IMG/VR virus record: IMGVR_UViG_3300034073_003276 | From: a virus | Taxonomy: Duplodnaviria; Caudoviricetes | DNA: 64,000 nucleotides | Reading direction: 5' to 3' (one strand) | Shown: positions 1 to 64,000 of the stretch, piece after piece | How the letters are laid out: each line of letters begins with the position of its first letter | Position numbering within the stretch: position 1 is the first letter of the stretch | Translations under genes and position numbers: made by a program | Notes under the pieces: generated by a model | Seen by the model: only the letters and a program-made list of their open reading frames with translations | What the model was told of the DNA's origin: nothing | Databases searched by the model: none

Positions 1-865
1 CTTCTTTTTGTGGTAGTGGTTTTAGATAAGGAGTTTGACCTAAATCTTCTACCTTGAGATTAAGATAATAAGGAAGAGCAAGGGCATAAACCCAACAAGC
101 ATCTTTTGGAAACTTTGGTTTGTCCCAAACACAGACAGAGTTAAATTCATTGTAGTTAAAAAGTTTTACTAATTCTTTTCTAGTTGATGTCCATATAGGA
201 TTCATTCCAAGTTTCTTCAGATGCTTCATAAAACGAATATGGATAATTTCATCACCAGCACCACACTGACTATCAATAATAATCGTTCTACCTGGAGTTA
301 CTGTTCCATCCCACTTCTCATAGTTTGGATACTTTTTATTCTTATATGCCTCTACTTCTCCTGCTTTGAGAAAGTGCTGAAGTCCTGTATGAATATCGTC
401 TTTACGAAAGTAATGTCCAGATAGGTTATGATATGCCTTTCTTTCAATCTCTTCGGGTAGTCTTTTTTTAATTAGGTCAAATAGAAGTTTTTCTGATTTC
501 TCTTTTTGATTTAAGGCAGAATATGAAAAAGTTTCCTCAAGAAGAAGTTCAGAATCTTGAGGATTTTGTGATTTGATTTTTGAGATTTGAGTTATTGCTT
601 TTTCTGGATAGTTATTTTGGTTGTATGCGTTTATAAGGTTTTTTGCAGTAATGTAAATTTCTTCTTTTGACTTTGCTAACTTAAGTGCTTTCTCACCATA
701 AGTAATAGCATTTGAGAAATCTTTAATTTCAAAAAAAATCTTAGCAACATCATCGTGCTGCTCAAAAGTTTCTGCTCTTTTTCCAAATGCTTGAAGAACT
801 TCCGTTGTAAGTTCCTTTTCGTTGAAGGAGTACAGAGTTTTTGTAACCAATTCAAGAGGGTTCAT
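1..865 (-). CDS. TPR-repeat protein with C-terminal glycosyltransferase-like (GT9/heptosyltransferase-like) region; runs off the left edge
   Basis: Hand translation from ATG at 865 (MNPLELVTKTLYSF...KWDGTVTPGRTIIIDSQCGAGDEIIHIRFMKHL...) is open to base 1. It has a helical TPR-like N-terminus and the GxGDxI motif of TPR-GT fusions. Not in the ORF track because it is truncated. Confidence 0.65.
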   Translation of the reverse strand, partial: MNPLELVTKTLYSFNEKELTTEVLQAFGKRAETFEQHDDVAKIFFEIKDFSNAITYGEKALKLAKSKEEIYITAKNLINAYNQNNYPEKAITQISKIKSQNPQDSELLLEETFSYSALNQKEKSEKLLFDLIKKRLPEEIERKAYHNLSGHYFRKDDIHTGLQHFLKAGEVEAYKNKKYPNYEKWDGTVTPGRTIIIDSQCGAGDEIIHIRFMKHLKKLGMNPIWTSTRKELVKLFNYNEFNSVCVWDKPKFPKDACWVYALALPYYLNLKVEDLGQTPYLKPLPQKE

Positions 866-892
866 TGTGCAATGATAATGTGTTTAGAGTAT

Positions 893-2128
893 TTAGAATG
901 GTGTAAAGTCTACTGATTTAATTGCTGCTGCAAAATCTGATCCACCACTCACTTGTTTCCAGTCAGTTCCTCCAGCGAATGTGGTGATTGGAGTACTTCT
1001 GTCTCCTGTTGTTATTCCATTTCCAAGTCTTCCAGCCAATGCATGACCCCAAATCCATAAGGTTCCATCAGTTTTGATTGCTGTTGTAAGACTTCCACCA
1101 CTCACTTGTTTCCAGTTGGTTCCTCCAGCGAATGTAGTGATTGGAGTACTTATGTCTGTGACTCCTAACACTACTCCATTTCCAAGTATTCCTCTACCAC
1201 CATAACCCCAAGTCCATAAGGTTCCATCGGTCTTGATTGCTGCTGTATGCTGACTTCCAGCACTCACTTGTTTCCAGTTGGATCCTCCAGCGAATGTAGT
1301 GATTGGAGTACTTATGTTTGCTGTTATTACTGCGTTTCCAAGTTTTCCATCAGTTGTACCACCCCAAATCCATAAGGTTCCATCGGTCTTGATTGCTGCT
1401 GTATTACCTGATCCAGCACTCACTTGTTTCCAGTTGGTTCCTCCAGCAAATGTAGTGACTGGAGTACTTATGTAACCAAAAATCGTTGTTGTTACTCCAT
1501 TTCCAAGTTGTCCATTATATCCAGTACCCCAAAGCCATAAGGTTCCATCAGTTTTGATTGCTGCTGTATGAAATTCTCCACCACTCACTTGTTTCCAGTT
1601 GATTCCTCCAGCGAATGTAGTGACTGGAGTAATTGCGAATCCTGATACTACTCCATTTCCAACCCGACTTGCAGTACCCCAACTCCACAAGGTTCCATCG
1701 GTCTTGATTGCTGCTGTATGCTCACTTCCAGCACTCACTTGTTTCCAGTTGGATCCTCCAGCGAATGTGGTGACTGGAGTACTTATGTCTCCTATTGTTA
1801 TTCCATTTCCAAGCAGTGCACTTCCCTCACCCCAAGTCCATAAGGTTCCATCAGTTTTGATTGCTGCCATGTGGTCATTACCAGCACTCACTTGTTTCCA
1901 GTTGGTTCCTCCAGAGAATGTGGTGACTGGAGTACTTATGTATCCTGTTATTACTCCATTTCCAAGTTTTCCAGAAACTCCAAAACCCCAAGTCCATAAC
2001 TCTGGAGGAATACCTATCTTATCTGCAATTCCTGGGTAAACAGTAATTAAATAGTCTTTAGTGACTAACTTAGTCCCCAAATCAACACCATTACTATCTT
2101 TAAAGTTAGTTACTGGTTCTAAACTCAT
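893..2128 (-). CDS. RCC1/BLIP-II-like 7-bladed beta-propeller repeat protein
   Basis: Seven ~54-aa repeats of the form LWxWG...GxLGNG...[19 protein letters not shown]...TAAIKTDGT. Confidence 0.85.
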   Translation of the reverse strand: MSLEPVTNFKDSNGVDLGTKLVTKDYLITVYPGIADKIGIPPELWTWGFGVSGKLGNGVITGYISTPVTTFSGGTNWKQVSAGNDHMAAIKTDGTLWTWGEGSALLGNGITIGDISTPVTTFAGGSNWKQVSAGSEHTAAIKTDGTLWSWGTASRVGNGVVSGFAITPVTTFAGGINWKQVSGGEFHTAAIKTDGTLWLWGTGYNGQLGNGVTTTIFGYISTPVTTFAGGTNWKQVSAGSGNTAAIKTDGTLWIWGGTTDGKLGNAVITANISTPITTFAGGSNWKQVSAGSQHTAAIKTDGTLWTWGYGGRGILGNGVVLGVTDISTPITTFAGGTNWKQVSGGSLTTAIKTDGTLWIWGHALAGRLGNGITTGDRSTPITTFAGGTDWKQVSGGSDFAAAIKSVDFTPF

Positions 2129-2129
2129 T

Positions 2130-2918
2130 TCATTCCTCTATTGGTATTTGAAATTCTCCGAGTCCTTCAAGTTCTTCAGATACTTCACGAACAATAACAT
2201 CGTGAACCTCATCAATTGTTAAACAAGCATCAATCTCTTGAAGTTTTGCTAACTCCCAATCAAATGCTTCCTGAACTACTTTATCAACTTCACTTACAAT
2301 GTACTGAAGTTGTTCTGTAGTGATCTCCAACCAAGTATTCTCAAACTTAAAGTTATGAGGACCAGGAGATGCAGAAAGTTTACTTGCAAGCATCAATCTT
2401 TCTTCTCTTGATGTTGATACTTTTACTTCAGTATCATTTACTATAAGAGTAATGGTAGTATTTTCTTTTTCTCTTCTATAAGGAGCAACTTCTTGTTTAC
2501 GAAGTGCTTTGACTTCTTCTAAAGTTTTATTAGTGATTGTATAAGTAAATACAACTTTTGCAGGAACATCAATGTCTGCAAAAGTACCGTAACTATACAC
2601 CACTTCACCATCTTCACCGACTTTCATATTGACGCTATCATCATCGGTCACACTCACATCATTACTCAACTTTTCTGTAACAATTTCCCAAATAAAGTTT
2701 CCTATATTATGATACTTTGAATCATTTTCTGGAATCACTCTTTCGATTGGAAGAAGATGTGTAATCCCATCCGAAAAATGAATTGGAACATGTAAATAAC
2801 TTTTTGGTGAAATTCTATCTCTTAATTCCAAATCTTCTAATTCAGAATTAATCATACGTACATTGAATCTAATAGGTCCAAGAATGAGTTGATTGTTGTG
2901 TACTAATGCAAATTCCAT
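2130..2918 (-). CDS. Tail-fibre-associated protein, DUF4376-like C-terminus
   Basis: The C-terminal part (LEEVKALRKQEVAPYRREKE...QEAFDWELAKLQEIDAC) resembles DUF4376 fibre-assembly-type proteins, and the gene sits among fibre genes. Confidence 0.55.
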   Translation of the reverse strand: MEFALVHNNQLILGPIRFNVRMINSELEDLELRDRISPKSYLHVPIHFSDGITHLLPIERVIPENDSKYHNIGNFIWEIVTEKLSNDVSVTDDDSVNMKVGEDGEVVYSYGTFADIDVPAKVVFTYTITNKTLEEVKALRKQEVAPYRREKENTTITLIVNDTEVKVSTSREERLMLASKLSASPGPHNFKFENTWLEITTEQLQYIVSEVDKVVQEAFDWELAKLQEIDACLTIDEVHDVIVREVSEELEGLGEFQIPIEE

Positions 2919-2934
2919 ATCTTTTTTTTAATAT

Positions 2935-4698
2935 TTAGACATACTCAAGTTGAACAACGGGTCTATAGGTTCTAGTTGAAGTTGGATTATCAACATTAAT
3001 TGTATAAGTACCTGCACTATCCGACAGAGAAAACCATAAAGTTCCTGAACCTATTGGACTTGTGCCAGAAGAATTCCAGTTAGTTGGACATTGACCCCAG
3101 GCAAAAATTATTGCTAGATCATCTCCAGTCCAATTAAATGAGGTAGTAAGACTAAATGTTTTAGTTGTACCTGTAGTAAAACTTTCGGATGATGCTGATT
3201 TGACTATAGTGTATCCAGTATGCCCCGGAGTTCCTCCACCAAAACTACCATTTTTCATGCCAATAGCATAATTCGGTAATGGTTGATATAATGGTTGTTG
3301 GGTTACATCAAATCTCAATCCACTTATAGTCGCAGATGTAGTACCAAGAGCAGATTGTAGTTCTGCAGAGGTATAAACCCACATTATAATATGTCTCCTA
3401 AAATAAATATTACATATATTTGGACTAGTTGTTGTATTGTTTCCTGATGCAGTTATTATATCTCCAGACCATGCAGGATCAGGCGGCGGTGGTGGCGGTG
3501 CATCATTTCCACCTATGCCTGATTGAACTGCTCCTGTATTATCAGATCTAGTACTCACTTGTTTCCAGTCAGTTCCTCCAGCGAATGTGGTGACTGGAGT
3601 ACTTATGTTTCCTGATCCTACTGCGTTTCCAAGTAATGAGGAGCCTGCATAACCCCAAGACCATAAGGTTCCATCAGTCTTGATTGCTGCTATATTATTA
3701 GATCCAGCACTCACTTGTTTCCAGTCAGTTCCTCCAGCAAATGTAGTGACTGGAGTACTCATGTCTCCTGTTGCTGTTGCATTTCCAAGTTTTCCATTAG
3801 ATGCAGAACCCCAAGTCCACAAGGTTCCATCGGTCTTGATTGCTGCTGTATGATAACCTCCACAACTCACTTGTTTCCAGTCAGTTCCTCCAGCGAATGT
3901 GGTGACTGGAGTACTTTTGAATCCTGATGCTACTGCGTTTCCAAGTTTTCCATAAACTGTATTACCCCAAGTCCATAAGGTTCCATCGGTCTTGATTGCT
4001 GCTGCATGAGCACCTCCAGAACTTACTTGTTTCCAGTTGGATCCTCCAGCGAATGTAGTGATTGGAGTAGATAAACTAACAAAACTTGATGTAGCTCCAT
4101 TTCCAAGTTGTCCATTAGCTGCAGAACCCCAAGTCCATAAGGTTCCATCAGTCTTGATTGCTGCTATATTACTAGATCCAGCACTCACTTGTTTCCAGTC
4201 AGTTCCTCCAGCAAATGTAGTGACTGGAGTACTTATGTTTCCTGTTATTACTCCATTTCCAAGATTTCCAACACTTCCAGAACCCCAAGTCCACAAGGTT
4301 CCATCGGTCTTAATTGCTGATGTATTAGCAGTTGTACCACTCACTTGTTTCCAGTCAGTTCCTCCAGCGAATGTGGTGACTGGAGTACTTATGTTTCCTG
4401 TTGTTACTCCATTTCCAAGTTTTCCAGAAACTCCAATACCCCAAAGCCATAAGGTTCCATCGGTCTTGATTGCTGATGTGAAAGAACCTCCAATATTCAC
4501 TTGTTTCCAGTTGGATCCTCCAGCGGATGTGGTGACTGGAGTACTTATGGATCCTACTGTTACTCCATTTCCAAGTCTTCCATTACTTCCAGAACCCCAA
4601 GTCCATAATTGATCTCCAATATACTGATCAATTAACCAATATTCAGTTACAAAGTAATTTTCAATATCTCCTTCTGGCGATAAAAATTCATTAGGCAT
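2935..4698 (-). CDS. RCC1-like 7-bladed propeller, poly-Pro linker and unrelated C-terminal beta domain
   Basis: Seven repeats of the same family as 893..2128, then PPPPPP and ~170 aa of non-repeat sequence. Confidence 0.85.
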
Positions 4699-7600
4699 TT
4701 AACTTTCTCTCCATTTCTTCAATACGAACTTGTTGTTCTTTGATTGCTTCAATAAGTAATGCAACAATGTTTCCATAAGAAACTGATTTCAATCCTCTTG
4801 GCGTTTTAGATACAACTTCAGGTAAAACTTTTTCAATTTCTTGAGCAATCACACCAATTGATGGTTGATTATGTCCGTCAATCCAATCATATCTAACACC
4901 ATCAATTTTTTTAACCATATCTAAAGCATTTTCAATCTTTCTTACATTTGTTTTTTGAGTTTTATCAGAAAGTGATGTGAATACTGTCGCAAATAGAGTT
5001 CCACTTGAAGGATTATATTCAAGTTTGGTTGATGAAACATATAAGGTAGATACTGTGCCAGAAGTTGAATCTTCAAAAACAGGGTAACGAGTTGCATTTG
5101 TGCTTGTATCATCAGATATTGTTGCAACTGCAGAAGATCCTTGAGCACCTTGAGCACCCTGAGGTCCTTGTGGTCCTTGAGCACCTTGTGCACCCTGAGG
5201 TCCTTGAGGTCCTTGAATACCTTGTCTACCTTGAGTGCCTTGAGCACCTTGAGCACCTTGTGCACCCTGAGGTCCTTGTGGTCCTTGAGCACCTTGTGCA
5301 CCTTGTGCACCCTGAGGTCCTTGAGGTCCTTGAATACCTTGTCTACCTTGAGTGCCTTGAGCACCCTGAGCACCCTGAGCACCCTGAGCACCTTGAGGTC
5401 CTTGTGGTCCTTGAGCACCTTGTGCACCTTGTGCACCCTGAGGTCCTTGAGGTCCTTGAATACCTTGTCTACCTTGAGTGCCTTGAGCACCCTGAGCACC
5501 TTGAGGTCCTTGTGGTCCTTGAGCACCTTGTGCACCTTGAGCACCTTGAGGTCCTTGAGGTCCTTGAATACCTTGTCTACCTTGAGTGCCTTGAGCACCT
5601 TGAGCACCTTGAGCACCCTGAGGTCCTTGTGGTCCTTGAGCACCTTGAGCACCTTGAGGTCCTTGAGGTCCTTGAATACCTTGAATGCCTTGAGCACCTT
5701 GAGCACCTTGAGGTCCTTGTGGTCCTTGAGCACCTTGTGCACCTTGTGCACCCTGAGGTCCTTGAGGTCCTTGAATACCTTGAATGCCTTGAGCACCTTG
5801 AGCACCTTGAGCACCCTGAGCACCCTGAGCACCTTGAGGTCCTTGTGGTCCTTGAGCACCTTGTGCACCCTGAGGTCCTTGAGGTCCTTGAATACCTTGT
5901 CTACCTTGAGTGCCTTGAGCACCTTGAGCACCCTGAGCACCCTGAGCACCTTGAGGTCCTTGTGGTCCTTGAATACCTTGTCTACCTTGAGTGCCTTGAG
6001 CACCCTGAGCACCTTGAGGTCCTTGTGGTCCTTGAGCACCTTGAGCACCTTGTGCACCCTGAGGTCCTTGAGGTCCTTGAGGTCCTTGAATACCTTGTCT
6101 ACCTTGAGTGCCTTGAGCACCCTGAGCACCCTGAGCACCTTGAGGTCCTTGTGGTCCTTGAGCACCTTGTGCACCCTGAGGTCCTTGTGGTCCTTGAGCA
6201 CCTTGAGCACCTTGAGGTCCAGTTGGTCCTTGAATACCTTGTCTACCTTGAAGTGCTGCAGTAGAAATTGCTTCCCACTTTACCCCAGACCCAGTTGATA
6301 ATAAAACTGAAGTAGCAGATCCAACCTGATTGTTAACATCATATAATGCAGATCTTAATCTTATATTTCCATTGACATCTAATTTTTGTGTTGGATTTGT
6401 TTCACCAACACCGATATTTCCACCATAAGGTGCCAATTGAATTGTTCCACTTGCGTCTACATCAATAGAAGGAATACCTGAAACATCATTAACAGAGAAA
6501 ATAGATCCAGAAGTAAGATTATTTGTGATACTAAAAAGTTGTCCAGCAGAACCTTCAAACGAAAGTGTTCCTGTATTCAGAGTATCATAGTGAACAACGT
6601 CAATAACAGTTCCGATACCTAAAGTTCCAACTCCAGATACTGGAGTAATATAAGTTAAACTATCGGATCCAGTTGGATTGTTAGAAGCATCCTTATAAAC
6701 AACTTGATAGGCAGAACCTGCTACAGGTCCAGTTATACCTTGAATACCTTGTCTACCTTGAATACCTTGAATACCTTGTCTACCTTGAGTGCCTTGAGCA
6801 CCTTGAGCACCTTGAGCACCTTGAGCACCCTGAGGTCCTTGAGGTCCTTGAATACCTTGTCTACCTTGAGTGCCTTGAGCACCTTGAGCACCTTGAGGTC
6901 CTTGTGGTCCTTGAGCACCTTGTGCACCTTGTGCACCCTGAGGTCCTTGAGGTCCTTGAATACCTTGAATGCCTTGAGCACCTTGAGCACCCTGAGCACC
7001 CTGAGCACCTTGAGGTCCTTGTGGTCCTTGAGCACCTTGTGCACCCTGAGGTCCTTGAGGTCCTTGAATACCTTGTCTACCTTGAGTGCCTTGAGCACCT
7101 TGAGCACCCTGAGCACCCTGAGCACCTTGAGGTCCTTGTGGTCCTTGAGCACCTTGTGCACCCTGAGGTCCTTGAGGTCCTTGAATACCTTGAATGCCTT
7201 GAGCACCTTGAGCACCTTGTGCACCCTGAGGTCCTTGAGGTCCTTGAATACCTTGAATGCCTTGAGCACCTTGAGCACCTTGTGCACCTTGTGCACCCTG
7301 AGGTCCTTGAGGTCCTTGAATACCTTGTCTACCTTGAGTGCCTTGAGCACCTTGAGCACCCTGAGCACCTTGTGCACCTTGAGGTCCTTGAATACCTTGA
7401 ATGCCTTGAGCACCTTGAGCACCTTGTGCACCCTGAGGTCCTTGAGGTCCTTGAATACCTTGAATGCCTTGAGCACCTTGTGCACCTTGTGCACCTTGTG
7501 CACCCTGAGGTCCTTGAATACCTTGCCTACCTTGAGTGCCTTGAGCACCTTGTGCACCCTGAGGTCCTTGAGGTCCTTGAATACCTTGAATGCCTTGAGC

Positions 7601-10600
7601 ACCTTGAGCACCCTGAGCACCTTGAGGTCCTTGTGGTCCTTGAGCACCTTGAGCACCTTGTGCACCCTGAGGTCCTTGAGGTCCTTGAATACCTTGTCTA
7701 CCTTGAGTGCCTTGAGCACCTTGAGCACCCTGAGCACCCTGAGCACCTTGAGGTCCTTGAGGTCCTTGTGGTCCTTGAGCACCTTGTGCACCTTGAGGTC
7801 CTGTTGGTCCTTGAATACCTTGAATACCTTGAATACCTGCAGCAAAAGGATCGGTCCAAGATACCCCTACACCAGTTGAAATTAGAATTGATCCAGCAAC
7901 ACCAACTTGGTTATAAACATCATATAATGCAGATCTTAATCTTATATTTCCATTGACATCTAATTTTTGTGTTGGATTTGTTGTACCTATTCCAGTATTA
8001 CCACCATAAGGATTCAAAGAAATAGTTCTATCAGCATCAACATCAATAATTGGAATACCAGAAATTGGATTAACACTAAAGATAGAACCTGATGAAAGAT
8101 TATTTGTAATAGAAAATATTGTTCCTTGCGATGCTTCAAATGATAATGTTCCAGAATTTAAAGTATCATAATGAACTACATCAAAAATTGTACCAATACC
8201 TAAAGTTCCAACTCCAGATACTGGAGTAATATAAGTTAAACTATCGGATCCAGTTGGATTGTTAGAAGCATCCTTATAAACAACTTGGTAAGCAGAACCT
8301 GCTACTGGTCCTGTTATACCTTGAATACCTTGTCTACCTTGAGTGCCTTGAGCACCCTGAGCACCCTGAGGTCCTTGAATACCTTGAATTCCTTGAATTC
8401 CTTGTGCACCCTGAGCACCTTGTGCACCTTGTGCACCTTGTGCACCTTGTGCACCTTGAGGTCCTTGAATACCTTGAATTCCTTGTGCACCTTGAGCACC
8501 TTGTGCACCTTGTGCACCCTGAGGTCCTTGAGGTCCTTGAATACCTTGCCTACCTTGAGTGCCTTGAGCACCTTGAGCACCTTGTGCACCCTGAGGTCCT
8601 TGAGGTCCTTGAATACCTTGTGTACCTTGAGTGCCTTGAGCACCTTGTGCACCTTGTGCACCTTGAGGTCCTTGAATACCTTGAATTCCTTGAATTCCTT
8701 GTGCACCCTGAGCACCTTGTGCACCTTGTGCACCTTGTGCACCTTGTGCACCTTGAGGTCCTTGAATACCTTGAATTCCTTGTGCACCTTGAGCACCTTG
8801 TGCACCTTGTGCACCCTGAGGTCCTTGAGGTCCTTGAATACCTTGAATGCCTTGAGCACCTTGAGCACCTTGTGCACCTTGTGCACCCTGAGGTCCTTGA
8901 GGTCCTTGAATACCTTGTCTACCTTGAGTGCCTTGAGCACCTTGAGCACCCTGAGCACCTTGTGCACCTTGAGGTCCTTGAATACCTTGAATGCCTTGAG
9001 CACCTTGAGCACCTTGTGCACCCTGAGGTCCTTGAGGTCCTTGAATACCTTGTCTACCTTGAGTGCCTTGAGCACCTTGAGCACCCTGAGCACCTTGTGC
9101 ACCTTGAGGTCCTTGAATACCTTGAATACCTTGAATTCCTTGAATTCCTTGTGCACCTTGAGCACCTTGAGGTCCTTGAATACCTTGAATTCCTTGTGCA
9201 CCTTGAGCACCTTGAGGTCCTTGAGGTCCTTGAATTCCTTGAATTCCTTGAATTCCTTGTGCACCTTGAGCACCTTGAGGTCCTGTTGGTCCTTGAATAC
9301 CAGCAGCAAAAGGAGCAGTCCAAGAAACACCTACACCAGTAGAAACAAGAACGGATCCAGCAACACCAACTTGATTATAGAAATCCTTTAAGGTTGAATT
9401 TAATTCTACTTCACCATTAAAAGTAGAAATTCCAGAAACAACTAATGAATCAAAAGTTGGAGTGTCAGATACTCTAATAGTAGCAATAGCACCTCCAACA
9501 GTAGAAGTGGCAATAATATTATTTCCACGAAAATCTAAGTCAGTAACGCTACCAGCAGTTCCAACAACAGACCCTTCATCACGAACAACTATACCGTCCA
9601 GTGTTCCAGCACCTGCACCAGTAACTGGTTGCCATGACCAACCACCTACTCCATCAGCAACAGGAACATAGAGATTTGTACCAAAATCAACACCATCAGG
9701 AGATATTTGATTTACATCAAGTTTATCAAATGTTCCAATACCAGAAGCGTTAATATTTCTTACGACTGCTAAATCATTTTCAGTGAATTGAACTGAACCA
9801 GCAGCAAGTCTTGTTCCTGTCGGGAATTGAGTGCTTCCAATACCAACAGCATAATTAATTAACCAAGCATCAGTTCCAAGTCCAGCAAAAGAGCCTTCCT
9901 TGAACCACATAATTTTCTTGTATGTAGGAGGAAGAGTTTCAATACCAGCAACTGTTAATGTAATTAAAGGATTACCTTCAGTTGAAGCAACTGCAATACC
10001 ACCATGATTTGCGGTATTATCATTCGAAACATCATTACCAAATGCATCAGTTCTAAATCCAAGAATAATATCGGAGTCATAAACTGTTAATTCCGTAGCA
10101 AAAATTGTTGCCGATGTTCCACCAATTGTAACATTTCCAGTTACATTTAAGTTGCGGTTAACTTGTAGGTCTCTTGTAACTGTTAAATCTTCGGGAACAA
10201 CAAGATTTGTTGGAAGACTTAATGTTGGTGTGGAACCTTCTCCAGTGCCGCCAGTTACTGTAATCTGATTTGATGTCCCACTAATATCTTTAACATAATC
10301 ACCAAAAGTATCCGTGCCTAATCCAACACTATTTGGTTGAATAGTTGCTGCTAATGATACATTACCAGTACCATCAAAGGAAATTGGAGAAGCAACAACA
10401 TCTCCTGTGATTTCAAAAGTTCTTGCGTTTTCTAGTTTTGTTGCTGTTGTTGCAGTTCCTGTTAATGCTCCTACAAAAATTGTTGCTGTAGTGACACCAG
10501 AAACATAAAGTTGTGAAACAGTAACAATACCTAAAGTTGCAATCCCAGTATTGTTTATATTAGTATTACTTAAGAAATCAATAGTACCTGTAGTGGTATC

Positions 10601-11278
10601 TAAGGTCTCAATGCTACCAATACCACTATAAGAAACATTAGTGCCTGAGAGATAATCAATAGTACCTGTGGTTACATCAAGAGTCTCAATGGTTCCAATA
10701 CCAGAAGTATTAAGATTAGTATTACTTAAGAAGTCAATAGTACCAGTAGTGGTATCTAAAGTTTCTATAGTTCCAATACCACTATAAGAAACATTAGTGC
10801 CAGAGAGGTAATCAATAGTACCTGTAGTGGTATCTAAGGTTTCTATAGTTCCAATACCAGTTATATTAATATTTCTAGCATTAAGTTCGTCGAAAGTAAT
10901 ATCATCAGAAACATAAAGATCTCCACCGACATAAAGGTCACCAGAGAATGTACTAACTCCAACAAATGTAGATACACCGGAAACATAAAGTTGATTTGAT
11001 GTAACAATACCTAAAGTTGCAATACCTGAAGAATTGATATTATCTAAAGTAGAATCGGTACTATTAAGTGTAGTAATAGTACCTACGCCAGCATTAACTT
11101 GACCATTAAAAGTAGTTGCAGTAACTACACCAGTAAATTTTCCGTTCCCTCCAACATCAAGTTCTACTGTTGGTTGTGCCGAATTTATTCCTACTAAACC
11201 ACTAGAAGTAGCAGTAATTACTGTACCTCCAACTCCTACTTCTAACCCGCGCTTTACTCTAAAATTTTGATCAGCCAA
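4691..11278 (-). CDS. Collagen-like long tail fibre with C-terminal Peptidase_S74 intramolecular chaperone (TTG start)
   Basis: Three long Gly-X-Gln blocks. C-terminal SD...K.N...I.NAL...GV.Y.W...GVIAQE.EKVLPE.V...V.YG...ALLIEAIKE is the S74 signature. The N-terminus [14 protein letters not shown] is typical of cyanophage fibres. Confidence 0.85.
5141..6250 (-). repeat. Collagen block 3: tandem 9-nt Gly-X-Gln units
   Basis: Plus-strand units ttgagcacc / ttgaggtcc / ttgtggtcc / ttgaatacc / ttgtctacc / ttgagtgcc in tandem. Confidence 0.95.
6740..7840 (-). repeat. Collagen block 2: tandem 9-nt Gly-X-Gln units
   Basis: Same 9-nt units as block 3. Confidence 0.95.
8320..9300 (-). repeat. Collagen block 1: tandem 9-nt Gly-X-Gln units
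   Basis: Same units plus ttgaattcc (GGA ATT CAA). Confidence 0.95.
10494..10765. repeat. Direct repeat copy A (~272 nt), identical to 11988..12259
   Basis: Base-by-base visual comparison; offset 1494 nt, in frame. Confidence 0.85.
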
Positions 11279-11326
11279 GGTTCACTGTCCCCTCTGCTTA
11301 TTACTTTTACTTTTTTATATTTAGTC

Positions 11327-14300
11327 TTAAATCTTTGTGGCAATAAAATTAATTACATAATTAGTTGCTGATGCTGAAGACCCAGTTGCAAGAAGTACTA
11401 AATTTCCACCAGAAATATCAACATCGAATGATGCTACGGGGGTATTATTATAAACAGTCCCATATTCAGTGTGATAAGCAGTTATATTATCGTGAAGGGT
11501 AAGAATTTTTGTGCATTGGAAATTAGTTCCCTCTGTTGCTTGGATTGTGTATTCCACAAAACGATATGCTGAAGTAGAGAGTCCAGAATGAATACTTGTC
11601 TGAAGTATAGTTGATAAAGTTGAAGTTGCAGATCCAGTAACTGTCGTAGAGTTGATTTCAATATCACCAATAACTTGAAGTTTTGATGTTGGTTGAGTAG
11701 AACCAACACCAATATTAGTTCCAGTATCAGTAATAATACTATTAGTTAATTGACCATTACCATCATCCCATTTTACAATTCTATTATCAGTTAAATTATC
11801 ACCATTCTTAAGTGCCACTGAATCAGAACTAATGGTAATACCAGTTCCAACATTAACATCGAGAGTTACATCAGAAGTTAAAGTTCCACCACCACCTAAT
11901 CCAGATCCAGCAATCACATCCCGATTAAGATTTAATGCAGTTGTAGCAACTCCCACAAGATTTCCATAAAATGTTGTTGCTGTAGTAACACCAGAAACAT
12001 AAAGTTGTGAAACAGTAACAATACCTAAAGTTGCAATCCCAGTATTGTTTATATTAGTATTACTTAAGAAATCAATAGTACCTGTAGTGGTATCTAAGGT
12101 CTCAATGCTACCAATACCACTATAAGAAACATTAGTGCCTGAGAGATAATCAATAGTACCTGTGGTTACATCAAGAGTCTCAATGGTTCCAATACCAGAA
12201 GTATTAAGATTAGTATTACTTAAGAAGTCAATAGTACCAGTAGTGGTATCTAAAGTTTCAATAGTTCCAATACCACTATAAGAAACATTAGTGCCTGAGA
12301 GATAATCAATAGTACCTGTAGTGGTATCTAAGGTTTCTATAGTTCCAATACCACTATAAGAAACATTAGTGCCTGATAAGAAATCAATGGTTGCTGTAGC
12401 GGTATCTAAGGTTTCTATAGTACCTATTCCACTATAAGAAACATTAGTACCAGAAAGGTAATCAATAGTACCAGTAGTGGTATCTAAGGTCTCAATGGTT
12501 CCAATACCTGAAGTATTCAGATTGGTATTACTTAAATAATCAATAGTACCTGTAGTGGTATCTAAAGTTTCAATAGTTCCAATGCCACTTACATTAATAT
12601 TATTAGCACTAAGTTCATCAAAAACAATATCATCAGCAACATAAAGATCCCCACCAACATAAAGGTCACCAGAGAATGTACCAACTCCAACAAATGTAGA
12701 TACACCGGAAACATAAAGTTGTGAAGCAGTAACAATACCTAAAGTTGCAATCCCAGTATTGTTTAGATTGGTATTACTTAAGAAGTCAATAGTACCAGTA
12801 GTTACATCAAGAATCTCAATGGTTCCAATACCAGTTATATTAATATTATTGGCACTAATTTCATCAAAAACAACATCATCAGCAACATAAAGATCTCCAC
12901 GAACATAAAGGTCTCCATTAAAAGTACTAATTCCATTAAATGTAGAAAATCCAGTGACAAAAAGATTTTCATTCAATAAGAAATCAATAGTACCAGTAGT
13001 TACATCAAGAGTCTCAATGGTTCCAATACCAGTTATATTAATATTTCTAGCATTAAGTTCGTCGAAAGTAATATCATCAGCAACATAAAGATCTCCACCA
13101 ACATAAAGGTCACCAGAAAATGTACTAACTCCAACGAATGTAGAAACTCCAGAAACATAAAGTTGATTTGATGTAACAATACCTAAAGTTGCAATCCCAG
13201 TATTGTTTAGATTGGTATTACTTAAGAAGTCAATAGTACCAGTAGTTACATCAAGAATCTCAATGGTTCCAATACCAGTTATATTAATATTTCTAGCACT
13301 AATTTCATCAAAAACAACATCATCAGCAACATAAAGATCTCCACCAACATAAAGGTCTCCATTAAAAGTACTGATTCCATTAAATGTAGAAAATCCAGAA
13401 ACATAAAGTTGTGAAGCAGTAACAATACCTAAAGTTGCAATCCCAGTATTGTTTAAATTAGTATTACTTAAGAAATCAATAGTACCTGTAGTGGTATCTA
13501 AGGTCTCTATAGTTCCAATACCAGTTATATTAATATTTCTAGCACTAATTTCATCAAAAACAACATCATCAGCAACATAAAGATCTCCACGAACATAAAG
13601 GTCTCCATTAAAAGTACTGATTCCATTAAATGTAGAAAATCCAGTGACAAAAAGATTTTCATTCAATAAGAAATCAATAGTACCTGTAGTAGTATCTAAG
13701 GTCTCTATAGTTCCAATACCAGTTATATTAATATTTCTAGCACTAATTTCATCAAAAACAACATCATCAGCAACATAAAGATCTCCACCAACATAAAGGT
13801 CACCAGAGAATGTACTAACTCCAACGAATGTAGAAACTCCAGAAACATAAAGTTGTGAAGTGGTAACAATACCTAAAGTTGCAATTCCAGTATTGTTTAA
13901 ATTAGTATTACTTAAATAATCAATAGTACCAGTAGTTACATCAAGAGTCTCAATGGTTCCAATGCCACTTACATTAATATTATTAGCACTAATTTCATCA
14001 AAAACAACATCATCAGCAACATAAAGATCTCCACCAACATAAAGGTCACCAGAAAATGTACTAACTCCAACGAATGTAGAAACTCCAGAAACATAAAGTT
14101 GATTTGATGTAACAATACCTAAAGTTGCAATCCCAGTATTGTTTAGATTGGTATTACTTAAGAAGTCAATAGTACCAGTAGTGGTATCTAAGGTCTCAAT
14201 GGTTCCAATACCACTATAAGAAACATTAGTGCCAGAGAGGTAATCAATAGTACCAGTGGTGGTATCTAAGGTTTCAATGGTTCCAATACCACTATAAGAA

Positions 14301-16810
14301 ACATTAGTGCCTGATAAGAAATCAATAGTTGCTGTAGTGGTATCTAAAGTTTCAATAGTTCCAATACCTGAAGTATTCAGATTGGTATTACTTAAATAAT
14401 CAATAGTACCAGTAGTTACATCAAGAGTCTCAATGGTACCAATACCACTATAAGAAACATTAGTGCCAGAGAGGTAATCAATGGTTGCTGTAGTGGTATC
14501 TAAGGTCTCAATGGTACCAATACCAGAAGTATTAAGATTAGTATTACTTAAGAAGTCAATAGTACCTGTAGTGGTATCTAAGGTCTCAATGGTTCCGATA
14601 CCTGAAGTATTAAGATTAGTATTACTTAAGAAGTCAATAGTACCTGTAGTGGTATCTAAGGTCTCAATGGTACCTATTCCACTATAAGAAACATTATTAC
14701 CAGAAAGGTAATCAATGGTTGCTATAGTAGTATCTAAGGTCTCAATGGTACCTATTCCACTATAAGAAACATTAGTGCCTGATAAGAAATCAATGATTGC
14801 TGTAGTGGTATCTAAAGTTTCAATGGTTCCAATACCACTATAAGAAACATTAGTGCCTGATAAGAAATCAATAGTACCTGTAGTGGTATCTAAGGTCTCA
14901 ATGGTTCCAATACCAATTGCATAAATATTTGGAACTGTTAGTTGATTAGAACTTAATACTTCAACTTCATTAATTTTATAAACTTTACCAGATTCTAAAT
15001 CAAAGTTTTCACTCGATTTTAGAGAATCGCTAGAATAATCATATGTTAAAGTTTTACGAATATTTACAGATCCAATTCCAATTCCAGCACCATCAAGAAG
15101 AAAATTAGTTCCTACTGTAGTTGCTATACCTACATTAAAATCGGCAAATTCAATTGTTGTTGAATTAACAATAAATTCCGTACCTTCTACATATAGATCA
15201 CCTTTAATTCTTACTATACCACTTGTAGTTCCAACGCCAACTGGATGAGGGTCAATAATTAAAACTTCCGGACCACTTATAGTATCTGCAGTAATATTAA
15301 TTGAAGTCGAAGAAGGTCCAGTTGAAAACTGAGTTGCAGTTATAATACCAGAAGAATCAATATTAGTATTACTTAAGAAGTCAATAGTACCAGTAGTGGT
15401 ATCTAAAGTCTCAATGGTTCCAATACCACTATAAGAAACATTAGTGCCAGAGAGGTAATCAATAGTACCAGTGGTGGTATCTAAGGTTTCAATGGTTCCA
15501 ATACCACTATAAGAAACATTAGTGCCTGATAAGAAATCAATAGTTGCTGTAGTGGTATCTAAAGTTTCAATAGTTCCAATACCACTATAAGAAACATTAG
15601 TACCAGAAAGGTAATCAATAGTACCAGTAGTGGTATCTAAGGTCTCAATGGTTCCAATACCTAAAGTATCCAGATTGGTATTACTTAAATAATCAATAGT
15701 ACCAGTAGTTACATCAAGAGTCTCAATGGTACCAATACCAGAAGTATTAAGATTAGTATTACTTAAGAAGTCAATAGTACCTGTAGTGGTATCTAAGGTC
15801 TCAATGGTTCCAATACCTGAAGTATTCAGATTAGTATTACTTAAGAAGTCAATAGTACCTGTAGTGGTATCTAAGGTCTCAATGGTTCCAATACCACTAT
15901 AAGAAACATTAGTGCCTGATAAGAAATCAATAGTACCAGTAGTTACATCAAGAGTCTCAATGGTACCAATACCAGAAGTATTAAGATTAGTATTACTTAA
16001 GAAGTCAATAGTACCTGTAGTGGTATCTAAGGTCTCAATGGTACCTATTCCACTATAAGAAACATTATTACCAGAAAGGTAATCAATGGTTGCTATAGTA
16101 GTATCTAAGGTCTCAATGGTACCTATTCCACTATAAGAAACATTAGTGCCTGATAAGAAATCAATGATTGCTGTAGTGGTATCTAAAGTTTCAATAGTTC
16201 CAATACCAGTTATATTAATATTTCTAGCATTAAGTTCGTCGAAAGTAATATCATCAGCAACATAAAGATCCCCACCAACATAAAGATCTCCACCTGTTGT
16301 TGTAATACCGCCAGCAGAGGCAAGTGTTGCGACCCCTACAACATTTAAAGTCTCTGAAATATTAGTTATATCAAGTTCCGTTATACCTTCTACATTCAGA
16401 TTTCCATTAGCATCAATAGAATCAGTAAATGTAGAAACTCCTGTGACACTTAAATTGCCAGTAAGAATTGCGTTTCTTGCAGTAAACTCATCAAAGATTA
16501 AATCATCCGCAACATAAAGATCTCCACCAACATATAAATCTCCACCAGTCGTAACAATACCACTAGTTGCCGCTAATGTAGTAATTCCAGAAACATAAAG
16601 TTGCCCAAAAGAAGAAGAGGCACTTACATCAATATTTGTAGCAGTTACAACACCTGTAAAATATCCATCTCCTACAACATATAATGCAGATGTAGCATTT
16701 GTAGTTCCTATACCAACATTACCAACAATATCTAATACGGTTTTATTTTCGGTAAAACTATTAATACCAATACTTAAATTTCTTTGTCTACCGCTGAGGA
16801 ACTTTGCCAT
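11327..16810 (-). CDS. Repeat-rich long tail fibre / virion structural protein
   Basis: About 35 copies of a 26-aa unit ([26 protein letters not shown] and variants) plus ~56-aa units ([29 protein letters not shown]). Rich in T/G/I/S beta-strand residues. Confidence 0.75.
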   Translation of the reverse strand: MAKFLSGRQRNLSIGINSFTENKTVLDIVGNVGIGTTNATSALYVVGDGYFTGVVTATNIDVSASSSFGQLYVSGITTLAATSGIVTTGGDLYVGGDLYVADDLIFDEFTARNAILTGNLSVTGVSTFTDSIDANGNLNVEGITELDITNISETLNVVGVATLASAGGITTTGGDLYVGGDLYVADDITFDELNARNINITGIGTIETLDTTTAIIDFLSGTNVSYSGIGTIETLDTTIATIDYLSGNNVSYSGIGTIETLDTTTGTIDFLSNTNLNTSGIGTIETLDVTTGTIDFLSGTNVSYSGIGTIETLDTTTGTIDFLSNTNLNTSGIGTIETLDTTTGTIDFLSNTNLNTSGIGTIETLDVTTGTIDYLSNTNLDTLGIGTIETLDTTTGTIDYLSGTNVSYSGIGTIETLDTTTATIDFLSGTNVSYSGIGTIETLDTTTGTIDYLSGTNVSYSGIGTIETLDTTTGTIDFLSNTNIDSSGIITATQFSTGPSSTSINITADTISGPEVLIIDPHPVGVGTTSGIVRIKGDLYVEGTEFIVNSTTIEFADFNVGIATTVGTNFLLDGAGIGIGSVNIRKTLTYDYSSDSLKSSENFDLESGKVYKINEVEVLSSNQLTVPNIYAIGIGTIETLDTTTGTIDFLSGTNVSYSGIGTIETLDTTTAIIDFLSGTNVSYSGIGTIETLDTTIATIDYLSGNNVSYSGIGTIETLDTTTGTIDFLSNTNLNTSGIGTIETLDTTTGTIDFLSNTNLNTSGIGTIETLDTTTATIDYLSGTNVSYSGIGTIETLDVTTGTIDYLSNTNLNTSGIGTIETLDTTTATIDFLSGTNVSYSGIGTIETLDTTTGTIDYLSGTNVSYSGIGTIETLDTTTGTIDFLSNTNLNNTGIATLGIVTSNQLYVSGVSTFVGVSTFSGDLYVGGDLYVADDVVFDEISANNINVSGIGTIETLDVTTGTIDYLSNTNLNNTGIATLGIVTTSQLYVSGVSTFVGVSTFSGDLYVGGDLYVADDVVFDEISARNINITGIGTIETLDTTTGTIDFLLNENLFVTGFSTFNGISTFNGDLYVRGDLYVADDVVFDEISARNINITGIGTIETLDTTTGTIDFLSNTNLNNTGIATLGIVTASQLYVSGFSTFNGISTFNGDLYVGGDLYVADDVVFDEISARNINITGIGTIEILDVTTGTIDFLSNTNLNNTGIATLGIVTSNQLYVSGVSTFVGVSTFSGDLYVGGDLYVADDITFDELNARNINITGIGTIETLDVTTGTIDFLLNENLFVTGFSTFNGISTFNGDLYVRGDLYVADDVVFDEISANNINITGIGTIEILDVTTGTIDFLSNTNLNNTGIATLGIVTASQLYVSGVSTFVGVGTFSGDLYVGGDLYVADDIVFDELSANNINVSGIGTIETLDTTTGTIDYLSNTNLNTSGIGTIETLDTTTGTIDYLSGTNVSYSGIGTIETLDTATATIDFLSGTNVSYSGIGTIETLDTTTGTIDYLSGTNVSYSGIGTIETLDTTTGTIDFLSNTNLNTSGIGTIETLDVTTGTIDYLSGTNVSYSGIGSIETLDTTTGTIDFLSNTNINNTGIATLGIVTVSQLYVSGVTTATTFYGNLVGVATTALNLNRDVIAGSGLGGGGTLTSDVTLDVNVGTGITISSDSVALKNGDNLTDNRIVKWDDGNGQLTNSIITDTGTNIGVGSTQPTSKLQVIGDIEINSTTVTGSATSTLSTILQTSIHSGLSTSAYRFVEYTIQATEGTNFQCTKILTLHDNITAYHTEYGTVYNNTPVASFDVDISGGNLVLLATGSSASATNYVINFIATKI
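11988..12259. repeat. Direct repeat copy B (~272 nt), identical to 10494..10765
   Basis: Base-by-base visual comparison. Confidence 0.85.
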
Positions 16811-16819
16811 TGTTGGTTA

Positions 16820-17161
16820 TTAGTTGAGAGTTTCTAAAATACTTCCAATAAATTTGATATTAGTGCCATCACTTGCCGAAATACTCAAAGAATCACCAGA
16901 CTCAAGCACAAGTTTTCCACCCAGAAGAGTTGTCGTATCATTCCCTTCAATTGGAAAATCTTTCAATATTTCCGTAGTTACAGCAATTCCAGTTTTAGTT
17001 CTTTTATGGGAGAAAGAAATTGTGTGAGTATTCACATCAATATTTGCTGCCTGTGCCAATAAAACAACGCTACTATAACCAATAGGTGCTGTATAAATTC
17101 CAACGGCACTTGTTGGAACTACAGTAGTAACTGTTTTATAAACATTTAACGGTAATGCCAT
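16820..17161 (-). CDS. Conserved small virion structural protein (cyanophage)
   Basis: 113-aa beta-rich ORF ending GGKLVLESGD...FIGSILETLN, between fibre genes. Confidence 0.55.
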   Translation of the reverse strand: MALPLNVYKTVTTVVPTSAVGIYTAPIGYSSVVLLAQAANIDVNTHTISFSHKRTKTGIAVTTEILKDFPIEGNDTTTLLGGKLVLESGDSLSISASDGTNIKFIGSILETLN

Positions 17162-17165
17162 TGTT

Positions 17166-19040
17166 TTATTCTCCTAATGCTAGAATGTATGGTGTAAGAG
17201 TTGCAAACAAACTCTTGGAATAGAAAGTTCCAGAAATAGTACCAGTGACCTGATTGATTTGAACTCCCTCACCAATTCTAAAATTTCCTGACTGATCGGT
17301 ACTAGTATAAACAACTAGTCCACCATTTCTAGAATCAGTTTCATTATCTGGAATTGACACTCCACCATTTGCTGGTAAAGAATTAACTTTATCTGTTCCA
17401 GATCCAATGTATTCAAAAGAGTGTCCAGATCCCAATATTCTACTTTGTTTAAAGAACGGAACTGTAGATCCAACTCCAACAACATAAGGCACATTTTCAT
17501 TTAATGTAATCGTACAAATTCCAGCACTTGGTGGTGTTGAACTTTGAATTGTATAATAAGACGGTAAAAGTTCTAAAGTAGCAGTTGCTGTATTTATCCC
17601 AACATCAGGAGCAGAGAATGTAATTGTTGGAAGTGATGTATATCCTCTACCACTCGAAACAATTTCAACTCCAACGACACTTCCATTACGAATTTCAGCA
17701 ACGGCAGTAGCAGACACTCCCCAATCATTTACTGTTGAAGGATCTTCAATTGTAATTGTTGGAGCACTATTGTATCCACTACCAGAATTTGTAATCGTAA
17801 TTTTTCCTAATGTATAATATAGTTCATCAAGATAGATAACTTGACCATCAAAAGGTCTTACAACATCAATTGCTACCGTGCCGCCAGACTCATAAGAATG
17901 TGGAAGAGTTGAAGGTCCAACATAAGCAGAGAATGTATCAGCAGAATTTACAGACTCAACAGTAAATTTATAACCATAATTTCCGCTAGGATAAGTAAGA
18001 ATTGTTGGTCCAGAAGGGCAACTAAATTGAAGACCATTAATTGTCAAACCCATTCCGACATTAAAATTGTGGTTTGTTGTGGTGGTGATTGTGACAATAC
18101 CAGATACATTATCATATGATGCTGTCTGAACTCCAAGTGTTGGAGTGCTAATATCAACCTCAAAAATAAAGTCGTTAATTTCTGAATTTGACCCTGTTAG
18201 AATTCCAGTGTATTGCTTTGCTCCTACACCATCAGCAACTAGTCCATAATTACCGAATGAAGAGTTAGAGTTTGTAAGATCGCAAGCACCACCACTTCCA
18301 CAATATACTGCAATATCACTATTAATAGTAAATAAAGAAACTAACTGTGCGTATCCACCATTTGTGATTGAAACTCCAATGCCATTTGGATTGTATTGAG
18401 TAAAAGAGTCTGTAACCATACTCTTGAATGGTCCAATAACATCTCTACCATCAATCTTCATTCCAATACTATTTTCAATAAAATTTGTGCAGTTACGAAT
18501 ATAAGGTGATTGTGCCGAGTATCTTACAATATTTGGATTAAAGGCAACAATTCCTTTTCCAGGATTTAGTGTACCTGTAAACGATAACTCTGTAATATAA
18601 TTACCAGGAGCAACATGAAAAAGATCTTGATCAGCATTTTGAGGAGAAACTGAAACTTCTCTTAAACTATCTCCAACGATACTGACTTGTGGCGGTAAAA
18701 CAATTGGATTATTCTCAACATAAGACCCAGCACTTATACGAATCACATCTCCTTCTGTAGCAACAGCAACGGCACCAGCAATTGTTGCTTTTGCATCTCC
18801 AAGTTTAAGACCTGTGTTATTATCGTTTCCGTCTTTTGTTACATAAAGAATATTTGTAACACTTGCACCTGCTCCGACTCTTACAACTTCTGTTGCGATT
18901 CCTGTCTGTGAGAATCGGTCACGAAGTGCATATAACTCCGCATCATAAGTATTAAATGCTAATTCAGCACCTAATAGTTGGTCTACTGTAGGTCTTTTAC
19001 CAGGAACGGCAGACCTTTTTATCCGAATCGGAGTTGCCAT
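17166..19040 (-). CDS. Tailspike/fibre-like structural protein (Mtd_N-like N-terminus, pectin-lyase-like beta-helix)
   Basis: N-terminal IRIKRS...ELAFNTYD.ELY, then ILYVTKDGNDNNTG...KATIAGA...GDVIRISAGSYVE, typical of beta-helix entry regions. Confidence 0.6.
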   Translation of the reverse strand: MATPIRIKRSAVPGKRPTVDQLLGAELAFNTYDAELYALRDRFSQTGIATEVVRVGAGASVTNILYVTKDGNDNNTGLKLGDAKATIAGAVAVATEGDVIRISAGSYVENNPIVLPPQVSIVGDSLREVSVSPQNADQDLFHVAPGNYITELSFTGTLNPGKGIVAFNPNIVRYSAQSPYIRNCTNFIENSIGMKIDGRDVIGPFKSMVTDSFTQYNPNGIGVSITNGGYAQLVSLFTINSDIAVYCGSGGACDLTNSNSSFGNYGLVADGVGAKQYTGILTGSNSEINDFIFEVDISTPTLGVQTASYDNVSGIVTITTTTNHNFNVGMGLTINGLQFSCPSGPTILTYPSGNYGYKFTVESVNSADTFSAYVGPSTLPHSYESGGTVAIDVVRPFDGQVIYLDELYYTLGKITITNSGSGYNSAPTITIEDPSTVNDWGVSATAVAEIRNGSVVGVEIVSSGRGYTSLPTITFSAPDVGINTATATLELLPSYYTIQSSTPPSAGICTITLNENVPYVVGVGSTVPFFKQSRILGSGHSFEYIGSGTDKVNSLPANGGVSIPDNETDSRNGGLVVYTSTDQSGNFRIGEGVQINQVTGTISGTFYSKSLFATLTPYILALGE

Positions 19041-19104
19041 TTATTATATTCGGTATTTACCATAGGAGACAGTATATACTGCCTTTTTATATATTTATCA
19101 AACC

Positions 19105-19476
19105 TCAAGACGCATTATTTCTTCTTGGACGATAAGCAAATAAGTTAGTCGGAGGGTCTGGTTTCATCCACTCTTCTATCTTATCAAATCTTTCTTCATC
19201 ATAAAAATCTTGTTGGACATACCAAAGTTTCCAGTGGTCATGTCCTTTTGATTGATTACAATTATGACAACAACACACTACATTCTTTGTTGTATCTAAA
19301 CCACCTTTTGATTGTGGGATAACATGGTCAATTGTGAGATTTTCTTCTGACTCACAATACGCACATTTATAATTCCATTTTTCTTTAATTTCTTGTCTCC
19401 ATAATCTTCGTGCTTCTCCCGGTTTTGTAGTGCGTAAGTAAAACAAATATTCTTCTGGAGAATGAAGAGGAGTCAT
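19105..19476 (-). CDS. HNH endonuclease
   Basis: CAYC...LTIDHVIPQSKGG...NVVCCCHNCNQSKG is the HNH/McrA motif. Confidence 0.9.
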   Translation of the reverse strand: MTPLHSPEEYLFYLRTTKPGEARRLWRQEIKEKWNYKCAYCESEENLTIDHVIPQSKGGLDTTKNVVCCCHNCNQSKGHDHWKLWYVQQDFYDEERFDKIEEWMKPDPPTNLFAYRPRRNNAS

Positions 19477-19499
19477 AAGTTACTGCGACTTATGATTAT

Positions 19500-20195
19500 T
19501 TAGATACCGAAACGACCTCTTAGCATATTGAAGTTTTGTTGGATTTCTGATGATGACAATTCTCTATTATATATTCTTGTTAGTGAGATTCTACCATCAA
19601 AATTATAAGTATTTGCTCCGTTAGTATACCCACCACCAATACCTATAGTTTGTGGTGAGGAAATTGGTCGATTAGCAACTGACCCTGCCAAAATTGACAT
19701 TGACTGAGAAACACCATTTATCCAAAGTTTTGCTTGAGTATAAGTTGCTGTTGTCCAGTTTGGAATATAAACCGCATAATGAACCCATTTACCAACAAAA
19801 ATTGAAGTTGCTCCAGAAATGCCGTATCTTAAAGAAGACCCATTATTGATTCCAAATTGGTCATTATACAACCAAGTATCAAGAGAAACATTATAAAATG
19901 TAAATGGCATATGTCCATTTACACTAATAGTATTTGCATAAATTATTTGTTCTATTGTGTTGCCACTTGTACTAACATTTACAGATGCTGTTGTCTCTGT
20001 ATTAACGTCATTTCCTCCATAATCTATCCAACCACCAGAATTATATTGACCAGCAGAAACTAAGGTTCCATCACTATCATTACCACTCAAATCAGTCCAA
20101 GTGGTTCCAGAACCAGGATATGAGTTTCGGTCTGCTGCGTCAAGTGCTAAGACTAAACCATTTTCTACGATGTCTGGACCTGCGGATGCTCCCAT
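19500..20195 (-). CDS. Concanavalin A-like lectin/LamG-domain virion protein, paralogue 1
   Basis: GLVLALDAADRNSYPGSGTTWTDLSG N-terminus and F.G.I...IYNR.L...EI.QNFN C-terminus. Confidence 0.75.
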   Translation of the reverse strand: MGASAGPDIVENGLVLALDAADRNSYPGSGTTWTDLSGNDSDGTLVSAGQYNSGGWIDYGGNDVNTETTASVNVSTSGNTIEQIIYANTISVNGHMPFTFYNVSLDTWLYNDQFGINNGSSLRYGISGATSIFVGKWVHYAVYIPNWTTATYTQAKLWINGVSQSMSILAGSVANRPISSPQTIGIGGGYTNGANTYNFDGRISLTRIYNRELSSSEIQQNFNMLRGRFGI

Positions 20196-20890
20196 TAGAT
20201 TCCAAACCTCCCTCTGAGTGCGTTAAAGTTTTGTTGGATTTCTGATGCTGTGAGTGCTCTGTTGTATATGGATACTTGTGCTATGTTTCCTGTAAATCTA
20301 CCAGAATCAGAATATCCATAACCAAAAATTAAATTGGTAATATAAATTAAAGGGACATGTCCAGCACTCACACCAAAGGTAGTAGTTTTTGAAAGTGAAT
20401 TTATGTAAATATCATAACTATTACCATTCCAATTAAAATTAATACAATTCCACCCCGAAGAAATATTTTCAGTTATAGATGTTCTTCTATATGTTCCAGC
20501 AGGATATTCATACAGTATCGTAAGTGTTTCATCACTCACTAATCCAGTTATGCTACCAAAATTGACTCCAGGTTGTAATGAAGATCCATAATTAAAAAAT
20601 CCATTACTTGAACTTTGTGTTATAGTAGAATTAAGATATATCCAACAATTTAAGTGGTATAAACTTTGATTGTAATTTATTATTTGAACTTGATCATTCA
20701 CCCCATCAAAACTCAAAGAACCTCCATTACCACTATTATATCCAACACCATTCACAAGAGTTCCTGTATTACCTCTACCACTCAAATCAGTCCAAGTGGT
20801 TCCAGAACCAGGATATGAGTTTCGGTCTGCTGCGTCAAGTGCTAATACGAGTCCTTGTGTGACTACTGTTGGTCCGTGTCCGAGTGCCAT
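20195..20890 (-). CDS. Concanavalin A-like lectin/LamG-domain virion protein, paralogue 2
   Basis: Same conserved termini; TAATG overlap with neighbour. Confidence 0.75.
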   Translation of the reverse strand: MALGHGPTVVTQGLVLALDAADRNSYPGSGTTWTDLSGRGNTGTLVNGVGYNSGNGGSLSFDGVNDQVQIINYNQSLYHLNCWIYLNSTITQSSSNGFFNYGSSLQPGVNFGSITGLVSDETLTILYEYPAGTYRRTSITENISSGWNCINFNWNGNSYDIYINSLSKTTTFGVSAGHVPLIYITNLIFGYGYSDSGRFTGNIAQVSIYNRALTASEIQQNFNALRGRFGI

Positions 20891-21579
20891 TAGATTCCAA
20901 ACCTCCCTCTAAGAGCATTGAAGTTTTGTGAGATTTCTGTTGATGTGAGTGCTCTGTTATATATGGAGCAAGAAAACACATTGCCAGTCCATAATCTATC
21001 ATCCGTATTTGGTCTACACGCAACACTAATATTACCAAAACTTGAAGAGTTTATATTACTACTGTCGTTTAATATTTTTATTTCATTATCCAACCACAAA
21101 GAATATGTTGAAGTATTATGAGTTAATGTAACAAAATAAATTTGATTCAAATTTATAGGAAATCTTAATGTTTTTTCATTTCCACCTGCACCAGCAAAAA
21201 CAAAATCTGAATTTGGTGTTACACCAATGCACCATTTAGTAGAACCACTAGAAGCATCTGCCGAAATTAATCGCTTTGAAACTGAAACGGTGTCGGAAGA
21301 AGTTAATGAAGTAAGATTAAAAAAAATACAAACAGTAAAAATACTACTCAAAGTTGAAACTGGTAGTGTAGTTCTACATAAATCATCAACTCCATCAAAA
21401 CTCAAAGAACCTCCATTACTCCCAGAATATCCAACACCATTCACAAGAGTTCCATTGTTCCCATTACCACTCAAATCAGTCCAAGTGGTTCCAGAACCAG
21501 GATATGAGTTTCGGTCTGCTGCGTCAAGTGCTAGAACCAACCCATCAGTCACAACTTTCGGTCCATACCCTATCGACAT
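20890..21579 (-). CDS. Concanavalin A-like lectin/LamG-domain virion protein, paralogue 3
   Basis: Same conserved termini; FDGVDD LamG motif. Confidence 0.75.
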   Translation of the reverse strand: MSIGYGPKVVTDGLVLALDAADRNSYPGSGTTWTDLSGNGNNGTLVNGVGYSGSNGGSLSFDGVDDLCRTTLPVSTLSSIFTVCIFFNLTSLTSSDTVSVSKRLISADASSGSTKWCIGVTPNSDFVFAGAGGNEKTLRFPINLNQIYFVTLTHNTSTYSLWLDNEIKILNDSSNINSSSFGNISVACRPNTDDRLWTGNVFSCSIYNRALTSTEISQNFNALRGRFGI

Positions 21580-21657
21580 CTTAGAATTCTTATCGTTTCT
21601 CTTATCGTTATGTATATATAATGGAATTCCTCATAGAGAGTAATATCTTTGTCTCTC

Positions 21658-22917
21658 TCAGATACGAACAGGATGTGGTCGTTTTTCATTACTTTTAATT
21701 GCACACAACCAAGCATTAGTAATAGCAATATTATTATCCCACCAAACAGTATCAAGACGATATTCTTGAAATCTTATTGATGTATTGTGTATATATTGTG
21801 CCTTATCTCCTCTCGTGTAGTACCAGAAACTATTTTCATTCCAATAACTCACATGAGTCGGGTCTTGAAATGCTCCTCTCCCATCAGTTGAGGGTACAGT
21901 AATAAATGCCCAACCACCATCACAGAGAACTCTATGAATTTCATTCATAATATGTATGGGATCTTTAACTTTTTGTAGTATATCATTCGCATAAAGGACA
22001 AATGCACTATTGTCCTCTAAAGGAATTTTATCATTTAAATCACACTGAATATCACAAAAAGATTCTTTACCAATAGAAACACAATTAGGTCTCCTACTAT
22101 GCAATGGACTTATATCAACCTTGAGTAGTTTTCTTTTATCAGCATCATGTTCAGCAAGTTTACATCCATATTGATGAAATAATTCAAAAGTTTTCTCTTG
22201 AATATTTTTTTGCCTTAGAGTTTGTGTATTACTCCCATCAGGAATCCACCTATAATAGTAAAGAACTTTAGGTATATGCACCATTTTAGTATTCAGATAA
22301 GTTCGAATTAACAATTCATGATCATCACAAATGTTAAATTCTGGATTATGTCCATTTAATTTTTGATATTCTGATTTTCTCCAAGTTCTTATGTGATCCG
22401 GAGCATACCAAATAATAGACAATGAATGACTTGTTGGAGGAAAACTATCCATTGCATAATATTTTTCTCCTCTAAATTCTTGGACTGTATGAGTCCAACC
22501 ATTTTCAGGATTCCAAGGAACTCTATCAGGATTAAGATCATACATTACAGCATTACTATAAACAAAACCCACTTCAGGATCTTGATATGCTTTATTCAAT
22601 TCTTCTAGGCAATCAGAAGAAATTAAGTCATCATGATCGACTTCGACTAAAATATCACCTTTAGCAAGATTAAATGCTTTGTGTTTAATAAATCCAATAT
22701 TTTCATGTGATTGTCCAGAAAAAACTTTAACATTATCATTGTCTCTAATTTCTAAAGGAATATCACCCACCTTACATTTTCCATTTACATATATTACCCA
22801 TTCCCAATTAGAGTAGGTTTGGTTTTTTATGGATTCATACAATTCCAAAAGATATGGAATATTAGTTTTTGAATGTTCTGGAGTAATGATGCTAAATTTA
22901 TAGTTCATATCAATCAA
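21658..22917 (-). CDS. GT2 glycosyltransferase fused to a class I SAM-methyltransferase-like domain
   Basis: FSIITP...QTY.NWEWVI...AKGDILVEVDHDD (GT-A fold). The C-terminal IPLEDNS...EIHRVL..GGW..I.VP...GAFQDPTH is MTase-like. Confidence 0.8.
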   Translation of the reverse strand: MIDMNYKFSIITPEHSKTNIPYLLELYESIKNQTYSNWEWVIYVNGKCKVGDIPLEIRDNDNVKVFSGQSHENIGFIKHKAFNLAKGDILVEVDHDDLISSDCLEELNKAYQDPEVGFVYSNAVMYDLNPDRVPWNPENGWTHTVQEFRGEKYYAMDSFPPTSHSLSIIWYAPDHIRTWRKSEYQKLNGHNPEFNICDDHELLIRTYLNTKMVHIPKVLYYYRWIPDGSNTQTLRQKNIQEKTFELFHQYGCKLAEHDADKRKLLKVDISPLHSRRPNCVSIGKESFCDIQCDLNDKIPLEDNSAFVLYANDILQKVKDPIHIMNEIHRVLCDGGWAFITVPSTDGRGAFQDPTHVSYWNENSFWYYTRGDKAQYIHNTSIRFQEYRLDTVWWDNNIAITNAWLCAIKSNEKRPHPVRI

Positions 22918-23491
22918 AGAAAAACATGTGAAAAAGTCTAGAGTCTTCTAAAGTTTGTCCAAAATATTTTGATGCTGCGTGAATACACTTACCATTAAAA
23001 ATAACTAATCGATTAAAAACATTTCCTACAGTATCCACCAATTCAAATTTTGTACTGTCATAAAATCCACCAGAAAAACAATCATCAATTCCATCATCTT
23101 GGTGTCTTTTTTTAGTTTCTTTATGGGCATAAAAAGAAGTACCACATTCAAATGGAGCATTTGGTGTCAAATAAATCATTCCTGCCCACTGTTGATTATC
23201 AGTATGATACACTAAAAGATCTTGGGCATTGCAACTTTGAAAAACACCGTTCATTCCATAATCATCCCAAACATTAATTTTTTTCCCTATAATGTCTTCA
23301 AATACTTTTTTTGTTCCTGGAACAAAATATTGTGTTTGAGTTCTTTTTCCTTTATAGTATCTTAAATCTTCAACAAATTCTTGTTGAAGAGCAAAGTCTC
23401 TTATGATATATGGATCTGAATAAAAATTATCAACTACAAAAATTCTTTTATCAAAGTTGTGGTTAATTGTAGTGTTGGTTAAGAAATTCAT
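22910..23491 (-). CDS. 2OG-Fe(II) oxygenase (DUF6445-like)
   Basis: IFVVDNFYSDP, YHTD (HxD), NVFNRLVIF..KCIHAA...RLFHMFFF. Confidence 0.75.
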   Translation of the reverse strand: MNFLTNTTINHNFDKRIFVVDNFYSDPYIIRDFALQQEFVEDLRYYKGKRTQTQYFVPGTKKVFEDIIGKKINVWDDYGMNGVFQSCNAQDLLVYHTDNQQWAGMIYLTPNAPFECGTSFYAHKETKKRHQDDGIDDCFSGGFYDSTKFELVDTVGNVFNRLVIFNGKCIHAASKYFGQTLEDSRLFHMFFFD

Positions 23492-24570
23492 TTTTTTAAT
23501 TTTTCTATTGCTGTGTTATGTAAATATTGAACATATTCTCCGGTGTCATAATATGCACCATTATGAATCAAAAACATTAAATTTGGAAAAGGATTTTTTC
23601 TTTCAGGATTTATAAGCATACTTGTATAATAGAACATATTTTCAAAATCTTCAAGGTCAAAGTATATTTCAGCAAGACCACATAGATGTTCATTTCTTTG
23701 AAAACAATATTTAGAACATTTTTCATATGCTTCTATTGCTTTATCATATTCTTTACAAAATTTGTATGCATTTCCAACTAAGTATTGGGAATAATAAACC
23801 ATCTCATCTGCTCTACCAACATAATCTACAAAACTTTGACAATAAAAAATACATCTTCTTGCATATTCTTTTTGATGTTCATACCCCAGAGGAAAATCAC
23901 TTCCATAACAATCACTATAACTTTTTCCAACATAAAAGAAATGATATAAATCTTGTAACAAAGTTCCTTTAGAAAGATGCTGTTCTTCTAACTCTAAAGC
24001 ATCTACTAAAAACTTAGTAGGATCTACATAAGAATTTCCTTCACTTGTAATAAACTGTCTAAACTTTGTGTCTAAAGTAAAGCGTTCAAAATCTTCTCCA
24101 CAATCAGGTAAGATAATACATTCATGTCTCTTGTCATGTTTAAATCTCCAAGGAAGTTTTGCATTCCACAACCTTGTTCTAAACCAAGATGCCCCTGTTG
24201 TAGTAGCCATAACATTCCAAGCTTTGACTTCTGTATCTTCTAGTATAGACCAATCAAAGTCATCATCAACAACTAATTGCTCATCAGCATCAATTCTAAA
24301 CAACCAATCACATTCATGATTAGTATTATAACACTCTTGAACTAAATGATCACTATTCCAACCAGGATATCGCCACTCTACATTATAACAATATCCTGGA
24401 ATGTCTTTATCCTCAAAAAACTTTTCTATGATCTCTTGTGTATTGTCTGTACCATTACACTGAATGATCCAATAATCAATATACCTATAACAAGATTTTA
24501 AAACTCTTTCAATAATGTGAGATTCATTTCCCACCATCATATTCAGACACAGTTTAGTTTTTTTCATCAT
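23488..24570 (-). CDS. GT2-like glycosyltransferase with TPR-like C-terminus
   Basis: LCLNMMVGNESHIIERVLKS...GTDNT...WLFRIDADE (DxD) followed by helical repeats. Confidence 0.75.
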   Translation of the reverse strand: MMKKTKLCLNMMVGNESHIIERVLKSCYRYIDYWIIQCNGTDNTQEIIEKFFEDKDIPGYCYNVEWRYPGWNSDHLVQECYNTNHECDWLFRIDADEQLVVDDDFDWSILEDTEVKAWNVMATTTGASWFRTRLWNAKLPWRFKHDKRHECIILPDCGEDFERFTLDTKFRQFITSEGNSYVDPTKFLVDALELEEQHLSKGTLLQDLYHFFYVGKSYSDCYGSDFPLGYEHQKEYARRCIFYCQSFVDYVGRADEMVYYSQYLVGNAYKFCKEYDKAIEAYEKCSKYCFQRNEHLCGLAEIYFDLEDFENMFYYTSMLINPERKNPFPNLMFLIHNGAYYDTGEYVQYLHNTAIEKLKK

Positions 24571-25613
24571 TCTTCAATTTCAGTATTTGGTGTCAAAATG
24601 TGATCTACAAATCCCATTCTTTTCAATTTGTTTGCAGTTCTTGCAATAGTTTGATCTATAGTCAGATACTTATATGTTGCAGTTCTTCCCACAAAAATTG
24701 TATTTTTTTCTTCTTGCATTAAAGGTTTATATTGTTCAAACTGTTCCAGATATTTTCCAAATATCATAGGATAATAAGGATTATTCACTCCCTCAACATG
24801 TTCTATAGGATATTCTCTGGTAACGATTGTTGTTTCAACATCTTGATTATACCAATAAGAATGATCAATTGCCCTATTCCACATATTATTTTTATTACAT
24901 TCATTTAACTGAATATAAACTGTTTTGGGACAATAGATATGTTCAAACTTCAAAGACCTATAAGATAAAGGTCCATGCTGATAGTTAAAATAATTATCTA
25001 CCTTTCCAGTAAAAACTAAAAGGTCACATTTATCTTTAAGTTTTTTCCACTCATCTTTTGGAACATTCAAATGAACTGGAATATCATCAAAAATATTTTT
25101 GAACATATCTACAAATCCATTCTTTGGAAGACCTTGATACTTTTGTGACGTAAAGGAACCATCTGTTCCAGGTTTTCTTACAGGAAGTCTATTCAAAATT
25201 CCCATAGGAAGTTCTTCCATTTTAACTCCCCACATCTTTTCAGAGTAGTCTCTGAAAACCAATTCTTTAATTTCATTATCATCCAATCTTCTTCCAATAA
25301 TTTTATCAGAGTTATCATTATATGGAATTGGAATTCTACCTAACTTTGTATTTGCCCAAACTTGAACTGAAAAGTTATTAAAGGAAGCAAACTGATTTAA
25401 CCACTTCCATACACGTTCACTATCAGTATGAATAGCATGTGGACCATGAGCATGAACCACACAACCTGTTCTTTCATCCACATAATCATAACAGTTTCCA
25501 GACAGATATTCTCTTGTCTCAAATACTTCTACATCCCATCTATTATCTTTTAAAATTCTCGCAGAAGTTGCACCTGCAGTGCCTGATCCAATTACATATG
25601 CCAACATCATCAA
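24567..25613 (-). CDS. glf: UDP-galactopyranose mutase
   Basis: VIGSGTAGA Rossmann motif, GNCYD...HAHGPHAIHTD, YQGLPKNGF..MF, YRSL.FE, PYYP, FVGRTATYKYL. Confidence 0.88.
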   Translation of the reverse strand: MMMLAYVIGSGTAGATSARILKDNRWDVEVFETREYLSGNCYDYVDERTGCVVHAHGPHAIHTDSERVWKWLNQFASFNNFSVQVWANTKLGRIPIPYNDNSDKIIGRRLDDNEIKELVFRDYSEKMWGVKMEELPMGILNRLPVRKPGTDGSFTSQKYQGLPKNGFVDMFKNIFDDIPVHLNVPKDEWKKLKDKCDLLVFTGKVDNYFNYQHGPLSYRSLKFEHIYCPKTVYIQLNECNKNNMWNRAIDHSYWYNQDVETTIVTREYPIEHVEGVNNPYYPMIFGKYLEQFEQYKPLMQEEKNTIFVGRTATYKYLTIDQTIARTANKLKRMGFVDHILTPNTEIEE

Positions 25614-26176
25614 TACCTTGTATTAAAGAAAAACGTTTGAAATAGTCTACCATTATTAATATCATTCCCAAAATAATTTATAGAAGAATGATATAGATTG
25701 CCAGAATAAAGAATTAATCGATTATAGATGTTTCCAACTTTATCAACAACCTCCCATTTTGTAAGATCGTAAGAGTCTTCACCATGATCCTTTTTATCAA
25801 TGGAAAATCTTTCGTTTGTTTCTTTATGCAAGTACAATGCAGTTCCACCATCAATTGGTGCGTTTGGAGTTAAATAACAGACTCCTGCCCACATATTGTT
25901 ATAATCGGAATGAATCCATGTTCTATCCATTGAGGTACAAATCTGAAAAGACCCACTATACCCATCCCCATTTTCATCAAGAAACCAATCAGTTACTCCA
26001 CCACCAGCATAAGATATTAAAGAATTAATAACTTCTTTCTGACTATCATTTAAAAAAGATTTTGTTCTAAGACCAGGAAAATTTCCACGAACAGAAAATT
26101 CTTGATTTAATGCAAAATTCCTAACAGCATCAGGATCACTATAAAAATCATCAACTATTATCAAATTAACTTTCAT
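25610..26176 (-). CDS. 2OG-Fe(II) oxygenase (DUF6445-like), second copy
   Basis: IIVDDFYSDP, WIHSD, WAGVCYLTPNAP..GGT, NIYNRLILY...YHSS. Confidence 0.75.
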   Translation of the reverse strand: MKVNLIIVDDFYSDPDAVRNFALNQEFSVRGNFPGLRTKSFLNDSQKEVINSLISYAGGGVTDWFLDENGDGYSGSFQICTSMDRTWIHSDYNNMWAGVCYLTPNAPIDGGTALYLHKETNERFSIDKKDHGEDSYDLTKWEVVDKVGNIYNRLILYSGNLYHSSINYFGNDINNGRLFQTFFFNTRY

Positions 26177-26445
26177 ACAATTACAGGTTCTCCTTGACCT
26201 TCTGGAAGTTTTTCCCTATAAGAATTTAATTGCTCCACTTTTCCAGCAGGCAGTCCAATCTGTCCAGGAAGTTGTTTATCAGTTGTTGAAGTAATATCAA
26301 TCACTTGATCCATAATAAAACGATGCCGACTGTAAGAGCGATTATTTGAATCAAAACTGACCATCATAATCGCATCATTAATATCACCACAGTGTGCAAT
26401 GACTCTTCCAGTCTTATTATCAGTTACGATCCAGTATTCGTTCAT
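26173..26445 (-). CDS. Hypothetical protein
   Basis: 90-aa ORF, translationally coupled to its neighbour. Confidence 0.55.
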   Translation of the reverse strand: MNEYWIVTDNKTGRVIAHCGDINDAIMMVSFDSNNRSYSRHRFIMDQVIDITSTTDKQLPGQIGLPAGKVEQLNSYREKLPEGQGEPVIV

Positions 26446-26550
26446 TATCTAAAGTCTTTTGATTATTATAGGACACTTCTGGTTTTCTGTAAAGGTTTGG
26501 AAAAGTATCTCTTATAATTTCTGCGAGTTTATAAGGTGTTTCTGTAGTAA

Positions 26551-27264
26551 TCATTTATATTTTTCAAGAGAGTACATTCCATTTTTTTCAACAATTGCCG
26601 TACAAGAATCACACCAATCACCACAACACATATACAGAAGTTTGTTAAAGTATCTCACATTACCATGATGAATATGCCCACAGATTACTCCATTATATTT
26701 TTTATCTCTCTGAACACAGAAAGATGAAATATCAGTCTCATAACGATTGATATAGTTTTTACCTCTTACTGTATTCTTAAGAGCATAAACCAAAGAGAAT
26801 CTAAAAAACCTTTCCAGAAATAAACTTAAAGGTGTAATCAGTTCATATCCTTTATTGAACATTAACTGCTTCCAAGAACCAGAAGAATACTCAGAATACT
26901 TATCTCCATGAACACAAAGAAATTTGTTTCCCTTTGAATCTTCATGAACATATTCATCAACCATTCGGAAGTTCTTATGTTTAAAATCACAATACCGACG
27001 AATCTGACCTTCGTGATTTCCAAGAATATAAACGACTTCTGTACCTTTCTTGATTAGATTCATAATCTGATGAACACACTCAGTATGCTCTTTCGTCCAA
27101 CGAGTGTTATATTTTTCCATACAGGCAATATCAATAATATCACCCACTAAAACTAACTTTTTTGTTTTTAGGTTTTTAATGAACTTATAAAATCTTTCCG
27201 TATCACATCTAGGCGTCCCCAAATGAACATCAGAAATGAATACCGTATCGTAAGTCATAATCAA
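26551..27264 (-). CDS. Calcineurin-like metallophosphoesterase, LpxH (UDP-2,3-diacylglucosamine hydrolase)-like
   Basis: FISDVHLG, LVGDIID, GNHE, VHGD, CGHIH motifs. Confidence 0.8.
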   Translation of the reverse strand: MIMTYDTVFISDVHLGTPRCDTERFYKFIKNLKTKKLVLVGDIIDIACMEKYNTRWTKEHTECVHQIMNLIKKGTEVVYILGNHEGQIRRYCDFKHKNFRMVDEYVHEDSKGNKFLCVHGDKYSEYSSGSWKQLMFNKGYELITPLSLFLERFFRFSLVYALKNTVRGKNYINRYETDISSFCVQRDKKYNGVICGHIHHGNVRYFNKLLYMCCGDWCDSCTAIVEKNGMYSLEKYK

Positions 27265-27534
27265 TATCTTGACGGTGTATATTCAATGTCTTCTAGGATT
27301 TCATTGAGCATTGTACCATATTCTTTAAATCTTTTGTCACCAGCAATAAAACATCTCTGACGCATCCATACCGCATCGGCAAGAAGTTTTACTTGGTCTT
27401 CTGTGAGTGTTATGGTTTTCATTTTAGTATTGCAACCTTCTTATGTAGTAGTTTAATAATGATAATGGTCTGTGAGTGATATGAGAGTTATAAAGACTCC
27501 GAAGAGTATGAAGAATGTGAGGATTGGGAGCATT

Positions 27535-27690
27535 TTATTGATGTTTTTGTAGGTATTTAATCATTTCCTGTAAATATTCAGTTGCTTTATCCCAATTTCC
27601 ATTAAATCTTTCTTCTAATTGATTATAAATTTTTTCTGCTCTTTCATATTCAAGTCCAGTTGATTGAATAAATCCTTCTTTAGTAATCAT
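27535..27690 (-). CDS. Small hypothetical protein (51 aa, MITKEGFIQ...)
   Basis: Hand-translated ORF overlapping the stop of the upstream gene. Confidence 0.45.
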   Translation of the reverse strand: MITKEGFIQSTGLEYERAEKIYNQLEERFNGNWDKATEYLQEMIKYLQKHQ

Positions 27691-28294
27691 AATGTTTTAG
27701 TGTTTTTTCTGTAAGGTTAATGATTTCAGTTATAGGCAATTCTACCATATAACACTCTGTATATCCACTATCTGTGGTCTTAAAATTAATTTTATAATTT
27801 TGATATTTTTGATGAATAAACTTTTCAAGGTGATGCACTTGATAATGTATACCTTTCCATATTTTTATTACACTATGAAGTTTATTTTTAGTATGATTTG
27901 ATAGTTTATTAAAACTCCTACCAACTTTATAAACTAATTTTCCATCAAGATAAACAATCACCAAATACAAATAATCAGTATCAAAATATCTTTTACTCCA
28001 AGGATTTTGATAATTGTTTCCTTTTAATTTTTCTCCATATTTTTTAACTCTTTCATCAGTATCTTTTGTTAGACCTTTATTCCAAGATACTTGTGCTCCT
28101 TTTACTCCCTTATTCCAAGGTTCTTTTCCAATCTGCCATTCAGACCAATTCCTAGAAATATTACAAGATTTTATGTGCTTATATACACTCGGTTTTGGAA
28201 CATTAAGTTGTCTTGAAATCTCATAAGAAGAAAGACCAGACAAATACATTTGTTCCCAAAGTTTCTTATCATCATCAGTATATTTCACATTCAT
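27680..28294 (-). mobile_element. Putative free-standing homing endonuclease downstream of psbA (HTH, NUMOD3-like WNKG repeats, C-terminal GIY-YIG/T5orf172-like domain)
   Basis: Likely start is ATG at 28294 (MNVKY...), because the longer track ORF runs through the psbA terminator. Motifs: SSYEISRQLNVPK HTH; two WNKG; YLYLV...YKVGRS...EKFIH...GYTECY. It has its own TATAAATA late promoter. Confidence 0.6.
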
Positions 28295-28316
28295 TGTGGT
28301 CTGCTCATAGTTATTA

Positions 28317-28324
28317 TTATTTAT
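28317..28324 (-). promoter_or_regulatory. T4-type late promoter TATAAATA for the endonuclease gene
   Basis: Exact consensus, directly after the psbA terminator U-tract. Confidence 0.7.
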
Positions 28325-28350
28325 AAAAAAGAGACCTTTGCAGGTCTCCA
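28325..28350 (-). terminator. Rho-independent terminator of psbA
   Basis: GAGACC-TGCAAA-GGTCTC followed by TTTTTT. Confidence 0.8.
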
Positions 28351-28376
28351 TATTATACCATATATTTAGTTTTATA

Positions 28377-29456
28377 TCAACCGATTGAGGGGGCAGTGAG
28401 AGCAACTTCAGTTGTTGAAGCAGTAGCAAGGTCTAAAGGAAAATTATGTGCATTCCTTTCATGCATAACCTCAATACCAAGGTTTGCTCCATTTACCAAA
28501 TCTGCCCAAGTTTTAACTACACGACCTTGACTATCTTGAATGGATTGATTGAAATTAAATCCATTGAGATTAAATGCCATAGTGCTTACTCCAAGGGAAG
28601 TAAACCAAATTCCAATAACAGGGAGAGCAGCAAGGAAGAAGTGAAGTGAACGAGAATTATTAAAAGAAGCATATTGGAAAATAAGACGACCGAAATACCC
28701 GTGTGCAGCACAGATATTATAAGTTTCTTCTTCTTGACCAAACTTATACCCATAGTTTTGAGATTCTTGTTCTGTGGTTTCACGCACCAGGGAGGATGTC
28801 ACCAAAGAACCATGCATTGCTCCAGCAAATGCTCCACCAAAAACACCGATTACGCCCATCATATGGAATGGGTGCATCAGGATATTGTGCTCTGCCTGGA
28901 ACACAAGCATGTAGTTGAACGTACCAGAGATACCCAGAGGCATCGCATCAGAGAAAGAACCTTGACCGAAAGGATAGACCAGGAATACAGCAGAAGCAGC
29001 AGCAACAGGTGCGCTGTAAGCAACACAGATCCAAGGACGCATACCTAGACGGTAAGAGAGTTCCCACTCACGACCCATATAAGCATAAACACCAATGAGG
29101 AAGTGGAAGACAACCAGTTGGAAAGGACCACCGTTGTAAAGCCACTCATCCAGAGAGGCAGCTTCCCAGATTGGGTAAAAGTGCAGTCCAATTGCGTTGG
29201 ACGAAGGAACAACAGCACCAGAGATGATGTTGTTTCCATACATTAGAGAACCAGCAACGGGTTCACGAATACCATCAATGTCCACTGGGGGAGCACCGAT
29301 GAATGCAATGATGAAACAAGTTGTCGCAGCAAGCAGACAAGGAATCATCAGAACACCGAACCACCCCACATAAAGGCGGTTATCGGTTGAAGTAACCCAC
29401 TGGCAAAAAGATTCCCAGGGATTAGTAGAATTGCGTTGTGCAATAGAAGCAGTCAT
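28377..29456 (-). CDS. psbA: Photosystem II D1 protein (359 aa; start MTASIAQR)
   Basis: Unambiguous D1 sequence; Y161, D170, E189, H190, H215, H332, E333, D342 and A344 are present. No intron. Confidence 0.98.
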
Positions 29457-29494
29457 TTTCGTTAAAGGGTAAGTAGTGCTCAGGGGGAACTGAA

Positions 29495-29572
29495 CGAATA
29501 CATTATATCCCACACCACCCTCCAGTGTGGGTATGAGAGACGTGCTTTATACACCCATAGGTCTCGGTTAAC
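29495..29572 (-). ncRNA. PhotoRC-II-like structured 5' leader of psbA
   Basis: AACCGAGACC...GTCTCTCATACC-CACAC TGGAGGGTG GTGTG-GGA matches my recollection of the PhotoRC-II motif found upstream of cyanophage psbA; boundaries approximate. Confidence 0.6.
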
Positions 29573-29622
29573 AGGTGTGGACAATGTTAAGAATTATGAG
29601 GAATCCGTAACATTTGTTTACC

Positions 29623-29656
29623 TATTTATCATAACACGCTGACAAATCCCTGTCAA
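29623..29656 (-). promoter_or_regulatory. Combined early and late psbA promoter
   Basis: TTGACA-17 nt-TATGAT with an overlapping ATAAATA late box. Confidence 0.75.
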
Positions 29657-29817
29657 GCCCTGTATTCCTCGATTTTGTCCAGAACCTTGTTGAGATAATG
29701 ATGTGCCAACCATTTTGGATCATATCCAGATTTATTCATCCACTCTTTATCCAATTCGGATTTTATTTTAAGGACTTCACATCTTATAATATCCTTTGTT
29801 AGTTGTCCTCTTGGCAT
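29653..29817 (-). CDS. Small hypothetical protein (54 aa, MPRGQLTKD...)
   Basis: Hand-translated ORF. Confidence 0.5.
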   Translation of the reverse strand: MPRGQLTKDIIRCEVLKIKSELDKEWMNKSGYDPKWLAHHYLNKVLDKIEEYRA

Positions 29818-29902
29818 ATACAAAAAAACTCTGCCTCTTATTTAGAAGCAGAGTAAAGATATATTAAGTGTTATATCAGACAGTTCAGGTATTATTATTT
29901 AG

Positions 29903-30022
29903 TCACCACACTCCCGGAATTACTTGCCCAGTAGTGAGATAAGTTCCTACGGCAATAACAAATCCAAGCATTGCCAGTCTTCCATTCAGTCTTTCGTTTT
30001 CTTCAGTCCATCCGAATTTCAT
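29903..30022 (-). CDS. hli: High-light-inducible protein (39 aa)
   Basis: MKFGWTEENERLNGRLAMLGFVIAVGTYLTTGQVIPGVW contains the ExxNGRxAMxG motif; below the ORF-track cutoff. Confidence 0.92.
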   Translation of the reverse strand: MKFGWTEENERLNGRLAMLGFVIAVGTYLTTGQVIPGVW

Positions 30023-30269
30023 TTTGTTTCTCCTCGTTTAGTAGTGTTTTGAATAACGATAAATTTGTCTTTTGGTAAAGTACCTGCGATACAGACTTTA
30101 AGTTCGTCATTATTATTCCAGGCACCAGAATCTACTAATTCTTGGAGGGCAAGAGAAAGGTGTCCAAGCATATTAGCACTCATTAATAAGTCTCCAAAAC
30201 TTTTTCAACAGAATAACCTAAAATTACCAAAAAGGCAACACTAGTAATAGTCCAGAGTGCTTCAATCAT
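30019..30269 (-). CDS. Two overlapping micro-ORFs: 30019..30183 (54 aa) and 30183..30269 (28-aa single TM helix)
   Basis: Hand translation; ATGA and TAATG overlaps with the hli genes. Confidence 0.5.
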
Positions 30270-30478
30270 CAGAAGATTCCGAAGAAGAGTTTACCAGTGA
30301 TAGCATAAGAAATGATACCAGCAACAAAGCCGACCATTGCCCAGCGTCCATTCATTTTCTCCGCTTTCTCAGCATAGGGTTCGATACCATAACGCTCAAG
30401 ATCTTCTTTTGTCATATACATTGAGGGCTCTTTGGCAAACATATTCATTTGCCCGAACTCATTTTTAGTTACAGTCAT
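30269..30478 (-). CDS. hli: High-light-inducible protein
   Basis: MTVTKNEFGQMNMFAKEP...AEKMNGRWAMVGFVAGIISYAITG. Confidence 0.92.
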   Translation of the reverse strand: MTVTKNEFGQMNMFAKEPSMYMTKEDLERYGIEPYAEKAEKMNGRWAMVGFVAGIISYAITGKLFFGIF

Positions 30479-30506
30479 TTTTAAATTCATTAAGAATTGT
30501 TACACA

Positions 30507-30535
30507 ATTATATAGGAAATCTAAAGGCGTGTCAA
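30507..30535 (-). promoter_or_regulatory. Sigma70-type early promoter of the hli operon
   Basis: Perfect TTGACA-17 nt-TATAAT. Confidence 0.85.
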
Positions 30536-30577
30536 GCCCTTTTTGTTTGAGTATGCTAACACGATAAGTATAAATGC

Positions 30578-31369
30578 TTACTGTGCTGGTTGAGATGGTT
30601 GGGATATCCGTCCAAGATAAGGATCATAAGTCATAAAATCGTCAATAGTCATATCATGCCCTCGATGTTGCCAAAATTGAAAAAGACCATCATGACTTGC
30701 TTTATGAAATGCATCAACATGTTCTGGATGAATAGAAGATCCTAATTCAATACGATAAAGAAAAATTGGAATTGAAAATGTATTACCAGAATTATAAATC
30801 AAATCATCAGCAACTGCTCTGGGTTTCACTCCTTGATCTAACTTATATTTTCCATCACGAATATGAAATTTCATAAGTTTTTCTGCATGATGGCGAGTGA
30901 TCATATAAGCAGCAGTGGAAAAGTCATTTACAAATCTTTTATGAAGTTTTACATGCAGGTCCCCAGTGCAAATAATTGCTAACTGTATGACATCCCAATC
31001 ATATGGAACTTTTGATACGAAATCTTGCCATGTAAAATTCCAGAATCTTGCAAGTTGTAGATCTACATCGTCCTCCATAATAATTGCATAAGGACTATCA
31101 GAAGTCTCCATCCAATGTTTGATTGCTTTTAAATGAGAAGTTGTACAACCAATCTCACCAGAGGTCATATTCTCTGGATACCTACCTTTAATAATGTCAC
31201 TTAGATCATCTTCCCTCCCATCATATGCAGAGATGCGAGTATAGTTTTCAATTTCCCAATACTTAAATTGCTCCTCCATATATTGCTTTCTTTCTGGTTG
31301 ATCATCCAGATTTAAATAATATATTGGAGGAATATTTTTAAGTTTATATACTGATTTATTTTTATCCAT
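30578..31369 (-). CDS. GT25 glycosyltransferase
   Basis: IYYLNLDDQPERK..M, RISAYDG, GEIGCTTSHLKA, IMEDDV. Likely start MDKNK at 31369. Confidence 0.85.
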   Translation of the reverse strand: MDKNKSVYKLKNIPPIYYLNLDDQPERKQYMEEQFKYWEIENYTRISAYDGREDDLSDIIKGRYPENMTSGEIGCTTSHLKAIKHWMETSDSPYAIIMEDDVDLQLARFWNFTWQDFVSKVPYDWDVIQLAIICTGDLHVKLHKRFVNDFSTAAYMITRHHAEKLMKFHIRDGKYKLDQGVKPRAVADDLIYNSGNTFSIPIFLYRIELGSSIHPEHVDAFHKASHDGLFQFWQHRGHDMTIDDFMTYDPYLGRISQPSQPAQ

Positions 31370-31370
31370 A

Positions 31371-32087
31371 TTATACTTGATACTTAGAATTATCTTTTGC
31401 AAGATGAATTATTTTAGGTAAGAACTTACAGTAATCAGAAAAAACTTCTGGATAGGCATATTCTGGTCCTAGAGTATTAATCTTATCCTTATTTTCAATA
31501 AAGTATTTGTTTAGATGACTTTCATCATGCCAAAGTGCAATGACGTTATTTTTAAGATCTTTATTAGTTCTATCACAGAGTTCATCAATCATTTCAAAAA
31601 CTTCTGGGACTTTACCACCCCACAAACATCCCTGATAGTATACCGTAGGAATTTCTTTTTCAGTATCTACATATGCAAGAGATAATGGATTAGTTTCAAA
31701 TGCACCAGGAAGTTTATTATGTGGGGGCATTCCAAGATTATGGCAGGGATGCCAAACACCAAACAAAGGTTTATCTGAGAAAAAGTCTTCCTCTAAAACC
31801 TTATCAATAACGAGAGTATCAGCATCAAGGAAAACCAACCAGTCATTGTTAGCAATTTCTTCTCTGGCTTTGTTAAGAATCTCAAAGCGAGTAAGCGTGA
31901 TATATGGCCAGTCAAGGTGTTCTTGTGGATATACTTTAACATCTTCTGGGAAATCTCCTTCTCCATCAGTAAATACTAAAAAAGTCTTCTCCGTATTTGG
32001 AAGAAAATTCTCATGAATCTTTTCATAATACTGTGGAAAAAAGTTTAGGTATTTAGATGTTCCAATAAATGCAATTGCGACTTTCAT
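31371..32087 (-). CDS. GT6 (ABO-type alpha-1,3-Gal/GalNAc transferase) glycosyltransferase
   Basis: IAFIGTSKY..F, WPYITL.RF, FLDAD (DxD), YYQGCLWGG, WHDESHLNKYF. Confidence 0.88.
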   Translation of the reverse strand: MKVAIAFIGTSKYLNFFPQYYEKIHENFLPNTEKTFLVFTDGEGDFPEDVKVYPQEHLDWPYITLTRFEILNKAREEIANNDWLVFLDADTLVIDKVLEEDFFSDKPLFGVWHPCHNLGMPPHNKLPGAFETNPLSLAYVDTEKEIPTVYYQGCLWGGKVPEVFEMIDELCDRTNKDLKNNVIALWHDESHLNKYFIENKDKINTLGPEYAYPEVFSDYCKFLPKIIHLAKDNSKYQV

Positions 32088-32878
32088 TAAATTATCACCC
32101 AATTTTCAGGAATTAAATCTTTAGTATCTAAATGCTCATTGTTTGAACCTTTAAACCAACCAGAAGGAGCAACAACCTTTTCACTATTCGATAACCATGC
32201 ACCCCACCAACTAAAAGAACTATTAGCAATAATATGTGCAGAACAAAGAGACATAAGACAAAGATCTAAAGCATTATTTTTAGTTTGAGAAACCATAAAC
32301 CTATCACCACTAAACAGACTATGATTTAAACACCACTCTGGATCATCAGAGAAAATTATAATTTCTCTATCATCATCAAACATATTCAAAGACTGTTCAT
32401 AATATTCAATTGGCAAAACCGTATGATTTGGATTAGTAACATAATCCATTCTACGAATGTGAAGAGCTACCGGTTTAGTCCAGTTAGAAACAACCTGTTT
32501 CGCAGGTTCTAGAATATTATCATGAAACTGAAAGTCAGTCAATATCTCTTCACGAATATGTTTAAAGTATTTCTCTGACTGAAAAAATCCCTGAAGAGTT
32601 ACCCAGTCTGGACAAGTTTCAAATAGTGTTTTATCAAAAGAAAAAGTTTCTTCAGCAACAATTGGACGATCTATATCAATGTATTGATAGTTTAAAGATG
32701 TCAAAGTTGACATTCTAAACACGGAATTCAATTGATGATCTGTCCATTCATTTTGATTTTTAGATTTTGGAATACAAATATTATATCCACGATTTGTAGC
32801 AATGCCTTTTAGAGATGCATATTGAAACATTTGATTTCCAAGTCTGCCAAGTTGTCCTAATGAATTAAATCCAATCAT
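32087..32878 (-). CDS. GT11 alpha-1,2-fucosyltransferase-like
   Basis: GRLGNQMFQYA, GFFQSEKYF, ALHIRR.DY, IFSDDPEWC, IIANSSFSWWGAWL. Confidence 0.9.
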   Translation of the reverse strand: MIGFNSLGQLGRLGNQMFQYASLKGIATNRGYNICIPKSKNQNEWTDHQLNSVFRMSTLTSLNYQYIDIDRPIVAEETFSFDKTLFETCPDWVTLQGFFQSEKYFKHIREEILTDFQFHDNILEPAKQVVSNWTKPVALHIRRMDYVTNPNHTVLPIEYYEQSLNMFDDDREIIIFSDDPEWCLNHSLFSGDRFMVSQTKNNALDLCLMSLCSAHIIANSSFSWWGAWLSNSEKVVAPSGWFKGSNNEHLDTKDLIPENWVII

Positions 32879-33822
32879 GATGCACCTATAACTTTTTCTA
32901 CATTTGGAATATAATATTTTTCAATAATGTTTTCCCACTTAAATTGTTTTGAATATTCCAGTATTTCTTTTCTATGAGATACTGAATATTCCCTATTTCT
33001 TTTCAATACAGATTCAATATAAGTGATATCTTCAATCTTATTTTCTGGAATCACATCAATAAAATCTTTTGTTGTATCTAAATTTGCAGTTCCATATTGA
33101 CTTACAACTACCCCTAAACCACATGACAATGCCTCCATACACACTAGTGGATGTGCTTCACCATCACTTAGGAGCGCAAGATTTCCATAATGTGTAAGAT
33201 TTTTATATAAAATATCTTTACTCCATTCACCCAAATAATTTTTATTGGGATTGAATCTTTGATCTGCAATGTTACCTGCATACCAAAGACTATCAATAGA
33301 CTGAAAAAGATGTTGTCTCTTACGATAATCAATCTTAGCAAGGTAGATTGATCTATCTGGATACTTTGGGGAATCAGTATGACTAAAAGCCTCAGTGTTT
33401 ACTCCATTAGGAGTTACAAAGAGTTTCTCTGTAGACATACCCAACATAATTTGATATATTTTAGAAATACCTTCAGATAAACAAAAGATATTTGGTTTAA
33501 TTTGACCAAAAGCATTGAATACATTCACATATCCATTAAACATTTGTGGTTGTTCCAGATATCCAAAGTGACTTGTGATTGCTTTTGGATATTGAATATA
33601 TGGATATATACTAATAAATTCATCATAATGAACATGAACAAAGTCTGGTCTAAATTGATTGACTTCTTCAATAATTTGATTGAAATCTTTTGTGTTAACA
33701 ATTTGAACTGTGTGCCCTAAATTCTCTAGAGCATTTTTTGTATCCCAAATAAGAATCTCAACGGCACCCCATCCACTAGGAGGAATTGGCATAATTCCTG
33801 GACCGACTAGCGTAATTTTCAT
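32875..33822 (-). CDS. GT-B fold (GT4-like) glycosyltransferase
   Basis: IPPSGWGAVE, TPNGV, EAHPLVCMEALSCGLGVV. Confidence 0.8.
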   Translation of the reverse strand: MKITLVGPGIMPIPPSGWGAVEILIWDTKNALENLGHTVQIVNTKDFNQIIEEVNQFRPDFVHVHYDEFISIYPYIQYPKAITSHFGYLEQPQMFNGYVNVFNAFGQIKPNIFCLSEGISKIYQIMLGMSTEKLFVTPNGVNTEAFSHTDSPKYPDRSIYLAKIDYRKRQHLFQSIDSLWYAGNIADQRFNPNKNYLGEWSKDILYKNLTHYGNLALLSDGEAHPLVCMEALSCGLGVVVSQYGTANLDTTKDFIDVIPENKIEDITYIESVLKRNREYSVSHRKEILEYSKQFKWENIIEKYYIPNVEKVIGAS

Positions 33823-34625
33823 TGCTTACCAAGCTCCGTAAAAAGAGACATATGCTTCCCGTTATATCTCTCATAAATTTCATAATCATCTGGATTTTGT
33901 TTTACCAAATATCCAAGTGCGATTTGTTCGTTGTTTACAAATCCATTTGAAATCATTTTGTTCAAAAGAATATCTTCAACATCCTCACCGACTTTCAAAA
34001 TCTTATCAGCGGTGCCACCAAACATAGATCCCAAAACATAAGAACGATTATCTAAAAGATAATCTTCGGTCAATAGATCTACATTTGCCAGATCTTTATA
34101 ATACTCCATATTCATTTGAATAAGAAACTTATCTCCCATTTCTTCTAGTGCTTCAACAGCGGCAGAACTTGGATACTCCAAAGATAAATCATATCCTTCA
34201 AAAAATCTTGAAGCACCAGCGTCCAACCAAAAGAAAAACTTACTGTTAAAGGTATTTTCCTCAATCGCCTGCTTTAACCACTTAAACTTAGAATATTGAA
34301 TGATAGAATACATTGAGTATTGGCATTCAATTCTTGAAGGATCTAAGATTTTATCTTTATACTCCTCAGAATTAATAATCGCATCCAATTGGTCTTTTAG
34401 ATACTGATAAGGAACCTCATCAACCGACTGAACAATAATATCCGTTGGAATATTTACTCTTCGTTCCTCAACAAAAGAAACAATATCTTCTGTGACGAAC
34501 AAAATCATTGGGCACTTTAATTGGAGTGTAATGTCAAACCACTTCAGATATTCTTCCCAAAATCTTCCATCCATTCTATCTCTTCCAATATTAAAGAGAG
34601 ATGTTACGATTGTTACTTCCTTCAT
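33819..34625 (-). CDS. HtrL/YibB (WlaTC)-like glycosyltransferase
   Basis: VTIVTSLFNIGR, YSIIQYSKF.WL..AI..N.F.S..F.WLDAG, NNEQIAL. Confidence 0.75.
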   Translation of the reverse strand: MKEVTIVTSLFNIGRDRMDGRFWEEYLKWFDITLQLKCPMILFVTEDIVSFVEERRVNIPTDIIVQSVDEVPYQYLKDQLDAIINSEEYKDKILDPSRIECQYSMYSIIQYSKFKWLKQAIEENTFNSKFFFWLDAGASRFFEGYDLSLEYPSSAAVEALEEMGDKFLIQMNMEYYKDLANVDLLTEDYLLDNRSYVLGSMFGGTADKILKVGEDVEDILLNKMISNGFVNNEQIALGYLVKQNPDDYEIYERYNGKHMSLFTELGKQ

Positions 34626-35584
34626 ACTAAACTCATAATAGATTGAATACGATTTACATATGTGTGATTTTCTTTTACATAAAGCATTGCTTTCTTTATA
34701 TATTCATAATCCAAACGCTTATTCATAGCATCACCAAACATTAAAGAGGTGTCTGGAGAATATAAACAATTCCCTTCCAGTTCCTTAAAAACTTCTTCAG
34801 AATTAGTTGTCCCCAAGTGACCCCAACTGATTGATTTGAAAACTCTGCAGGGGACATATCCGTTATTAATATGTTCTGGACCACGAATGTCAACACCAAG
34901 AATTGATTTTTTAGTTCTAAGAATAACCTCTTCTTCACTTAGAGGATTTGCAAAAGGATCATTATGAATGAATTCTACACCATTCTTATGGCATTCTTCA
35001 ATAAAAGGTTTGAAGGTGCTGTAGTTTTCACAACGTCCATGAGTAGAAATATTACCGCTAAAATAGATTTTATTTTCACGAGGATAATAAATATCTTCCA
35101 AATTAAACTCTTCAGGAAGATAATTTGTTGCCCAAGTCACATAAAACTTATCATAATCCTCAATCCAATATTGGTGATAGTCATTCAAAACTTGGACTCT
35201 GCGATTTTTTCTTTCTTGTAAGTAACAACAAGGTCCAACTTCTATGACTTTATCCTTATCTAAGGTATAATCGTAAACGTGGTCTTTATGCCATAAATGA
35301 TTATAACGAACATCAATAAACTTCTTAACACCAGCATTAATATACTTTGCCGGATCCGGGCAAACGTGAACAAAATAAGTGCTGTTTTTATTTAAAGGAA
35401 TATTTTTATCAGCAAATCCTTCAGTCCAGAAAACACAATCATTCCAATCAAAATCTTCAGGATATTCTCCATCGTGAAACCAATAAGTCTCATAACCAAG
35501 ATGAGTAAATGCCTTATAAAAAGCAGCGTGAATATAAGAGTGGGTGTGGGAATGTAATGGATATCCCCAAATAACGACCTTCAT
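34622..35584 (-). CDS. Putative glycosyltransferase (GT-B-like)
   Basis: VVIWGYPLHSHTHSYIH...YVPCRVFKSISWG...HTYVNRI resembles CgeB/spore-maturation type C-termini. Likely start MKVVIW. Confidence 0.5.
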   Translation of the reverse strand: MKVVIWGYPLHSHTHSYIHAAFYKAFTHLGYETYWFHDGEYPEDFDWNDCVFWTEGFADKNIPLNKNSTYFVHVCPDPAKYINAGVKKFIDVRYNHLWHKDHVYDYTLDKDKVIEVGPCCYLQERKNRRVQVLNDYHQYWIEDYDKFYVTWATNYLPEEFNLEDIYYPRENKIYFSGNISTHGRCENYSTFKPFIEECHKNGVEFIHNDPFANPLSEEEVILRTKKSILGVDIRGPEHINNGYVPCRVFKSISWGHLGTTNSEEVFKELEGNCLYSPDTSLMFGDAMNKRLDYEYIKKAMLYVKENHTYVNRIQSIMSLV

Positions 35585-35585
35585 A

Positions 35586-36233
35586 TCAAACTCCAGGATT
35601 GTAAATGACAAGAACTACATTATCACCCCTCTCATCACCCAAGGATATGTTTTCACTTCTCCTCAAATCCATAATTTTGTATTGATATCCCTTTAGAATT
35701 TCGTTGATAAGTCCTTTCATATATGGATGATCACAAAGTTCATCACCTTCCAAATCATATTCCCAGTCAATAGGAATGTCTTCAATGAACATATACCCAT
35801 TAGTTTTTAATTTGGGCAAATAATATCTTATTGCAGCAATTTGGGATTCATATGTGTGGGGTCCATCATCAATAATCAAATCCATATCAGGAAGTTTATT
35901 TGATACTTCCTTATCATATGCATTCCCAATATGGAGAGTAACATCTTTAAGAGGATCATCTATCAGAGACTGTGCTATTTTTCTATGATTTTGATTTTGA
36001 AAAATATCCAAACCATAAATTTTTGCTTTAGAAAAATATTCTCTCCAAAGTCTTAAAGAAGAACCTGTCGCAACTCCAATTTCCAGAAGATTAATTTTAT
36101 CATCTCTAAACTCAAAGAAGTATTCTTCATAAACATCTTTGATATAGGAATGATAGGTATTTTTATCGCAAGAAATTTCTTGCGAGTGGTCATCATACTT
36201 TTTGTCAACATAAATTTCATAAAGTGTTTTCAT
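35586..36233 (-). CDS. Class I SAM-dependent (sugar O-) methyltransferase
   Basis: LLEIGVATGSSL..W..YF..A.IYGLDI, DLIIDDGPH, GYMFIED. Confidence 0.8.
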   Translation of the reverse strand: MKTLYEIYVDKKYDDHSQEISCDKNTYHSYIKDVYEEYFFEFRDDKINLLEIGVATGSSLRLWREYFSKAKIYGLDIFQNQNHRKIAQSLIDDPLKDVTLHIGNAYDKEVSNKLPDMDLIIDDGPHTYESQIAAIRYYLPKLKTNGYMFIEDIPIDWEYDLEGDELCDHPYMKGLINEILKGYQYKIMDLRRSENISLGDERGDNVVLVIYNPGV

Positions 36234-36241
36234 TTTTTTAC

Positions 36242-36874
36242 CTAGGAATTTTTAATAACGTCTATTACAAGTTCACTGCCCTGCAGCATTTTATCTACCC
36301 AAAAAGTAGTTCCACAATACCTTTCTGGTTTATGGATTTCAACATAATTTTCTGGCGGATTGACAATATTATATCCGTAAATATTTTTAATTACCCTACC
36401 AGTTCTATCACTATCATGACAGGCAATAATAGGTGCATAACCAAAAGCAAAATTAACTATATCTCCCCTATTATGAATTCCTGGATCAACAAAAATTATA
36501 TCATATTCATATTCTTTCATGAAAGGAGTGACAATATTTTCCAATACTGAAAGATACTCAGTATCATCTAATGGATACTTATTATCAATTGCATTTTGAT
36601 TAGCATCAATTATTTCTTGTGGTAAACTAATATATTTACATTCCCAGTTATCATAGTTTTTCAGTTTTTCTTTTGTTTTATTTGTCCACTCTAAGTTGAA
36701 ATCACTAACAGATAATTCAACAGATTTTACTTTCTTGATATTATCACACCAAAATTCTGTTCCGAGTCCTAGTCCAAATTCAAGAACAGAATTTAGTTCA
36801 ATATACTCAAATAATTTTGCAAAATAGGGGACCCAATCTTGTGCTTGCGTCAATTCATATTGTTTCTTTTGCAT
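36242..36874 (-). CDS. Methyltransferase-fold hypothetical protein
   Basis: SVLEFGLGLGT and YDIIFVD motifs. Confidence 0.5.
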   Translation of the reverse strand: MQKKQYELTQAQDWVPYFAKLFEYIELNSVLEFGLGLGTEFWCDNIKKVKSVELSVSDFNLEWTNKTKEKLKNYDNWECKYISLPQEIIDANQNAIDNKYPLDDTEYLSVLENIVTPFMKEYEYDIIFVDPGIHNRGDIVNFAFGYAPIIACHDSDRTGRVIKNIYGYNIVNPPENYVEIHKPERYCGTTFWVDKMLQGSELVIDVIKNS

Positions 36875-36876
36875 AA

Positions 36877-37893
36877 TTAAAAACTCCTATAAAACATTTT
36901 CCACAAATTCAATGACTTGTTTTTCAAATATTTAGACCCCTCCTCAAAGGATGAATCCATTGCTTCTTTATCAATTGACTTAAGAATATCTGGTATCTCT
37001 TCAAAAGAGTTAAAATAGAATCTACATCCACTTAAATTTGGATCATACCATTCACACCAATCAATCCAGTCTTTTTGCAAAAGATTAGCTCCACCAGACC
37101 CCCAAATATTAAAAAAGTAATTTGGACGCTTAGAAAGTTCGTAAAAGAAATCTTTAGAAGGAAGCAATACAGGGACTTTGGCGTGAATCAATTCAAAACA
37201 TAAAAACTTAGAAAATGCATCGGGCATCGTAATAAATGCCTTATATTTTTTTAGTTGATCAATAAATCTAAATCCACCATTATAGACAGATATTCCTTTA
37301 CCAGTCAGATACTCACCCATCTTAAAAAAGATATTATCATTATGATATATTGGAACATAAACTTCAGCGTCTGGAAGTTCAAAACTTTCGCCATACATCT
37401 CTTTAAAGTATGCAGTTTCTGGAATGCTATTTTCAATAGAATATAAGTTAATTCCACAAGGAGGAATATGTTCCCTGTCCATTATATCAGTTCCCTTTTC
37501 TTTACACCAAACTTTTTCAAAGAAACTATAAGGAACTATCTTTATATTTGGATTCTGTTCCGCTCTACTAAAGAGTTCATAGAACCTAGTCTGGTCCTCC
37601 ATCCTATAGTCAAACCTATTACAAACCCAAATAACAAGCTTTGACTCAAACTCGTCTTGGTTTTCTAAAAATATCCGTGATAGTGGCGCTGTATCAGATG
37701 TAACGATATAGTCAAACTCATTCAGTTGGTCTTTATGGTCTTTCCAAAAAGTATCTGCAATCTCTTTAGTAATTTTAAATTGACCATCATAAAACTTATG
37801 GTTAGTTACTTCAAACCCTAGTTCATTAAGAACGTAGTGCTGATCTCTAAAACAACCAATGTGATGAGATATATGTAAAACTTCTTTAGTCAT
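36877..37893 (-). CDS. Hypothetical protein, possible glycosyltransferase
   Basis: 338-aa ORF inside the glycan operon; no diagnostic motif recognised. Confidence 0.45.
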   Translation of the reverse strand: MTKEVLHISHHIGCFRDQHYVLNELGFEVTNHKFYDGQFKITKEIADTFWKDHKDQLNEFDYIVTSDTAPLSRIFLENQDEFESKLVIWVCNRFDYRMEDQTRFYELFSRAEQNPNIKIVPYSFFEKVWCKEKGTDIMDREHIPPCGINLYSIENSIPETAYFKEMYGESFELPDAEVYVPIYHNDNIFFKMGEYLTGKGISVYNGGFRFIDQLKKYKAFITMPDAFSKFLCFELIHAKVPVLLPSKDFFYELSKRPNYFFNIWGSGGANLLQKDWIDWCEWYDPNLSGCRFYFNSFEEIPDILKSIDKEAMDSSFEEGSKYLKNKSLNLWKMFYRSF

Positions 37894-38705
37894 AAATTCG
37901 CTTCTTTGGATAATGAACTTTTAGTTACTGTTACTATGTCAACAATTTTGTTTATCGGAATATTGTTTATTCTAACATACTTATCCAATAATATTTCAGG
38001 AATAAAATCTATATTATATGAATAATAAAGTGCCGGAATATAAAGAAAGCAATCTGAATATGTATTCATAATGTCGGAAGAAGAAAATGCAAACAAATCA
38101 CACATACTCAATTCACTTCCTTTATGACTACCTCTATTAAAAACATTTAAAACTTTAGTATCAAAACTACTAAGATCTATTCCTTTATTAAAACAAATAT
38201 CTGTTCTATTTCTTATTACAACATCATACTTAAATTCATTTTGATATTCATATAACTTTTTAAGTTCATTCGATTTGTGTATAGAATAATATTGAGACAG
38301 AACTTTATATGGCTCACATCCATAATGCCATAGTTTCAATACTTCCTTTTCTTTCAAAAAACTAAAATTATTTTTTGCAGAAGCAGGCAAAAATAATTTC
38401 TTATTCTCACCAAGACTTTCCAACTTTTTCCTATTACGCTCCAAATCTTCTTCATATTCTTCTTTTGTTATTTTAGAGTTTATGAAATCATATGGGTTAA
38501 TTTCAAACGACTTCGGTTTTTCTACAAATAAAAACTTTGGTTTCAAATATTCTTTAGCAAATTTAATCTCAGATGAATACTCATCAACATCCCATGTATG
38601 AATAAAGTAATCAACCTCATTCTCTTGAACAATACTATTCTGAAAGTTGACAATATTAGATTGAATATCCCTTAGAAATCCACTATAACAAACTGCTATT
38701 TTCAT
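37890..38705 (-). CDS. Putative glycosyltransferase-like protein, paralogue A
   Basis: MKIAVCYSG.LR, D.FIHTW, YDVVIRNRTD. Confidence 0.55.
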   Translation of the reverse strand: MKIAVCYSGFLRDIQSNIVNFQNSIVQENEVDYFIHTWDVDEYSSEIKFAKEYLKPKFLFVEKPKSFEINPYDFINSKITKEEYEEDLERNRKKLESLGENKKLFLPASAKNNFSFLKEKEVLKLWHYGCEPYKVLSQYYSIHKSNELKKLYEYQNEFKYDVVIRNRTDICFNKGIDLSSFDTKVLNVFNRGSHKGSELSMCDLFAFSSSDIMNTYSDCFLYIPALYYSYNIDFIPEILLDKYVRINNIPINKIVDIVTVTKSSLSKEANL

Positions 38706-39472
38706 ATATCACTATATTGCAATGTCTTATGAAGAATATCTACGTCAGGTCTCCTTACAACTTTATGTATTATATCGACCATATAGTTCTTTTTAAGATT
38801 CACGGACTTTAAATGGTGGTCAAACAAAACTTCTCCAACAAAACAACACTTATCATTGAAATAATAATAAGGTATATGTAAAAATTCTTCTACAGATAAA
38901 ATAATATTTTTTTGGCTTGATATGGTTATCATTTCAGAAAAAAAGTTTTCTATTATAGAATGTGTTGGATTCGTATCTAAATCCCACCTAGTAGCATTAA
39001 TTAGATTTAAGTCTAGTGAACTAATATCCAAAACACTATCAAAAAGAAGATCAGATCTCATACAAACTACCATATCATATTCAACGTCGTTGGTATGGCA
39101 ATACTGCTGAAGTAGTTGAGAAGACATAAATCTTGAATAATGAAAACTCAATAACTGATATGGTCTGCAAGTATACCATCCACTACCAGATATTTTTCTA
39201 AGTTTTGAGTAGTCTCTTAAATCGTTAAAAGTAGAAAATACTATCTGATAGTATGGATTTTTTTGAAAATCTTTAGACTCCTCTATTAATATTGATTTTG
39301 GTTTTACTACATTCTTTACATACTCAATTTGTTTTTTTTGATATTCATCTCCTGTCCATGTATGAACAAAAAAGTCAACATCATGCTCATCCAAAGAAAA
39401 AAACTTTTTGTGAGACTCAAATGTTTCTGTTATGGATCTTAGGAATCCGTTATAACAAATTGCAATTTTCAT
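38702..39472 (-). CDS. Putative glycosyltransferase-like protein, paralogue B
   Basis: MKIAICYNG.LR, DFFVHTW, YDMVVCMRSD. Confidence 0.55.
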   Translation of the reverse strand: MKIAICYNGFLRSITETFESHKKFFSLDEHDVDFFVHTWTGDEYQKKQIEYVKNVVKPKSILIEESKDFQKNPYYQIVFSTFNDLRDYSKLRKISGSGWYTCRPYQLLSFHYSRFMSSQLLQQYCHTNDVEYDMVVCMRSDLLFDSVLDISSLDLNLINATRWDLDTNPTHSIIENFFSEMITISSQKNIILSVEEFLHIPYYYFNDKCCFVGEVLFDHHLKSVNLKKNYMVDIIHKVVRRPDVDILHKTLQYSDI

Positions 39473-40161
39473 AGACTGTCCAAAATAGTTTTAATCATAT
39501 GGTTGAGACCTTGTTCTCTCTCAATACTACTCATCTGCTCACCACCAATAAGATGATCAGAAACTGTATTAACAGAAAGTGCTTTCTTAGAAAAGCGATT
39601 AGCAATACTGTATAAAACGTGAGTTTCCATATCAACTGCTAACACACCCATTTCCATAAATGGTTTGTGCCAGTTAGAATCTGGTTGATAAAAATAATCA
39701 TTGGATACCATTTGCCCAACGTGTGCATCACTATTAACCTTCATATATTTACTAAGAAGGTTGTAATCGCAACAGGGAGAGAGTTTAAAACCAGGTATCA
39801 GATTTTCAGTCATAGCATTATCAGTAGCAGCAGTCATAGCAACAACAACATCTCCAACTTTGAGATTTGGAGAAATACCACCACAACTACCAACTCTGAT
39901 TATATTTTCAACATCATAAAAATTATAAAGTTCGTGGGCATAAATTCCAAGACTTGCTTGCCCCATTCCACTCGCCTGAATAGATACTGGTTTACCATTA
40001 TAAGTTCCAGTATATCCTAGACAATTGCGAACTTTATTAACAATATTATATGTCTCTAAAAAGTTTTCAGCAATCCACTTTGCTCTCAATGGATCACCAG
40101 GCATAAGGACTGTCTTGTGATATTGTCCAGGTTTTGCTTCAATGTGCGGGGTCATTTGCAA
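39469..40161 (-). CDS. deoD: Purine nucleoside phosphorylase (DeoD type)
   Basis: TPHI.A, VLMPGDPLRAKWIA, GYTG.Y.G..VS...SGMG, IIRVGSCG, DMET, TVSDHL. Confidence 0.92.
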   Translation of the reverse strand: MQMTPHIEAKPGQYHKTVLMPGDPLRAKWIAENFLETYNIVNKVRNCLGYTGTYNGKPVSIQASGMGQASLGIYAHELYNFYDVENIIRVGSCGGISPNLKVGDVVVAMTAATDNAMTENLIPGFKLSPCCDYNLLSKYMKVNSDAHVGQMVSNDYFYQPDSNWHKPFMEMGVLAVDMETHVLYSIANRFSKKALSVNTVSDHLIGGEQMSSIEREQGLNHMIKTILDSL

Positions 40162-40723
40162 TAATTTGATAGATTTCTTTCCAGTTTTTTACACGCAGAC
40201 CATTCCATTGTTTGTTATACGGATGATCCATTAATATACTTGTAAGTCCTACTCTTTTACCAGATTCTGCATTACTCACAGAATCCTCAATCCAATAATA
40301 CTTCTTTCCCTTGTATCTGTCAAGAAGATAATCTTCTTTACCTTTAGTAAAATCTAAGGCACAATCAATAAAATCAAATACCTCACCAAATAAATGAATT
40401 AAATTATTTTGTCTCAACTTTTGAGCGTACTTATCCTTATCAAGACAACTAATTACGTCAAATCTCCATCCCAAATTATTCAGTTTACCAATATATTCTA
40501 CAGAATCTCTAAATGCAGGAATAAATCCTATACATCCAGACTCGTTAAAAGACTTAACTTGGCGATATGATTCTTCATCAGTTATTCCATATCTTAGTGA
40601 TTGACTATAGTATTGATCAGTATCTGCAATTCTTTGATATCCATGCTCACCCATCCACACATCAAATGCATATGCCCAATCTAAAAGAACTCCATCACAA
40701 TCGACGATTATTTTTTTATCCAT
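40139..40723 (-). CDS. HAD-superfamily phosphatase (5'-nucleotidase-like)
   Basis: IVDCDGVLLDW (DxD motif I), WIEDS, LMDHPYN. Confidence 0.8.
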   Translation of the reverse strand: MDKKIIVDCDGVLLDWAYAFDVWMGEHGYQRIADTDQYYSQSLRYGITDEESYRQVKSFNESGCIGFIPAFRDSVEYIGKLNNLGWRFDVISCLDKDKYAQKLRQNNLIHLFGEVFDFIDCALDFTKGKEDYLLDRYKGKKYYWIEDSVSNAESGKRVGLTSILMDHPYNKQWNGLRVKNWKEIYQIIANDPAH

Positions 40724-41438
40724 GTATAAACTTATTAATTTGGTCCCAGGTACCTAGGTCAACATAATCATCAACTTCAATAGCCTTTGACTTATATATT
40801 GGAGTATTTTTAATTTCGCCAACAAGAAGTCGGTGTTTTAATGTTGACTTTTCCATAAACTCAATACAGTTATCAAAAACTCTCTTCCTAAAGGCAAATG
40901 CAGTCCAGAAAGCATTAAATTTATTCATATCATCCTGAGGCTTATCTTCATACTCTTGAACTAAATTGTCATCATCAATATACAAAGATCCTTTAGTTTT
41001 TAACATATCACTATCAGTTTCCTTCTTAAAGAAAAAAGTAAATCCAGTTTCATTCAAACTATCACTTACAAGTTTAACAATATCTTGAGATGATTTTAAT
41101 CTTAAAAAAGTGTCGGGGAGAAGAACAAGATTCTTTTCACCAAATAAATGCTTTGCACTTTTGATCGATCCAGTGTACTCCGTTTCTGTAGGATTAAAAA
41201 ATGTAAATGAAATATTAAATCTAGACTTGTATCTACTCAAATACTTCAGTATTTCAGTTTTATTTTCATTAAGAGTGATTACAAACTCAACATCTTTGCG
41301 ACCATAATTTGAAAATAAATCGAAACTATAGTCAATAAGAGATTTATTCTTTTCAATGGAATGAACTTCTTTTGGATATGGTAAAGAAAGACGAGTTCCT
41401 TCTCCAGCACATGGAAGAATAACAGTAAGATTAGACAT
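40716..41438 (-). CDS. Sugar-phosphate nucleotidyltransferase
   Basis: VILPCAGEGTRL..PYPKE, YEDKP, DLGTWD. Likely start MSNLTV. Confidence 0.8.
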   Translation of the reverse strand: MSNLTVILPCAGEGTRLSLPYPKEVHSIEKNKSLIDYSFDLFSNYGRKDVEFVITLNENKTEILKYLSRYKSRFNISFTFFNPTETEYTGSIKSAKHLFGEKNLVLLPDTFLRLKSSQDIVKLVSDSLNETGFTFFFKKETDSDMLKTKGSLYIDDDNLVQEYEDKPQDDMNKFNAFWTAFAFRKRVFDNCIEFMEKSTLKHRLLVGEIKNTPIYKSKAIEVDDYVDLGTWDQINKFIHG

Positions 41439-42732
41439 TTTTTTTAATAATATAATTATCAATAACTTCTTCTATGTATTCTATCATAGAATCTGTAATT
41501 GTGGGAGAACATCCAACGAAAAAGACATTATCTAAAACCTTCATAGCATTTGGATAATTAAATGCAGATTCAAGGTATCTATACGCTGGATGAATTAAAA
41601 GATTACCTGCAAAATAATTTCGAGTTTGAATTTTATTTTCTTCCAAAAATTTAACTATATCAGATTTATCACCATCACAAATAATAGGAACACCAAACCA
41701 ACTTGTCTCGGCGTGTGGCAATTCATCTATGCTACGAACTCCAGGAATCTTTTCAAATATTTTTTGAATTCTTAATTTATTAAGTCTACGAATATAGTGA
41801 ATTTCATCAAACTTTTTAATCTGAACAGATCCAATTGCTCCGAGCATATCAATTGGTTTTAAATTATATCCAATATTTCCAAACACATACTTGTGGTCAA
41901 CGACTTTATCATATCCAACTAACCAATTATCAAATCTTTTACCACAAGTACCACAACTTAAAAGATTTTGAGAACCTACACAATAACAATCTCTACCCCA
42001 CCAAGCAAAACTACGAGCAATATCTACAACTTCTTTAATATTAGATGATACCATTCCACCTTCAATGGTAGTAATATGATGTGCAGGATAAAAAGAACAA
42101 GAAGCGGCAACAGCGTGATCTGTAAGATATTTTCCCCTCCACTTACTACCAAGACTATCACAATTGTCTGCTATCAAATGAAGATTATATTCATCACAAA
42201 TATTTAAAACCTTATCATAATCATAAGGATTGGCAAGAACGGGAGATGAAAATATTGCTCGTGTTTTTGAAGTAATTTTTTTACAAACTTGATCTAAATC
42301 CCAATTAAGATCTTTATAATCAATATCTACAAATACTGGTTTTAAATTATTTTGAATGATTGGATTAAGAGTTGTAGGAAACCCACAGACAGACACGATT
42401 ATTTCATCACCATCATTCCAACCAAAATATTTTTTAAGTGCAGCAATCATTATAAGATTTGCAGAACTTCCAGAATTAACCATTACTGAATGATTAAAAT
42501 TAAATTTTTTAGAAAATTCTTTTTCAAATTTATTAACTTCTTCTCCAGATGAAAGCCATTTTCCAGTTAAAAAAGTTTTAAGTGCTGCCTCAATTTCTTG
42601 ATTGTCCCAATACGGTCCAGAATAAAAGATATTACTTTCACCCTTTACATAATCGTTATTATAGAGATAAGGAAAGAAATTTTCTTGAGTATCAAATAAA
42701 TTGTCAATAAAATGTTTTACTTGTTCTTTCAT
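41431..42732 (-). CDS. rfbH: CDP-4-keto-6-deoxy-D-glucose 3-dehydrase (E1, DdhC/RfbH)
   Basis: DegT fold with SFYPAHHITT (His replacing the Schiff-base Lys) and Fe-S cysteines in DNCDSLG, GRDCYC, TCGKRF. Confidence 0.85.
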   Translation of the reverse strand: MKEQVKHFIDNLFDTQENFFPYLYNNDYVKGESNIFYSGPYWDNQEIEAALKTFLTGKWLSSGEEVNKFEKEFSKKFNFNHSVMVNSGSSANLIMIAALKKYFGWNDGDEIIVSVCGFPTTLNPIIQNNLKPVFVDIDYKDLNWDLDQVCKKITSKTRAIFSSPVLANPYDYDKVLNICDEYNLHLIADNCDSLGSKWRGKYLTDHAVAASCSFYPAHHITTIEGGMVSSNIKEVVDIARSFAWWGRDCYCVGSQNLLSCGTCGKRFDNWLVGYDKVVDHKYVFGNIGYNLKPIDMLGAIGSVQIKKFDEIHYIRRLNKLRIQKIFEKIPGVRSIDELPHAETSWFGVPIICDGDKSDIVKFLEENKIQTRNYFAGNLLIHPAYRYLESAFNYPNAMKVLDNVFFVGCSPTITDSMIEYIEEVIDNYIIKKNV

Positions 42733-42737
42733 TTTTT

Positions 42738-43580
42738 TTAGTTATCATTACATAATTTAGTTAATCCTTGCTCCAGTTTAATAAAATTAAAATTTTCAAA
42801 AGATTTAATTTTATTAATATTAAGAGTACTATTTTTTACTTGAATAAATTTTTGATTTTTTGGAAATGGGACTTCAACCAAATTACTTTGACTTTTTATC
42901 AATTCTCTTGCATTAATAATAATATCTTTAAATAAAAATGATTCTCCAGATGCAATATTATAAATCTCATTTACATGACTTTTATCAATTAAAGTATAAA
43001 TTACTCTACATATATCTTCAACAAACATATAATCCTTTAAAAATTTACCACCTTCGTAAAGATTAATATCTTGATTTTTTTTAAGGAGTTCAATCATAAA
43101 CCCAAGAACATTTTTACCTGGTGATATTGTTTTATCTAAACCGTAAACATTCCCAATTCTGAAAATTCTATACTTAATTCCGAAAGTTTCGCAAAAGGAG
43201 ATTAAGAGTTGTTCGGCACATCTTTTAGTAATTGAATAAAATCCAGTTGGATTGCAACAATCAGTTTCTTTAGCATCTATTATATCATTACCATAAACAA
43301 AACCTGAACTGATAAAATTAAAAGTTATGTCTTTGTCTTTACAGTTGTTTAAAATATCAACAAATAAACTTAAATTTGTATCAATATCAATATGCAAATT
43401 TGTAAAAATGCTTTGATTTGTTGTTGTACTTATAAAATACAAGACTTCTTGGGTTTTTGGATATTTACTTCCTCTCGGTATAATTACAACTTGGTCAGAA
43501 AACAATTTGCAAAATGTTCCTCCAATAAATCCAGTCCCACCAAACACTGATATTTTATTCATACTTTTCACAATCTTCAA
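42738..43580 (-). CDS. NAD-dependent epimerase/dehydratase (extended SDR), possible NDP-4-keto sugar reductase
   Basis: VFGGTGFIG, ISSGFVYG, YSITK (YxxxK), RIGNVYG. Confidence 0.85.
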   Translation of the reverse strand: MKIVKSMNKISVFGGTGFIGGTFCKLFSDQVVIIPRGSKYPKTQEVLYFISTTTNQSIFTNLHIDIDTNLSLFVDILNNCKDKDITFNFISSGFVYGNDIIDAKETDCCNPTGFYSITKRCAEQLLISFCETFGIKYRIFRIGNVYGLDKTISPGKNVLGFMIELLKKNQDINLYEGGKFLKDYMFVEDICRVIYTLIDKSHVNEIYNIASGESFLFKDIIINARELIKSQSNLVEVPFPKNQKFIQVKNSTLNINKIKSFENFNFIKLEQGLTKLCNDN

Positions 43581-44118
43581 AAGTAAATCCTACTTCATCT
43601 TTATTAGACAAAATTGGATTTGAAACTTTCCAATCAACATTTAAAGTTTTATCATTCCATAACAAAGTTCTTTCATGTTCAACATATTGGTAATCAGTAA
43701 CCTTATAAAGAACCTCTGCAGTGGAAGACAAAACAGAGAATCCATGAGCAAATCCAGGAGGAACCCATAGTTGATAAAGACCTGGTTTTAAATGAACACC
43801 AATCCATTTTCCAAATGTTTGAGAACTTTGGCGAAGATCCACAATCACATCATAAATTTCTCCAGATAAACATCGAACAATTTTTCCTTGAGCATGATCG
43901 ATTTGATAATGCAATCCACGTATTACATTTTTTGTAGATACTGAATGACAATCTTGGACAAATTCATACTGTCCAATAATTTTTTGAACTTCTTGAAGAT
44001 TGAAAGACTCTGTAAAAGAACCTCTATGATCTTCATACACTCTCGTTGTAAAAAGATATGCGTCTTTAAGTTCAGTTTCTATTGCGTTCATACCACTCAA
44101 TTGCTTTTTGTAATCCAT
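43555..44118 (-). CDS. rfbC: dTDP-4-dehydrorhamnose 3,5-epimerase family (RmlC)
   Basis: D.RGSF.E, QD.HSVS...VIRGLHYQ, QGKIVRC..GEIYDV.VDLR, LWVPPGFAHGF. Confidence 0.9.
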   Translation of the reverse strand: MDYKKQLSGMNAIETELKDAYLFTTRVYEDHRGSFTESFNLQEVQKIIGQYEFVQDCHSVSTKNVIRGLHYQIDHAQGKIVRCLSGEIYDVIVDLRQSSQTFGKWIGVHLKPGLYQLWVPPGFAHGFSVLSSTAEVLYKVTDYQYVEHERTLLWNDKTLNVDWKVSNPILSNKDEVGFTFEDCEKYE

Positions 44119-44166
44119 AATCTAGAGAGTTTTTACATCTCTCTTTTGGGTCATTGACTCCACCAC

Positions 44167-44400
44167 TTAGTTTTGAGAAACTAAGAAAAGTTGTATAAGT
44201 TTTGGTATTTCAATTGCAGCATAAAAACCACAAAGAACTAATATATCCCAAAACTTATATTTGAGTGCAAAAGGAACTACGAAAGCATTTCCTATACACT
44301 TTACTAATAATCCAGATTTTGGATCTCCCCATAACAGAAAAAAGTATCCTGATAAGAGGAGAATATTTCCAATGTATCGCAATACATCAGTGTTTTTCAT
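44167..44400 (-). CDS. Small membrane protein
   Basis: 77 aa with three hydrophobic stretches. Confidence 0.55.
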   Translation of the reverse strand: MKNTDVLRYIGNILLLSGYFFLLWGDPKSGLLVKCIGNAFVVPFALKYKFWDILVLCGFYAAIEIPKLIQLFLVSQN

Positions 44401-44426
44401 AAGGGGTTTGCTCCCGACCAGTGCTG

Positions 44427-44693
44427 TTATAGACCATCCGTGTCTTCGTCATCATCTTTTACATAAGCAGGGACTCTATCAGGATCTAACCAGCAGGTGT
44501 AGTCATGATCCTCCATAGCAGTCATAAGTTGCATTTCATTATCTAGAAGATACATATCCCTATATCGACCAGTGTAGGAATCTACTTTTTGGATACGATA
44601 ATCAGGTTTGCTATTAATTTCAAGAATACCAACTTGAACGTATCGATAAGGAAAACGCTCAAGAAGCACAGTGGGTTTCCTGACAACTTTCAT
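44427..44693 (-). CDS. Conserved cyanophage hypothetical protein
   Basis: LLERFPYRYVQVG...DYRIQK; coupled ORF. Confidence 0.6.
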   Translation of the reverse strand: MKVVRKPTVLLERFPYRYVQVGILEINSKPDYRIQKVDSYTGRYRDMYLLDNEMQLMTAMEDHDYTCWLDPDRVPAYVKDDDEDTDGL

Positions 44694-44908
44694 CAGGCAA
44701 CCTCAACCGCTTCAAGATCTTGTGCGATATAATCAATCAACATTTCATAATCGTCAAGGGGGTCACCAGAAAATACGACACCTTCATTTTCATAAAAGCG
44801 ACGGACCTTTTTATAAAGTTTCGGATTCTTTACATCAAGGTAGATTTCCCCGTTAGCAGCAAGACGAAGAGTGCTAACATCTTTCTTGAATTTTGTAATC
44901 AGAGACAT
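44693..44908 (-). CDS. Conserved cyanophage hypothetical protein
   Basis: 71-aa ORF downstream of an early promoter. Confidence 0.6.
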   Translation of the reverse strand: MSLITKFKKDVSTLRLAANGEIYLDVKNPKLYKKVRRFYENEGVVFSGDPLDDYEMLIDYIAQDLEAVEVA

Positions 44909-44996
44909 TGTTTTGTGCTATTTACTCAAATATTATAAGGGTTTTGAGTGTCTATGTCAAGTGGTCCAGTTTTTAAAGTGGACAACTTTGCCATAT

Positions 44997-45560
44997 TTAT
45001 CTCCATTTTGGACCTTCAAACCAAGCAGCTAGACTGTGCCGTATTCCACTTGAAACAGAATCTGCTTGATGATATGTGAAAGAAGGGAAGAATATTACTG
45101 TTCCCTGTTGTTTAATTTCAATAGGATCTGGATACTGCAAACAACCAAATAATCTCAAGTCTCCACCCTCATATTCAGATGGATCAGTCAATTGAACTAC
45201 AGCACTTAATTTTCTATGTCTTGGCGAATTATTAATCCAAAATACATCTTGATGTTTTCCATAACAACCATTATAACTTCCATCATATTCTGCTAATTGA
45301 ATATAATCTAAATTATCAATATCAAATCCAAACCATTCTTCGTTTGCTATTTTTTCCATTTCCCATAAGGCATTATAAAGTTCAGGAAAAATATCTGAAT
45401 AAATCCAAGCAATTTTACTTTTTCGATACCCTTCATTACTTGTAGATCCATCTTCTCCAAGATTTGGATCTTGAAATTGAAGATTTTTAGACCTTTCTAT
45501 AATTGATTGGCAATAATCTGGAGAAAAATACGATTTAAAATAGCACCACTCACCTTTCAT
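44997..45560 (-). CDS. 2OG-Fe(II) oxygenase (prolyl-hydroxylase-like)
   Basis: KHQD (HxD), RKLSAVVQL, YEGGDL, FFPSFTYH, R.SL..W. Confidence 0.88.
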   Translation of the reverse strand: MKGEWCYFKSYFSPDYCQSIIERSKNLQFQDPNLGEDGSTSNEGYRKSKIAWIYSDIFPELYNALWEMEKIANEEWFGFDIDNLDYIQLAEYDGSYNGCYGKHQDVFWINNSPRHRKLSAVVQLTDPSEYEGGDLRLFGCLQYPDPIEIKQQGTVIFFPSFTYHQADSVSSGIRHSLAAWFEGPKWR

Positions 45561-46669
45561 ATACTTTTTTTACTATGTATAACCATAATTCCAAGAATAG
45601 GAACGACAATAATGCCAAATCCACAGAGACCCAACCATATTGGACTTGCTGCGAGTGTCTCTACAATATGAAAAATCATCTTCCTCTCCAATTCTTGTAT
45701 TCAAAGTAAAAGTATTGGTCTACCTCATCAAGACCGCTCAGAGGGGCATCTACACCCCACTCAGACCACTCTAAACAAAACTGCCTGATATCGTGATTGT
45801 TTATGATTGAGTGCCCGTGTATTCTCACAAACGATGACATAGCAAAATGATATTTCTTACTGTGGGTAGGCATTGTGAAGTCCCCAGTTTATGAATAGAG
45901 CAATTGCCGAAAAAAGTAAAATGGCAGATATGGAAGTTTTCATTACATTCCTCCGTTTCTAAATCCGACTATGTATCCGATAATAACTCCACACATAAAT
46001 GCTATAAACATATAAAGCATATGTGAAGCAAACTCAATGAATAATAACCAGTCCGTCGTCGTAATCATCGTCCTCATAAGTAGATGGCTCTTCAAATAAT
46101 TCAATCATTTTTTGTTTCAAAACTATTTCTTGCAATTCTTGCAAATCTTCTTCTGTTAAACTTATCATTTGTCCTTTAAAAGTTCTTCTAGTCTTTTACG
46201 CATACTGGAACTTTCTTGTTTCATATAGTCTCTGAGTGAATATCCTCTTTGACCTTTCATGATACAATTTCCCTGATAAAACATAGTACCAGCAAATACT
46301 AAAAGGAAAATAATTCCTATTATTTCAGGGTAATGTCTAACCATGGGAATATGGGAGGAATAACACCTACAAGTCTTAAAAGTCCCTCAGCAAATAAAGC
46401 AAGAACAACCCAACCAACGCACATAGAAATAATGGAAGCATTCCGATTGTGCCTTCGTATAGCAGCATCAATCATCTCCTGAACTTCATACCTACTCACA
46501 AACTCATCATTTTCATGAATCATTTTTCATCTCCAAGAAACTTTGCTAAAGGGTCTCTTCGGGTCTTTACAATTTCAACTGCTCTTTTATAAAACATATT
46601 GTTTAGATTTCCAGAAGCTTCGAAAGTTTCCTTGATCTTCACCCAATTATCGTAGGTGTGTTGATCCAT
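45557..46669 (-). CDS. Array of micro-ORFs: 45557..45679, 45676..45873, 45857..45943, 45943..46068, 46034..46168, 46320..46523, 46520..46669
   Basis: Hand-translated overlapping 28-67 aa ORFs; several are single TM helices. Confidence 0.5.
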
Positions 46670-46775
46670 AGGTTTTAGGTTGAATACTACTAGTTATGCT
46701 AGTGAGTAATTCTACTGTGTCAAGTTTGTGTTGATACAAAAATATAGATTAAAAAAATATAAAATTTGTTACAAA

Positions 46776-47033
46776 TTATCTTATTTCAAAATCCAATCGT
46801 CTTACTTTTCTCTGACGACGTGCTTCTTGCCACATAATGTCTTCGTTAGTCAAAACATTATTTTTAGATTTAATATTATATGAATTTAACATAACAACTT
46901 GTGATAGATCATTTGCAGATATCTTATCACCACGAATAGTTGCCATATTATGACAACCACAAGTCACCGTTTTATTTTGATGCCCCTCTATCTCCTTTCC
47001 ACAGGAGCGGCATCTTATTCTAATGTTTTCCAT
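46776..47033 (-). CDS. Small Zn-ribbon hypothetical protein
   Basis: CRSC...CGC motif; TATAAATA upstream. Confidence 0.6.
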   Translation of the reverse strand: MENIRIRCRSCGKEIEGHQNKTVTCGCHNMATIRGDKISANDLSQVVMLNSYNIKSKNNVLTNEDIMWQEARRQRKVRRLDFEIR

Positions 47034-47074
47034 CTGTATAATCAGTTATACTTCTTCAATTTTTTTTATTTATA

Positions 47075-47146
47075 TGGGCGAAGAGGGATTCGAACCCCCG
47101 ACTGCCTCGGTGTAAACGAGGAACTCTACCACTGAGTTATTCGCCC
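47075..47146 (-). tRNA. tRNA-Val(TAC)
   Basis: Cloverleaf; anticodon arm CCTCG-TTTACAC-CGAGG; TTCGAAT T-loop. Confidence 0.92.
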
Positions 47147-47153
47147 TAAAAAG

Positions 47154-47463
47154 TCAAGATTGACTTAAAAGGTATTCTACCGTATTTGCTACATCATTCA
47201 TAGCATCACGAAGATTTTCTCTTTGACCCGATTCTTGCTTACGAATCGGTCTTGAACTATCAGTGAGAGTCCAACGCCACTGATTCATATCCTTACAATA
47301 CCACAAATTAATTTTCATTCTTCGATTGCTCTAGTTTAATCCAATTAATTAGAGCATTGATTTCCATTTTTTTCTCTTCAGTAAAATCAAATTGTTTATT
47401 GAAGAGATAAAAATCAAGTGCTTCAACAGCAAGTTTTCTATCTTTTTGGGAAATAAGAGACAT
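47154..47463 (-). CDS. Two small hypothetical ORFs (47154..47318, 54 aa; 47308..47463, 51 aa)
   Basis: Hand translation; overlapping start and stop. Confidence 0.5.
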
Positions 47464-47541
47464 AAACCTCCTAACTCGTTTCTTATTATACTAAAAAAGG
47501 GAGTTGTTGTCAACCCCCCAATTCACACTATGTAGTGATTA

Positions 47542-49011
47542 TCAGAACTTAAAGGTTGTCTGAATTACACCGCCCCAATTAGAGGAGTTGCCAACAAGAC
47601 GCTGGTTGTCACTACCGTAGATGATAGCAGGAGTGACACTGATGTTATCAGACACTTGATACTTGTAGAAAAATTCAAGCATCGTGGACTTCTCAAGGTT
47701 AGAACCAGTAGGTGCTTGACCAATAGCAACACCAGCGGAGTTGCCATCAACAAACACATCATCCCAAGTCAGACCAGCAAACCAGGATTGGCTGTTGGTA
47801 GCAGCACTCTTAGTACCACTCACGGTATTCCAACCATAACCACCAGAGATGGAGGGAACCCAACCAGATTGGGTTGGTTGCCAATATGCGTTCAGAGCAT
47901 ATCCATTGGAGGTTTGACCAGGAACCAGAGTGCCCGAAGCACCATTCAGACCATTATAGGTGCGAACACGGGTGCCTTCTGTGCCATAACGATATCCGAA
48001 AGCAGCACCCCAGTTAGTACCGCGATATCCAACTTGTGCCAAAGTATTCAGAGCACCAGAGCGATCAAACTCACCAGTCGAACTATCAGCACCGTTTTGT
48101 GCCACATAGTTTACACCAGCAACAAGACCTTTCTTACCATACTGGATACCAAAACCAGAACCAGTTGCCTTGTTATAAACACCAGGAGCACCAGCAACAG
48201 CAAAGAAGTCAAGAATACCAGACTTATATGCGGTAGGCATCCAAGCAATTTCAGTGTTACGAACCAGAGCACCAGCAGTCAGAGTTGCTTTGTTATTGAA
48301 AGCAGGGAACTGATAGTACAGACGGTCGATTACAACTTCGTTGCCACTATCACCAGTGGTGTTGTCTGCCTTATCCAGTTTGAAGATAGATGAACTGGAA
48401 CCGAAAGGATTGCTGCTGAAGTTAGCAGAACGTAGACGGGTCTTGAGAAGATCTTTACCAGTGAATGAGGTATCCAGGTTCAAACGCAGGTCATAGTTGA
48501 ATGCAGTATGAGTTACATCACCTTTCTTGGTTTGATACTTATCAACACCACCGATTACGAAGTTTGCTTCACCACGCAGTTTGGTAGTGGTAGAGAATTG
48601 GGTTGCTTCAAGTTCTGTAACTTGTGCTTCCAGACCATCTACACGACCTTTGAGAACTGCGAGTTCGGCAGCAAACTCATTAGCAAGACGCTTGAGTTCG
48701 TCAGTGACTTCAGTTACACGATCAAGGCAAGCATTCAGAAGTGCTGCTGCCTCATAGCGAGTCATAGCACGACCACCACGGAAAGTGCCGTTAGGATATC
48801 CTGCTACGCAACCATATTGCTCTACAAGATTGCTAAGTGCCTGATATGCCCAATCGGTTGGTTGGACATCGGAGAATTGAGTAACACTCGTAACCTGTTC
48901 TGAGGAAGTATATTGGTTGACTGCTGCCATATTAAGATCTGCGGCATTCGCAGCAACAGGAGCAACCATTCCCAGAGCAACAGGTGCGAGCATCAGTTGT
49001 TTGAGTTTCAT
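47542..49011 (-). CDS. Cyanobacterial outer-membrane porin (SomA/B type: signal peptide, SLH domain, OprB-like barrel)
   Basis: FSDVQPTDWAYQAL..LVE.YGCVAGYPNGTFRG.RAMTRYEAAA (SLH), QFSTTTKL.GE, C-terminal TTFKF. Confidence 0.92.
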   Translation of the reverse strand: MKLKQLMLAPVALGMVAPVAANAADLNMAAVNQYTSSEQVTSVTQFSDVQPTDWAYQALSNLVEQYGCVAGYPNGTFRGGRAMTRYEAAALLNACLDRVTEVTDELKRLANEFAAELAVLKGRVDGLEAQVTELEATQFSTTTKLRGEANFVIGGVDKYQTKKGDVTHTAFNYDLRLNLDTSFTGKDLLKTRLRSANFSSNPFGSSSSIFKLDKADNTTGDSGNEVVIDRLYYQFPAFNNKATLTAGALVRNTEIAWMPTAYKSGILDFFAVAGAPGVYNKATGSGFGIQYGKKGLVAGVNYVAQNGADSSTGEFDRSGALNTLAQVGYRGTNWGAAFGYRYGTEGTRVRTYNGLNGASGTLVPGQTSNGYALNAYWQPTQSGWVPSISGGYGWNTVSGTKSAATNSQSWFAGLTWDDVFVDGNSAGVAIGQAPTGSNLEKSTMLEFFYKYQVSDNISVTPAIIYGSDNQRLVGNSSNWGGVIQTTFKF

Positions 49012-49071
49012 ATAGTTTGTTAAGAATTACAACTACAAGGTTTATTTAGACGCTCCAGGAATTATGGAGCA

Positions 49072-49143
49072 AGCGGAATAGGGGATTCGAACCCCTGACG
49101 TTCAGCTTGGAAGGCTGACATTCTACCACTGAATTAATTCCGC
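49072..49143 (-). tRNA. tRNA-Gly(TCC)
   Basis: Anticodon arm TCAGC-CTTCCAA-GCTGA. Confidence 0.92.
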
Positions 49144-49190
49144 AAGTGTGGGAGATTGCTCTCCCAACGCACTTCCTTCGCACAAGAGGA

Positions 49191-49219
49191 AATATAAGAC
49201 AAATATTATGATTTGTCAA
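49191..49219 (-). promoter_or_regulatory. Sigma70-type promoter upstream of tRNA-Gly and the porin
   Basis: TTGACA-17 nt-TATATT. Confidence 0.65.
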
Positions 49220-49291
49220 GCCCCCGACAAGATTTGAACTTGCGACAACCGCTTTACAAAAGCGGTGCTCTACCAACTGAGCTACAAGGGC
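49219..49291 (-). tRNA. tRNA-Thr(TGT)
   Basis: Anticodon arm CCGCT-TTTGTAA-AGCGG. Confidence 0.92.
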
Positions 49292-49445
49292 GAAAGGTGA
49301 TGAGTGCCCATCACCCGCAGAAGACACTTTCTGCGATTTTCACTGCATTAGAGGGCAGTGAATAAGAGAAGTAAGTCTCTGGCGAAGAATCGCCGTGAGC
49401 GTCATACTTCAATTTGAAAGAATCGGACATTTCCAACCCTTTCAA
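49292..49445 (-). ncRNA. Putative structured non-coding RNA (six hairpins, complementary loops); family not recognised
   Basis: Six near-perfect hairpins fill the Asn-Thr spacer; G-U pairs work only on the minus strand. Confidence 0.7.
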
Positions 49446-49518
49446 CTCCCCCACCTGGACTCGAACCAGGAACCCCAGAGTTAACAGCTCCGTGCTCTGC
49501 CAATTGAGCTATAAGGGA
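49446..49518 (-). tRNA. tRNA-Asn(GTT)
   Basis: Anticodon arm CGGAG-CTGTTAA-CTCTG. Confidence 0.92.
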
Positions 49519-49544
49519 ATGGTTTGGAGAATAAAATCTCCAAG

Positions 49545-49618
49545 TCGGGATGACAGGATTCGAACCTGCGACTTCTCGCTCCCAAAGCGAGTGCTCTACC
49601 AAACTGAGCTACATCCCG
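49545..49618 (-). tRNA. tRNA-Pro(TGG)
   Basis: Anticodon arm CTCGC-TTTGGGA-GCGAG. Confidence 0.92.
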
Positions 49619-49706
49619 TGGCGGAGAAGGTGAGATTCGAACTCACGGAGGCTTGCACCTCGTCGGTTTTCAAGACCGATGCCATCAACCACTCGACCAC
49701 TTCTCC
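49619..49706 (-). tRNA. tRNA-Ser(TGA), CCA encoded
   Basis: Anticodon arm TCGGT-CTTGAAA-ACCGA; long variable arm. Confidence 0.92.
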
Positions 49707-49804
49707 AATTTGATGGATTAAGTGTAATATATCTCATAAGGATATAACAGGGACTTAACCTCTATCAGTTTTATATATTAACAAACTCTTGCGAATTTGT
49801 CAAG

Positions 49805-49878
49805 CGTCCTTTGAGAGATTCGAACTCCCGACACATAGGTTCGTAGCCTACTGCTCTATTCCACTGAGCTAAAAGGAC
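49805..49878 (-). tRNA. tRNA-Arg(ACG)
   Basis: Anticodon arm GTAGG-CTACGAA-CCTAT. Confidence 0.92.
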
Positions 49879-49881
49879 AGG

Positions 49882-49953
49882 CGAAGGGTGAGGGATTTGA
49901 ACCCCCATCGCAAGGTTTTGGAGACCTGCATCTTACCATTAGACCAACCCGAC
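49882..49953 (-). tRNA. tRNA-Trp(CCA), imperfect acceptor stem
   Basis: Anticodon arm CAGGT-CTCCAAA-ACCTT; two mismatches in the acceptor stem. Confidence 0.75.
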
Positions 49954-49956
49954 AGG

Positions 49957-50028
49957 TTCTGAGGGTAGGATTCGAACCCACGAATGGCGGGACCAAAACC
50001 CGCTGCCTTACCACTTGGCGACCTCAGA
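49957..50028 (-). tRNA. tRNA-Gln(TTG)
   Basis: Anticodon arm GCGGG-TTTTGGT-CCCGC. Confidence 0.92.
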
Positions 50029-50029
50029 A

Positions 50030-50103
50030 TGGGGTGTCGTAAGGGAATCGAACCCTCATATGGAGAACCACAATCTCCTGTCTTACCATTAGACTAACGA
50101 CAC
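50030..50103 (-). tRNA. tRNA-His(GTG), CCA encoded
   Basis: Anticodon arm GGAGA-TTGTGGT-TCTCC; C73. Confidence 0.9.
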
Positions 50104-50104
50104 A

Positions 50105-50176
50105 AGGCAGTGGGTAGAATTGAACTACCGACATAGAGGGTATGAATCTCTTGTTCTACCACTGAACTACACTGCC
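50105..50176 (-). tRNA. tRNA with CAT anticodon (elongator Met or Ile2)
   Basis: Anticodon arm AGAGA-TTCATAC-CCTCT; G1-C72 is paired, so not an initiator. Confidence 0.8.
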
Positions 50177-50179
50177 AAA

Positions 50180-50264
50180 CGGAGAGTAGAGGATTCGAAC
50201 CTCTGGTGCTGTTACACACAAGACCTTTCCAAGATCTCACCATAAACCACTCGGACAACTCTCC
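50180..50264 (-). tRNA. tRNA-Ser(GGA)
   Basis: Anticodon arm AGATC-TTGGAAA-GGTCT; long variable arm. Confidence 0.9.
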
Positions 50265-50268
50265 AAGG

Positions 50269-50351
50269 CGGAAGATGTTGGATTCGAACCAACGGAGGTT
50301 TTATCCCCACGGTTTAGCAAACCGCTGCATTAACCACTCTGCCAATCTTCC
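50269..50351 (-). tRNA. tRNA-Ser(GCT)
   Basis: Anticodon arm GCGGT-TTGCTAA-ACCGT; long variable arm. Confidence 0.9.
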
Positions 50352-50354
50352 AAG

Positions 50355-50427
50355 TGGAAACAACTGGACTCGAACCAGTGCTCTTTCGATTATCAGTCGA
50401 ATGCTTTACCAACTAAGCTATGTTTCC
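50355..50427 (-). tRNA. tRNA-Ile(GAT)
   Basis: Anticodon arm TTCGA-CTGATAA-TCGAA. Confidence 0.92.
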
Positions 50428-50513
50428 AATACTGGCTGCTACCAACTCCCTATTATAGGACCCGACCACGGCGCAACTTAGGCGTCCCTCCCTGTGGACG
50501 CTACCAATTGAAG
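50428..50513 (-). ncRNA. GC-rich structured insert between tRNA-Glu and tRNA-Ile
   Basis: GCGTCC-ACAGGGAG-GGACGC hairpin plus a second domain resembling SRP helix 8. Confidence 0.4.
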
Positions 50514-50585
50514 TAGTCTCAACGGGACTTGAACCCGTGTCTACACTGTGAAAGAGTGTTGTCCTAACCACTAGACGATGAGACC
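50514..50585 (-). tRNA. tRNA-Glu(TTC)
   Basis: Anticodon arm ACACT-CTTTCAC-AGTGT. Confidence 0.92.
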
Positions 50586-50588
50586 ATA

Positions 50589-50662
50589 CGACGATGAGGG
50601 GATTTGAACCCCCGATCTCCTGCGTGACAGGCAGGCGCTTTAAACCACTAAGCTACACCGTC
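50589..50662 (-). tRNA. tRNA-Asp(GTC)
   Basis: Anticodon arm CCTGC-CTGTCAC-GCAGG. Confidence 0.92.
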
Positions 50663-50666
50663 AAGG

Positions 50667-50748
50667 TGGGAGGAGCAGGATTCGAACCTGCGAAGGCAGA
50701 GCCGTCTGATTTACAGTCAGATTCCTTTAACCACTCGGAAATCCTCCC
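50667..50748 (-). tRNA. tRNA-Tyr(GTA)
   Basis: Anticodon arm TCTGA-CTGTAAA-TCAGA; long variable arm. Confidence 0.92.
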
Positions 50749-50752
50749 ACGA

Positions 50753-50825
50753 TGGGTCTGGTCGGGCTCGAACCGACGACTTACAGGTTAAAAGCCCGCT
50801 ACTCTACCAACTGAGTTACAGACCC
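50753..50825 (-). tRNA. tRNA-Lys(TTT)
   Basis: Anticodon arm GCGGG-CTTTTAA-CCTGT. Confidence 0.92.
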
Positions 50826-50840
50826 AAATAATGTGGTAAA

Positions 50841-50878
50841 TATTCAGTTGTCAAGGTGCTGGTGGTCTCTCAACCACC
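50841..50878 (-). promoter_or_regulatory. rrn-like boxB hairpin plus boxA antitermination leader
   Basis: GGTGGT-TGAGAG-ACCACC then AGCACCTTGACAACTGAATA, compared with cyanobacterial rrn ITS boxA/D4 GAACCTTGAAAACTGCATA. Confidence 0.5.
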
Positions 50879-50948
50879 CTTTAAGAATACCACCTTTTGG
50901 TCTCTAGGGAGGGACTGGTGGACACTTGGGAAACTGTCACAAGCAACA

Positions 50949-50983
50949 AAAAAGGGGAGGAAACTTTTGGTTTCTCTCCCCTG
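50949..50983 (-). terminator. Rho-independent terminator
   Basis: GGGGAGAGAAAC-CAAAA-GTTTCCTCCCC followed by TTTTTTT. Confidence 0.8.
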
Positions 50984-51008
50984 TCTTTTTGCTTTTATGG
51001 ATTACATC

Positions 51009-51110
51009 TTACATATGCCTATCCATATCCACAAACAGGGGAGTACCCTCAATATGCCAATAGCGGCAATCAAGGTTACTAATCTGTTTGGTGGGCATTT
51101 GGAAAGACAT
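51009..51110 (-). CDS. 33-aa micro-ORF (MSFQMPTKQISNLDCRYWHIEGTPLFVDMDRHM)
   Basis: Hand translation; TATAAATA upstream (51132..51139) and a terminator downstream. Confidence 0.55.
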   Translation of the reverse strand: MSFQMPTKQISNLDCRYWHIEGTPLFVDMDRHM

Positions 51111-51163
51111 TGTTTTCGACCTAAGTGTTTTTATTTATAGGACTTTTTTCTCAAAAAGTCAAG

Positions 51164-51237
<74 letters not shown>

Positions 51238-51323
51238 AAGAGACCTCCCTGTTTGTGCTTCTATGAGAGGCATGGGAGGGGCAGGACTTACACAAGGTTT
51301 GGACCCCTGTTGCCTATGAGAGT

Positions 51324-51352
51324 ATTATAGAGCACCAACGCTCAGAAGTCAA
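51324..51352 (-). promoter_or_regulatory. Sigma70-type promoter upstream of tRNA-Arg(TCT)
   Basis: TTGACT-17 nt-TATAAT. Confidence 0.75.
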
Positions 51353-51552
51353 CCCGCCTTTGCTTCTTTACGGGTTACTTTCTCTTCAGTGATTTCTACT
51401 CTACGTGCCTTAACAAGTTTAGCAATGTCCTGAAGTGCCTTGCGGGCGCGAGTTCCTGCTGCATTATTACCAGCAGTAAATTTTTCGTCTTCTACTTTCC
51501 AAGCTTCAACAGCATTCAGTAGTTCTTGTGATACGGACATAATAATCTCCAA
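51349..51552 (-). CDS. Small basic helical protein (histone H1/Hc1-like DNA-binding, tentative)
   Basis: KFTAGNNAAGTRARKALQDIAKLVKARR.EI motif common in T4-like phages. Confidence 0.6.
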   Translation of the reverse strand: MEIIMSVSQELLNAVEAWKVEDEKFTAGNNAAGTRARKALQDIAKLVKARRVEITEEKVTRKEAKAG

Positions 51553-51584
51553 TAAAAAAAAAGATATGTTTATATATAATGCCT

Positions 51585-51992
51585 TTAGTTACAATCTTTT
51601 GCCCAAGGAGCACAAATACGCATTTCTCCACCAAGAGATTTACATTCTTCAGTATAACAAACAGAATTATCTACTGATTTTTCTAATTTTTTTGGTTGAT
51701 ATTTTTTATCATATTCAGAAATAATCCGATCATACTCTGGAGTTACATCACGAATTGCTCTATCAACATCTCTCTCAACTCTACGATTTATTTTGTCAGG
51801 ATCTTTAAGTATAACCTCATTAATAATAGTTTGTGGGAAAAATTCTCTTTGAATTTCGTCCAATAAGTCCCAAAGCGCATTTTCTGGTATCTTACTACAT
51901 TGTGAGAGTGCTGCGATAATAATTGATAATATAAGTCCTACAGTTATAAGTTGTTTATTTGTTTTCTTATTTCCAAACTTAAATTTAAACAT
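51585..51992 (-). CDS. Hypothetical membrane-anchored/lipoprotein-like protein
   Basis: Basic N-terminus, TM helix ending ALSQC, C-terminal Cys motif. Confidence 0.55.
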   Translation of the reverse strand: MFKFKFGNKKTNKQLITVGLILSIIIAALSQCSKIPENALWDLLDEIQREFFPQTIINEVILKDPDKINRRVERDVDRAIRDVTPEYDRIISEYDKKYQPKKLEKSVDNSVCYTEECKSLGGEMRICAPWAKDCN

Positions 51993-51997
51993 AAGAA

Positions 51998-52020
51998 AGG
52001 GGAGTAGGCAGCACTCCCCT
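51998..52020. terminator. Terminator-like hairpin
   Basis: AGGGGAGT-7 nt-ACTCCCCT with an adjacent T-rich tail on the minus strand. Confidence 0.65.
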
Positions 52021-52026
52021 TATATA

Positions 52027-52692
52027 TCAAACTTCTACCACGATCAGTCTGGAAGCATAATCATGAGCATACGAAGTGCGAGCACCATGATGCCCCCAAC
52101 CAATCCAACTATACGCATAGTCCATGTAACGGTTAATCGACTTACCAGGAGTCTTCATTTGGTTTTCGATACGTTGCCACTGAACTTCAGTCATTAGATA
52201 ACGAAGTTGCGTGTGAAGTGATGATGGTGAACCACCATACTTCTTAGCAAAATCACCCAATCCATAATAACGGTTGGCAGATGTCCATTGAATCAGTCCG
52301 TAACCGCGGCCGCAACCGCTGTAACTGGTTCTACTACCACCTTCACAAATGTTAGGAACAAAAGTTGATTCCTGACGAATATTACCCATGATGGTAGCAA
52401 GGGCGTTTCTGTCTTTAATACCACGCTCCTGGAAGAATGCCAGGGTAGCATTTTCATGTTCATTACACCCTTTACAAATTAGCCTTTTCTCTTTTGGCTT
52501 TGGTAAAGCAACCTCTTTGGTCGCTGTCTTCTTATCATCTACAAGGTCAAACTCTTTAATAATGGAGAAAGGTACTTGTCCAGGAACTGGAGGAGGTGGA
52601 CCTTGCATCTTGTAGTTGACGAATGGCAGTGTTGCCGCATTGGTTGTAACCGTTGCCAAAAGGGGCAGGGCTACAGTAAAGAAGTTTTGCAC
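52027..52692 (-). CDS. Phage tail-type lysozyme (Phage_lysozyme2-like) with N-terminal signal; GTG start
   Basis: ALATIMGNIRQES, GYGLIQWTS, QLRYLM.E, WIGWG..GAR..YA. Confidence 0.75.
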   Translation of the reverse strand: MQNFFTVALPLLATVTTNAATLPFVNYKMQGPPPPVPGQVPFSIIKEFDLVDDKKTATKEVALPKPKEKRLICKGCNEHENATLAFFQERGIKDRNALATIMGNIRQESTFVPNICEGGSRTSYSGCGRGYGLIQWTSANRYYGLGDFAKKYGGSPSSLHTQLRYLMTEVQWQRIENQMKTPGKSINRYMDYAYSWIGWGHHGARTSYAHDYASRLIVVEV

Positions 52693-52905
52693 TAAATTTA
52701 ATTGAACTCTACATCCGTATAGAGAAAGGGGTAAACCTTCTTCTCAGAAGGCAATCTCCACGGCTCTAAATCAAAGTCAAAGACTCATAAAAAAAGACCC
52801 TGCTCATAACAGGGATTTTTACATAATAAGTTAATATTTAGTAATTGTCAAGGGATCCAATTTTTAAACTGGCACGCATAAATAAAGTGTTATGCCTACA
52901 AACTA

Positions 52906-53019
52906 ATGGCAAAGTCGCCCAACAAAGGTAAAAAGGGTTCTCCAGGCGGAAAGCAGTCTAAACAAAATCAAGGTAATGCGACTGCTAGAAAGGCAAAGAA
53001 CGGAGGTAAAAAAAAGTGA
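52906..53019 (+). CDS. 37-aa Lys/Gly-rich basic micro-protein
   Basis: MAKSPNKGKKGSPGGKQSKQNQGNATARKAKNGGKKK; ATAAATA upstream. Confidence 0.55.
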   Translation: MAKSPNKGKKGSPGGKQSKQNQGNATARKAKNGGKKK

Positions 53020-53022
53020 AGT

Positions 53023-53214
53023 ATGCCAAGAGAATGGAATACTCCCAAGCGTGAGCCTTGGAACGCACCAATACATAATATCCTAAAAGCAATAGACAAT
53101 CACACTCAAGAATACTTCAAGAGTGGTGATATTTGGCATCTAGAAAAAGCAGAAATGTTAAGAATTTATCTCACAGAATTAAAAACTTGGATACACAAAC
53201 AAGAAAAAAGATGA
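53023..53214 (+). CDS. Conserved cyanophage hypothetical protein
   Basis: MPREWNTP.REPWNAPIH. Confidence 0.6.
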   Translation: MPREWNTPKREPWNAPIHNILKAIDNHTQEYFKSGDIWHLEKAEMLRIYLTELKTWIHKQEKR

Positions 53215-53453
53215 AACTAAATTTAACTAAACTCATCTTCATTGTTTGTTGCTCTATAGTTGGATTTGTTGGAATAAATTTTGTTACTTGTAATTTTATG
53301 GTGCCAGGCACAATCAATAGAGCAAATGCAAAGGGAGAATTACAAAACCCTCCTCCTTTAGATTGTAAAGAATCTGAAAGAAGAGGGTATGAAACTTTAT
53401 TAACAATTTTAACTACAGTAATTGCATTAAGAACTAAAGTAGAAGAAGACTAA
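53211..53453 (+). CDS. Two-TM membrane protein (holin candidate)
   Basis: Likely ATG at 53211; two hydrophobic helices; convergent with the lysozyme. Confidence 0.45.
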   Translation: MKLNLTKLIFIVCCSIVGFVGINFVTCNFMVPGTINRANAKGELQNPPPLDCKESERRGYETLLTILTTVIALRTKVEED

Positions 53454-54064
53454 GAAGACCAAAGTTTACCTTCTGCAATACGCCTTCTTTGCAGTCCTGC
53501 GGCAACTTTGGTGCCAGGATTATGATAAAGATAAAGAGCATCTGGAACTTTATCCCATTCTTTATTCTTCAATACCCTACTAATGGTATTAAAACCAGAA
53601 GAGTTGTAAAAGCGAGCACCAAGATTGTAAGCAAAAGATAATAGAGCGCCTCGTTGATTTTCATTCATTTCATCCCAGTGAGGAATATTTTGAAGTGGTG
53701 GTAGAAATTCTTTTCTCAACTGATAGTAAAGAAGGTCATCTGCTTCATCTTGAGTAATTATATTACCAATCATAAAACGAGTGCCATCTTTTCTACGAGT
53801 GCTTCCCCATCCAATTGTGATTGGAAGTCCACCAGTCAGAGGATCATAATATGCTTTTAGATGGCATCCTTCAAATTCCTTGATTAAATCTACACCTGGA
53901 ATTGGAAGACCTTCAAGAGTTGGTTCTATCTTTTGATTACGATACCTTCTAGCAAACTCATCAAGAATTTCTTTGTGGACTGATGCTTGTAGAAAATTCC
54001 AAGCATCATTTTGATGTGGCAAATCTTGATGATACTTTACAGCATCAATAAATTTAATACTCAT
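53450..54064 (-). CDS. GH24 lysozyme (endolysin)
   Basis: LIKEFEG..L.AY.D......TIGWGST, NQRGALLSFAYNLG, GLQRRRIAEGKLW. Confidence 0.9.
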   Translation of the reverse strand: MSIKFIDAVKYHQDLPHQNDAWNFLQASVHKEILDEFARRYRNQKIEPTLEGLPIPGVDLIKEFEGCHLKAYYDPLTGGLPITIGWGSTRRKDGTRFMIGNIITQDEADDLLYYQLRKEFLPPLQNIPHWDEMNENQRGALLSFAYNLGARFYNSSGFNTISRVLKNKEWDKVPDALYLYHNPGTKVAAGLQRRRIAEGKLWSS

Positions 54065-54753
54065 GAAAACACTCTACCCCATCCAGACTTAGGACCATCT
54101 ACAGTCCATCTCTTTTCTAAGACAGACTTCTTATAAACAGCACCTTTACCATTATAAACAGACCCTGTGTATCCATCATTCAAACTTCCATAAGGGTCAT
54201 TAACAACATAATCTCCAGATGCTGTCTTACCAATCACTACAAGCATGTGCCCACCAGTAGGTGCAGATAAAGAACCCCTATGAAGAATCCCGATAATGAC
54301 AGGTTTCCCATTGGCAAGCTCCCTATCAAGATCAGCAAAAGAGAGATTGTAACTAAATCGTGAAGTAACACCATAAGACGATAAAACTTTCGTCTGGACG
54401 GCGTGATCAGTCGTATCACCAATTGAGAAAACTTTGCGGATGTAAGCATCATCGCCCTTTGGTCCCTGCAGTGTTCCTGGTTTTAAAAACTCAAGACACA
54501 TAGCACAGGCTGATGAATTACAGGTTCTTTGTGCGTCCCTATAATTATCCGTTTGTGGATAATAAGGAACATTGAGAATATCTGACTTTGGTGCTTCTAC
54601 TTTTGATCTATAAATTCTGACCCAATTAGCATCTTCCTCCATCAAGTCAGATGCTTTTGCTAGCAAATCCTTCTCAAGTTGCTCTACTGCTGCAACATGT
54701 TTTGGATTTTTATCATCATAATATTTGAAAAAATTATGGAGATCGATTTGCAT
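54061..54753 (-). CDS. Peptidase C39-like cysteine peptidase (putative lysin)
   Basis: LNVPYYPQTDN...TCNSSACAM, GGHMLVVIG, VNDPYG. Confidence 0.85.
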   Translation of the reverse strand: MQIDLHNFFKYYDDKNPKHVAAVEQLEKDLLAKASDLMEEDANWVRIYRSKVEAPKSDILNVPYYPQTDNYRDAQRTCNSSACAMCLEFLKPGTLQGPKGDDAYIRKVFSIGDTTDHAVQTKVLSSYGVTSRFSYNLSFADLDRELANGKPVIIGILHRGSLSAPTGGHMLVVIGKTASGDYVVNDPYGSLNDGYTGSVYNGKGAVYKKSVLEKRWTVDGPKSGWGRVFS

Positions 54754-54754
54754 T

Positions 54755-54931
54755 TTATTCTCCTATGTATTCTAGTGAAAAAATATCATGATCTTCAATA
54801 TCAGGATTCAACCATTCACTGAATTCAGATTGAATTGCATGTGCTGATTCGATGTCATAATTAGACAACTCATGAATACGGTCAATTGCCCAATCATGAG
54901 ATTCCCGAAGTGTCTGTTCCAAAGTGACCAT
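54755..54931 (-). CDS. Small acidic hypothetical protein (58 aa)
   Basis: Hand translation MVTLEQTLRESHDWAIDRIH... Confidence 0.55.
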   Translation of the reverse strand: MVTLEQTLRESHDWAIDRIHELSNYDIESAHAIQSEFSEWLNPDIEDHDIFSLEYIGE

Positions 54932-55024
54932 AATATTTAGAAATTATTCTTGGTATTCAAATCCTAGCACGAAACAAAAACATTTTCAAGCATAAATAAA
55001 AACTATAAGAAAGAAAATATTTTT

Positions 55025-55870
55025 ATGGAATGGAAATATAACGGAGAGGACTTTACCGAAGTTCCTAAAGAAATGGAGGGATTTGTTTATCTCATTACTA
55101 ATTTAACTAATGAAAGAAAATATGTTGGTAAAAAATCTTTTTGGATGAGGAGAAAAGATAAAAAAACAGGTAGAAGAAAAACAAAAGAAAGTGATTGGAG
55201 AAATTACTTTGGTTCTTGTGACGAATTGAATGAGGATGTAAAACTTATAGGAAAAGATAGTTTTTATAGAGAAATATTATATCTGTGTCCACATAAAAAA
55301 TCAATGTCTTACTATGAAACTTATGAACAATTTTTAAGAAATGTATTAATGAGTGATGAATACTATAATACGAATATTGAGGGAAGATTTTTTGTAAATG
55401 AAAAAAGTGGAATATATGAAGTTGTTATGAGAAATAATAAATTTAGGGAAAATAAAAGTATAGCAATGACTGGTGACAATAATCCAGCAAAAAGACCAGA
55501 GGTAAGACAAAAACTAAGTGAAATGTTTTCTGGTGAAGGAAATCCTATGTATGGTACTAAATTAACAGAAAAACATAAAGAAAAGTTGTTTAATTCTAGA
55601 AAAAGATCGGTAACTGATGGTAAAGATACATGGGATAGTGTAGTTTCTTTTATGAAAGAAAAAGATATTAGTTGGAATAGATATCTAATGTTAGTTGAAG
55701 AAGGTAAAATATTTTATGTTGATGGTGGTACTGTAAATATGGAATCGAAAATAAAACACAATTTACAAATGTGGGAATGTTTAGTTACTGGATATATATC
55801 TACAGCTGCTGGTCTTTCTATATACCAAAAAAATAGAAATATTGATATAAGTCTTAGAAATAAAATCTAA
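55025..55870 (+). mobile_element. GIY-YIG (Seg-like) endonuclease with NUMOD3 DNA-binding repeats
   Basis: GFVYLITN...RKYVGKK, YFGS, GDNNPAKR, GEGNPMYGTKLTEKHKEK. Confidence 0.8.
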
Positions 55871-55951
55871 TAAATTTTATATATTATATTATAATATAGT
55901 ATCTTAGAGCTATTATTTATCCTTCAACCGGGACAAAGGTAGTCTAGCAAT

Positions 55952-55979
55952 AAAAAAGCACCCTGTCAAGAGGGTGCTT
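55952..55979 (-). terminator. Rho-independent terminator (contains TTGACA of the next promoter)
   Basis: AAGCACCCT...AGGGTGCTT followed by TTTT. Confidence 0.7.
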
Positions 55980-56000
55980 AATGGTTATTTGAGTTTTGTA

Positions 56001-57545
56001 TCAGAGACCCTTTGCGTGTCTGGTTTTACCACTCTCATCAGTCCAGGTTTCTCTTTCTCTTCTAGGAGTTACGTAACCTACACCAGGAACAGCACCAGTC
56101 TTTCCTTGGTCTCTTGCAGCATTTCTTGCTGCTGCTCTTTGCGCTGCTCTCTTACGATTCTTTTCGTAATTAGTCATTGCTTCATCAATCCACGCTGCAA
56201 ATGCTTCTTCAGAAAACTCACCCATTGCTTTTTGCTTACGGAGTTTCTTAGCACTCTTAGTTACACCACCAGGACCCTCTGAAGGATAATCATGATCTTG
56301 ACGAGTGCCTACACCGTGCTTAGAACCTGCTCTTGCTCTTTCTCTATCGTCAGAGGTCATACCCTTTCTTGGTGAATCATCTGGAGTTCTATTAGCAGGG
56401 TTGGTTCTGCTTAGCATCTTCTTGAGGAATGGTTTCCTCTTTGCAGTCATTTTGGTTCCTCTTGCTGCACTATATGCTTTTGGAGTAGCACCATAGGAAC
56501 CTTCTTCTTCATCAAGAAATTCTTCGACAATACTCTGTATCCACCCTTCACTCATATTTGCAATAATTTCACGAGCAGCCTCTTCAGTTTCTGCATAACC
56601 TTCAGAGATTAGGTGCTCAAGAACTTGCTCAAACATATCTTTGCCACCCTTCTTGGGCACTTTACCCTTTTGCTTCAGGGCGTCACGACCACCTTCAGCA
56701 CGTTCGGCAGAAGAAGCACCAGGACGGAAACGACCCATCATCAGTCGGCGCTCCTTATTGGTGGGAACTTCCTTATCCCTCTTCTCTTGCTCAGCATCAC
56801 GGCGAGCCTGCTCACGGGCAGCACCTTTGAAGTCAATACCTTCACAAATGTTAGCAATCATTTCAGCGTCCATTTCCATCATTACATAATGTGCCTCTTC
56901 TACGGTGTCTACGTGACCGTTATCGAAGAGATACTCAAGAACTACATCATAAGCATCATACTGCTCAAAGGCACTTCCAGGCTTCTTAGAACCCGTTGCT
57001 TTATTGACAGGTGTAGCAGGTTTTGGAGCTGGTGCAGATGCTTGTCTCTGCATAGATCTTCCAATCATTCCACGAATTTCTGCAGCAGATGATTGACTTT
57101 TAGATACTGCTGGTTGAGATGTAATTGGTTTTGATGTGGTTGATCCAGGAGCTGGTTTTGCTGCTGGTGCTGCAGGAGCCACTTTAGAAGCAGGCTTAGG
57201 TGCTGGTGCAGCGGGTTTAGTAGCAGGAGCAGCGGCAGCAGGCTTAGGTGCTGGTGCAGCAGGCTTAGGTGCTGGTGCAGCGGCAGCAGGCTTAGGTGCT
57301 GGTGCAGCGGCAGGTCTTTGTCTAGTGCCCGCTGCAGCACCTCTTCTGGTGCCAGCGGGTCTTTCAGCAGCTTTATATACAGTTGGATTGGATCCAGTAA
57401 CTCTTCCACCCTGAGCACTAGCCTCATCAATTTGCTCTACATCATCTTCAAAAATTTCTTCAACAACTTCTTGGTGTTGCGGAGCATAAACTGCCGCATA
57501 TGCTTCCATCAATGCTTTTGCATCACTTCCAGTAATTCTAGACAT
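56001..57545 (-). CDS. Low-complexity late protein with two helical acidic repeats (possible internal virion protein)
   Basis: PAAAAPAPK repeats; YDVVLEYL..GHVDT.EEAH and FEQVLEHL..EGYAETEEAA repeats; TATAAATA at 57571..57578. Confidence 0.6.
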   Translation of the reverse strand: MSRITGSDAKALMEAYAAVYAPQHQEVVEEIFEDDVEQIDEASAQGGRVTGSNPTVYKAAERPAGTRRGAAAGTRQRPAAAPAPKPAAAAPAPKPAAPAPKPAAAAPATKPAAPAPKPASKVAPAAPAAKPAPGSTTSKPITSQPAVSKSQSSAAEIRGMIGRSMQRQASAPAPKPATPVNKATGSKKPGSAFEQYDAYDVVLEYLFDNGHVDTVEEAHYVMMEMDAEMIANICEGIDFKGAAREQARRDAEQEKRDKEVPTNKERRLMMGRFRPGASSAERAEGGRDALKQKGKVPKKGGKDMFEQVLEHLISEGYAETEEAAREIIANMSEGWIQSIVEEFLDEEEGSYGATPKAYSAARGTKMTAKRKPFLKKMLSRTNPANRTPDDSPRKGMTSDDRERARAGSKHGVGTRQDHDYPSEGPGGVTKSAKKLRKQKAMGEFSEEAFAAWIDEAMTNYEKNRKRAAQRAAARNAARDQGKTGAVPGVGYVTPRRERETWTDESGKTRHAKGL

Positions 57546-57591
57546 TTGTTCTTTTGATTTTCTATAATTTTATTTATAAAAAAAGAGGGTC

Positions 57592-57738
57592 TTAACTACC
57601 CTCCATCCATTCTTTCTTATAATCGTAATCTCCAAACATAAATTCATCAGATTCTGCTGCTTCTCGATAAGCATTCAGAATCTCTTCTTCACACCATTCA
57701 TCATAGTTGGAATCATCTTTAAGTATCTTGGGATTCAT
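57592..57738 (-). CDS. Small acidic hypothetical protein (48 aa)
   Basis: Hand translation MNPKILKDDSNYDEWCEEE..., followed by a GAGGGT/ACCCTC terminator. Confidence 0.55.
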   Translation of the reverse strand: MNPKILKDDSNYDEWCEEEILNAYREAAESDEFMFGDYDYKKEWMEGS

Positions 57739-58465
57739 TTTTTATAGTCCAACCGTTTCTTCTTGGTCCAGTTCTATTATATTTAATAGCAGCACACATA
57801 GTAGCATATGAAATATTATGCAACTTACAAAATTTTTTTAGTTCACCAGTAACAACATATTCTTTTCCTTCTGGAGATAAAAGTTTCCAAGTTTTTGCTG
57901 ATGGAGATGTAAATCCATTTGCATATCTTTCCTTTGCCTTTTGACTAATTTTTCTTTTCCTATCTTCACTACAAGGAACACCATAACTTGGATTGTTTTT
58001 TCCCGCCACTTTTTCACTTATTTTTCTTTTAGTTTCTTCAGTATGTTTTCTTACACCACCATAGTTTCTCCTTTCTTCTTTTGTCTTTAATCTTTTTTGA
58101 ATTTGTTCCTCCCACTTATCCCCATATATTTGTTGATATGTTCTTCCTTTTAATTTTGGAGGTCTAGAACTTTCACATATATTTGTTAATATACCATTTT
58201 CATCAATATCTCTTTTTCCGTATTTTTTGATTAGTTCCTCTTCATAATCATAAGCATCATTTTCTTCCTCAAAATATTGAACTATTTTAACTTCAGGTTC
58301 ATAACCTTCTTTTCTTATTTTTTTAATCTTATCAAACTTCTTAAAGTTATCCGATTTTGCCCTCGATTGTTCTGATAAATGAAAATAGACCCGATTACCT
58401 TTACCCTTTCCAACATAAAAAGGAAGATTAACTCTCGGGTCTATTAATTCGTAAACATAATACAT
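57719..58465 (-). mobile_element. GIY-YIG homing endonuclease with NUMOD3 repeats, downstream of nrdB
   Basis: YYVYELIDP...PFYVGKG.GNR, AYDYEEELI..YG, KHTEETKRKIS, GKNNPSYG; TATAAATA upstream. Confidence 0.85.
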
Positions 58466-58525
58466 TTTAACAAACTAAACTCTAATACTATTTATATAAT
58501 ATTATATTTCAGTTTGTTGTATTTG

Positions 58526-59707
58526 TCAAAGTTTAAAGTCACTAAATGTATTGGCAGTAACATCGTGTTTGATACCACCAACCACATAACTCTCAACTTC
58601 TGTTTCTTGTGGACTTACTTGCAACCCTTTAGATTCAATCCAATGAGAAGTCCAAGGAAGAGGATTATTCTTTGCAGGAATATCATAAAGTGGTTTGAGT
58701 CCAATTGCCTTCATTCTACGATTCGCAATCCACTCAACATATTGCTGAAGAAGTTTATCATTGAGTCCAATCATCGACCCATCTTTAAACAGATACTCTG
58801 CCCAAAGTTTTTCTTGATTGACTGCGCTTTCGAAGGTCTTGTAGACCCATTGCTCTTCTTCTTTACAGATTCTTGCCATCTCAGGGTCATCGCCCTCTCT
58901 CCACTTATTCATAATGTTTTGAGTGATGACCAAGTGCTGATTCTCATCTCTAGCAATCAGAGAGATGATTTTTGCACTTCCTTCCATAAGTTTGAGTTCG
59001 CCAAAAGCAAAACTGCAAGCGAAACTGACATAAAAGCGAATACCTTCAAGAATATTAACGTTTGCAACTGCTCGGAACAGTTTACGTTTGAGTTCATATC
59101 TTGCCTCTTGTGCGTATGGGACTTGTTCTAATGCGTGAACCCACTCATTTGAATTGTCATAACGATGAGCACTGTTGATGAAGTCATTATATGCCTGAGT
59201 AACACTCACGGCACGTTCTAAAATACGGTCATCTCTGAGAATAGTATCAAAAACTTCAGATGGGTCTGAATAAACGTTTTTGATGATATATGTGTATGAG
59301 CGACTATGAATCATCTCCATAAATTCCCATACCTTCATACACGCTTCCAGTTCTGGAAGGGAGCAGTAAGGCGCGAACGCCATACCAGGACCTCTTCCCT
59401 GAACTGAGTCCAACATTACCTGATACTTCAGGTTGCTGGTAAAAATGTGTTTTTGCTCTGGGCGCAGTGTATGGTAATCACTGCGATCTTTTTGAAGCGA
59501 AACCTCTTCAGGTCTCCAAAAGTATCCTAGTTGTTGAGTTGTTAGTTTATCGAAAATTGGATATTTGTAAGTATCATACCTCTGTATTCCTAGTGGTTGT
59601 CCAAAAAACATTGGTTGCTTTTTGGTGTCTACTTCTTGAGAATTGAAAACGGTCATTGATTCGACCATATTCTTCTCCTGTGAATTGATTTTGAAACTAA
59701 AGGTCAT
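58526..59707 (-). CDS. nrdB: Ribonucleotide reductase class Ia beta subunit
   Basis: FWRPEEVSL, DSVQGR, EMIHSRSY, LEGIRFYVSF, ARDENQH, VSPQETE..SY. Confidence 0.97.
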   Translation of the reverse strand: MTFSFKINSQEKNMVESMTVFNSQEVDTKKQPMFFGQPLGIQRYDTYKYPIFDKLTTQQLGYFWRPEEVSLQKDRSDYHTLRPEQKHIFTSNLKYQVMLDSVQGRGPGMAFAPYCSLPELEACMKVWEFMEMIHSRSYTYIIKNVYSDPSEVFDTILRDDRILERAVSVTQAYNDFINSAHRYDNSNEWVHALEQVPYAQEARYELKRKLFRAVANVNILEGIRFYVSFACSFAFGELKLMEGSAKIISLIARDENQHLVITQNIMNKWREGDDPEMARICKEEEQWVYKTFESAVNQEKLWAEYLFKDGSMIGLNDKLLQQYVEWIANRRMKAIGLKPLYDIPAKNNPLPWTSHWIESKGLQVSPQETEVESYVVGGIKHDVTANTFSDFKL

Positions 59708-59751
59708 AATTTTTTTCTACTAAACTATCTCAACTGTTATATTTAACTGGA

Positions 59752-62052
59752 TTAGATTTTGCAACTTTCACAGTCGTCCTCTTCGGCACTCATAATATCA
59801 CTAAGAAGAGATTCAAGTTTTTGCTTTTTCTCTTCAACAACTTCATCAGTTTTATTATCATAAGTATTCTGATAATAACTTGTTTTCCAACCCAGTTTGT
59901 AAGTGGTTAAGAGATCTTGTGCCATTACTGAAGTAGGAACTTCATTATCGGGATAATTTTCTGGATTATAAGACCAGTTTCCAGAAATTGCTTGGTCGAA
60001 GAACTTCTGCATTACAGCAACCACATTGATATAACCACGATTGCTAGGCATATCCCACAGAAGCGTATAATTGTTCTTGAGAGTTTGATATTGGGGAACA
60101 ATCTGCTTAAGCGGACCCTTCTTGGACTTCTTAATGGACAAGTATCCGCGAGGAGGTTCGATTCCATTTGTGGCATTTGACACAACGGAACTGCTCTCCG
60201 AAGGCATCTGTGCGGACAGTGTTGAGTTCCTAACTCCGTACCGTTTAACCAGTGCTCTAAGTGCTTCCCAATCATACTTCAACTCGTTTGGAACAATTTC
60301 ATCAACGTCCTTCTTGTATGTATCAATCGGAAGAATGCCCTGAGCATACTTGGTGCGGTGGGAGTATTCACAAGCACCTTTCTCTTTTGCAAGATTTACG
60401 GTTGCTCGAATGAGATAATATTGGAATGCCTCAGTAAGATCGTGGACCAGTTTCCAAGCGCCAGGATCGTCATAGTGCTCGCCGTGCTTGGCAAGATAGT
60501 GTGCCAAACCAATATAACCTATACCAAGTGAGCGGCGTGCTCTGGTGGCGATTTCTGCTGCTCTGACGGGATATCCTTGAAAATCAATGAGTTCATCAAG
60601 ACTCCTAACAGCAAGATCACAAAGAACTTCAAGATCATCATTAGTCTTGATTTTGCCAACGTTAATAGCACTAAGAATACAAAGAGCAATTTCACCATCA
60701 GTATCATCAATGTGTTGTAGTGGTTTAGTTGGCAAAGTAATCTCTTGACAAAGATTACTCATCTCAACTTTATCCAAGAAGGACGAGTGAGAATTGCAGT
60801 GGTCGATATTCATAATATAAACACGACCAGTTTCGGCACGCTCTTTCAGGAGGTCCAGAAAGAGTTCTTGAGCGCCGATAGTTTTTCTTGGAATAGACTC
60901 ATCTCGTTCGTAAGATACATATAACTCGTCAAATCCATCAGTGCCAAAAGCATCATACAGACCAGGAACGGAGTGGGGAGAGAAGAGAGAAATCTCTTCA
61001 TTACGGATGAATCGTTCATAGAAAAGTTTGGAGATTTGGATACTGTAGTCTAACTTACGAACACGATTATCTTCAGTTCCCTTATTATTTTTCAATACTA
61101 AAATGTCTTCGATTTCTTGGTGCCAGATTGGGAAGTGGACCGTCGCACTTCCTCCTCGTATACCATTTTGCGTGCAGCAACGGACAGTTGCTTCAAACTT
61201 TTTGAGAAACGGTACAACGCCAGTGTGCTGGACTTCGCCACCTCTAATCCTACTGTTGATACCACGGATTCGACCTGCGTTGATACCAATTCCCGCCCTT
61301 TGTGCAACATATCTGCCAATAGCCATATCGCTAGTAAAGATACTATCGAGGGTGTCATCAACATCAACAAGAACACAGCTAGCGTATTGTCTAAGCGGCG
61401 TTCGCACTCCCGCCATGATGGGGGTTGGAATGTTGATTTTGTGTTTGGAGATTGCGTCATAATACTTTCTAACGTATTCTAAACGGGTTTCTTTTGGATA
61501 CTTGGAGAAAATAGTTGCAGCAATCAAAAGGTACATAAACTGTGGAGTTTCATAAAGTGCTCCAGTGCTTCTATCCTGCACGAGGTACTTATCAACGACC
61601 TGACGTAGACCTGCATAAGTAAACAGATAGTCACGACTATGATCGATAAACGACTCAAGTTTATCAAACTCTTCGTTAGAGTAGAGGGTAAGAATCTCAG
61701 CATCATAGACACCTTTGTTAACACAATTCTCAACGTGCTCCCTCAAAGTAGGAAACTCGTGCATACGACCATAAAGTTGCTTGCGAGTGGCAAACAGGAG
61801 CAGACGTGCTGCGACAAACTGATAATTTGGATGCTCCAGGTCAATTAGGTCAGAAGCAGAACGAATCAGAATCTCCTGAATTTCTGCCGTTGTAATGCCA
61901 TCATAGAATTGAATACCTGATTGCATCTCAACTTGACTTGCAGAGACCCCAGCAAGGTCCTTACATGCCTCTTCCACCATTACGTGAAGTTTATTCAACT
62001 CCAATACTTCAGTGGCACCATTTCTTTTAACGACTTTTGTTCCGTTACTCAT
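59752..62052 (-). CDS. nrdA: Ribonucleotide reductase class Ia alpha subunit (no intein or intron seen)
   Basis: ATP-cone, TPIMAG.RT, ASCVL, SNLCQEI, CILSAIN, SAQMPSESSS, C-terminal CESCKI. Start MSNG overlaps the primase stop. Confidence 0.97.
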   Translation of the reverse strand: MSNGTKVVKRNGATEVLELNKLHVMVEEACKDLAGVSASQVEMQSGIQFYDGITTAEIQEILIRSASDLIDLEHPNYQFVAARLLLFATRKQLYGRMHEFPTLREHVENCVNKGVYDAEILTLYSNEEFDKLESFIDHSRDYLFTYAGLRQVVDKYLVQDRSTGALYETPQFMYLLIAATIFSKYPKETRLEYVRKYYDAISKHKINIPTPIMAGVRTPLRQYASCVLVDVDDTLDSIFTSDMAIGRYVAQRAGIGINAGRIRGINSRIRGGEVQHTGVVPFLKKFEATVRCCTQNGIRGGSATVHFPIWHQEIEDILVLKNNKGTEDNRVRKLDYSIQISKLFYERFIRNEEISLFSPHSVPGLYDAFGTDGFDELYVSYERDESIPRKTIGAQELFLDLLKERAETGRVYIMNIDHCNSHSSFLDKVEMSNLCQEITLPTKPLQHIDDTDGEIALCILSAINVGKIKTNDDLEVLCDLAVRSLDELIDFQGYPVRAAEIATRARRSLGIGYIGLAHYLAKHGEHYDDPGAWKLVHDLTEAFQYYLIRATVNLAKEKGACEYSHRTKYAQGILPIDTYKKDVDEIVPNELKYDWEALRALVKRYGVRNSTLSAQMPSESSSVVSNATNGIEPPRGYLSIKKSKKGPLKQIVPQYQTLKNNYTLLWDMPSNRGYINVVAVMQKFFDQAISGNWSYNPENYPDNEVPTSVMAQDLLTTYKLGWKTSYYQNTYDNKTDEVVEEKKQKLESLLSDIMSAEEDDCESCKI

Positions 62053-63020
62053 ATTTTCTTCCAATTGTTAAACTTGATTTTTGCTTCTAAACCAGAGTAG
62101 ATATTTGATTTTAACACATCCATAACATTAAGTCCAGCAAGCACCATATCATTGATATCCTTTTGCTGGATAGTTGTAGGCCAAATAATTACTTTGTCAC
62201 CTCTGTTAATGGTTTTTGATATTCGGTTGACGATTTCTCGATTACGTGGTTCGTTATCAAAAACGTAAATATAATCGCACCAACCAAACGACCTAATATC
62301 AATGTCGGACCCACACATAGCAACAGCATTTTGTACAAACGTGGAGTCGAAGGGTCCCTCAACGATGTAAATGGATTTCGAAGTATCGATTTGGTCCAAC
62401 CCATAAATTTTCGGTGCGTCATCAGAAAGCATCACAGTGATATATTTAACAGAGTTTGGACCCAGTGCTCTTCCCTGAAATCCAATCAGATTACTGTCAG
62501 TATCATACATTGGTATAATAATGCGACTCTCATCTCTACCAATAGTATCAAAAGTTTGTTTTTGAGTATTAGTCCATTCTTTAAATTTGTCAGCAAAATA
62601 AAACTTTTCTGGATTGAGTTTTCTTCTTTCCAGGTATTCTTTGGCAACTGGATTAGTAGATGCCTTTGGCAAATCTAACTTCTTCTTAAAAGATGGTTTA
62701 GTAAACTCAAATTTCGGTGATTCAACTACAAAGTTTTTACCTGTATGACCTTCCTTAAATTTCTCTAGAGTGTATTGCTTATGAAGAACTGGATCTAATT
62801 CTTTAAGGAAGTTGTTGAAAGATAAACTAGCGCCGCAGTTGTGGCACTTAAAGTTTGTGTTGTTTTTTACAGGATAGATATATCCTCGTGTTTTATTTTT
62901 GTTTTTTTGAGAATCACCACAAAGAGGGCAGCGAAAGTTGTAGAGATCTGCCTTGACTCTCTTGAATTTTTGTAGTCGTGATGAAACGAGTCCAATATAC
63001 TTGGAGTCAATCAAATCCAT
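62049..63020 (-). CDS. gp61: T4-like DNA primase (gp61)
   Basis: FRCPLCGDS...CHNCG zinc finger, VEGPFDS, FDNEPRN.EI Toprim motifs. Confidence 0.93.
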   Translation of the reverse strand: MDLIDSKYIGLVSSRLQKFKRVKADLYNFRCPLCGDSQKNKNKTRGYIYPVKNNTNFKCHNCGASLSFNNFLKELDPVLHKQYTLEKFKEGHTGKNFVVESPKFEFTKPSFKKKLDLPKASTNPVAKEYLERRKLNPEKFYFADKFKEWTNTQKQTFDTIGRDESRIIIPMYDTDSNLIGFQGRALGPNSVKYITVMLSDDAPKIYGLDQIDTSKSIYIVEGPFDSTFVQNAVAMCGSDIDIRSFGWCDYIYVFDNEPRNREIVNRISKTINRGDKVIIWPTTIQQKDINDMVLAGLNVMDVLKSNIYSGLEAKIKFNNWKKI

Positions 63021-63033
63021 TATGAGGAGGTTA

Positions 63034-63447
63034 TTATTTCGTTGCCTCTACTTTAACAGGTGGTTGGTCTGGTGTCAAGATGTCCACCACCATATGAGAC
63101 TGGGAAACTGCGAATGATAGAATAATTGCCGCTCCCGCAATAATCCAACGGAATTTGGCAAGTTCTTCTACTTTAGTTTCTAATGATTGAATTTTTTCCG
63201 ATACTTTCTTATGTTGCTCTTTATTTTCCTCCTTCATATCATTAATCATGTTTGAAATCATTTCATCAGTCTTACCACAATTCTCAATCTTCTCTTCGTG
63301 GACTGCCAGCATCTTACTAATGCTTTGGCTAGTCTTACCCATTATTTGTATTGCTTCGTCAATCTTTCTCATCATAACCTCATAGGATGAGAGTCTTTCT
63401 TCTAAAACGGCAATTTTCGTGTCGGATGAAGTATTTTGGTTAAACAT
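63034..63447 (-). CDS. Coiled-coil protein with a C-terminal TM helix
   Basis: Heptad-rich, ending KFRWIIAGAAIILSFAV. Confidence 0.6.
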   Translation of the reverse strand: MFNQNTSSDTKIAVLEERLSSYEVMMRKIDEAIQIMGKTSQSISKMLAVHEEKIENCGKTDEMISNMINDMKEENKEQHKKVSEKIQSLETKVEELAKFRWIIAGAAIILSFAVSQSHMVVDILTPDQPPVKVEATK

Positions 63448-63509
63448 GATTGGAGGATATGAGATTTGATACCTTAATTACATAACAAATCTACTAATAT
63501 TTATTTTTA

Positions 63510-63752
63510 TTATTTTTGCTTAAGATATTGTAACCACCACTTTCGGGAGTTTTTACCGCCCTTAGCATAAGTCCTTTTCTTATCTTTTTTCCACACAGGA
63601 GGAGTGCCAGTTTCAATATTATATCCAAGAGACTTTTCACCATCACCAACTACATTGGCAATTGCTCCTTCACCTTCTTCTTTAATAGTATGAATGATTT
63701 GAATTAGTTTATCTACCTTATTCATCAGATTGCTTGTAGTTGTTTTAAACAC
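63510..63752 (-). CDS. Hypothetical protein
   Basis: 80-aa ORF; late promoter-like ATAAATA downstream for the next gene. Confidence 0.5.
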   Translation of the reverse strand: MFKTTTSNLMNKVDKLIQIIHTIKEEGEGAIANVVGDGEKSLGYNIETGTPPVWKKDKKRTYAKGGKNSRKWWLQYLKQK

Positions 63753-64000
63753 TCTTCATCAATTTTGACATCATGCATTTGAGTTCTTGGGTATTCTGGA
63801 AATCTATTTAAGAATACTAAGAAACTTTTTATTGCCGACCACAAATCCCGATCTAAGTTATAAAATAACAAAGGAACTGCTGCGTCATTAAAAACATTAA
63901 AAAGTATAATTAAATGATTCAAAATAAGGTGAGTTTTGAGCTCACCTGTATTTTTATATCTTTTTAACAGTCTCTTAACATATCGTATTCTTTTCATATC
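63725..64000 (-). CDS. Conserved T4-like hypothetical protein (5' truncated by the window edge)
   Basis: KRL.KRY..TGELK..LILNH.I.L.NVF...A..LLF. Confidence 0.65.
   Translation of the reverse strand, partial: DMKRIRYVKRLLKRYKNTGELKTHLILNHLIILFNVFNDAAVPLLFYNLDRDLWSAIKSFLVFLNRFPEYPRTQMHDVKIDEECLKQLQAI

Follow-up and report, generated by a model that had tools for sequence, protein, structure and literature searches.

Homogenised, loop-diversified RCC1 propellers beside the tail fibre of a freshwater cyanophage, likely variable host-binding heads

INTRODUCTION

In Podospora anserina, the HNWD WD40 repeats of NLR proteins encoded by het-d, het-e and het-r show "high internal conservation" (Paoletti, Saupe & Clave 2007, PMC1805685; Chevanne 2010, PMC2873952; Dyrka 2014, PMC4986451). 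In the gp38 adhesins of T2/T6-type phages, glycine-rich motifs flank hypervariable segments (Trojet et al. 2011, PMC3157838). Rak2-like jumbo phages carry arrays of RCC1-like paralogues annotated as "DNA condensation protein", among them phAPEC6 (11 copies), 121Q, PBECO4 and GAP32 (gp1), and mass spectrometry has identified several of these RCC1-like proteins in purified virions (PMC7247149, PMC5259590). In the literature on RCC1 with cyanophages or receptor-binding proteins, we found no description of a system such as the one reported here.

We analysed a 64,000-nucleotide stretch of viral DNA (IMG/VR record IMGVR_UViG_3300034073_003276; hereafter, the window) from a freshwater T4-like cyanophage of the Kyanoviridae type, in which RCC1-like propellers sit in the tail-fibre module. 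A preliminary description of positions 893 to 4,698 had proposed that RCC1-like blades in two genes are built from constant DNA blocks and hypervariable loops, and that the constant blocks anchor a shuffling of blades that yields an antibody/VLR-like repertoire of host-surface binders.

RESULTS

Genes, domains, and genomic context

The window contains two RCC1 genes, both on the minus strand. Gene A (A-type; positions 893..2128), identified by ORF, Pfam, and AF2 model, encodes a 411-aa protein in which a conserved N-terminal segment of 45 aa precedes a single seven-bladed propeller. Gene B (B-type; positions 2935-4698) encodes a 587-aa protein that starts with the conserved N-terminus "MPN.F.SPEGD.ENYF" and continues with seven blades; this propeller part (aa 1-395; positions 3514..4698, minus strand), identified by ORF and Pfam, is followed by a poly-proline linker and a C-terminal jelly-roll domain (aa 396-587 plus the stop codon; positions 2935..3513, minus strand). 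Against the RCC1-like domain PF25390 (Pfam cut-off 150), the gene A protein scored 211 bits and the gene B protein 194 bits, and the score for PF00415 was ~140 bits against a cut-off of 21.7. PHROG matches to the RCC1-like families of Rak2-like phages were distant only (E 1e-25 to 1e-33). Neither Ran exchange nor chromatin binding is expected in a cyanobacterial phage, and we treat "regulator of chromosome condensation" as a family label only.

A third RCC1 gene of the same phage (398 aa; L053:15505-16701) lies 4.3 kb past the left edge of the window, and the three genes together hold 21 blades per phage. This third gene has 2OG-oxygenase, sulfotransferase and glycosyltransferase genes as neighbours, and the RCC1 genes are located at the border of a large glycosyl-, methyl- and sulfotransferase island.

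Between genes A and B is a DUF4376 gene (positions 2130..2918, minus strand; 262 aa), which scored 28 bits against PF14301 (cut-off 25) and matched PHROG 10508, "tail fiber protein" (E 1e-6), a tail-fibre-associated family. On its other side, gene B adjoins a collagen-like fibre gene (positions 4691..11278, minus strand; 2195 aa) with matches to PHROG tail-fibre families (E 1e-56). In the fibre protein, about 55 aa form a conserved tip, and the C-terminal part (about 4694-4966) is an S74-type chaperone; Peptidase_S74 was called on the homologous piece of a related contig, L054. The start codon of gene B and the end of the fibre gene overlap by 8 nt, and this overlap is kept in at least 15 different phage contigs; in phage S-SRM01, the gene upstream of the B-type gene is annotated as the long tail fibre distal subunit. 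The T4 late-promoter motif TATAAATA was absent from positions 1-12,500, and we therefore claim no separate promoter.

The family is large, with more than 120 close relatives listed and, in the contigs examined (from lake and estuary metagenomes), 144 distinct gene products. In related phages, each gene type encodes proteins of about 400, 780, 1160, 1550, 1735 or 2559 aa, corresponding to 1-7 propellers per gene (7 to about 49 blades). B-type orthologues in related loci lack the jelly-roll domain.

Blades and constant DNA blocks

Genes A and B each encode six full repeat units of 50-55 aa and a seventh blade that is closed by an N-terminal "LWTWG..." piece, so the two genes together encode 14 blades. 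The near-identical DNA blocks reported earlier for both genes were recovered: a 45-nt block occurs 14 times (≤3 mismatches) and a 30-nt block 12 times (≤2 mismatches), with zero matches to either block in shuffled sequences. Tandem Repeats Finder identified periods of 153-156 nt and 471-474 nt with 81-87% matches. The loop strings that had been quoted (FGVSGK, EGSAL, TASR, TGYNGQ, GTTDGK, YGGRGI and HALAGR) are all present, in gene A, and each blade has a third variable segment beyond those described earlier, an "xGxxH" hairpin between two constant blocks. The constant blocks use GTC, GTG, ATC, ACC and AAC throughout, codons that, in the rest of the window, make up 8-20% of those used for their amino acid; because the blocks are built uniformly from rare codons, codon bias was ruled out as the cause of their identity.

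Concerted evolution and exchange between blades

Within the constant blocks, codons for the same amino acid differed at a proportion of 0.14 within the genome (0.12 within the same gene and 0.15 between genes), and at 0.24-0.39 in comparisons with the blades of eight related phages; pS of the neighbouring gene against the same eight phages was 0.33-0.59. At silent sites, then, blades are closer to one another within the genome than to their syntenic orthologues, which is concerted evolution, and blades in different genes are about as alike as blades inside one gene. Synteny and type-specific N-termini of the three RCC1 genes are conserved across phages, including S-SRM01 (where the three products are gp335, gp337 and gp344), and syntenic A-type orthologues occur in >10 phage contigs. 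This conservation indicates that the three genes are old orthologues; the likeness of blades within the genome must therefore stem from homogenisation.

Several blades are mosaics. Blades B3 (positions 4069..4230, minus strand) and B6 (positions 3601-3756) are 95-100% identical in nucleotide sequence across the first constant block, first variable segment, and second constant block (c1, v1 and c2), whereas their second and third variable segments (v2 and v3) are 40-44% identical (Fisher p = 1.7e-5). Similarly, blades A2 (positions 1631..1780, minus strand) and A5 (positions 1148-1309) are 94-96% identical in the first half and 22% identical in v2 (Fisher p = 3.8e-5). Half-blade likeness also crosses genes, pairing B0 with C4 and A0 with B1. 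Four-gamete incompatibility increased from 0.42 at ≤10 nt to 0.77 at >100 nt. Mantel tests found no correlation between segment distance matrices, a result that is compatible with recombination, albeit with segments too short for it to serve as evidence.

A natural variant, L054, is the only close variant (97% nt identity). Its DUF4376 gene is 99.8% identical in nucleotide sequence to that of the window, which sets the level of background divergence, and its gene B is 97.2% identical. Blade order and most loops are kept in L054, and the differences are point changes together with one or two short tracts. In constant block c1 of blade B2 (positions 4354..4386, minus strand), L054 carries a short gene-conversion tract, with five changes within 27 nt that all correspond to the haplotype of blades B4 and A5. 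Overall, 30 of the 37 new states in L054 were already present in other blades, compared with 21 expected (p = 6e-5), an overlap that could partly reflect constraint shared with paralogous blades instead of conversion. Five contigs encode the gene A product, and the DNA of the one compared (L053, 12.1 kb) matches the window exactly. At the protein level, P0121 is a gene A variant with two substitutions. A 92% metagenome match, L091, was left out; its similarity is limited to the last blade plus the C-terminal domain, beyond which the sequence is unrelated, and the contig is probably chimeric.

The suggestion that constant blocks act as anchors for recombination or gene conversion holds up: they behave as tracts of intragenomic homogenisation and exchange, based on concerted evolution across three genes, mosaic half-blades, distance-dependent four-gamete incompatibility, and the L054 conversion tract.

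Loop variation and selection

Between blades, dN/dS was ~2.8 in loop columns, a value inflated by the choice of these columns partly for their variability, and 0.3 in constant columns; the corresponding dS values were 0.25 and 0.17. The comparison with L054, a strain-pair test that uses a single variant contig and is independent of the choice of loop columns, identified 17 nonsynonymous and 0 synonymous changes in loop columns (p = 0.006).

Among 473 distinct blades from the 144 gene products, there were 430 distinct v1, 423 distinct v2, and 380 distinct v3 segments. Identical 6-aa loops were shared among these blades at about the chance rate, and loop sharing was therefore not used as evidence of cassette exchange between phages.

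Predicted structure and the loop face

AF2 predicted a seven-bladed beta-propeller for gene A (pTM 0.75), and Foldseek aligned this model to HERC2 RLD2, UVR8, and RCC1 (E 1e-20, TM 0.74-0.82). BLIP-II was also among the fold matches, with TM 0.48-0.49 by model and 0.70-0.72 by chain. Based on strand order in the model, v1 forms the A-B loop (a hairpin) and v2 and v3 form the C-D loop on the same face, and v1 aligns with the W/R of the GWRHT motif of UVR8, an interface position. AF2 confidence was low in the C-D loops (pLDDT below 50), and the placement of variable residues on one face is deduced from the AF2 strand topology together with the UVR8 alignment. Taken together, these results support loops that are hypervariable, positively selected, and, as judged from topology, confined to one face of the propeller.

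The jelly-roll domain of gene B was predicted with high confidence (AF2 pLDDT 97). Its fold matches were weak (TM ~0.5) and included phage capsid, baseplate and tail-tip chains as well as carbohydrate-binding modules. The domain is a mobile module that is found elsewhere beside Ig, PKD, Laminin_G_3 and Calx-beta domains. A complex prediction with three copies of the fibre tip and the gene B propeller scored 0.00 and weighs neither way.

DISCUSSION

We consider it reasonably likely, on balance, that this tail-fibre module carries homogenised, loop-diversified RCC1 propellers that serve as variable host-binding heads. The paralogous seven-bladed propellers would evolve as a repeat family with "high internal conservation", in which gene conversion and unequal recombination among blades, within and between the three genes, may keep the scaffold DNA uniform while the same exchange moves half-blade segments around. 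Positive selection would push apart three loop segments per blade, all on one propeller face: one is the A-B hairpin, and the C-D loop supplies the other two. The expected outcome, over evolutionary time and not within one infection, would be 21 different loop sets per phage and loops that are almost unique in every related phage. The propellers would be produced alongside the fibre, exposed on the virion, and directed at host-surface structures that change. We infer this display and binding role from gene context and domain company, specifically the overlap between the B-type and fibre genes, the DUF4376 gene between genes A and B, the domains that accompany the jelly-roll module, and the virion proteins of jumbo phages.

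Alternatively, the propellers may be non-structural, either as variable inhibitors or adaptors of the BLIP-II kind in the infected cell or periplasm (with host defence or host enzymes as targets) or as servants of the glycan-modification island (e.g., as lectin-like scaffolds or substrates). Protein binding is a generic property of RCC1 and BLIP-II propellers, BLIP-II is among the fold matches, the third RCC1 gene lies amid genes for 2OG-oxygenase, sulfotransferase and glycosyltransferase, and arms races with defence proteins likewise give positive selection. However, every relative examined couples translation of the B-type gene to that of the fibre gene, the jelly-roll module of gene B is elsewhere joined to the extracellular domains Ig, PKD and LamG, and the RCC1-like proteins of jumbo phages were detected in virions (PMC7247149, PMC5259590). 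A non-structural role is therefore unlikely in our judgement, although by some distance the least unlikely of the rivals. As for an antibody/VLR-like repertoire, which would be programmed through frequent blade shuffling in the population or during replication and would give many combinations per lysate, long near-identical anchors do flank every loop and conversion between blades does occur, as in the L054 tract. This part of the preliminary description was not supported, and we regard it as very improbable: near the genes there was no sign of a dedicated recombinase, a reverse transcriptase (DGR-type) signature, or a silent cassette array, L053 is identical to the window, and the 97% variant keeps its blade order, an argument from identity and order that is not decisive because assemblies collapse rare variants.

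Two further explanations concern how the loops became variable. Bacteria commonly carry propellers that were amplified recently and have near-identical blades, and amplification of one blade followed by relaxed constraint, with neutral loop drift and neither conversion nor adaptive diversification, is consistent with the low dS of the blades in constant and loop columns alike (0.17 and 0.25). Neutrality would give a ratio of 1, whereas loop dN is nearly threefold dS and the strain pair shows 17:0; moreover, each of the three gene types has its own conserved N-terminus and synteny and is older than the divergence of the phages, and mosaic half-blades and a conversion tract are directly seen, all of which makes recent amplification highly improbable. 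The Bordetella phage Mtd system, in which a DGR makes codons hypervariable in the binding scaffold of a phage tail fibre, resembles the present module in having hypervariable codons in such a scaffold, but rewriting of these loops from a template repeat has next to no probability. Blade mismatches had no adenine bias (template bases T 2541, A 2453, C 2050 and G 2316), no blade pair exceeded 48% at one base, strain-level substitutions occurred in all directions, loop lengths vary, and no non-coding template repeat was found. The rejection is based on this flat mutation spectrum, with part of the window ORFs scanned for a reverse transcriptase.

If the propellers are host-binding heads, as we favour, they would be a phage receptor-binding scaffold so far undescribed, whose specificity residues could be read from sequence as three short loops per blade on one face. 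Such heads might account in part for host-range turnover among freshwater picocyanobacterial phages and would offer a natural, modular binder scaffold, and the locus would be a clean prokaryotic-virus case of concerted evolution combined with diversifying selection. More tentatively, it is possible that freshwater cyanomyophages maintain the scaffold DNA as portable homology for the exchange of loop cassettes between blades, genes and co-infecting phages, with the array of propellers on the conserved fibre tip being expandable; if so, the recognition repertoire would work like that of fungal NLR repeats or of gp38 hypervariable segments. S-SRM01, a cultured relative, makes the system testable.

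The seven-bladed fold is common to the phage propellers, eukaryotic UVR8, HERC2 RLD2 and RCC1 (PDB 4d9s, 7q40 and 1i2m), and BLIP-II (1jtd), at 18-31% identity, and the variable hairpin of the phage blades aligns where UVR8 has the GWRHT motif of its interaction face. Whereas eukaryotic RCC1-like blades are old, divergent, and without concerted evolution, the phage blades are homogenised, and neither the Ran exchange-factor role of RCC1 nor the UV-sensing role of UVR8 is expected in a phage. Genomes of Rak2-like phages likewise encode several RCC1/BLIP-II-type propellers, each about 40 kDa; however, these arrays occur in enterobacterial jumbo phages and away from the fibre gene, whereas those described here are beside it, and for the jumbo-phage arrays there is no published account of internal blade conservation or loop selection.

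The closest analogues are the T-even gp38 adhesins and the fungal HNWD repeats. Like that of gp38, the B-type gene lies directly downstream of the distal tail-fibre gene; in both systems conserved motifs bracket hypervariable loops, and recombination between conserved motifs is thought to swap specificity. No homology to gp38 was found by sequence or fold (Pfam and PHROGs matched the RCC1 genes to RCC1 families only); gp38 is a small single domain that attaches to the fibre tip, whereas here there are 7-49 blades per gene in three genes and attachment is putative. With the HNWD repeats, the phage propellers have in common blades that are near-identical in DNA, concerted evolution within and between several genes, variable repeat number, positive diversifying selection at a few sites of the interaction face, and a recognition repertoire that arises over evolutionary time, with binding presumed in the phage case. 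The differences are that HNWD repeats have the WD40 fold and not the RCC1 fold, that the phage genes have three variable segments per blade as well as length variation, that RIP is absent, and that copy number changes by whole seven-blade propellers. The phage RCC1 genes also have no effector domain, and a Pfam scan of them identified RCC1-type families only, with no NACHT domain; without a NACHT/NB-ARC core, they are HNWD-like in their working but not members of that family.

Gene Neighbourhood

The window is a portion of a T4-like cyanophage genome, with psbA present and matches to Synechococcus phages; S-SRM01, a freshwater Synechococcus phage (Kyanoviridae), is the closest named relative for this region, and a search of the phage collection gave no high-identity match to the window's phage. 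The genes of the region are tightly packed on the minus strand: a collagen-like fibre gene with an S74-type chaperone end (4691-11278; 2195 aa), RCC1 gene B (2935-4698; 587 aa), overlapping the fibre stop with its first 8 nt (4691-4698), a DUF4376 gene (2130-2918), RCC1 gene A (893-2128; 411 aa), and a TPR-protein gene. A metagenome contig of 111 kb (L053), identical to the window over 12.1 kb, carries a C-type RCC1 gene (L053:15505-16701; 398 aa) ~4.3 kb beyond the window's left edge (position 1), alongside 2OG-oxygenase, DUF8361, sulfotransferase, and glycosyltransferase genes. This third gene brings the phage's total to 21 blades, and its C-type blades have been homogenised with the blades of the other two genes. 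Five contigs encode the gene A product; one of them was compared at the DNA level and is identical to the window. Another metagenome contig (L091; 1621 nt), probably an assembly chimera, covers the gene B end and the beginning of the DUF4376 gene before running into unrelated sequence that codes for a MoxR-like ATPase-type protein.

Blade Repeats and Concerted Evolution

Genes A and B both score above the Pfam RCC1-like cut-off, and each comprises six complete repeats and a seventh blade that the N-terminal strand closes. The two near-identical DNA blocks noted in the preliminary description are real, with 14 and 12 occurrences and none in shuffled sequence. Its two variable segments, one following WG and the other LGN, also stand; a third, an 'xGxxH' hairpin between constant blocks, had been missed. 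When 12 blades were aligned by codon, many conserved residues had the same codon in every blade. These invariant codons include GTC, GTG, ATC, ACC, and AAC, which account for just 8-20% of their codon families across 35 other ORFs of the window. This uniform use of rare codons rules out codon bias or protein constraint as the cause of the likeness, which therefore reflects shared descent or copying.

In related viral and metagenome contigs, the conserved order is fibre, B-type RCC1, DUF4376, A-type RCC1, and TPR, with C-type RCC1 and sulfotransferase further on, and every RCC1 type is marked by a conserved N-terminus of its own; the three genes are therefore old orthologues. When constant-block codons for the same amino acid are compared, a fraction of 0.14 differ among this phage's blades (0.12 within genes, 0.15 between genes), whereas 0.24-0.39 differ from the blades of eight other phages. 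This diagonal pattern, in which blades of the same genome are most alike, is found in seven of the nine genomes compared. That blades are closer to their genome-mates than to their orthologues shows homogenisation by gene conversion or unequal crossing-over, which acts across genes <1 kb to >10 kb apart.

Between phages, positional orthologues have a pS of 0.28-0.48 at invariant residues, somewhat below the 0.33-0.59 of the neighbouring gene. Across the nine phages compared, some constant-block codons (e.g., window 1055-1084), among them the rare ATC in 'AIK' as well as GGA GGA, AAA CAA, and GCA, are shared by nearly all blades, and others are genome-specific. Gene flow between phages may account for the shared codons and the lower scaffold pS, as may constraint acting at the DNA level.

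Each gene type occurs in relatives at ~400, 780, 1160, 1550, 1735, or 2559 aa, corresponding to one to ~seven propellers. Lengths of the poly-propeller versions (L025:5170-12849; L017:6001-9513; L031:6016-9513; L028:1009-6204) rise in ~380-aa steps to the maximum of 2559 aa. Such a size ladder is what unequal recombination between repeats should produce when only whole propellers persist.

Traces of Exchange Between Blades

In blade pairs B3/B6 and A2/A5, the first constant block, hairpin, and second constant block are 94-100% identical in nucleotide sequence, whereas the following loops are merely 22-57% identical (Fisher p ~2-4e-5). Between genes, it is the second blade half that B0/C4 and A0/B1 have in common (later loops v2+v3, 92-96% nt identity; constant block c3, 100%). 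Within the 165-nt unit, biallelic informative site pairs failed the four-gamete test in 42% of cases at ≤10 nt and in 77% beyond 100 nt, and a PHI-like test on the same sites gave p = 0.04.

A 3.5-kb variant contig from another sample (L054) matches the window with 99.8% identity in the DUF4376 gene but just 97.2% in gene B. Five changes within 27 nt of its blade B2 jointly rebuild the haplotype of blades B4 and A5, and the same three-base change is also present in its blade B3. Overall, 30 of the 37 changed bases in the variant's blades pre-exist at the same column of another blade (21 expected; p = 6e-5); shared constraint, rather than conversion, could be behind part of this excess. The preliminary description proposed that the constant blocks anchor recombination or gene conversion that shuffles blades, giving an antibody/VLR-like repertoire of host-surface binders; nothing indicates programmed shuffling, as the compared gene A contig is identical to the window and this 97% variant retains the blade order and most loops. 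A diversity-generating retroelement is very unlikely, given loop length variation and no adenine bias in mismatches.

The collagen part of the fibre (L054:1-880 versus window 4691-5600) is ~90% identical, in many alignment registers, in these two near-identical strains; fibre repeats too turn over fast.

Propeller Structure and Selection on Loops

AF2 predicted a seven-bladed RCC1 propeller (pTM 0.75; mean pLDDT 70), with TM 0.74-0.82 to HERC2 RLD2, UVR8, and RCC1. In the model, the blade strands are WKQVSA (A), HTAAIK (B), LWxWG (C), and TPV (D); the hairpin is therefore the A-B connection, and the other two variable segments form the long C-D connection. These connections share a face because the blade is an up-and-down four-strand unit, and the constant turns TDGT (B-C) and FAGGTN (D-A) are on the opposite face. 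From strand order rather than coordinates, and with the C-D loops modelled at low confidence, we infer on good grounds that all variable segments would lie on one face. HMMER aligned the variable hairpin to the UVR8 GWRHT motif, whose Trp and Arg sit at the dimer and partner interface in UVR8 structures; by residue count, UVR8 D96 and D107 (named in PDB titles) correspond to positions in the other two segments.

The between-blade comparison gave dS 0.17 and dN 0.05 for constant columns and dS 0.25 and dN 0.70 for loop columns; the loop ratio of 2.8 is inflated because columns were partly chosen by variability. An independent test on the same loop columns in the L054/window strain pair found 17 non-synonymous and 0 synonymous changes, whereas under neutrality roughly one change in four would be synonymous (p = 0.006). 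Six syntenic A-type orthologues have a near-invariant scaffold, and all loops of all blades differ among them. The three segments have 430, 423, and 380 distinct sequences in 473 distinct blades from 144 gene products.

Fibre Link and Possible Function

The 8-nt overlap between B-type start and fibre stop recurs in at least 15 different phages. Fibre shafts in these phages range from 181 to 2195 aa, with a conserved ~55-aa tip before the 'SLSD' S74 cleavage motif (overlap and tip: window 4691-4698 and 4694-5140; L002, L004, L009, L017, L019, L025, L028, L057-L077); this tip is a plausible candidate docking site for the conserved B-type N-terminus. In S-SRM01, the cluster comes after baseplate-wedge genes and an annotated long tail fibre distal subunit gene, the same genomic position as the adhesin gene gp38 in T2-type phages.

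Gene B alone among the RCC1 genes continues through a proline linker into a jelly-roll (window 2938-3470; aa 410-587; AF2 pLDDT 97), for which no Pfam family was found. This is a mobile C-terminal module: its 164 representative homologues stand alone or at protein ends, including those of proteins up to 2600 aa with Ig, PKD, Laminin_G_3, and Calx-beta domains, and it is absent from the B-type orthologues of the related loci. Its weak fold matches are to phage capsid, baseplate, and tail-tip chains and to carbohydrate-binding modules. Mass spectrometry has detected RCC1-like proteins in the virions of Rak2-like jumbo phages (PMC7247149, PMC5259590). A non-structural or glycan-island-linked role is possible; the fibre overlap, the position in S-SRM01, the jelly-roll, and the jumbo-phage virion proteins together suggest a fibre-linked function for the propellers.

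Comparison With Known Systems

Our literature search returned no description of such a system for cyanophage RCC1 propellers. The phage precedent is gp38, in which hypervariable segments are bracketed by conserved motifs (PMC3157838). Although fold and protein architecture differ, the mechanism described here for the RCC1 genes agrees point for point with that of the fungal HNWD WD40 repeats of Podospora NLR proteins, in which repeats likewise evolve in concert both inside a gene and across genes, repeat number varies, and the interaction face is under positive selection (PMC1805685).

Follow-up and report, generated by a model that had tools for sequence, protein, structure and literature searches.

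A mosaic psbA gene in a T4-like cyanophage, with a 3' part of a rare and divergent viral D1 type

Known mosaic psbA genes and the present locus

D1, the psbA product, is among the most conserved proteins known, and changes in its QB niche are familiar from laboratory mutants of cyanobacteria, such as the herbicide-resistant F211S. In Synechococcus myoviruses, G+C patchiness and intragenic recombination of psbA were described by Zeidner et al. in 2005, as related by Sullivan et al. in 2006 (PMC1484495), in passages where recombination is mostly among phage alleles. In phage S-PM2, a group I intron within psbA and the free-standing endonuclease F-CphI have been described as a case of 'collaborative homing' (Zeng 2009; Fang 2018, PMC6083498). 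Finally, co-conversion of flanking markers is described for two free-standing homing endonucleases of T4, SegG (cited in PMC6083498) and mobE (PMC2790892).

Here we analyze a window of 64,000 nucleotides (the whole stretch of DNA under study, IMG/VR record IMGVR_UViG_3300034073_003276), the backbone of which is that of a large T4-like cyanophage, roughly 208 kb in size, of freshwater or estuarine type; for the DNA neighbouring psbA, the closest isolates are the freshwater Synechococcus phages S-SRM01 and S-CRM01. The psbA gene of the window shares intragenic recombination, G+C patches and an incongruent phylogeny with the mosaic genes mentioned above but, as far as that account goes, differs from them in having a deeply divergent, virus-only parent, altered at normally invariant residues, and in being composed of at least four pieces, one of which is contiguous with a mobile endonuclease-like gene. 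This parent belongs to a D1 lineage, labelled FAG-type, in which F210, A211 and G212 are invariant and L278 nearly so.

As in S-PM2, an optional endonuclease-type gene lies immediately 3' of psbA, and an intron at R334 is found in relatives of the window allele (L006, L007 and L010). The window psbA is, in contrast, intron-free, the gene next to it is from another family (HTH, NUMOD3-like and T5orf172-like, not Endonuclease VII), and just a 12-residue Endonuclease VII remnant is kept, within a small open reading frame, orf51; the arrangement of collaborative homing is therefore not found. The likeness to SegG and mobE resides in a discrete high-identity tract, which joins an endonuclease-like gene to a stretch, variable in length, of its conserved neighbour in otherwise diverged genomes; compared with what the cited passages report, the nuclease domain assignment is weak in the window, and the system is known here from sequence alone. 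The laboratory F211S mutants, in turn, are altered at a residue which contacts the QB tail and contributes to binding (PMC4030317), while the window carries a natural four-residue set, F210, A211, G212 and L278, fixed in a viral lineage.

Mosaic psbA genes, the psbA intron and the neighbouring free-standing endonuclease are thus already known. What seems to be new is the virus-only FAG-type D1 lineage itself, its exclusive linkage to a second endonuclease-like family, and the density of mobile introns in its relatives. As mosaicism as such is established, this adds only an increment, unless a phenotype or a cleavage specificity can be shown.

Anatomy of the window psbA

The gene spans positions 28377..29456 on the minus strand, where all features described below are also located, and consists of 359 codons and a stop, intact and without introns; a search for Intron_gpI in positions 25000-33000 of the window gave no match. 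The protein matches the Pfam Photo_RC model (PF00124, 5.9e-88), with residues 29-329 covering model positions 1-259 of 260, and features a 15-residue C-terminal extension beyond A344. Ligands and functional sites are kept (Y161, D170, E189, H190, H198, H215, F255, S264, H272, H332, E333, H337, D342 and A344), so that the preliminary description was right in reporting intact Mn ligands, H215 and S264. The leader contains a PhotoRC-II RNA motif (29495..29589; Rfam RF01717, 81 bits, E = 2e-13), and a terminator-like hairpin, identified by a consensus scan only, lies 3' of the gene (28330..28349).

When compared with 46 standard viral D1 sequences, the window protein differs from residues conserved in at least 95% of them at only 12 positions, all falling between 200 and 323: L200M, A203I, S209A, L210F, F211A, S212G, V249C, W278L, V281I, A287S, L321V and R323G. 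Nine of these substitutions had been listed in the preliminary description, with correct numbering. Six of them form a cluster in helix D (codons 200-212, 28821..28859). Both L210-F211-S212 (LFS) and W278, which define a standard D1, are 100% conserved among the 46 standard alleles; the window has F-A-G and L278 instead. Since this very protein is on record from six contigs, with lengths from 10 kb to more than 200 kb (one of them of 208 kb, and one examined as an ENA record), the odd residues are not sequencing errors.

Base composition changes along the gene. G+C content is about 0.48 in the 5' part and about 0.39 in the 3' part, the value for the whole window being 0.36; GC3 drops from 0.41-0.48 upstream of nt 597 to 0.23-0.28 downstream of it, with a sharp shift in codon use at codon ~197, and two-fold codons ending in C or T (NNC:NNT) are found in a ratio of 28:15 in the 5' part and of 10:28 in the 3' part (Fisher p = 7e-4). 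The shift to AT-rich codons in the C-terminal half, initially noticed by inspection, is thus borne out by three measures. The AT-rich, FAG-type parts of the gene have the composition of the phage itself.

Sliding identity profiles resolve the gene into at least four pieces. The first 60 nt (29397..29456) are close to alleles of the variant lineage, with 97% identity to one of them, L003, as compared to 92% for the best standard allele, and residues 1-32 are identical in the window, L003 and L007; this is the weakest call among the pieces. The following patch, nt ~64-590 (28867..29393), is of the type common in Synechococcus myoviruses: in 60-nt windows it is 90-100% identical to the standard alleles L163, L166 and L174, and only 63-85% to variant-type ones; GC3 is 0.42-0.48, dN is 0.003-0.011 and dS 0.39-0.61. 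Accordingly, the N-terminal half, at first described as canonical with host-like codons, deserves this description only in part: nt ~64-590 are indeed of standard type, but the first 60 nt are not, and GC3 is indeed higher, but only 0.4-0.5, and comparison with viral alleles gave viral contigs as best matches, at 90-100% identity. 'Common Synechococcus-myovirus-like' would seem a better term than host-like, judging from these alignments.

The third piece, nt 591-708 (28749..28866), contains M200, I203, A209, F210, A211 and G212, and has no close nucleotide relative, its overall identity to any sequence being at most 87%; when compared with L228, identity is 93% over nt 589-648 and 70% over nt 649-708. 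The last one belongs to a tract shared with L228, L229 and L239 (27549..28748), 95-100% identical in 60-nt bins, mostly 97-100%, which includes psbA nt 709-1077, with C249, L278 and G323, the intergenic terminator, the endonuclease-like gene and orf51. From psbA nt 709 to orf51, identity to the otherwise diverged L228 is 97-99%, while upstream of the tract psbA is only 70-93% identical.

Mosaicism, originally proposed from substitutions and codon use, is supported by the identity profiles, by maximum chi-square breakpoints and by incongruent trees of the segments. A two-breakpoint maximum chi-square analysis places the breakpoints at nt 63-98 and 585-594, the observed value being reached in 0 of 200 permutations. 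In the tree of nt 97-588 the window falls within the standard clade (split support 97), whereas in that of nt 589-1077 it forms a single clade with all FAG-type alleles (99/96), with L228 as its sister (100/100). Approximately unbiased (AU) tests gave a mixed outcome: grouping of the window with standard alleles is rejected for the 3' segment (p = 0.0135), but its placement with FAG-type alleles for nt 97-588 is not (p = 0.195), so that for the central patch we rely on the identity profiles, the split support and the breakpoint analysis. Over nt 721-1077 the window stands at much the same distance from both groups, with 82-85% identity to pure FAG-type alleles and 74-76% to standard ones; membership of the far 3' end in the FAG-type clade thus rests mainly on shared residues and on the whole-segment tree.

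The junction at nt ~590 falls in the most conserved part of the gene, a stretch of 12 residues, and directly follows the codons for 10 residues, which at the nucleotide level offer a natural crossover point. The same transition from standard to FAG-type, near nt 590 (codon 200), is found in L228, L229, L239, L243 and L245, relatives diverged by 10-16% from the window. Identity of the flanking phage DNA to other loci is no more than 70-84%, which makes both the standard-type patch (dS ~0.4-0.6) and the L228 tract younger than the backbone. The recent import is the standard-type middle, and the unusual C-terminal half looks like a longer resident, at least up to nt 708, which partly reverses the way the gene had been presented at the outset.

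The FAG-type D1 lineage and the gene downstream

A protein search with the C-terminal half retrieved metagenomic D1 sequences sharing F210-A211-G212 and L278, and sometimes C249 or G323. The top matches of this search, D1 proteins of T7-like cyanophages (S-TIP37 and a Mediterranean fosmid), were considered as relatives and discarded, being standard alleles with LFS and W278. Scans with degenerate patterns located the motif on 13 metagenome contigs and on about 10 from IMG/VR, among them two of 175-213 kb. Besides the window, nine full-length FAG-type alleles were compared: all have F210, A211 and G212, and eight have L278. In pure members of the lineage (L003, L241, L242, L238, L236 and L235) the gene is divergent throughout, and psbA is AT-rich in both alleles checked, L003 and L021. 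FAG-type protein clusters have 26 and 60 members, as compared to 10,187 for the common type.

The lineage is absent from 512 psbA-carrying phage records, the best matches being 85-87% identical and, where checked, of the LFS and W278 type. A 20-nt degenerate pattern for FAGAMHG turned out to be too loose, producing chance matches in unrelated bacteria; a longer one was used on cyanobacteria. In none of 401 genomes, drawn from across the class, did it detect the FAG coding pattern; the equivalent LFS pattern, as a positive control, was detected in 28 of 41 picocyanobacterial genomes. Named cyanobacterial matches aligned from the protein search all feature LFS and W278. As far as sampled, FAG-type D1 is a rare, AT-rich lineage confined to viruses, and is observed in uncultured viral and metagenomic contigs.

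The lineage is under strong purifying selection. For the C-terminal half, dN/dS is 0.088/1.40 when the window is compared with L003 and 0.023/0.26 with L228, and the motif is kept although synonymous sites are saturated between members. The preliminary description would have lost ground if the residues were common in a known D1 clade across the whole gene, or were sequencing errors: errors are excluded, as reported above, but the residues do recur lineage-wide in a clade of uncultured viral D1 genes, the pure members of which are divergent along their whole length. Being lineage-wide traits, they are therefore not special to the window mosaic.

Downstream of psbA, a free-standing gene (27680..28294) encodes a protein of 204 amino acids, matching phrog_681, annotated as 'endonuclease', with a value of 3.5e-12. 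Its layout includes an N-terminal HTH, WNKG (NUMOD3-like) repeats and a C-terminal T5orf172/GIY-YIG-like region, all of them weak signals: in Pfam, T5orf172 scores 0.0068 and 17.3 bits, against a cut-off of 20, and MUG113 is also below threshold. A profile search of the PDB with five homologues retrieved HTH domains only, at the N-terminus, and no solved nuclease. The homologues share conserved LY..YKVG, E and TE motifs. Significant matches to a solved nuclease or to a curated nuclease model being absent, the protein is named only 'endonuclease-like'. It is followed by orf51 (27535..27690), of 51 amino acids, the last 12 residues of which match the C-terminus of an Endonuclease VII (F-CphI-like) encoded at the corresponding place in L007.

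Homologues of the endonuclease-like gene are found directly 3' of psbA in L228, L229, L021/L236, L003 and L230/L231. The family follows psbA in 6 out of 15 non-redundant FAG-type loci and in 0 of 68 standard ones (Fisher p 1.3e-5), a contrast inflated by shared ancestry, since about four independent lineages contribute to it. In other phages the slot is either empty or occupied by an Endonuclease VII gene, as in L007, where a gene of the F-CphI kind (1e-26) occurs together with the R334 intron; the endonuclease-like gene is thus an optional, patchily distributed gene between conserved neighbours. Introns near Mn-ligand codons of psbA are found in L006, L007, L010, L237, L240 and L243, and in some relatives similarity breaks exactly at intron insertion sites, e.g. 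at nt 408|409 in L228.

Tracts containing the gene and the 3' end of psbA are shared by two independent pairs, window/L228 and L003/L230. In the latter, identity is 83-93% within the cassette and 63-87% in psbA, the DNA further downstream does not align, and the shared tract extends just ~40 nt into psbA, which points to a putative endonuclease target near the stop codon or 3' end of psbA. By analogy, a patchy distribution accompanied by tracts of gene plus flank is what free-standing homing endonuclease genes would produce (PMC6083498, PMC2790892). Co-conversion with the adjacent gene, as suggested in the preliminary description, is plausible for psbA nt 709-1077, carrying C249, L278 and G323, given the tract shared with L228, but not for the 200-212 cluster.

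Origin of the mosaic and possible function

The explanation we favour, and which as a whole we hold to be highly probable, is that the window psbA is an intact, predicted functional, multi-piece recombinant, and that its odd residues are inherited and selected traits of the FAG-type lineage, neither errors nor private mutations. The 3' 45% of the gene, and probably the first ~20 codons, would derive from this rare AT-rich lineage, while codons ~22-196 would be a copy of the allele common in Synechococcus myoviruses, acquired when co-infecting phages underwent homologous recombination. In this lineage, recombination is probably promoted by double-strand breaks due to the mobile introns and free-standing endonuclease genes, of which there are many around psbA. 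The last ~370 nt of psbA would have moved recently along with the endonuclease-like gene, as suggested by the shared 1.2-kb tract.

Other origins can be envisaged for the two halves. The join might be an artefact, either a sequencing error or an assembly chimera formed across a conserved gene of co-occurring phages: psbA is a classic site of chimeric joins, the nt ~590 junction lies inside a highly conserved stretch, and the window probably originates from a metagenomic contig. An artefact would, however, require at least two switches, each returning to the same backbone, and should not recur as an identical protein on six contigs of 10 kb to more than 200 kb, nor as the same transition from standard to FAG-type in relatives diverged by 10-16%; reading frame and low dN/dS are also preserved, and we regard this origin as extremely improbable. 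No more credit can be given to a host source, such as an unusual D1 isoform of freshwater picocyanobacteria, from which the C-terminal half would have been acquired. Phage psbA is host-derived and exchange in both directions has been inferred (PMC1484495), and the backbone is similar to freshwater Synechococcus phages; yet none of the 401 cyanobacterial genomes contains the FAG pattern, with a control pattern that works, the named cyanobacterial matches that were aligned are all of the LFS and W278 type, and a GC3 of 0.23-0.28 fits a phage with a window G+C of 0.36, not a host. It is also very unlikely, if somewhat less so, that the C-terminal half comes from a decaying or released D1 copy, with the odd residues as tolerated damage. 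In agreement with such a relaxed constraint, dN among FAG-type alleles is 0.05-0.2, as compared to ~0.01 among standard ones, and one sub-lineage alters Q187 and H195. Against it, dN/dS is 0.06-0.15, ligands of Mn, Fe and chlorophyll and the tyrosine are all kept, even deeply diverged members have the FAG motif unchanged, and the PhotoRC-II leader is retained.

Immunity to an endonuclease normally takes no more than silent changes, and this bears on the proposal, put forward in the preliminary description, that the allele is immune to a homing endonuclease. Spelled out, codons 200-212, and perhaps 249, 278 and 323, would be a recoded target protecting the carrier, and the C-terminal half would have been co-converted into a standard-type psbA upon its invasion by the endonuclease gene. 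The exclusive linkage of the endonuclease-like family to FAG-type alleles agrees with this proposal, as does the fact that mosaics carrying the gene (window, L228 and L230/L231) all have their FAG-type part on the gene-proximal side, and that the recent shared tract consists of the gene and 370 nt of psbA; precedents, in the passages concerned, are F-CphI beside the S-PM2 psbA and SegG, where co-conversion follows a distant cut (PMC6083498). But codons 200-212 lie 70-110 nt upstream of the recent tract's boundary, where identity to L228 is only 70-93%, and nine FAG-type loci do not have the gene: because the cluster is outside the tract and is present without the gene, the claim of immunity is unsupported. 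The L003/L230 tract, reaching just ~40 nt into psbA, would moreover suggest a target close to the 3' end of the gene. The first 60 nt are FAG-like as well, which makes the standard part resemble an internal patch, and invariance of the FAG motif in the face of saturated synonymous sites (dS > 1) is what selection at the protein level is expected to produce, where silent changes would have been enough for immunity. Altogether, we consider immunity improbable, though less remote than the three origins discussed above.

A retuned QB site, the other option of the preliminary description, appears a reasonable reading and is favoured over immunity. PSII crystal structures put W278 and L200 around the tail of an SQDG lipid, in a quinone-binding site named 'QD' which is close to exchange channel I and about 15 A away from QB (PMC10300377), and L210H replaces a pheophytin with a chlorophyll, so that L210 lies over a pheophytin (PMC3888939). 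From helical periodicity, positions 200, 203 and 210/211 of helix D should face 278/281 of helix E; the size changes L to F, F to A, S to G and W to L look coordinated, and resemble the repacking of a single pocket. Together with the published structures, this suggests that a putative quinone-tail/lipid pocket has most likely been remodelled, rather than water oxidation altered. A literature search on D1 residues 210, 211, 212, 249, 278 and 323 in cyanophages found nothing, and the FAG-type positions do not appear in a preprint of 2026 on D1/D2 substitutions in phages.

Joining the favoured origin to such a pocket, one may speculate that a virus-evolved PSII variant with changed plastoquinone or lipid handling is spreading by means of a psbA-targeting homing endonuclease and introns, a combined reading which we consider rather unlikely. 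It would involve a remodelled face of helices D and E (M200, I203, F210, A211, G212, L278 and I281) at the QB-tail/'QD' site, with a possible effect on QB exchange, electron-acceptor use or sensitivity to QB-site inhibitors, and the FAG-type allele would hitch-hike through freshwater and estuarine cyanophage populations on the endonuclease and on unusually dense introns. If it were true, a functional photosynthesis allele would owe its spread to a selfish element.

In the cyanobacterial genomes sampled, no variation was found at F211, L210 and W278. A viral lineage which, under purifying selection, keeps a coordinated change at these positions is a natural experiment on the plastoquinone-tail/lipid pocket of PSII, and bears on what phages need from D1 during infection. 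The locus also illustrates how segments of an auxiliary metabolic gene can be moved between phages through mobile introns and free-standing endonuclease genes.

The partner gene psbD was looked for in the window with regard to co-variation with D1, and none was found. In two FAG-type contigs which do contain psbD, F38 and Y42 of D2 are kept, as judged by eye.

Neighbouring genes and leader RNA of psbA

The gene neighbourhood of the window psbA is ordinary for a cyanomyovirus, and includes, all on the minus strand, a calcineurin-like metallophosphoesterase (26551-27264; 2.7e-12), a phrog_566 small protein (29653-29823; 1.8e-16) and an hli-type gene (30269-30490), whose chlorophyll a/b-binding match is sub-threshold (E = 6.6e-4). 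The psbA leader carries a PhotoRC-II RNA motif (RF01717, 81 bits) at 29495-29589 (-). The same motif, common to FAG-type and mosaic relatives, is also found upstream of psbA in the viral or metagenomic contigs L228, L006, L007, L239, L244 and L245.

Introns and divergence among related psbA genes

Among relatives of the window allele, psbA is interrupted by group I introns at no fewer than six different sites. Insertions follow nt 180, nt 408, nt 555 or nt 894, or lie at approximately nt 1002 (R334) or approximately nt 1008. Some introns have coding capacity, such as those of L239 (2163-2873, with a LAGLIDADG gene), L228 (546-1395, with a phrog_655 homing endonuclease ORF) and L244 (4532-5341, with a 223-aa ORF, for which no family match was found). 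Others were identified in L234 (3081-3308), L006 (5672-5914), L007 (2835-3074) and L237 (1006-1236), along with two in L243 (446-673 and 790-1020). Insertion sites are often the exact points where similarity between psbA alleles breaks off.

An even more divergent viral D1 sub-lineage is encoded by psbA of L020, L021/L236, L022, L025, L237 and L240: in addition to the FAG motif (F210-A211-G212), it shows Q187S and H195N as well as numerous differences across helices A-C, such as the stretches FIANPP and LHLYNLWDAASIDEALYNGWAYQ, while retaining the Mn ligands.

The region downstream of psbA

The downstream end of the tract shared by the window and L228 may be an assembly artefact in the latter, since the final 300 nt of this ENA contig (2955-3257) do not align to the window and encode an odd ORF, whose terminal peptide resembles a common spurious-assembly sequence.

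In L007, the slot after psbA is occupied by an Endonuclease VII (F-CphI-like) gene (2250-2678 (-)), the end of which is matched at 11 of 12 positions by the C-terminal residues of orf51, a small window ORF (27535-27690 (-)). The orf51 C-terminus looks like a remnant from the displacement of one endonuclease gene by another. Endonuclease-like cassettes of L003 (6440-7160) and L230 (5150-5930) share 83-93% identity within phage contexts otherwise unalignable, and always lie directly 3' of psbA, a pattern consistent with recent horizontal movement of the cassette.

Follow-up and report, generated by a model that had tools for sequence, protein, structure and literature searches.

A conserved three-gene cassette of a T4-like cyanomyovirus, encoding a sugar-1-phosphate nucleotidylyltransferase (NTPt), an NT5C-like HAD phosphatase and a DeoD-type purine nucleoside phosphorylase, is predicted, with a probability of roughly 0.55, to be a self-contained unit for converting nucleotides into an activated pentofuranose. 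In the proposed route the HAD phosphatase would strip the 5'-phosphate off a purine (deoxy)nucleoside monophosphate and DeoD would use phosphate to split the nucleoside into free base and alpha-D-(deoxy)ribose-1-phosphate. The nucleotidyltransferase would then join this pentose-1-phosphate to an NTP, giving NDP-(deoxy)ribofuranose, and a phage transferase, which varies between phages, would use the NDP-pentose as its donor. The substrates of the cassette, the NTP used, the choice between ribose and deoxyribose, the position of the HAD step before or after the phosphorylase and the acceptor are putative assignments; degraded host nucleic acid might conceivably supply the pentose. This chemistry had been proposed in the original prediction and is the best-supported reading because the three genes are linked as a cassette and the transferase is related to a member of a Lip-type cluster. 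The conserved unit, the genuine DeoD and the Lip-type kinship of the transferase all support the route, but the link to glycosyltransferases (GTs) is not universal.

Gene organization

The window (the whole stretch of DNA that was analysed, 64,000 nucleotides) carries psbA, hli, nrdAB and 19 tRNAs. The cassette consists of three translationally coupled genes at 39469-41438 on the minus strand (Table 1); the three overlapping reading frames claimed earlier are thus present, each with a family match. Overlaps of 4-17 nt were found at all four junctions: 8 nt between the rfbH-like gene and NTPt, 8 nt between NTPt and HAD, 17 nt between HAD and deoD, and 4 nt (ATGA) between deoD and the downstream gene g256. 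The likely start codons of NTPt (ATG at 41438) and deoD (ATG at 40155) each lie slightly inside the longest ORF. The cassette had also been placed between dideoxy-sugar genes and GT genes, and this position was confirmed, with rmlC/SDR/rfbH-like genes on one side and a GT-containing run on the other.

Table 1. Coordinates of the cassette and of its flanking genes
Feature	Coordinates	Strand	Basis
NTPt, sugar-1-phosphate nucleotidylyltransferase, 240 aa	40716..41438	-	PF00483 + fold
HAD phosphatase, NT5C-like [5'(3')-deoxyribonucleotidase-like], 194 aa	40139..40723	-	Pfam NT5C, phrog_420, four HAD motifs
deoD, DeoD-type (hexameric NP-I) purine nucleoside phosphorylase, 228 aa	39469..40155	-	NCBIfam NF004489, TIGR00107
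g256, coupled gene downstream of deoD	38702..39472	-	ATGA overlap, phrog_13607
g271, paralogue of g256	37890-38705
rfbH-like gene (E1 3-dehydrase/DegT-fold), upstream of NTPt	41431..42732	-	NCBIfam RfbH, below cut-off
rmlC/SDR/rfbH-like genes, one side of cassette	41431-44118
Genes of no assigned function, methyltransferases, GT4/GT11/GT6/GT25 genes, other side of cassette	30578-39472

The rfbH-like gene (366 bits against NCBIfam RfbH, below the cut-off of 423) is context and not part of the cassette, despite overlapping the NTPt start in the window. Neither the 2OG oxygenase gene nor the DegT-fold gene near the cassette is a conserved partner across loci. The Atlas neighbours of g256 belong to viral 'capsular polysaccharide biosynthesis'/DUF7796 clusters, which is no more than a lead. 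In other loci its position is always coupled to deoD but occupied by members of at least five unrelated families; g256 is a possible user of the cassette product.

Conservation of the cassette

NTPt homologues at 53% identity or more were found on 36 IMG/VR contigs, of which three were cut at the contig end. The order NTPt-HAD-deoD is present on 32 of the 33 contigs long enough to judge; the exception, a phage contig with a copy at 53% identity (L171), carries NTPt without HAD or deoD. The same triad was recovered with NTPt, deoD or HAD as the search seed. All nine deoD-seeded loci carry it, including those with copies at 55-62% identity, and HAD copies at 69% identity or more, together with those of L020 and L030/L031 at 55-56%, always lie in the triad. 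In phage contigs deoD was found only inside the cassette, and matches in the isolate-phage collection resemble host contigs.

The flanks show at least 11 different gene orders, and rfbH/SDR genes adjoin the triad on four contigs only (the window, L015, L016 and L019); NTPt is therefore tied to HAD and deoD and not to the dideoxyhexose genes. As the same gene order recurs on 32 of 33 contigs, in about 30 uncultured phage genomes, the arrangement goes beyond chance, and the three genes form a conserved functional unit and not a set of accidental neighbours. The suggested co-occurrence with GT clusters held in part: GT genes surround the triad on most contigs, but on some its neighbours are DnaE-like or RecA-like genes and no GT can be recognised. 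Methyltransferases are frequent neighbours.

The three predicted enzymes

The phosphorylase scored 278.5 bits against NCBIfam NF004489 (DeoD-type PNP; cut-off 230) and 246 bits against TIGR00107 (cut-off 232). Its alignment with PNP structures solved for Bacillus and E. coli is full-length (residues 1-227 against 2ac7/1xe3 and 1ecp-type chains, E 1.5e-63). Residues H4, G20, R24, R43, M64, R87, F155, M176, E177, D200 and R213 are invariant in nine phage copies; these include the positions equivalent to His4, Arg24, Arg43, Arg87, Glu181, Asp204 and Arg217 of E. coli DeoD, which are its phosphate, ribose and base residues, with His4 contacting the free 5'-OH. The phage protein can thus be predicted to be a bona fide DeoD-type phosphorylase with intact catalytic residues. 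DeoD enzymes yield (deoxy)ribose-1-phosphate, so a bona fide phage enzyme would release this product.

The HAD phosphatase matched phrog_420 at 105 bits and Pfam NT5C, the only Pfam family above its cut-off, at a marginal 28.4 bits (cut-off 24.8). HAD motifs I-IV (DxD, S/T, K, E/D-D) are all intact; across 21 sequences D8, D10, K129, E146 and D147 are invariant, with an S/T after the strand at 87-91. The best VIA match of its AF2 model (pLDDT 93) was the deoxyribonucleotidase-like protein 3bwv (Z 19.2), and the longest alignments, covering 179-181 of 194 residues, were with mdN/cdN (Z 16.2-16.7). A word-indexed search gave 403 representatives of 90%-identity clusters (E <=0.001), mostly from aquatic metagenomes.

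NTPt matched Pfam NTP_transferase (PF00483) at 33.7 bits (cut-off 21.2). It has a G-x-G-T-R signature near the N-terminus, in which G12, G14 and R16 are invariant among phage copies, and D109, K166 and D227, the residues for Mg and phosphate, are conserved throughout the family. Its AF2 model (pLDDT 96) aligned with GalU at Z 21.4 (rmsd 2.7, 222 of 240 residues), with RmlA at Z about 20 and with GlmU at Z about 19.9. The predicted fold is therefore that of GalU/RmlA, yet by sequence NTPt belongs to a separate family. Its profile matched PDB sequences only weakly (<=37 bits), and a profile made from phage copies alone gave 105-212 bits for bacterial family members but at most 62 bits for other NTP transferases. 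In the equivalog search the glucose-1-phosphate models were not reached (rmlA_long 22 bits, cut-off 320), and none of the RfbF/GalU models matched at E <=0.01. The family comprises 415 clusters at 50% identity. No carrier was found in 50,697 phage records; a word-indexed search gave 415 representatives of 90%-identity clusters (E <=0.001), mostly from aquatic metagenomes. The family is thus abundant.

Relationship to known systems

In the aminoribosyl branch of A-90289, caprazamycin and muraymycin biosynthesis, formed by LipP/LipM/LipN, LipP gives 5-amino-5-deoxyribose-1-phosphate and LipM converts it to NDP-aminoribose (PMC4902027, reviewing Chi et al. 2011); LipK is SHMT-like (PMC8072733). 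A Pseudovibrio locus (L086) encodes a TauD-type dioxygenase, a Glycos_transf_3 nucleoside phosphorylase, an SHMT+class-III aminotransferase fusion, an NTPt homologue and a 411-aa protein, a gene set matching LipL/LipP/LipK/LipO/LipM/LipN of the aminoribosyl nucleoside antibiotics. Its NTPt homologue scored 134 bits with the phage-only profile, is 32% identical to phage NTPt and fell weakly on the phage-clade side in a quick tree, where the deep branch uniting the LipM-like clade with that of the phages had a weak support of 21. NTPt thus shares a sequence family with the transferase of a Lip-type cluster, LipM itself being compared through the L086 homologue.

The order of chemistry would be alike in both: nucleoside, phosphorylase, pentofuranose-1-phosphate, nucleotidyltransferase with NTP, NDP-pentofuranose, glycosyltransferase. 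The phage phosphorylase is, however, a purine-specific NP-I DeoD whereas that of the Lip branch is NP-II/Glycos_transf_3, a nucleotidase-like HAD is added, and the setting is a cyanophage glycan island and not an antibiotic cluster. The phage cassette lacks dioxygenase, aminotransferase and transaldolase, so no 5-amino group is expected in its product. No LipN-like homologue was matched among the phage proteins, and the Lip partner set (NP-II phosphorylase, UMP dioxygenase, aminotransferase and LipN transferase) is not found in the cassette. Elsewhere in bacteria, NTPt family members neighbour DUF4422 proteins, methyltransferases, SDRs or an APH-type kinase, and no phosphorylase occurs within 6 kb of them. 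Since the family is functionally mixed and identity to the LipM-like protein is 32%, pentose specificity is not simply transferable to phage NTPt.

The phage Afh route (HY126 AfhE/AfhF, RB69 gp51-55, DLP3 gp81-83) makes UDP-arabinofuranose for arabinosyl-5-hydroxycytosine DNA; its pentose-1-phosphate comes from ribulose-5-phosphate by way of an isomerase, a kinase whose product is the 1,5-bisphosphate, and a 5-phosphatase, a GmhB-like HAD that turns Araf-1,5-P2 into Araf-1-P just before the nucleotidyltransferase (PMC13326640). Both systems would pair a phage HAD phosphatase with a nucleotidyltransferase, so that a host pentose metabolite becomes an NDP-pentofuranose that phage transferases can use, and Afh (AfhE/AfhF, RB69 gp51-55) supports the reading proposed here because it is a phage precedent for that pairing. 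Afh, however, has no nucleoside phosphorylase, and the window's cassette has no kinase or arabinose-5-phosphate isomerase. Assignment of the cassette as an Afh module was rejected: hhalign probabilities against RB69 gp52:53 (AfhE-like; 10.9% for NTPt) and gp51 (AfhF-like; 0.6% for HAD) indicate kinship at superfamily level only.

Ribofuranose in bacterial glycans is reported to come from PRPP (gPRT plus HAD phosphatase; polyprenyl-phosphoribose route; PMC11127046). That system likewise supplies ribofuranose to surface glycans and uses a HAD-family phosphatase, but its donor is PRPP or undecaprenyl-P-ribose and not an NDP-sugar, and it has neither phosphorylase nor nucleotidyltransferase. The GmhB/HddC (heptose), AmgK/MurU and LicA/LicC pairs resemble the cassette in joining a small sugar-phosphate or alcohol-phosphate nucleotidyltransferase to the supplier of its phosphate ester, and one bacterial relative (L077) has an APH-family kinase as its partner; in the phage, the kinase's place is taken by a phosphorylase.

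The earlier statement that no such pathway had been described does not stand, as LipP/LipM/LipN (PMC4902027) and phage Afh synthesis of UDP-arabinofuranose (PMC13326640) were already on record. No description was found, in phages or in glycan synthesis, of a route from nucleotide to activated ribose-type donor by way of such a cassette. Neither NDP-ribofuranose nor NDP-2-deoxyribofuranose is known to serve naturally as a glycosyl donor.

Alternative explanations

NTPt could be an ordinary hexose-1-phosphate (e.g. glucose-1-phosphate) cytidylyl- or thymidylyltransferase at the head of the dideoxyhexose branch (rfbH, SDR, rmlC), with HAD and deoD as unrelated auxiliary genes of nucleotide salvage linked by chance. 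In the window it overlaps the rfbH-like stop and adjoins SDR and rmlC, its best fold matches are glucose-1-phosphate transferases (GalU, RmlA), and the branch requires a source of NDP-hexose for which the operon shows no other transferase. Set against this are the rarity of rfbH/SDR neighbours beside the near-constant presence of HAD and deoD, the wide margin by which every glucose-1-phosphate equivalog model was failed, the weak PDB matches and the confinement of phage-contig deoD to the cassette. One would not expect salvage genes to remain joined to a single transferase through 45% sequence divergence, and this explanation is unlikely. It is improbable, too, that no glycosyl donor is made at all and that the genes serve nucleoside/nucleotide pool remodelling, a nucleotide-linked small molecule or the clearing by DeoD of an inhibitory SAH/MTA-type by-product of neighbouring methyltransferases. 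The triads beside DnaE-like and RecA-like genes, the frequent methyltransferases and the MobA-like label of some relatives would fit. DeoD, however, scored 62 bits against an MTA/SAH nucleosidase cut-off of 169, yet passed the DeoD cut-off, NTPt has a sugar-1-phosphate transferase fold with its D109, K166 and D227 conserved, and most triads lie among GT genes.

The same NDP-pentose could also arise without a nucleotidase before DeoD, if the HAD were a GmhB/AfhF-like phosphatase acting on pentose-1,5-bisphosphate to give pentose-1-phosphate, or if it removed a phosphate after transfer as in PRPP-dependent ribosyltransferase modules. The VIA match to GmhB, the D,D-heptose-1,7-bisphosphate phosphatase (Z 16.8, rmsd 2.4, 149 aligned), ties with the nucleotidases, the top Foldseek E-values include the pentose-phosphate phosphatases AlnB, CbbY and pseudouridine-5'-phosphatase, and the Afh HAD works in this manner. 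The step taken by the HAD in the route is ambiguous because its fold resembles that of GmhB-type sugar-bisphosphate phosphatases nearly as much as that of nucleotidases. We nevertheless consider this variant quite unlikely: the best match is deoxyribonucleotidase-like and the longest are to mdN/cdN, NT5C alone passes its Pfam cut-off, the HAD shows no specific relationship to RB69 gp51, DeoD retains His4, and a kinase or nucleotide phosphorylase able to make a 1,5-bisphosphate is missing from the cassette.

Biological implications

More tentatively than for the cassette itself, the product may be NDP-ribofuranose or NDP-2-deoxyribofuranose, made straight from purine nucleotides released during infection, with which cyanophages might carry out Leloir-type pentofuranosylation of virion proteins, of the host's surface glycans or even of DNA. 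Should the cassette function in the proposed manner, it would provide a Leloir-type alternative to PRPP-dependent ribofuranose chemistry (PMC11127046) and would extend NDP-linked pentofuranose donor routes beyond antibiotic biosynthesis and arabinosyl-DNA phages. Its three small soluble enzymes would allow one-pot synthesis of NDP-pentoses from cheap nucleotides. For marine and freshwater cyanophages, a nucleoside phosphorylase would join the auxiliary metabolic genes, and nucleotide turnover in infection would be linked directly to glycan or other modification chemistry.

Genomic context of the cassette

The window comes from a T4-like cyanomyovirus and includes psbA, an hli-type gene, nrdA/nrdB with a primase, tRNA genes and tail-fibre-like giant genes; over nrdAB its closest isolate is Synechococcus phage S-SRM01 (81% identity). 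An operon on the minus strand spans 44118 to 30578 and comprises, in this order, rmlC, a short SDR, an rfbH-like DegT-fold protein, the cassette (nucleotidyltransferase NTPt, HAD phosphatase and deoD), four proteins of unknown function, a methyltransferase, the ORF g329, an HtrL-like protein, GT4, GT11, GT6 and GT25. Outside this operon, a 489-aa ORF with SLH and OprB carbohydrate-selective porin domains, a cyanobacterial type of outer-membrane porin, adjoins the tRNA array, and a homing-endonuclease-like ORF lies just downstream of nrdB.

Features of the window
Feature	Position	Strand	Observation
psbA	28377-29513		
hli-type gene	30269-30490		
g329	34622-35611	-	unknown function; between methyltransferase and HtrL-like protein
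g256 and paralogue g271	37890-39472	-	tandem (256 and 271 aa), directly after deoD; phrog_13607, weak DUF7796
deoD	39469-40155	-	DeoD-type curated cut-off passed (278.5 versus 230 bits)
HAD	40139-40723	-	four HAD motifs; Pfam NT5C cut-off barely passed
NTPt	40716-41438	-	G-x-G-T-R loop; PF00483 passed
tRNA genes (n = 19)	47075-51237		
SLH/OprB ORF	47542-49011	-	489 aa
homing-endonuclease-like ORF	57719-58465	-	phrog_314
nrdA/nrdB and primase	58526-63020		

The three overlapping genes of the original prediction are confirmed, with overlaps of 4 to 17 bases at all four junctions. The deoD product aligned end to end with solved purine nucleoside phosphorylases (PNPs), and the positions equivalent to those that bind phosphate, ribose and base in E. 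coli PNP were invariant across nine divergent phage copies. MTA/SAH nucleosidase was ruled out on scores as the identity of this protein.

A coupled gene was always present downstream of deoD; it belonged to at least five families without detectable mutual similarity, the sole cross-family signal being a faint one between c241 and g256 (hhalign probability 22%). A conserved fourth cassette gene was looked for across the loci and none was found. The changing downstream gene fits interchangeable transferases and proves nothing; the resemblance of g256 in an Atlas search to viral 'capsular polysaccharide biosynthesis'/DUF7796 clusters is taken as a lead only.

Linkage of the three genes across phages

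IMG/VR was seeded separately with NTPt, deoD, HAD and a broader NTPt alignment, and the operon proteins of the window were then mapped onto every locus. NTPt was found at 53% identity or more on 36 IMG/VR contigs, three of which end within the cassette; the order NTPt-HAD-deoD was kept in 32 of the remaining 33, down to 55-62% identity, the single exception (L171) having NTPt next to a GT61 gene and neither HAD nor deoD. The surroundings of the cassette fell into at least 11 different arrangements, and the rfbH and SDR genes adjoined it on no more than four contigs, the window among them. The three genes are thus one unit: NTPt goes with HAD and deoD rather than with the dideoxyhexose genes, and the plainest conventional interpretation falls away. 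On phage contigs deoD was found only within the cassette. HAD relatives at 38-47% identity stand alone in other phages, where their surroundings (clamp loader, PhoH, radical SAM) are uninformative.

The triad order was also kept where two lineages carry an extra ORF, in the NTPt/HAD gap (L007/L009) or the HAD/deoD gap (L018). The L007 insert turns up again elsewhere on its contig (cluster 46), pointing to a small mobile ORF.

The expected co-occurrence with glycosyltransferase clusters held in part: GT11 was the commonest upstream neighbour, but the triad lies outside glycan islands after a DnaE-like gene on L030/L031 and before a RecA-like gene on L020, so some phages could use an acceptor that is not a surface glycan.

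Megablast of this region returned no match in the phage collection. By tblastn against the isolate-phage collection, no record carried the transferase, and deoD matched only Firmicutes and enterobacterial records that resemble host contigs.

Fold and family of the transferase

The AF2 model of NTPt (pLDDT 96) superposed on GalU with Z 21.4 and an rmsd of 2.7 over 222 of 240 residues, and on RmlA and GlmU with Z of about 20 and about 19.9, respectively; by fold, NTPt is therefore a sugar-1-phosphate nucleotidylyltransferase. Its sequence is distant from all three: PDB profiles gave at best 37 bits, with weak IspD/GalU matches only, and rmlA_long scored 22 bits, its cut-off being 320.

The family comprised 415 clusters at 50% identity. 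Bacterial relatives were sought by a pattern scan of one genome per species using an alignment of distant NTPt relatives, and the gene contexts of distant relatives were taken from the related-loci search only. About 20 bacterial members scored 105-212 bits with a phage-only profile, the next NTP transferases reaching at most 62 bits; within 6 kb of these members no deoD or HAD homologue was found, and their neighbours included DUF4422 proteins, methyltransferases and SDRs. A DUF4422 gene directly follows the family transferase in three unrelated bacteria (L071:6733-7530, L072:6710-8179, L074:2138-2929); the galactofuranosyltransferase WbbI belongs to DUF4422, and this would be in keeping with a furanose theme. 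A Pfam search of the metagenomic protein P0308 (566 aa) placed a radical-SAM/SPASM domain N-terminal to, and fused with, a transferase of this family. In a quick tree the phage clade lay, with weak support, on the side of the bacterial loci L086 and L077 and of actinobacterial members (one from Sphaerisporangium), and the DUF4422- and methyltransferase-linked clade on the opposite side.

Relatives in Lip-type and other bacterial gene clusters

L086 (uncultured Pseudovibrio sp., CANLTN010000007.1, 1384-10561) encodes, in this order, a TauD-family dioxygenase, a Glycos_transf_3 protein of the pyrimidine nucleoside phosphorylase family (NP-II), a fusion of SHMT with a class-III aminotransferase, an NTPt homologue and a LipN-like protein of 411 aa, followed by methyltransferases and an ATP-grasp-like ligase. 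In the aminoribosyl (Lip) pathway LipL is a 2-oxoglutarate oxygenase acting on UMP, LipO is a transaminase, LipP swaps uracil for phosphate to give 5-amino-5-deoxyribose-1-phosphate, LipM joins this to an NTP and LipN is the glycosyltransferase (PMC4902027); LipK is an SHMT-like transaldolase (PMC8072733). The L086 gene set corresponds to the core of six genes found for the aminoribosyl-glycyluridine (MraY-inhibiting nucleoside) antibiotics. This marine alphaproteobacterium may carry a hitherto undescribed nucleoside-antibiotic cluster, one from outside the actinomycetes. By this context, the family of the phage NTPt has a member acting on a phosphorylase-supplied pentofuranose-1-phosphate.

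The 411-aa protein is homologous (E = 1e-59) to a LipN-like protein of 417 aa in L077 (Clostridium cibarium, 1458-10114), where a single operon also encodes two ABC exporters, an APH-family kinase, an NTPt-family transferase, a Cof-type HAD and a PLP decarboxylase (Orn/DAP-type). L077 looks like a small-molecule glycosylation cluster whose transferase is fed by a kinase and not by a phosphorylase. No phage counterpart of the two LipN-like proteins was found. The transferases of the Lip-type cluster and the phage cassette are homologous, whereas the phosphorylases are not (NP-II in the former, NP-I DeoD in the latter); the two systems would share their pathway logic and a related transferase, the other components being different.

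Proposed route and alternatives

The observed gene identities, catalytic residues, folds, linkage and coupling of the cassette, and its Lip-type relative, are best read as a route (probability roughly 0.55) in which HAD would convert an NMP or dNMP to the nucleoside, DeoD would release the base and (deoxy)ribose-1-phosphate, NTPt would form an NDP-pentofuranose and a phage transferase, varying among phages, would transfer the sugar. Every substrate, the NTP, the choice of ribose or deoxyribose, the source of the nucleotide and the acceptor are what we infer here. It is unlikely that NTPt is a hexose-1-phosphate transferase beside unrelated salvage genes, given its linkage to HAD and deoD in 32 of 33 contigs and to rfbH/SDR on four only; that the product of the cassette is not a glycosyl donor seems highly improbable.

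HAD might instead act at a different step, on a bisphosphate or after transfer. Its AF2 model (pLDDT 93) best matched the deoxyribonucleotidase-like 3bwv (Z 19.2, rmsd 2.4, 163 aligned) and aligned over nearly its whole length with mitochondrial and cytosolic 5'(3')-deoxyribonucleotidases (Z 16.2-16.7, 179-181 aligned); a PDB sequence search with HAD gave no match. These deoxyribonucleotidases are tied by GmhB, the heptose-1,7-bisphosphate phosphatase (Z 16.8, 149 aligned). The tie matters because, in the pathway to phage arabinosyl-5-hydroxycytosine DNA, a GmhB-like HAD (AfhF; RB69 gp51) converts arabinofuranose-1,5-bisphosphate to the 1-phosphate just before the nucleotidyltransferase domain of AfhE (RB69 gp52:53) makes UDP-arabinofuranose (PMC13326640). 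The cassette, however, is without a kinase and its DeoD retains the residue contacting a free 5'-OH, so that action of HAD as a nucleotidase before DeoD is preferred and a different step is quite improbable; either order leads to the same product. Specific kinship of NTPt and HAD to the RB69 transferase and HAD was not found, and the cyanophage cassette would therefore be an independent solution relative to Afh.

In the glycan literature consulted, ribofuranose comes from PRPP and not from an NDP-sugar (PMC11127046). The original prediction was mistaken in holding that no such pathway had been described, since the Lip and Afh pathways are precedents. The literature search found no paper linking cyanophages with purine nucleoside phosphorylase, and no isolate record has the transferase. 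The cassette is thus a variation on a known type of pathway, a candidate phosphorylase-fed NDP-pentose route in cyanophages that combines an NP-I phosphorylase, an NT5C-like HAD and a LipM-family transferase.

Follow-up and report, generated by a model that had tools for sequence, protein, structure and literature searches.

A structured spacer between tRNA-Asn and tRNA-Thr

The window, by which we mean the whole 64-kb stretch of viral DNA analyzed here, carries 19 tRNA genes on its minus strand between positions 47075 and 51237, as called by ARAGORN. Its array region is ~79% identical to Synechococcus phage S-SRM01, a freshwater Synechococcus myovirus, and this identity places the window, on sequence grounds, among the T4-like cyanophages (Kyanoviridae). 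Most tRNAs of the array abut at 0 to 3 nt according to ARAGORN and lack hairpins of the kind described below. Between tRNA-Asn(GTT) and tRNA-Thr(TGT) lies a spacer of 153 to 154 nt (49292-49445, minus strand), filled by an element that begins directly at 49445, next to the discriminator G of tRNA-Asn (49446), CCA not being encoded (Table 1). The transcription unit predicted from the promoter at 49803-49775 would comprise tRNA-Ser, tRNA-Pro, tRNA-Asn, the element, and tRNA-Thr. A scan of the window placed no minus-strand terminator-like site within the element, where UUUC, rather than a U-tract, separates H6 from the tRNA.

Several features of the array accompany this unit. The promoter at 49219 starts at the final base of tRNA-Thr and that at 49803 just past tRNA-Arg, both tRNA 3' ends leading directly into a -35 box. 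The leader past the 49803-49775 promoter (49707-49774, minus strand) holds a hairpin, GGTTAAGTCCCTGTTATATCC...GATATATTACACTTAATCC (L001 2716-2798), which is nearly identical in S-SRM01 and there sits between other tRNAs. At the head of the array, an abiF RNA lies directly upstream of the first tRNA and downstream of a promoter, TTGACT-17-TATAAT (51352-51324); abiF likewise heads the arrays of two related loci, L010 and L014, and has been reported in S-CREM1 (PMC9964418).

A sequence-only reading had described six hairpins, H1 to H6, on the minus strand of this spacer, and every pairing that it listed is present in the sequence. The minus-strand RNA has a minimum free energy (MFE) of −64 kcal/mol (z −6.90), equaled by none of 200 shuffles, the fold of the plus strand being weaker (−56.3, z −5.65). 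The minus-strand MFE holds H1 (14 bp), H2, H4, H5, and H6 as that reading drew them. For the center of the spacer it had noted both the hairpin H3 (AGAGA/UCUCU) and a complementarity between GAAGUA and UACUUC, which are mutually exclusive; the latter is in the MFE as the closing stem around H2, and H3 probably does not form. The middle module defined here includes both the earlier H2 and the earlier H3. Neither ARAGORN nor the tRNA model at E-values up to 10 called a tRNA, or a cloverleaf with a T-loop, in 49292-49445.

Table 1. Features of the element and its surroundings, in window positions
Feature	Position	Strand	Description and basis
H1	49414-49445	minus	14-bp hairpin, loop AAUG; MFE; CM R1 partial match, 25.4 bits
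Middle module	49368-49410	minus	GAAGUA/UACUUC around CUC/GAG plus H2 (GGCGA-UUCU-UCGCC); MFE
H4	49339-49362	minus	8-bp hairpin, loop CCUCUAAU; MFE
H5	49316-49335	minus	7-bp hairpin, loop AGUGUC
H6	49296-49315	minus	7- to 8-bp hairpin, loop GGCACU; linker of 0-1 nt to H5
4-nt tail UUUC, H6 to tRNA-Thr +1	49292-49295	minus	sequence; +1 = predicted RNase P site
tRNA-Asn(GTT)	49446-49519 (ARAGORN start 49445/6)	minus	ARAGORN; Rfam tRNA, 60.5 bits; sequence
tRNA-Thr(TGT)	49219-49291	minus	ARAGORN and Rfam; its 5' end sets the 3' end of the element
Sigma-70-like promoter TTGACA-17-TAATAT	49775-49803	minus	consensus scan, 10/12 matches
Internal promoter TTGACA-17-TATATT	49191-49219	minus	11/12 matches; next after 49775-49803
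abiF RNA, RF03085	51243-51279	minus	44.8 bits against a gathering score of 37
PhotoRC-II RNA	29495-29589	minus	Rfam, 81.1 bits; typical cyanophage motif

Relatives, boundaries, and modular architecture

By blastn against GenBank phages, S-SRM01 was the only match. Its spacer at the same place (Asn-Thr) is 207 nt long and keeps H1, H4, H5, and H6 with compensatory changes, the middle being different. The CM R1 gave one full match in the window (84.2 bits, E = 2e-19) and no second copy in 64 kb, and the element occupies one place in the complete S-SRM01 genome; these single occurrences led us to reject a dispersed repeat of the REP/BIME kind. The tRNA arrays of T4, S-SM2, S-SCSM1, S-PM2, and S-CREM1 yielded nothing with R1. 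In S-SCSM1 the Asn-Thr spacer is a different one of 133 nt (L281 2577-2709), well folded (z −4.27) and without an R1 match, and its first hairpin (ACGGACUGGAAUACAUCCGU) is faintly like the tip of H1.

Relatives were collected from IMG/VR by exact-pattern scans for H4, for the H5 loop through H6, and for a looser loop pattern, followed by a stem-complementarity filter. This left 133 loci with 83 distinct full-length sequences of 70 to 265 nt, a pattern-based collection that is biased toward conserved loops except in its H4- and H1-anchored sets. One exact-pattern scan alone returned ~40 different IMG sample identifiers, and metagenomes of eight studies, covering subsurface, freshwater, estuary, sediment, and marine sources, contain DNA near-identical to the window stretch. 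Related loci also contain wcaG and abiF RNAs, which fits a cyanophage origin. When genome contigs were scanned with a 14-base loop pattern, none of the 120 matches listed passed the stem filter; these are chance matches with no bearing on cellular genomes.

Covariation among homologues supports H1, H4, H5, and H6. In alignment A1, which holds 74 distinct sequences of H4-H6, standard pairs make up 97.6% of cells, compared with 34 to 51% once the partner columns are slid, and nine pairs are changed on both sides (two in H4, three in H5, and four in H6, which are 97.1%, 94.8%, and 99.8% paired, respectively); none of 500 shuffles reached the covariation score. Alignment A2, with 62 distinct H1 sequences, is 92.3% paired (34 to 56% when slid) and has seven pairs in which both sides changed, and the family supports 12 to 13 bp of H1, the outermost U-A pair not being conserved. 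Pairs at H1 columns 9-26 and 12-23 and at H6 columns 84-97 are predominantly G-U. On the opposite strand such conserved pairs would read A-C, which assigns the structure to the RNA of tRNA sense, and the earlier argument that the G-U pairs of the window fit that strand only is borne out by the relatives. The element is a real structured RNA, conserved and encoded in the tRNA sense.

The edges of the element are sharply defined. tRNA-Asn(GTT) lies directly upstream in 120 of the 133 loci, and an atypical tRNA-Asn missed by ARAGORN does so in L004 and L119. In five loci (L035, L046, L051, L065, and L104) a TTGACA-N17-TAATAT promoter, located where an ORF ends, takes the place of tRNA-Asn, and H1 then starts 6 to 7 nt past the -10 box, at the expected transcription start. 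At the other edge, the next tRNA begins 3 to 6 nt past H6 in all 103 loci where a tRNA follows, the most frequent being Val-UAC (40) and Thr-UGU (39), followed by Leu-UAG (15), Leu-CAA (3), Met (2), Ala (2), and Val-AAC (2). In 29 loci with no tRNA directly after the element, another structured element or an ORF stands instead, the latter for example in L047 and L123, where the element is kept. The element boundaries coincide with tRNA processing sites, and in the promoter-led relatives the left boundary is the predicted transcription start. By eye, the ORF that ends in the promoter in L035 (502-1095, plus strand), and also in L046, L065, and L104, bears an HNH-like motif (DFHHINPEEK ... CSNCHREVH); Pfam gave no significant match for the ORF beside promoter-led copies.

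Though the sequence-only reading had treated the six hairpins as one family, this unity does not hold among relatives: at least four modules, namely H1, the middle module, H4, and H5-H6, are joined end to end in the six hairpins, and each assorts independently of the others. In all length classes the MFE keeps H1, H4, H5, and H6 separate and locally closed, and the inserts form independently closed domains. The interval from H1 to H4 is either empty, giving the 105-nt form, or holds inserts, singly or in combination, from a set of at least seven alternatives, of which one is a four-way domain and another a degenerate tRNA cloverleaf with a GGTTCGATNCC T-loop. H4-H5-H6 occurs without H1 in four sequences of 70 to 71 nt, and H4 is in some relatives absent or swapped for an unrelated GGGGA..CCCC hairpin. 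A scan anchored on H1 alone gave ~106 genuine array copies, ~30% of which have no H5-H6 in the spacer (one example runs Asn, H1, two small hairpins, tRNA). By blastn-short, the middle module of the window is in none of the other element-bearing loci. Its one recurrence in IMG/VR is in L395 (97.8% identity across 46 nt), where a tRNA and a tRNA-like gene flank it and both H1 and H4-H6 are missing; there the closing stem loses one inward pair and gains three outward pairs, changes that mildly favor the closing stem over H3.

Further variants were observed among the relatives. The H1-H4 inserts of L007, L008, L014, L027, and L123 have a canonical GGTTCGATNCC T-arm and no acceptor stem, and no such tRNA-like insert is found in the window. 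In L041 (1516-1540) the H4 stem is intact and its loop is reverse-complemented (ATTAGAGG for CCTCTAAT), which looks like a DNA inversion across the stem. The GGGGACTTGATCACCCCC hairpin that stands in place of H4 in some loci (e.g., L053 7754-7780) contains GAUCACCCCC, partly in its stem, which we take to be one base off the conserved 16S rRNA 3' end GAUCACCUCC, and the H4 loop contains an anti-SD-like CCUCU; both resemblances were noticed post hoc. In L005, L009, L027, L349, L363, and others, a second conserved structured element of ~95 nt with a GTAGGTG/CACCTAC closure and no Rfam match lies just past H6. It is usually followed by a tRNA-like gene with a degenerate anticodon arm, which scores 32 bits with the Rfam tRNA model in L014 and is either missed by ARAGORN or called inconsistently as His-ATG, Leu-CAA, or Val-AAC. 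The window contains neither the ~95-nt element nor its tRNA-like gene.

The H4-H6 core of relatives is also present in contigs from RNA libraries of three studies, which, as assembled contigs with possible DNA carry-over, show neither ends, strand, nor abundance. In one 574-nt contig tRNA-Asn is joined directly to H4, and another contig runs into the second element. Positions 49374-49437 are without cover in these contigs, which has no bearing either way. The contigs are compatible with transcription and, given the possible carry-over, weak evidence for it.

Invariant loops and known RNA families

As the sequence-only reading had noted, the H5 and H6 loops of the window are complementary over 6 nt with one G-U pair. 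To avoid the bias of loop-based collection we rely here on a sample anchored on H4 only and drawn from IMG/VR and JGI metagenomes; its 105 loci carry 55 distinct H5-H6 sequences. Across these 55 the H5 loop AGUGUC has an entropy of 0 at all six positions, compared with up to 1.37 bits in the stems, and the H6 loop reads GGCACU in 48, GACACU in 5, and GUCACU and GACAUU in 1 each, the exact AGUGUC/GGCACU pair thus being present in 48 of 55; across the family it reads G[G/A/U/C]CA[C/U]U. This loop invariance reflects strong purifying selection on the loop sequence, beyond what a hairpin generically needs, and an H5 loop that is invariant while its stems vary points to sequence-specific recognition rather than generic structure. 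The two loops could pair in 98.6% of the cells of A1, an alignment partly ascertained on these very loops. The loop-loop covariation that the earlier reading had looked to did not appear, as no loop-loop pair in A1 is changed on both sides. In 6 of the 74 distinct sequences U or C stands at position 2 of the H6 loop, leaving U5-N2 unpaired, and in the H1-anchored locus L388 the H5 loop reads AGCGUC opposite an unchanged GGCACU, breaking a central pair without compensation. With a linker of 0 to 1 nt, H5 and H6 would likely stack end to end and an intramolecular kiss is unlikely, so any loop pairing would be expected between molecules. We also considered a TGT decoy, in which UGU in the H1 and H5 loops would mimic the tRNA-Asn anticodon loop, and rejected it, as many H1 copies read AAUAUC and are without UGU.

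The earlier suspicion that the element is undescribed held up against Rfam. Over 49296-49445 no Rfam family matched at gathering thresholds or at E-values up to 10, manA and wcaG included, nor did PhotoRC, abiF, pRNA, GOLLD, ROOL, YrlA, or tRNA in Rfam 15; the sole overlapping row is a plus-strand chance match to sR7 (E = 9.1). The homologous elements of L005, L007, L010, and L014 gave no Rfam match at E-values up to 0.1. Judged by these sequence comparisons, the element belongs to no described family. Surveys of cyanophage noncoding RNAs name Rfam motifs only (PMC9964418), and the description of S-SRM01 lists its tRNAs and nothing between them (PMC8557907). A catalogue of IMG/VR intergenic regions holds 8,495 candidate structured RNAs of 29 to 151 nt (PMC10690425); it shares its source data and size range with our element, and the motif or its parts may already be among its unnamed candidates, though the text of that paper describes no tRNA-Asn-linked motif.

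The closest parallels are RNAC (species 1) and RNAD (species 2) of T4, small RNAs whose roles are unknown (PMC3014915, PMC9697503) and which accumulate, late in infection (PMC9697503). The order in T4 is tRNA-Arg, 1 nt, rnaD (119 nt), 6 nt, rnaC (139 nt), and the cluster contains the homing endonuclease gene segB, to be compared with the HNH-like ORF, seen by eye and without Pfam support, beside promoter-led copies in relatives of the window. Like RNAC and RNAD, our element lies within the tRNA cluster of a T4-like phage, abuts a tRNA, has the tRNA sense, and is of similar size. In contrast, it shares no sequence or structure similarity with them (R1 scores at most 3.2 bits over rnaC and rnaD with filters off, and its best score elsewhere in the T4 tRNA region is 10.6 bits, E = 0.06). 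T4 rnaC ends in a tRNA-like T-arm hairpin (CCGGGUUCGAAUCCCGG) that the window element lacks, and the cyanophage element, unlike RNAC and RNAD, is a mosaic of shuffled hairpins. Stable accumulation has been demonstrated for the T4 RNAs, whereas the cyanophage element is known here from sequence.

Two other classes of RNA invite comparison. In E. coli, the 3'ETS-leuZ and the metZ-metW spacer are by-products of tRNA precursors that act in trans as sponges of small RNAs; they pair with those RNAs through a single-stranded seed, whereas the window element is nearly all hairpins. With phi29 pRNA, GOLLD, ROOL, and manA it shares a phage association and two mutually complementary loops, and with GOLLD also the adjacency to tRNAs, but it matches none of them in Rfam, shows no loop-loop covariation, and is far smaller than GOLLD or ROOL.

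Possible roles of the spacer RNA

We propose, with moderate confidence, that the spacer yields a hairpin-capped RNA, released by RNase Z and RNase P, whose invariant loops serve as recognition sites. The element would be cotranscribed from the 49803-49775 promoter with tRNA-Ser, tRNA-Pro, tRNA-Asn, and tRNA-Thr. Host RNase Z would cut just past the discriminator of tRNA-Asn, as expected of a tRNA without encoded CCA, and RNase P would cut at the +1 of tRNA-Thr, releasing the spacer as a by-product of tRNA maturation. The product would be ~153 nt long with a hairpin at each end and overhangs of 0 to 1 nt (5') and 4 nt (3'), and such terminal hairpins with short overhangs should resist exonucleases. 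We infer that this RNA would be stable and act in trans through its loops, chiefly AGUGUC of H5 and GNCACU of H6, as sites recognized by a protein or another RNA. Given the independent assortment of the modules, the 153 nt may have no single function, and each hairpin could act in cis.

The last point leads to the foremost alternative, which we consider rather unlikely but the strongest of its rivals: that the hairpins punctuate the tRNA precursor in cis by helping to process, insulate, or stabilize it, the excised spacer having no role of its own. H1 would then be a 3' element of tRNA-Asn and H4-H6 the 5' leader of the next tRNA, guiding or protecting cleavage by RNase Z, RNase P, or RNase E. 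This would account for the attachment of H1 to tRNA-Asn even where H5-H6 is missing, for the distance of 3 to 6 nt between H5-H6 and the tRNA in 103 loci, for an assortment of modules as local signals would show it, and for the local closure of each module, no long-range helix spanning the RNA. Yet insulators need structure only, whereas the loop of H5 is fixed and those of H6 and H4 hardly vary as their stems drift; most tRNAs of the array manage without hairpins at spacings of 0 to 3 nt; and the element is retained both with a promoter in the place of tRNA-Asn and with no tRNA after it. Loops of zero entropy and compensatory substitutions, seen in more than 50 distinct sequences, indicate purifying selection at the RNA level and speak against the improbable reading of the element as debris or selfish cassettes, in which decayed tRNA genes and small mobile hairpins would pile up through recombination or homing endonucleases and do little or nothing for the phage. 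A mosaic in which a single site accepts at least seven alternative inserts, one insert type being a degenerate cloverleaf with the GGTTCGATNCC T-loop, the inverted H4 loop of L041, and the HNH-like ORF beside promoter-led copies, with segB in the T4 tRNA cluster, are what such a process might leave behind; but the element is single in the 64-kb window and in S-SRM01, hence no dispersed repeat, and 49292-49445 matches no tRNA model at E-values up to 10.

The sequence-only reading had itself suggested self-assembly by kissing between molecules; H5 and H6 would stack coaxially and their loops pair from one molecule to the next to form dimers, rings, or filaments, an outcome to which we assign a small probability. 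The 6-nt complementarity, whose four central pairs and C-G pair nearly every member retains, is in its favor, as are H6 variants that preserve pairing (G to A at position 2, turning G-U into A-U, and C to U at position 5, turning G-C into G-U) and the short linker, whose geometry, we infer, disfavors an intramolecular kiss. Precedents exist in the cyanophage manA motif, which forms a 60-mer (bioRxiv 10.64898/2026.07.01.735769), and in the cages of GOLLD and ROOL (PMC12286853). Against it stand the lack of any loop-loop pair changed on both sides, the pyrimidines at H6 position 2 that cannot pair with U in 6 of 74 sequences, and the uncompensated AGCGUC of L388; moreover, two complementary 6-nt loops among five hairpins are only weakly improbable (~0.03 to 0.1 family-wise by our own estimate), and protein binding explains the loop invariance equally well. 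Least probable is that the conserved feature is no structured RNA but a gene for a small protein, an intrinsic terminator, or a DNA-level site such as an inverted-repeat operator (AGTGTC-N14-GGCACT). A 47-codon GTG ORF does overlap the region, and the two loops do form an imperfect inverted repeat with centers ~20 bp apart, but ORFs here run into the tRNAs and are disrupted by the length variation of 70 to 265 nt among relatives, neither a U-tract nor a minus-strand terminator call is present, and the opposite strand, like a DNA cruciform, would have A-C mismatches in place of the conserved G-U pairs. We accordingly set aside a coding gene and an intrinsic terminator as candidates.

That phage tRNA clusters hide small stable RNAs of unfound purpose has been known since T4, and the element described here is a second, unrelated example with far more comparative data, 83 distinct full-length sequences having come from a set of more than 130 loci. 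Hairpins backed by covariation, sharp boundaries, and one frozen loop offer an experimental handle on such RNAs, and S-SRM01 and its host Synechococcus KCZYC6 can be cultured. Should the H5-H6 module self-assemble after all, which we think improbable, infected cells would accumulate RNA-only dimers, rings, or filaments; these assemblies would be released stoichiometrically with the phage tRNAs and display the middle modules as cargo or binding sites, making the element a small natural RNA scaffold akin to manA, ROOL, and GOLLD. For a bacterial or phage RNA it is unusual that hairpin modules are exchanged as a mosaic at a single site. An abiF-type RNA heads the same array. Our findings suggest that the spacers of cyanophage tRNA arrays are a shuffling ground for small RNA parts.
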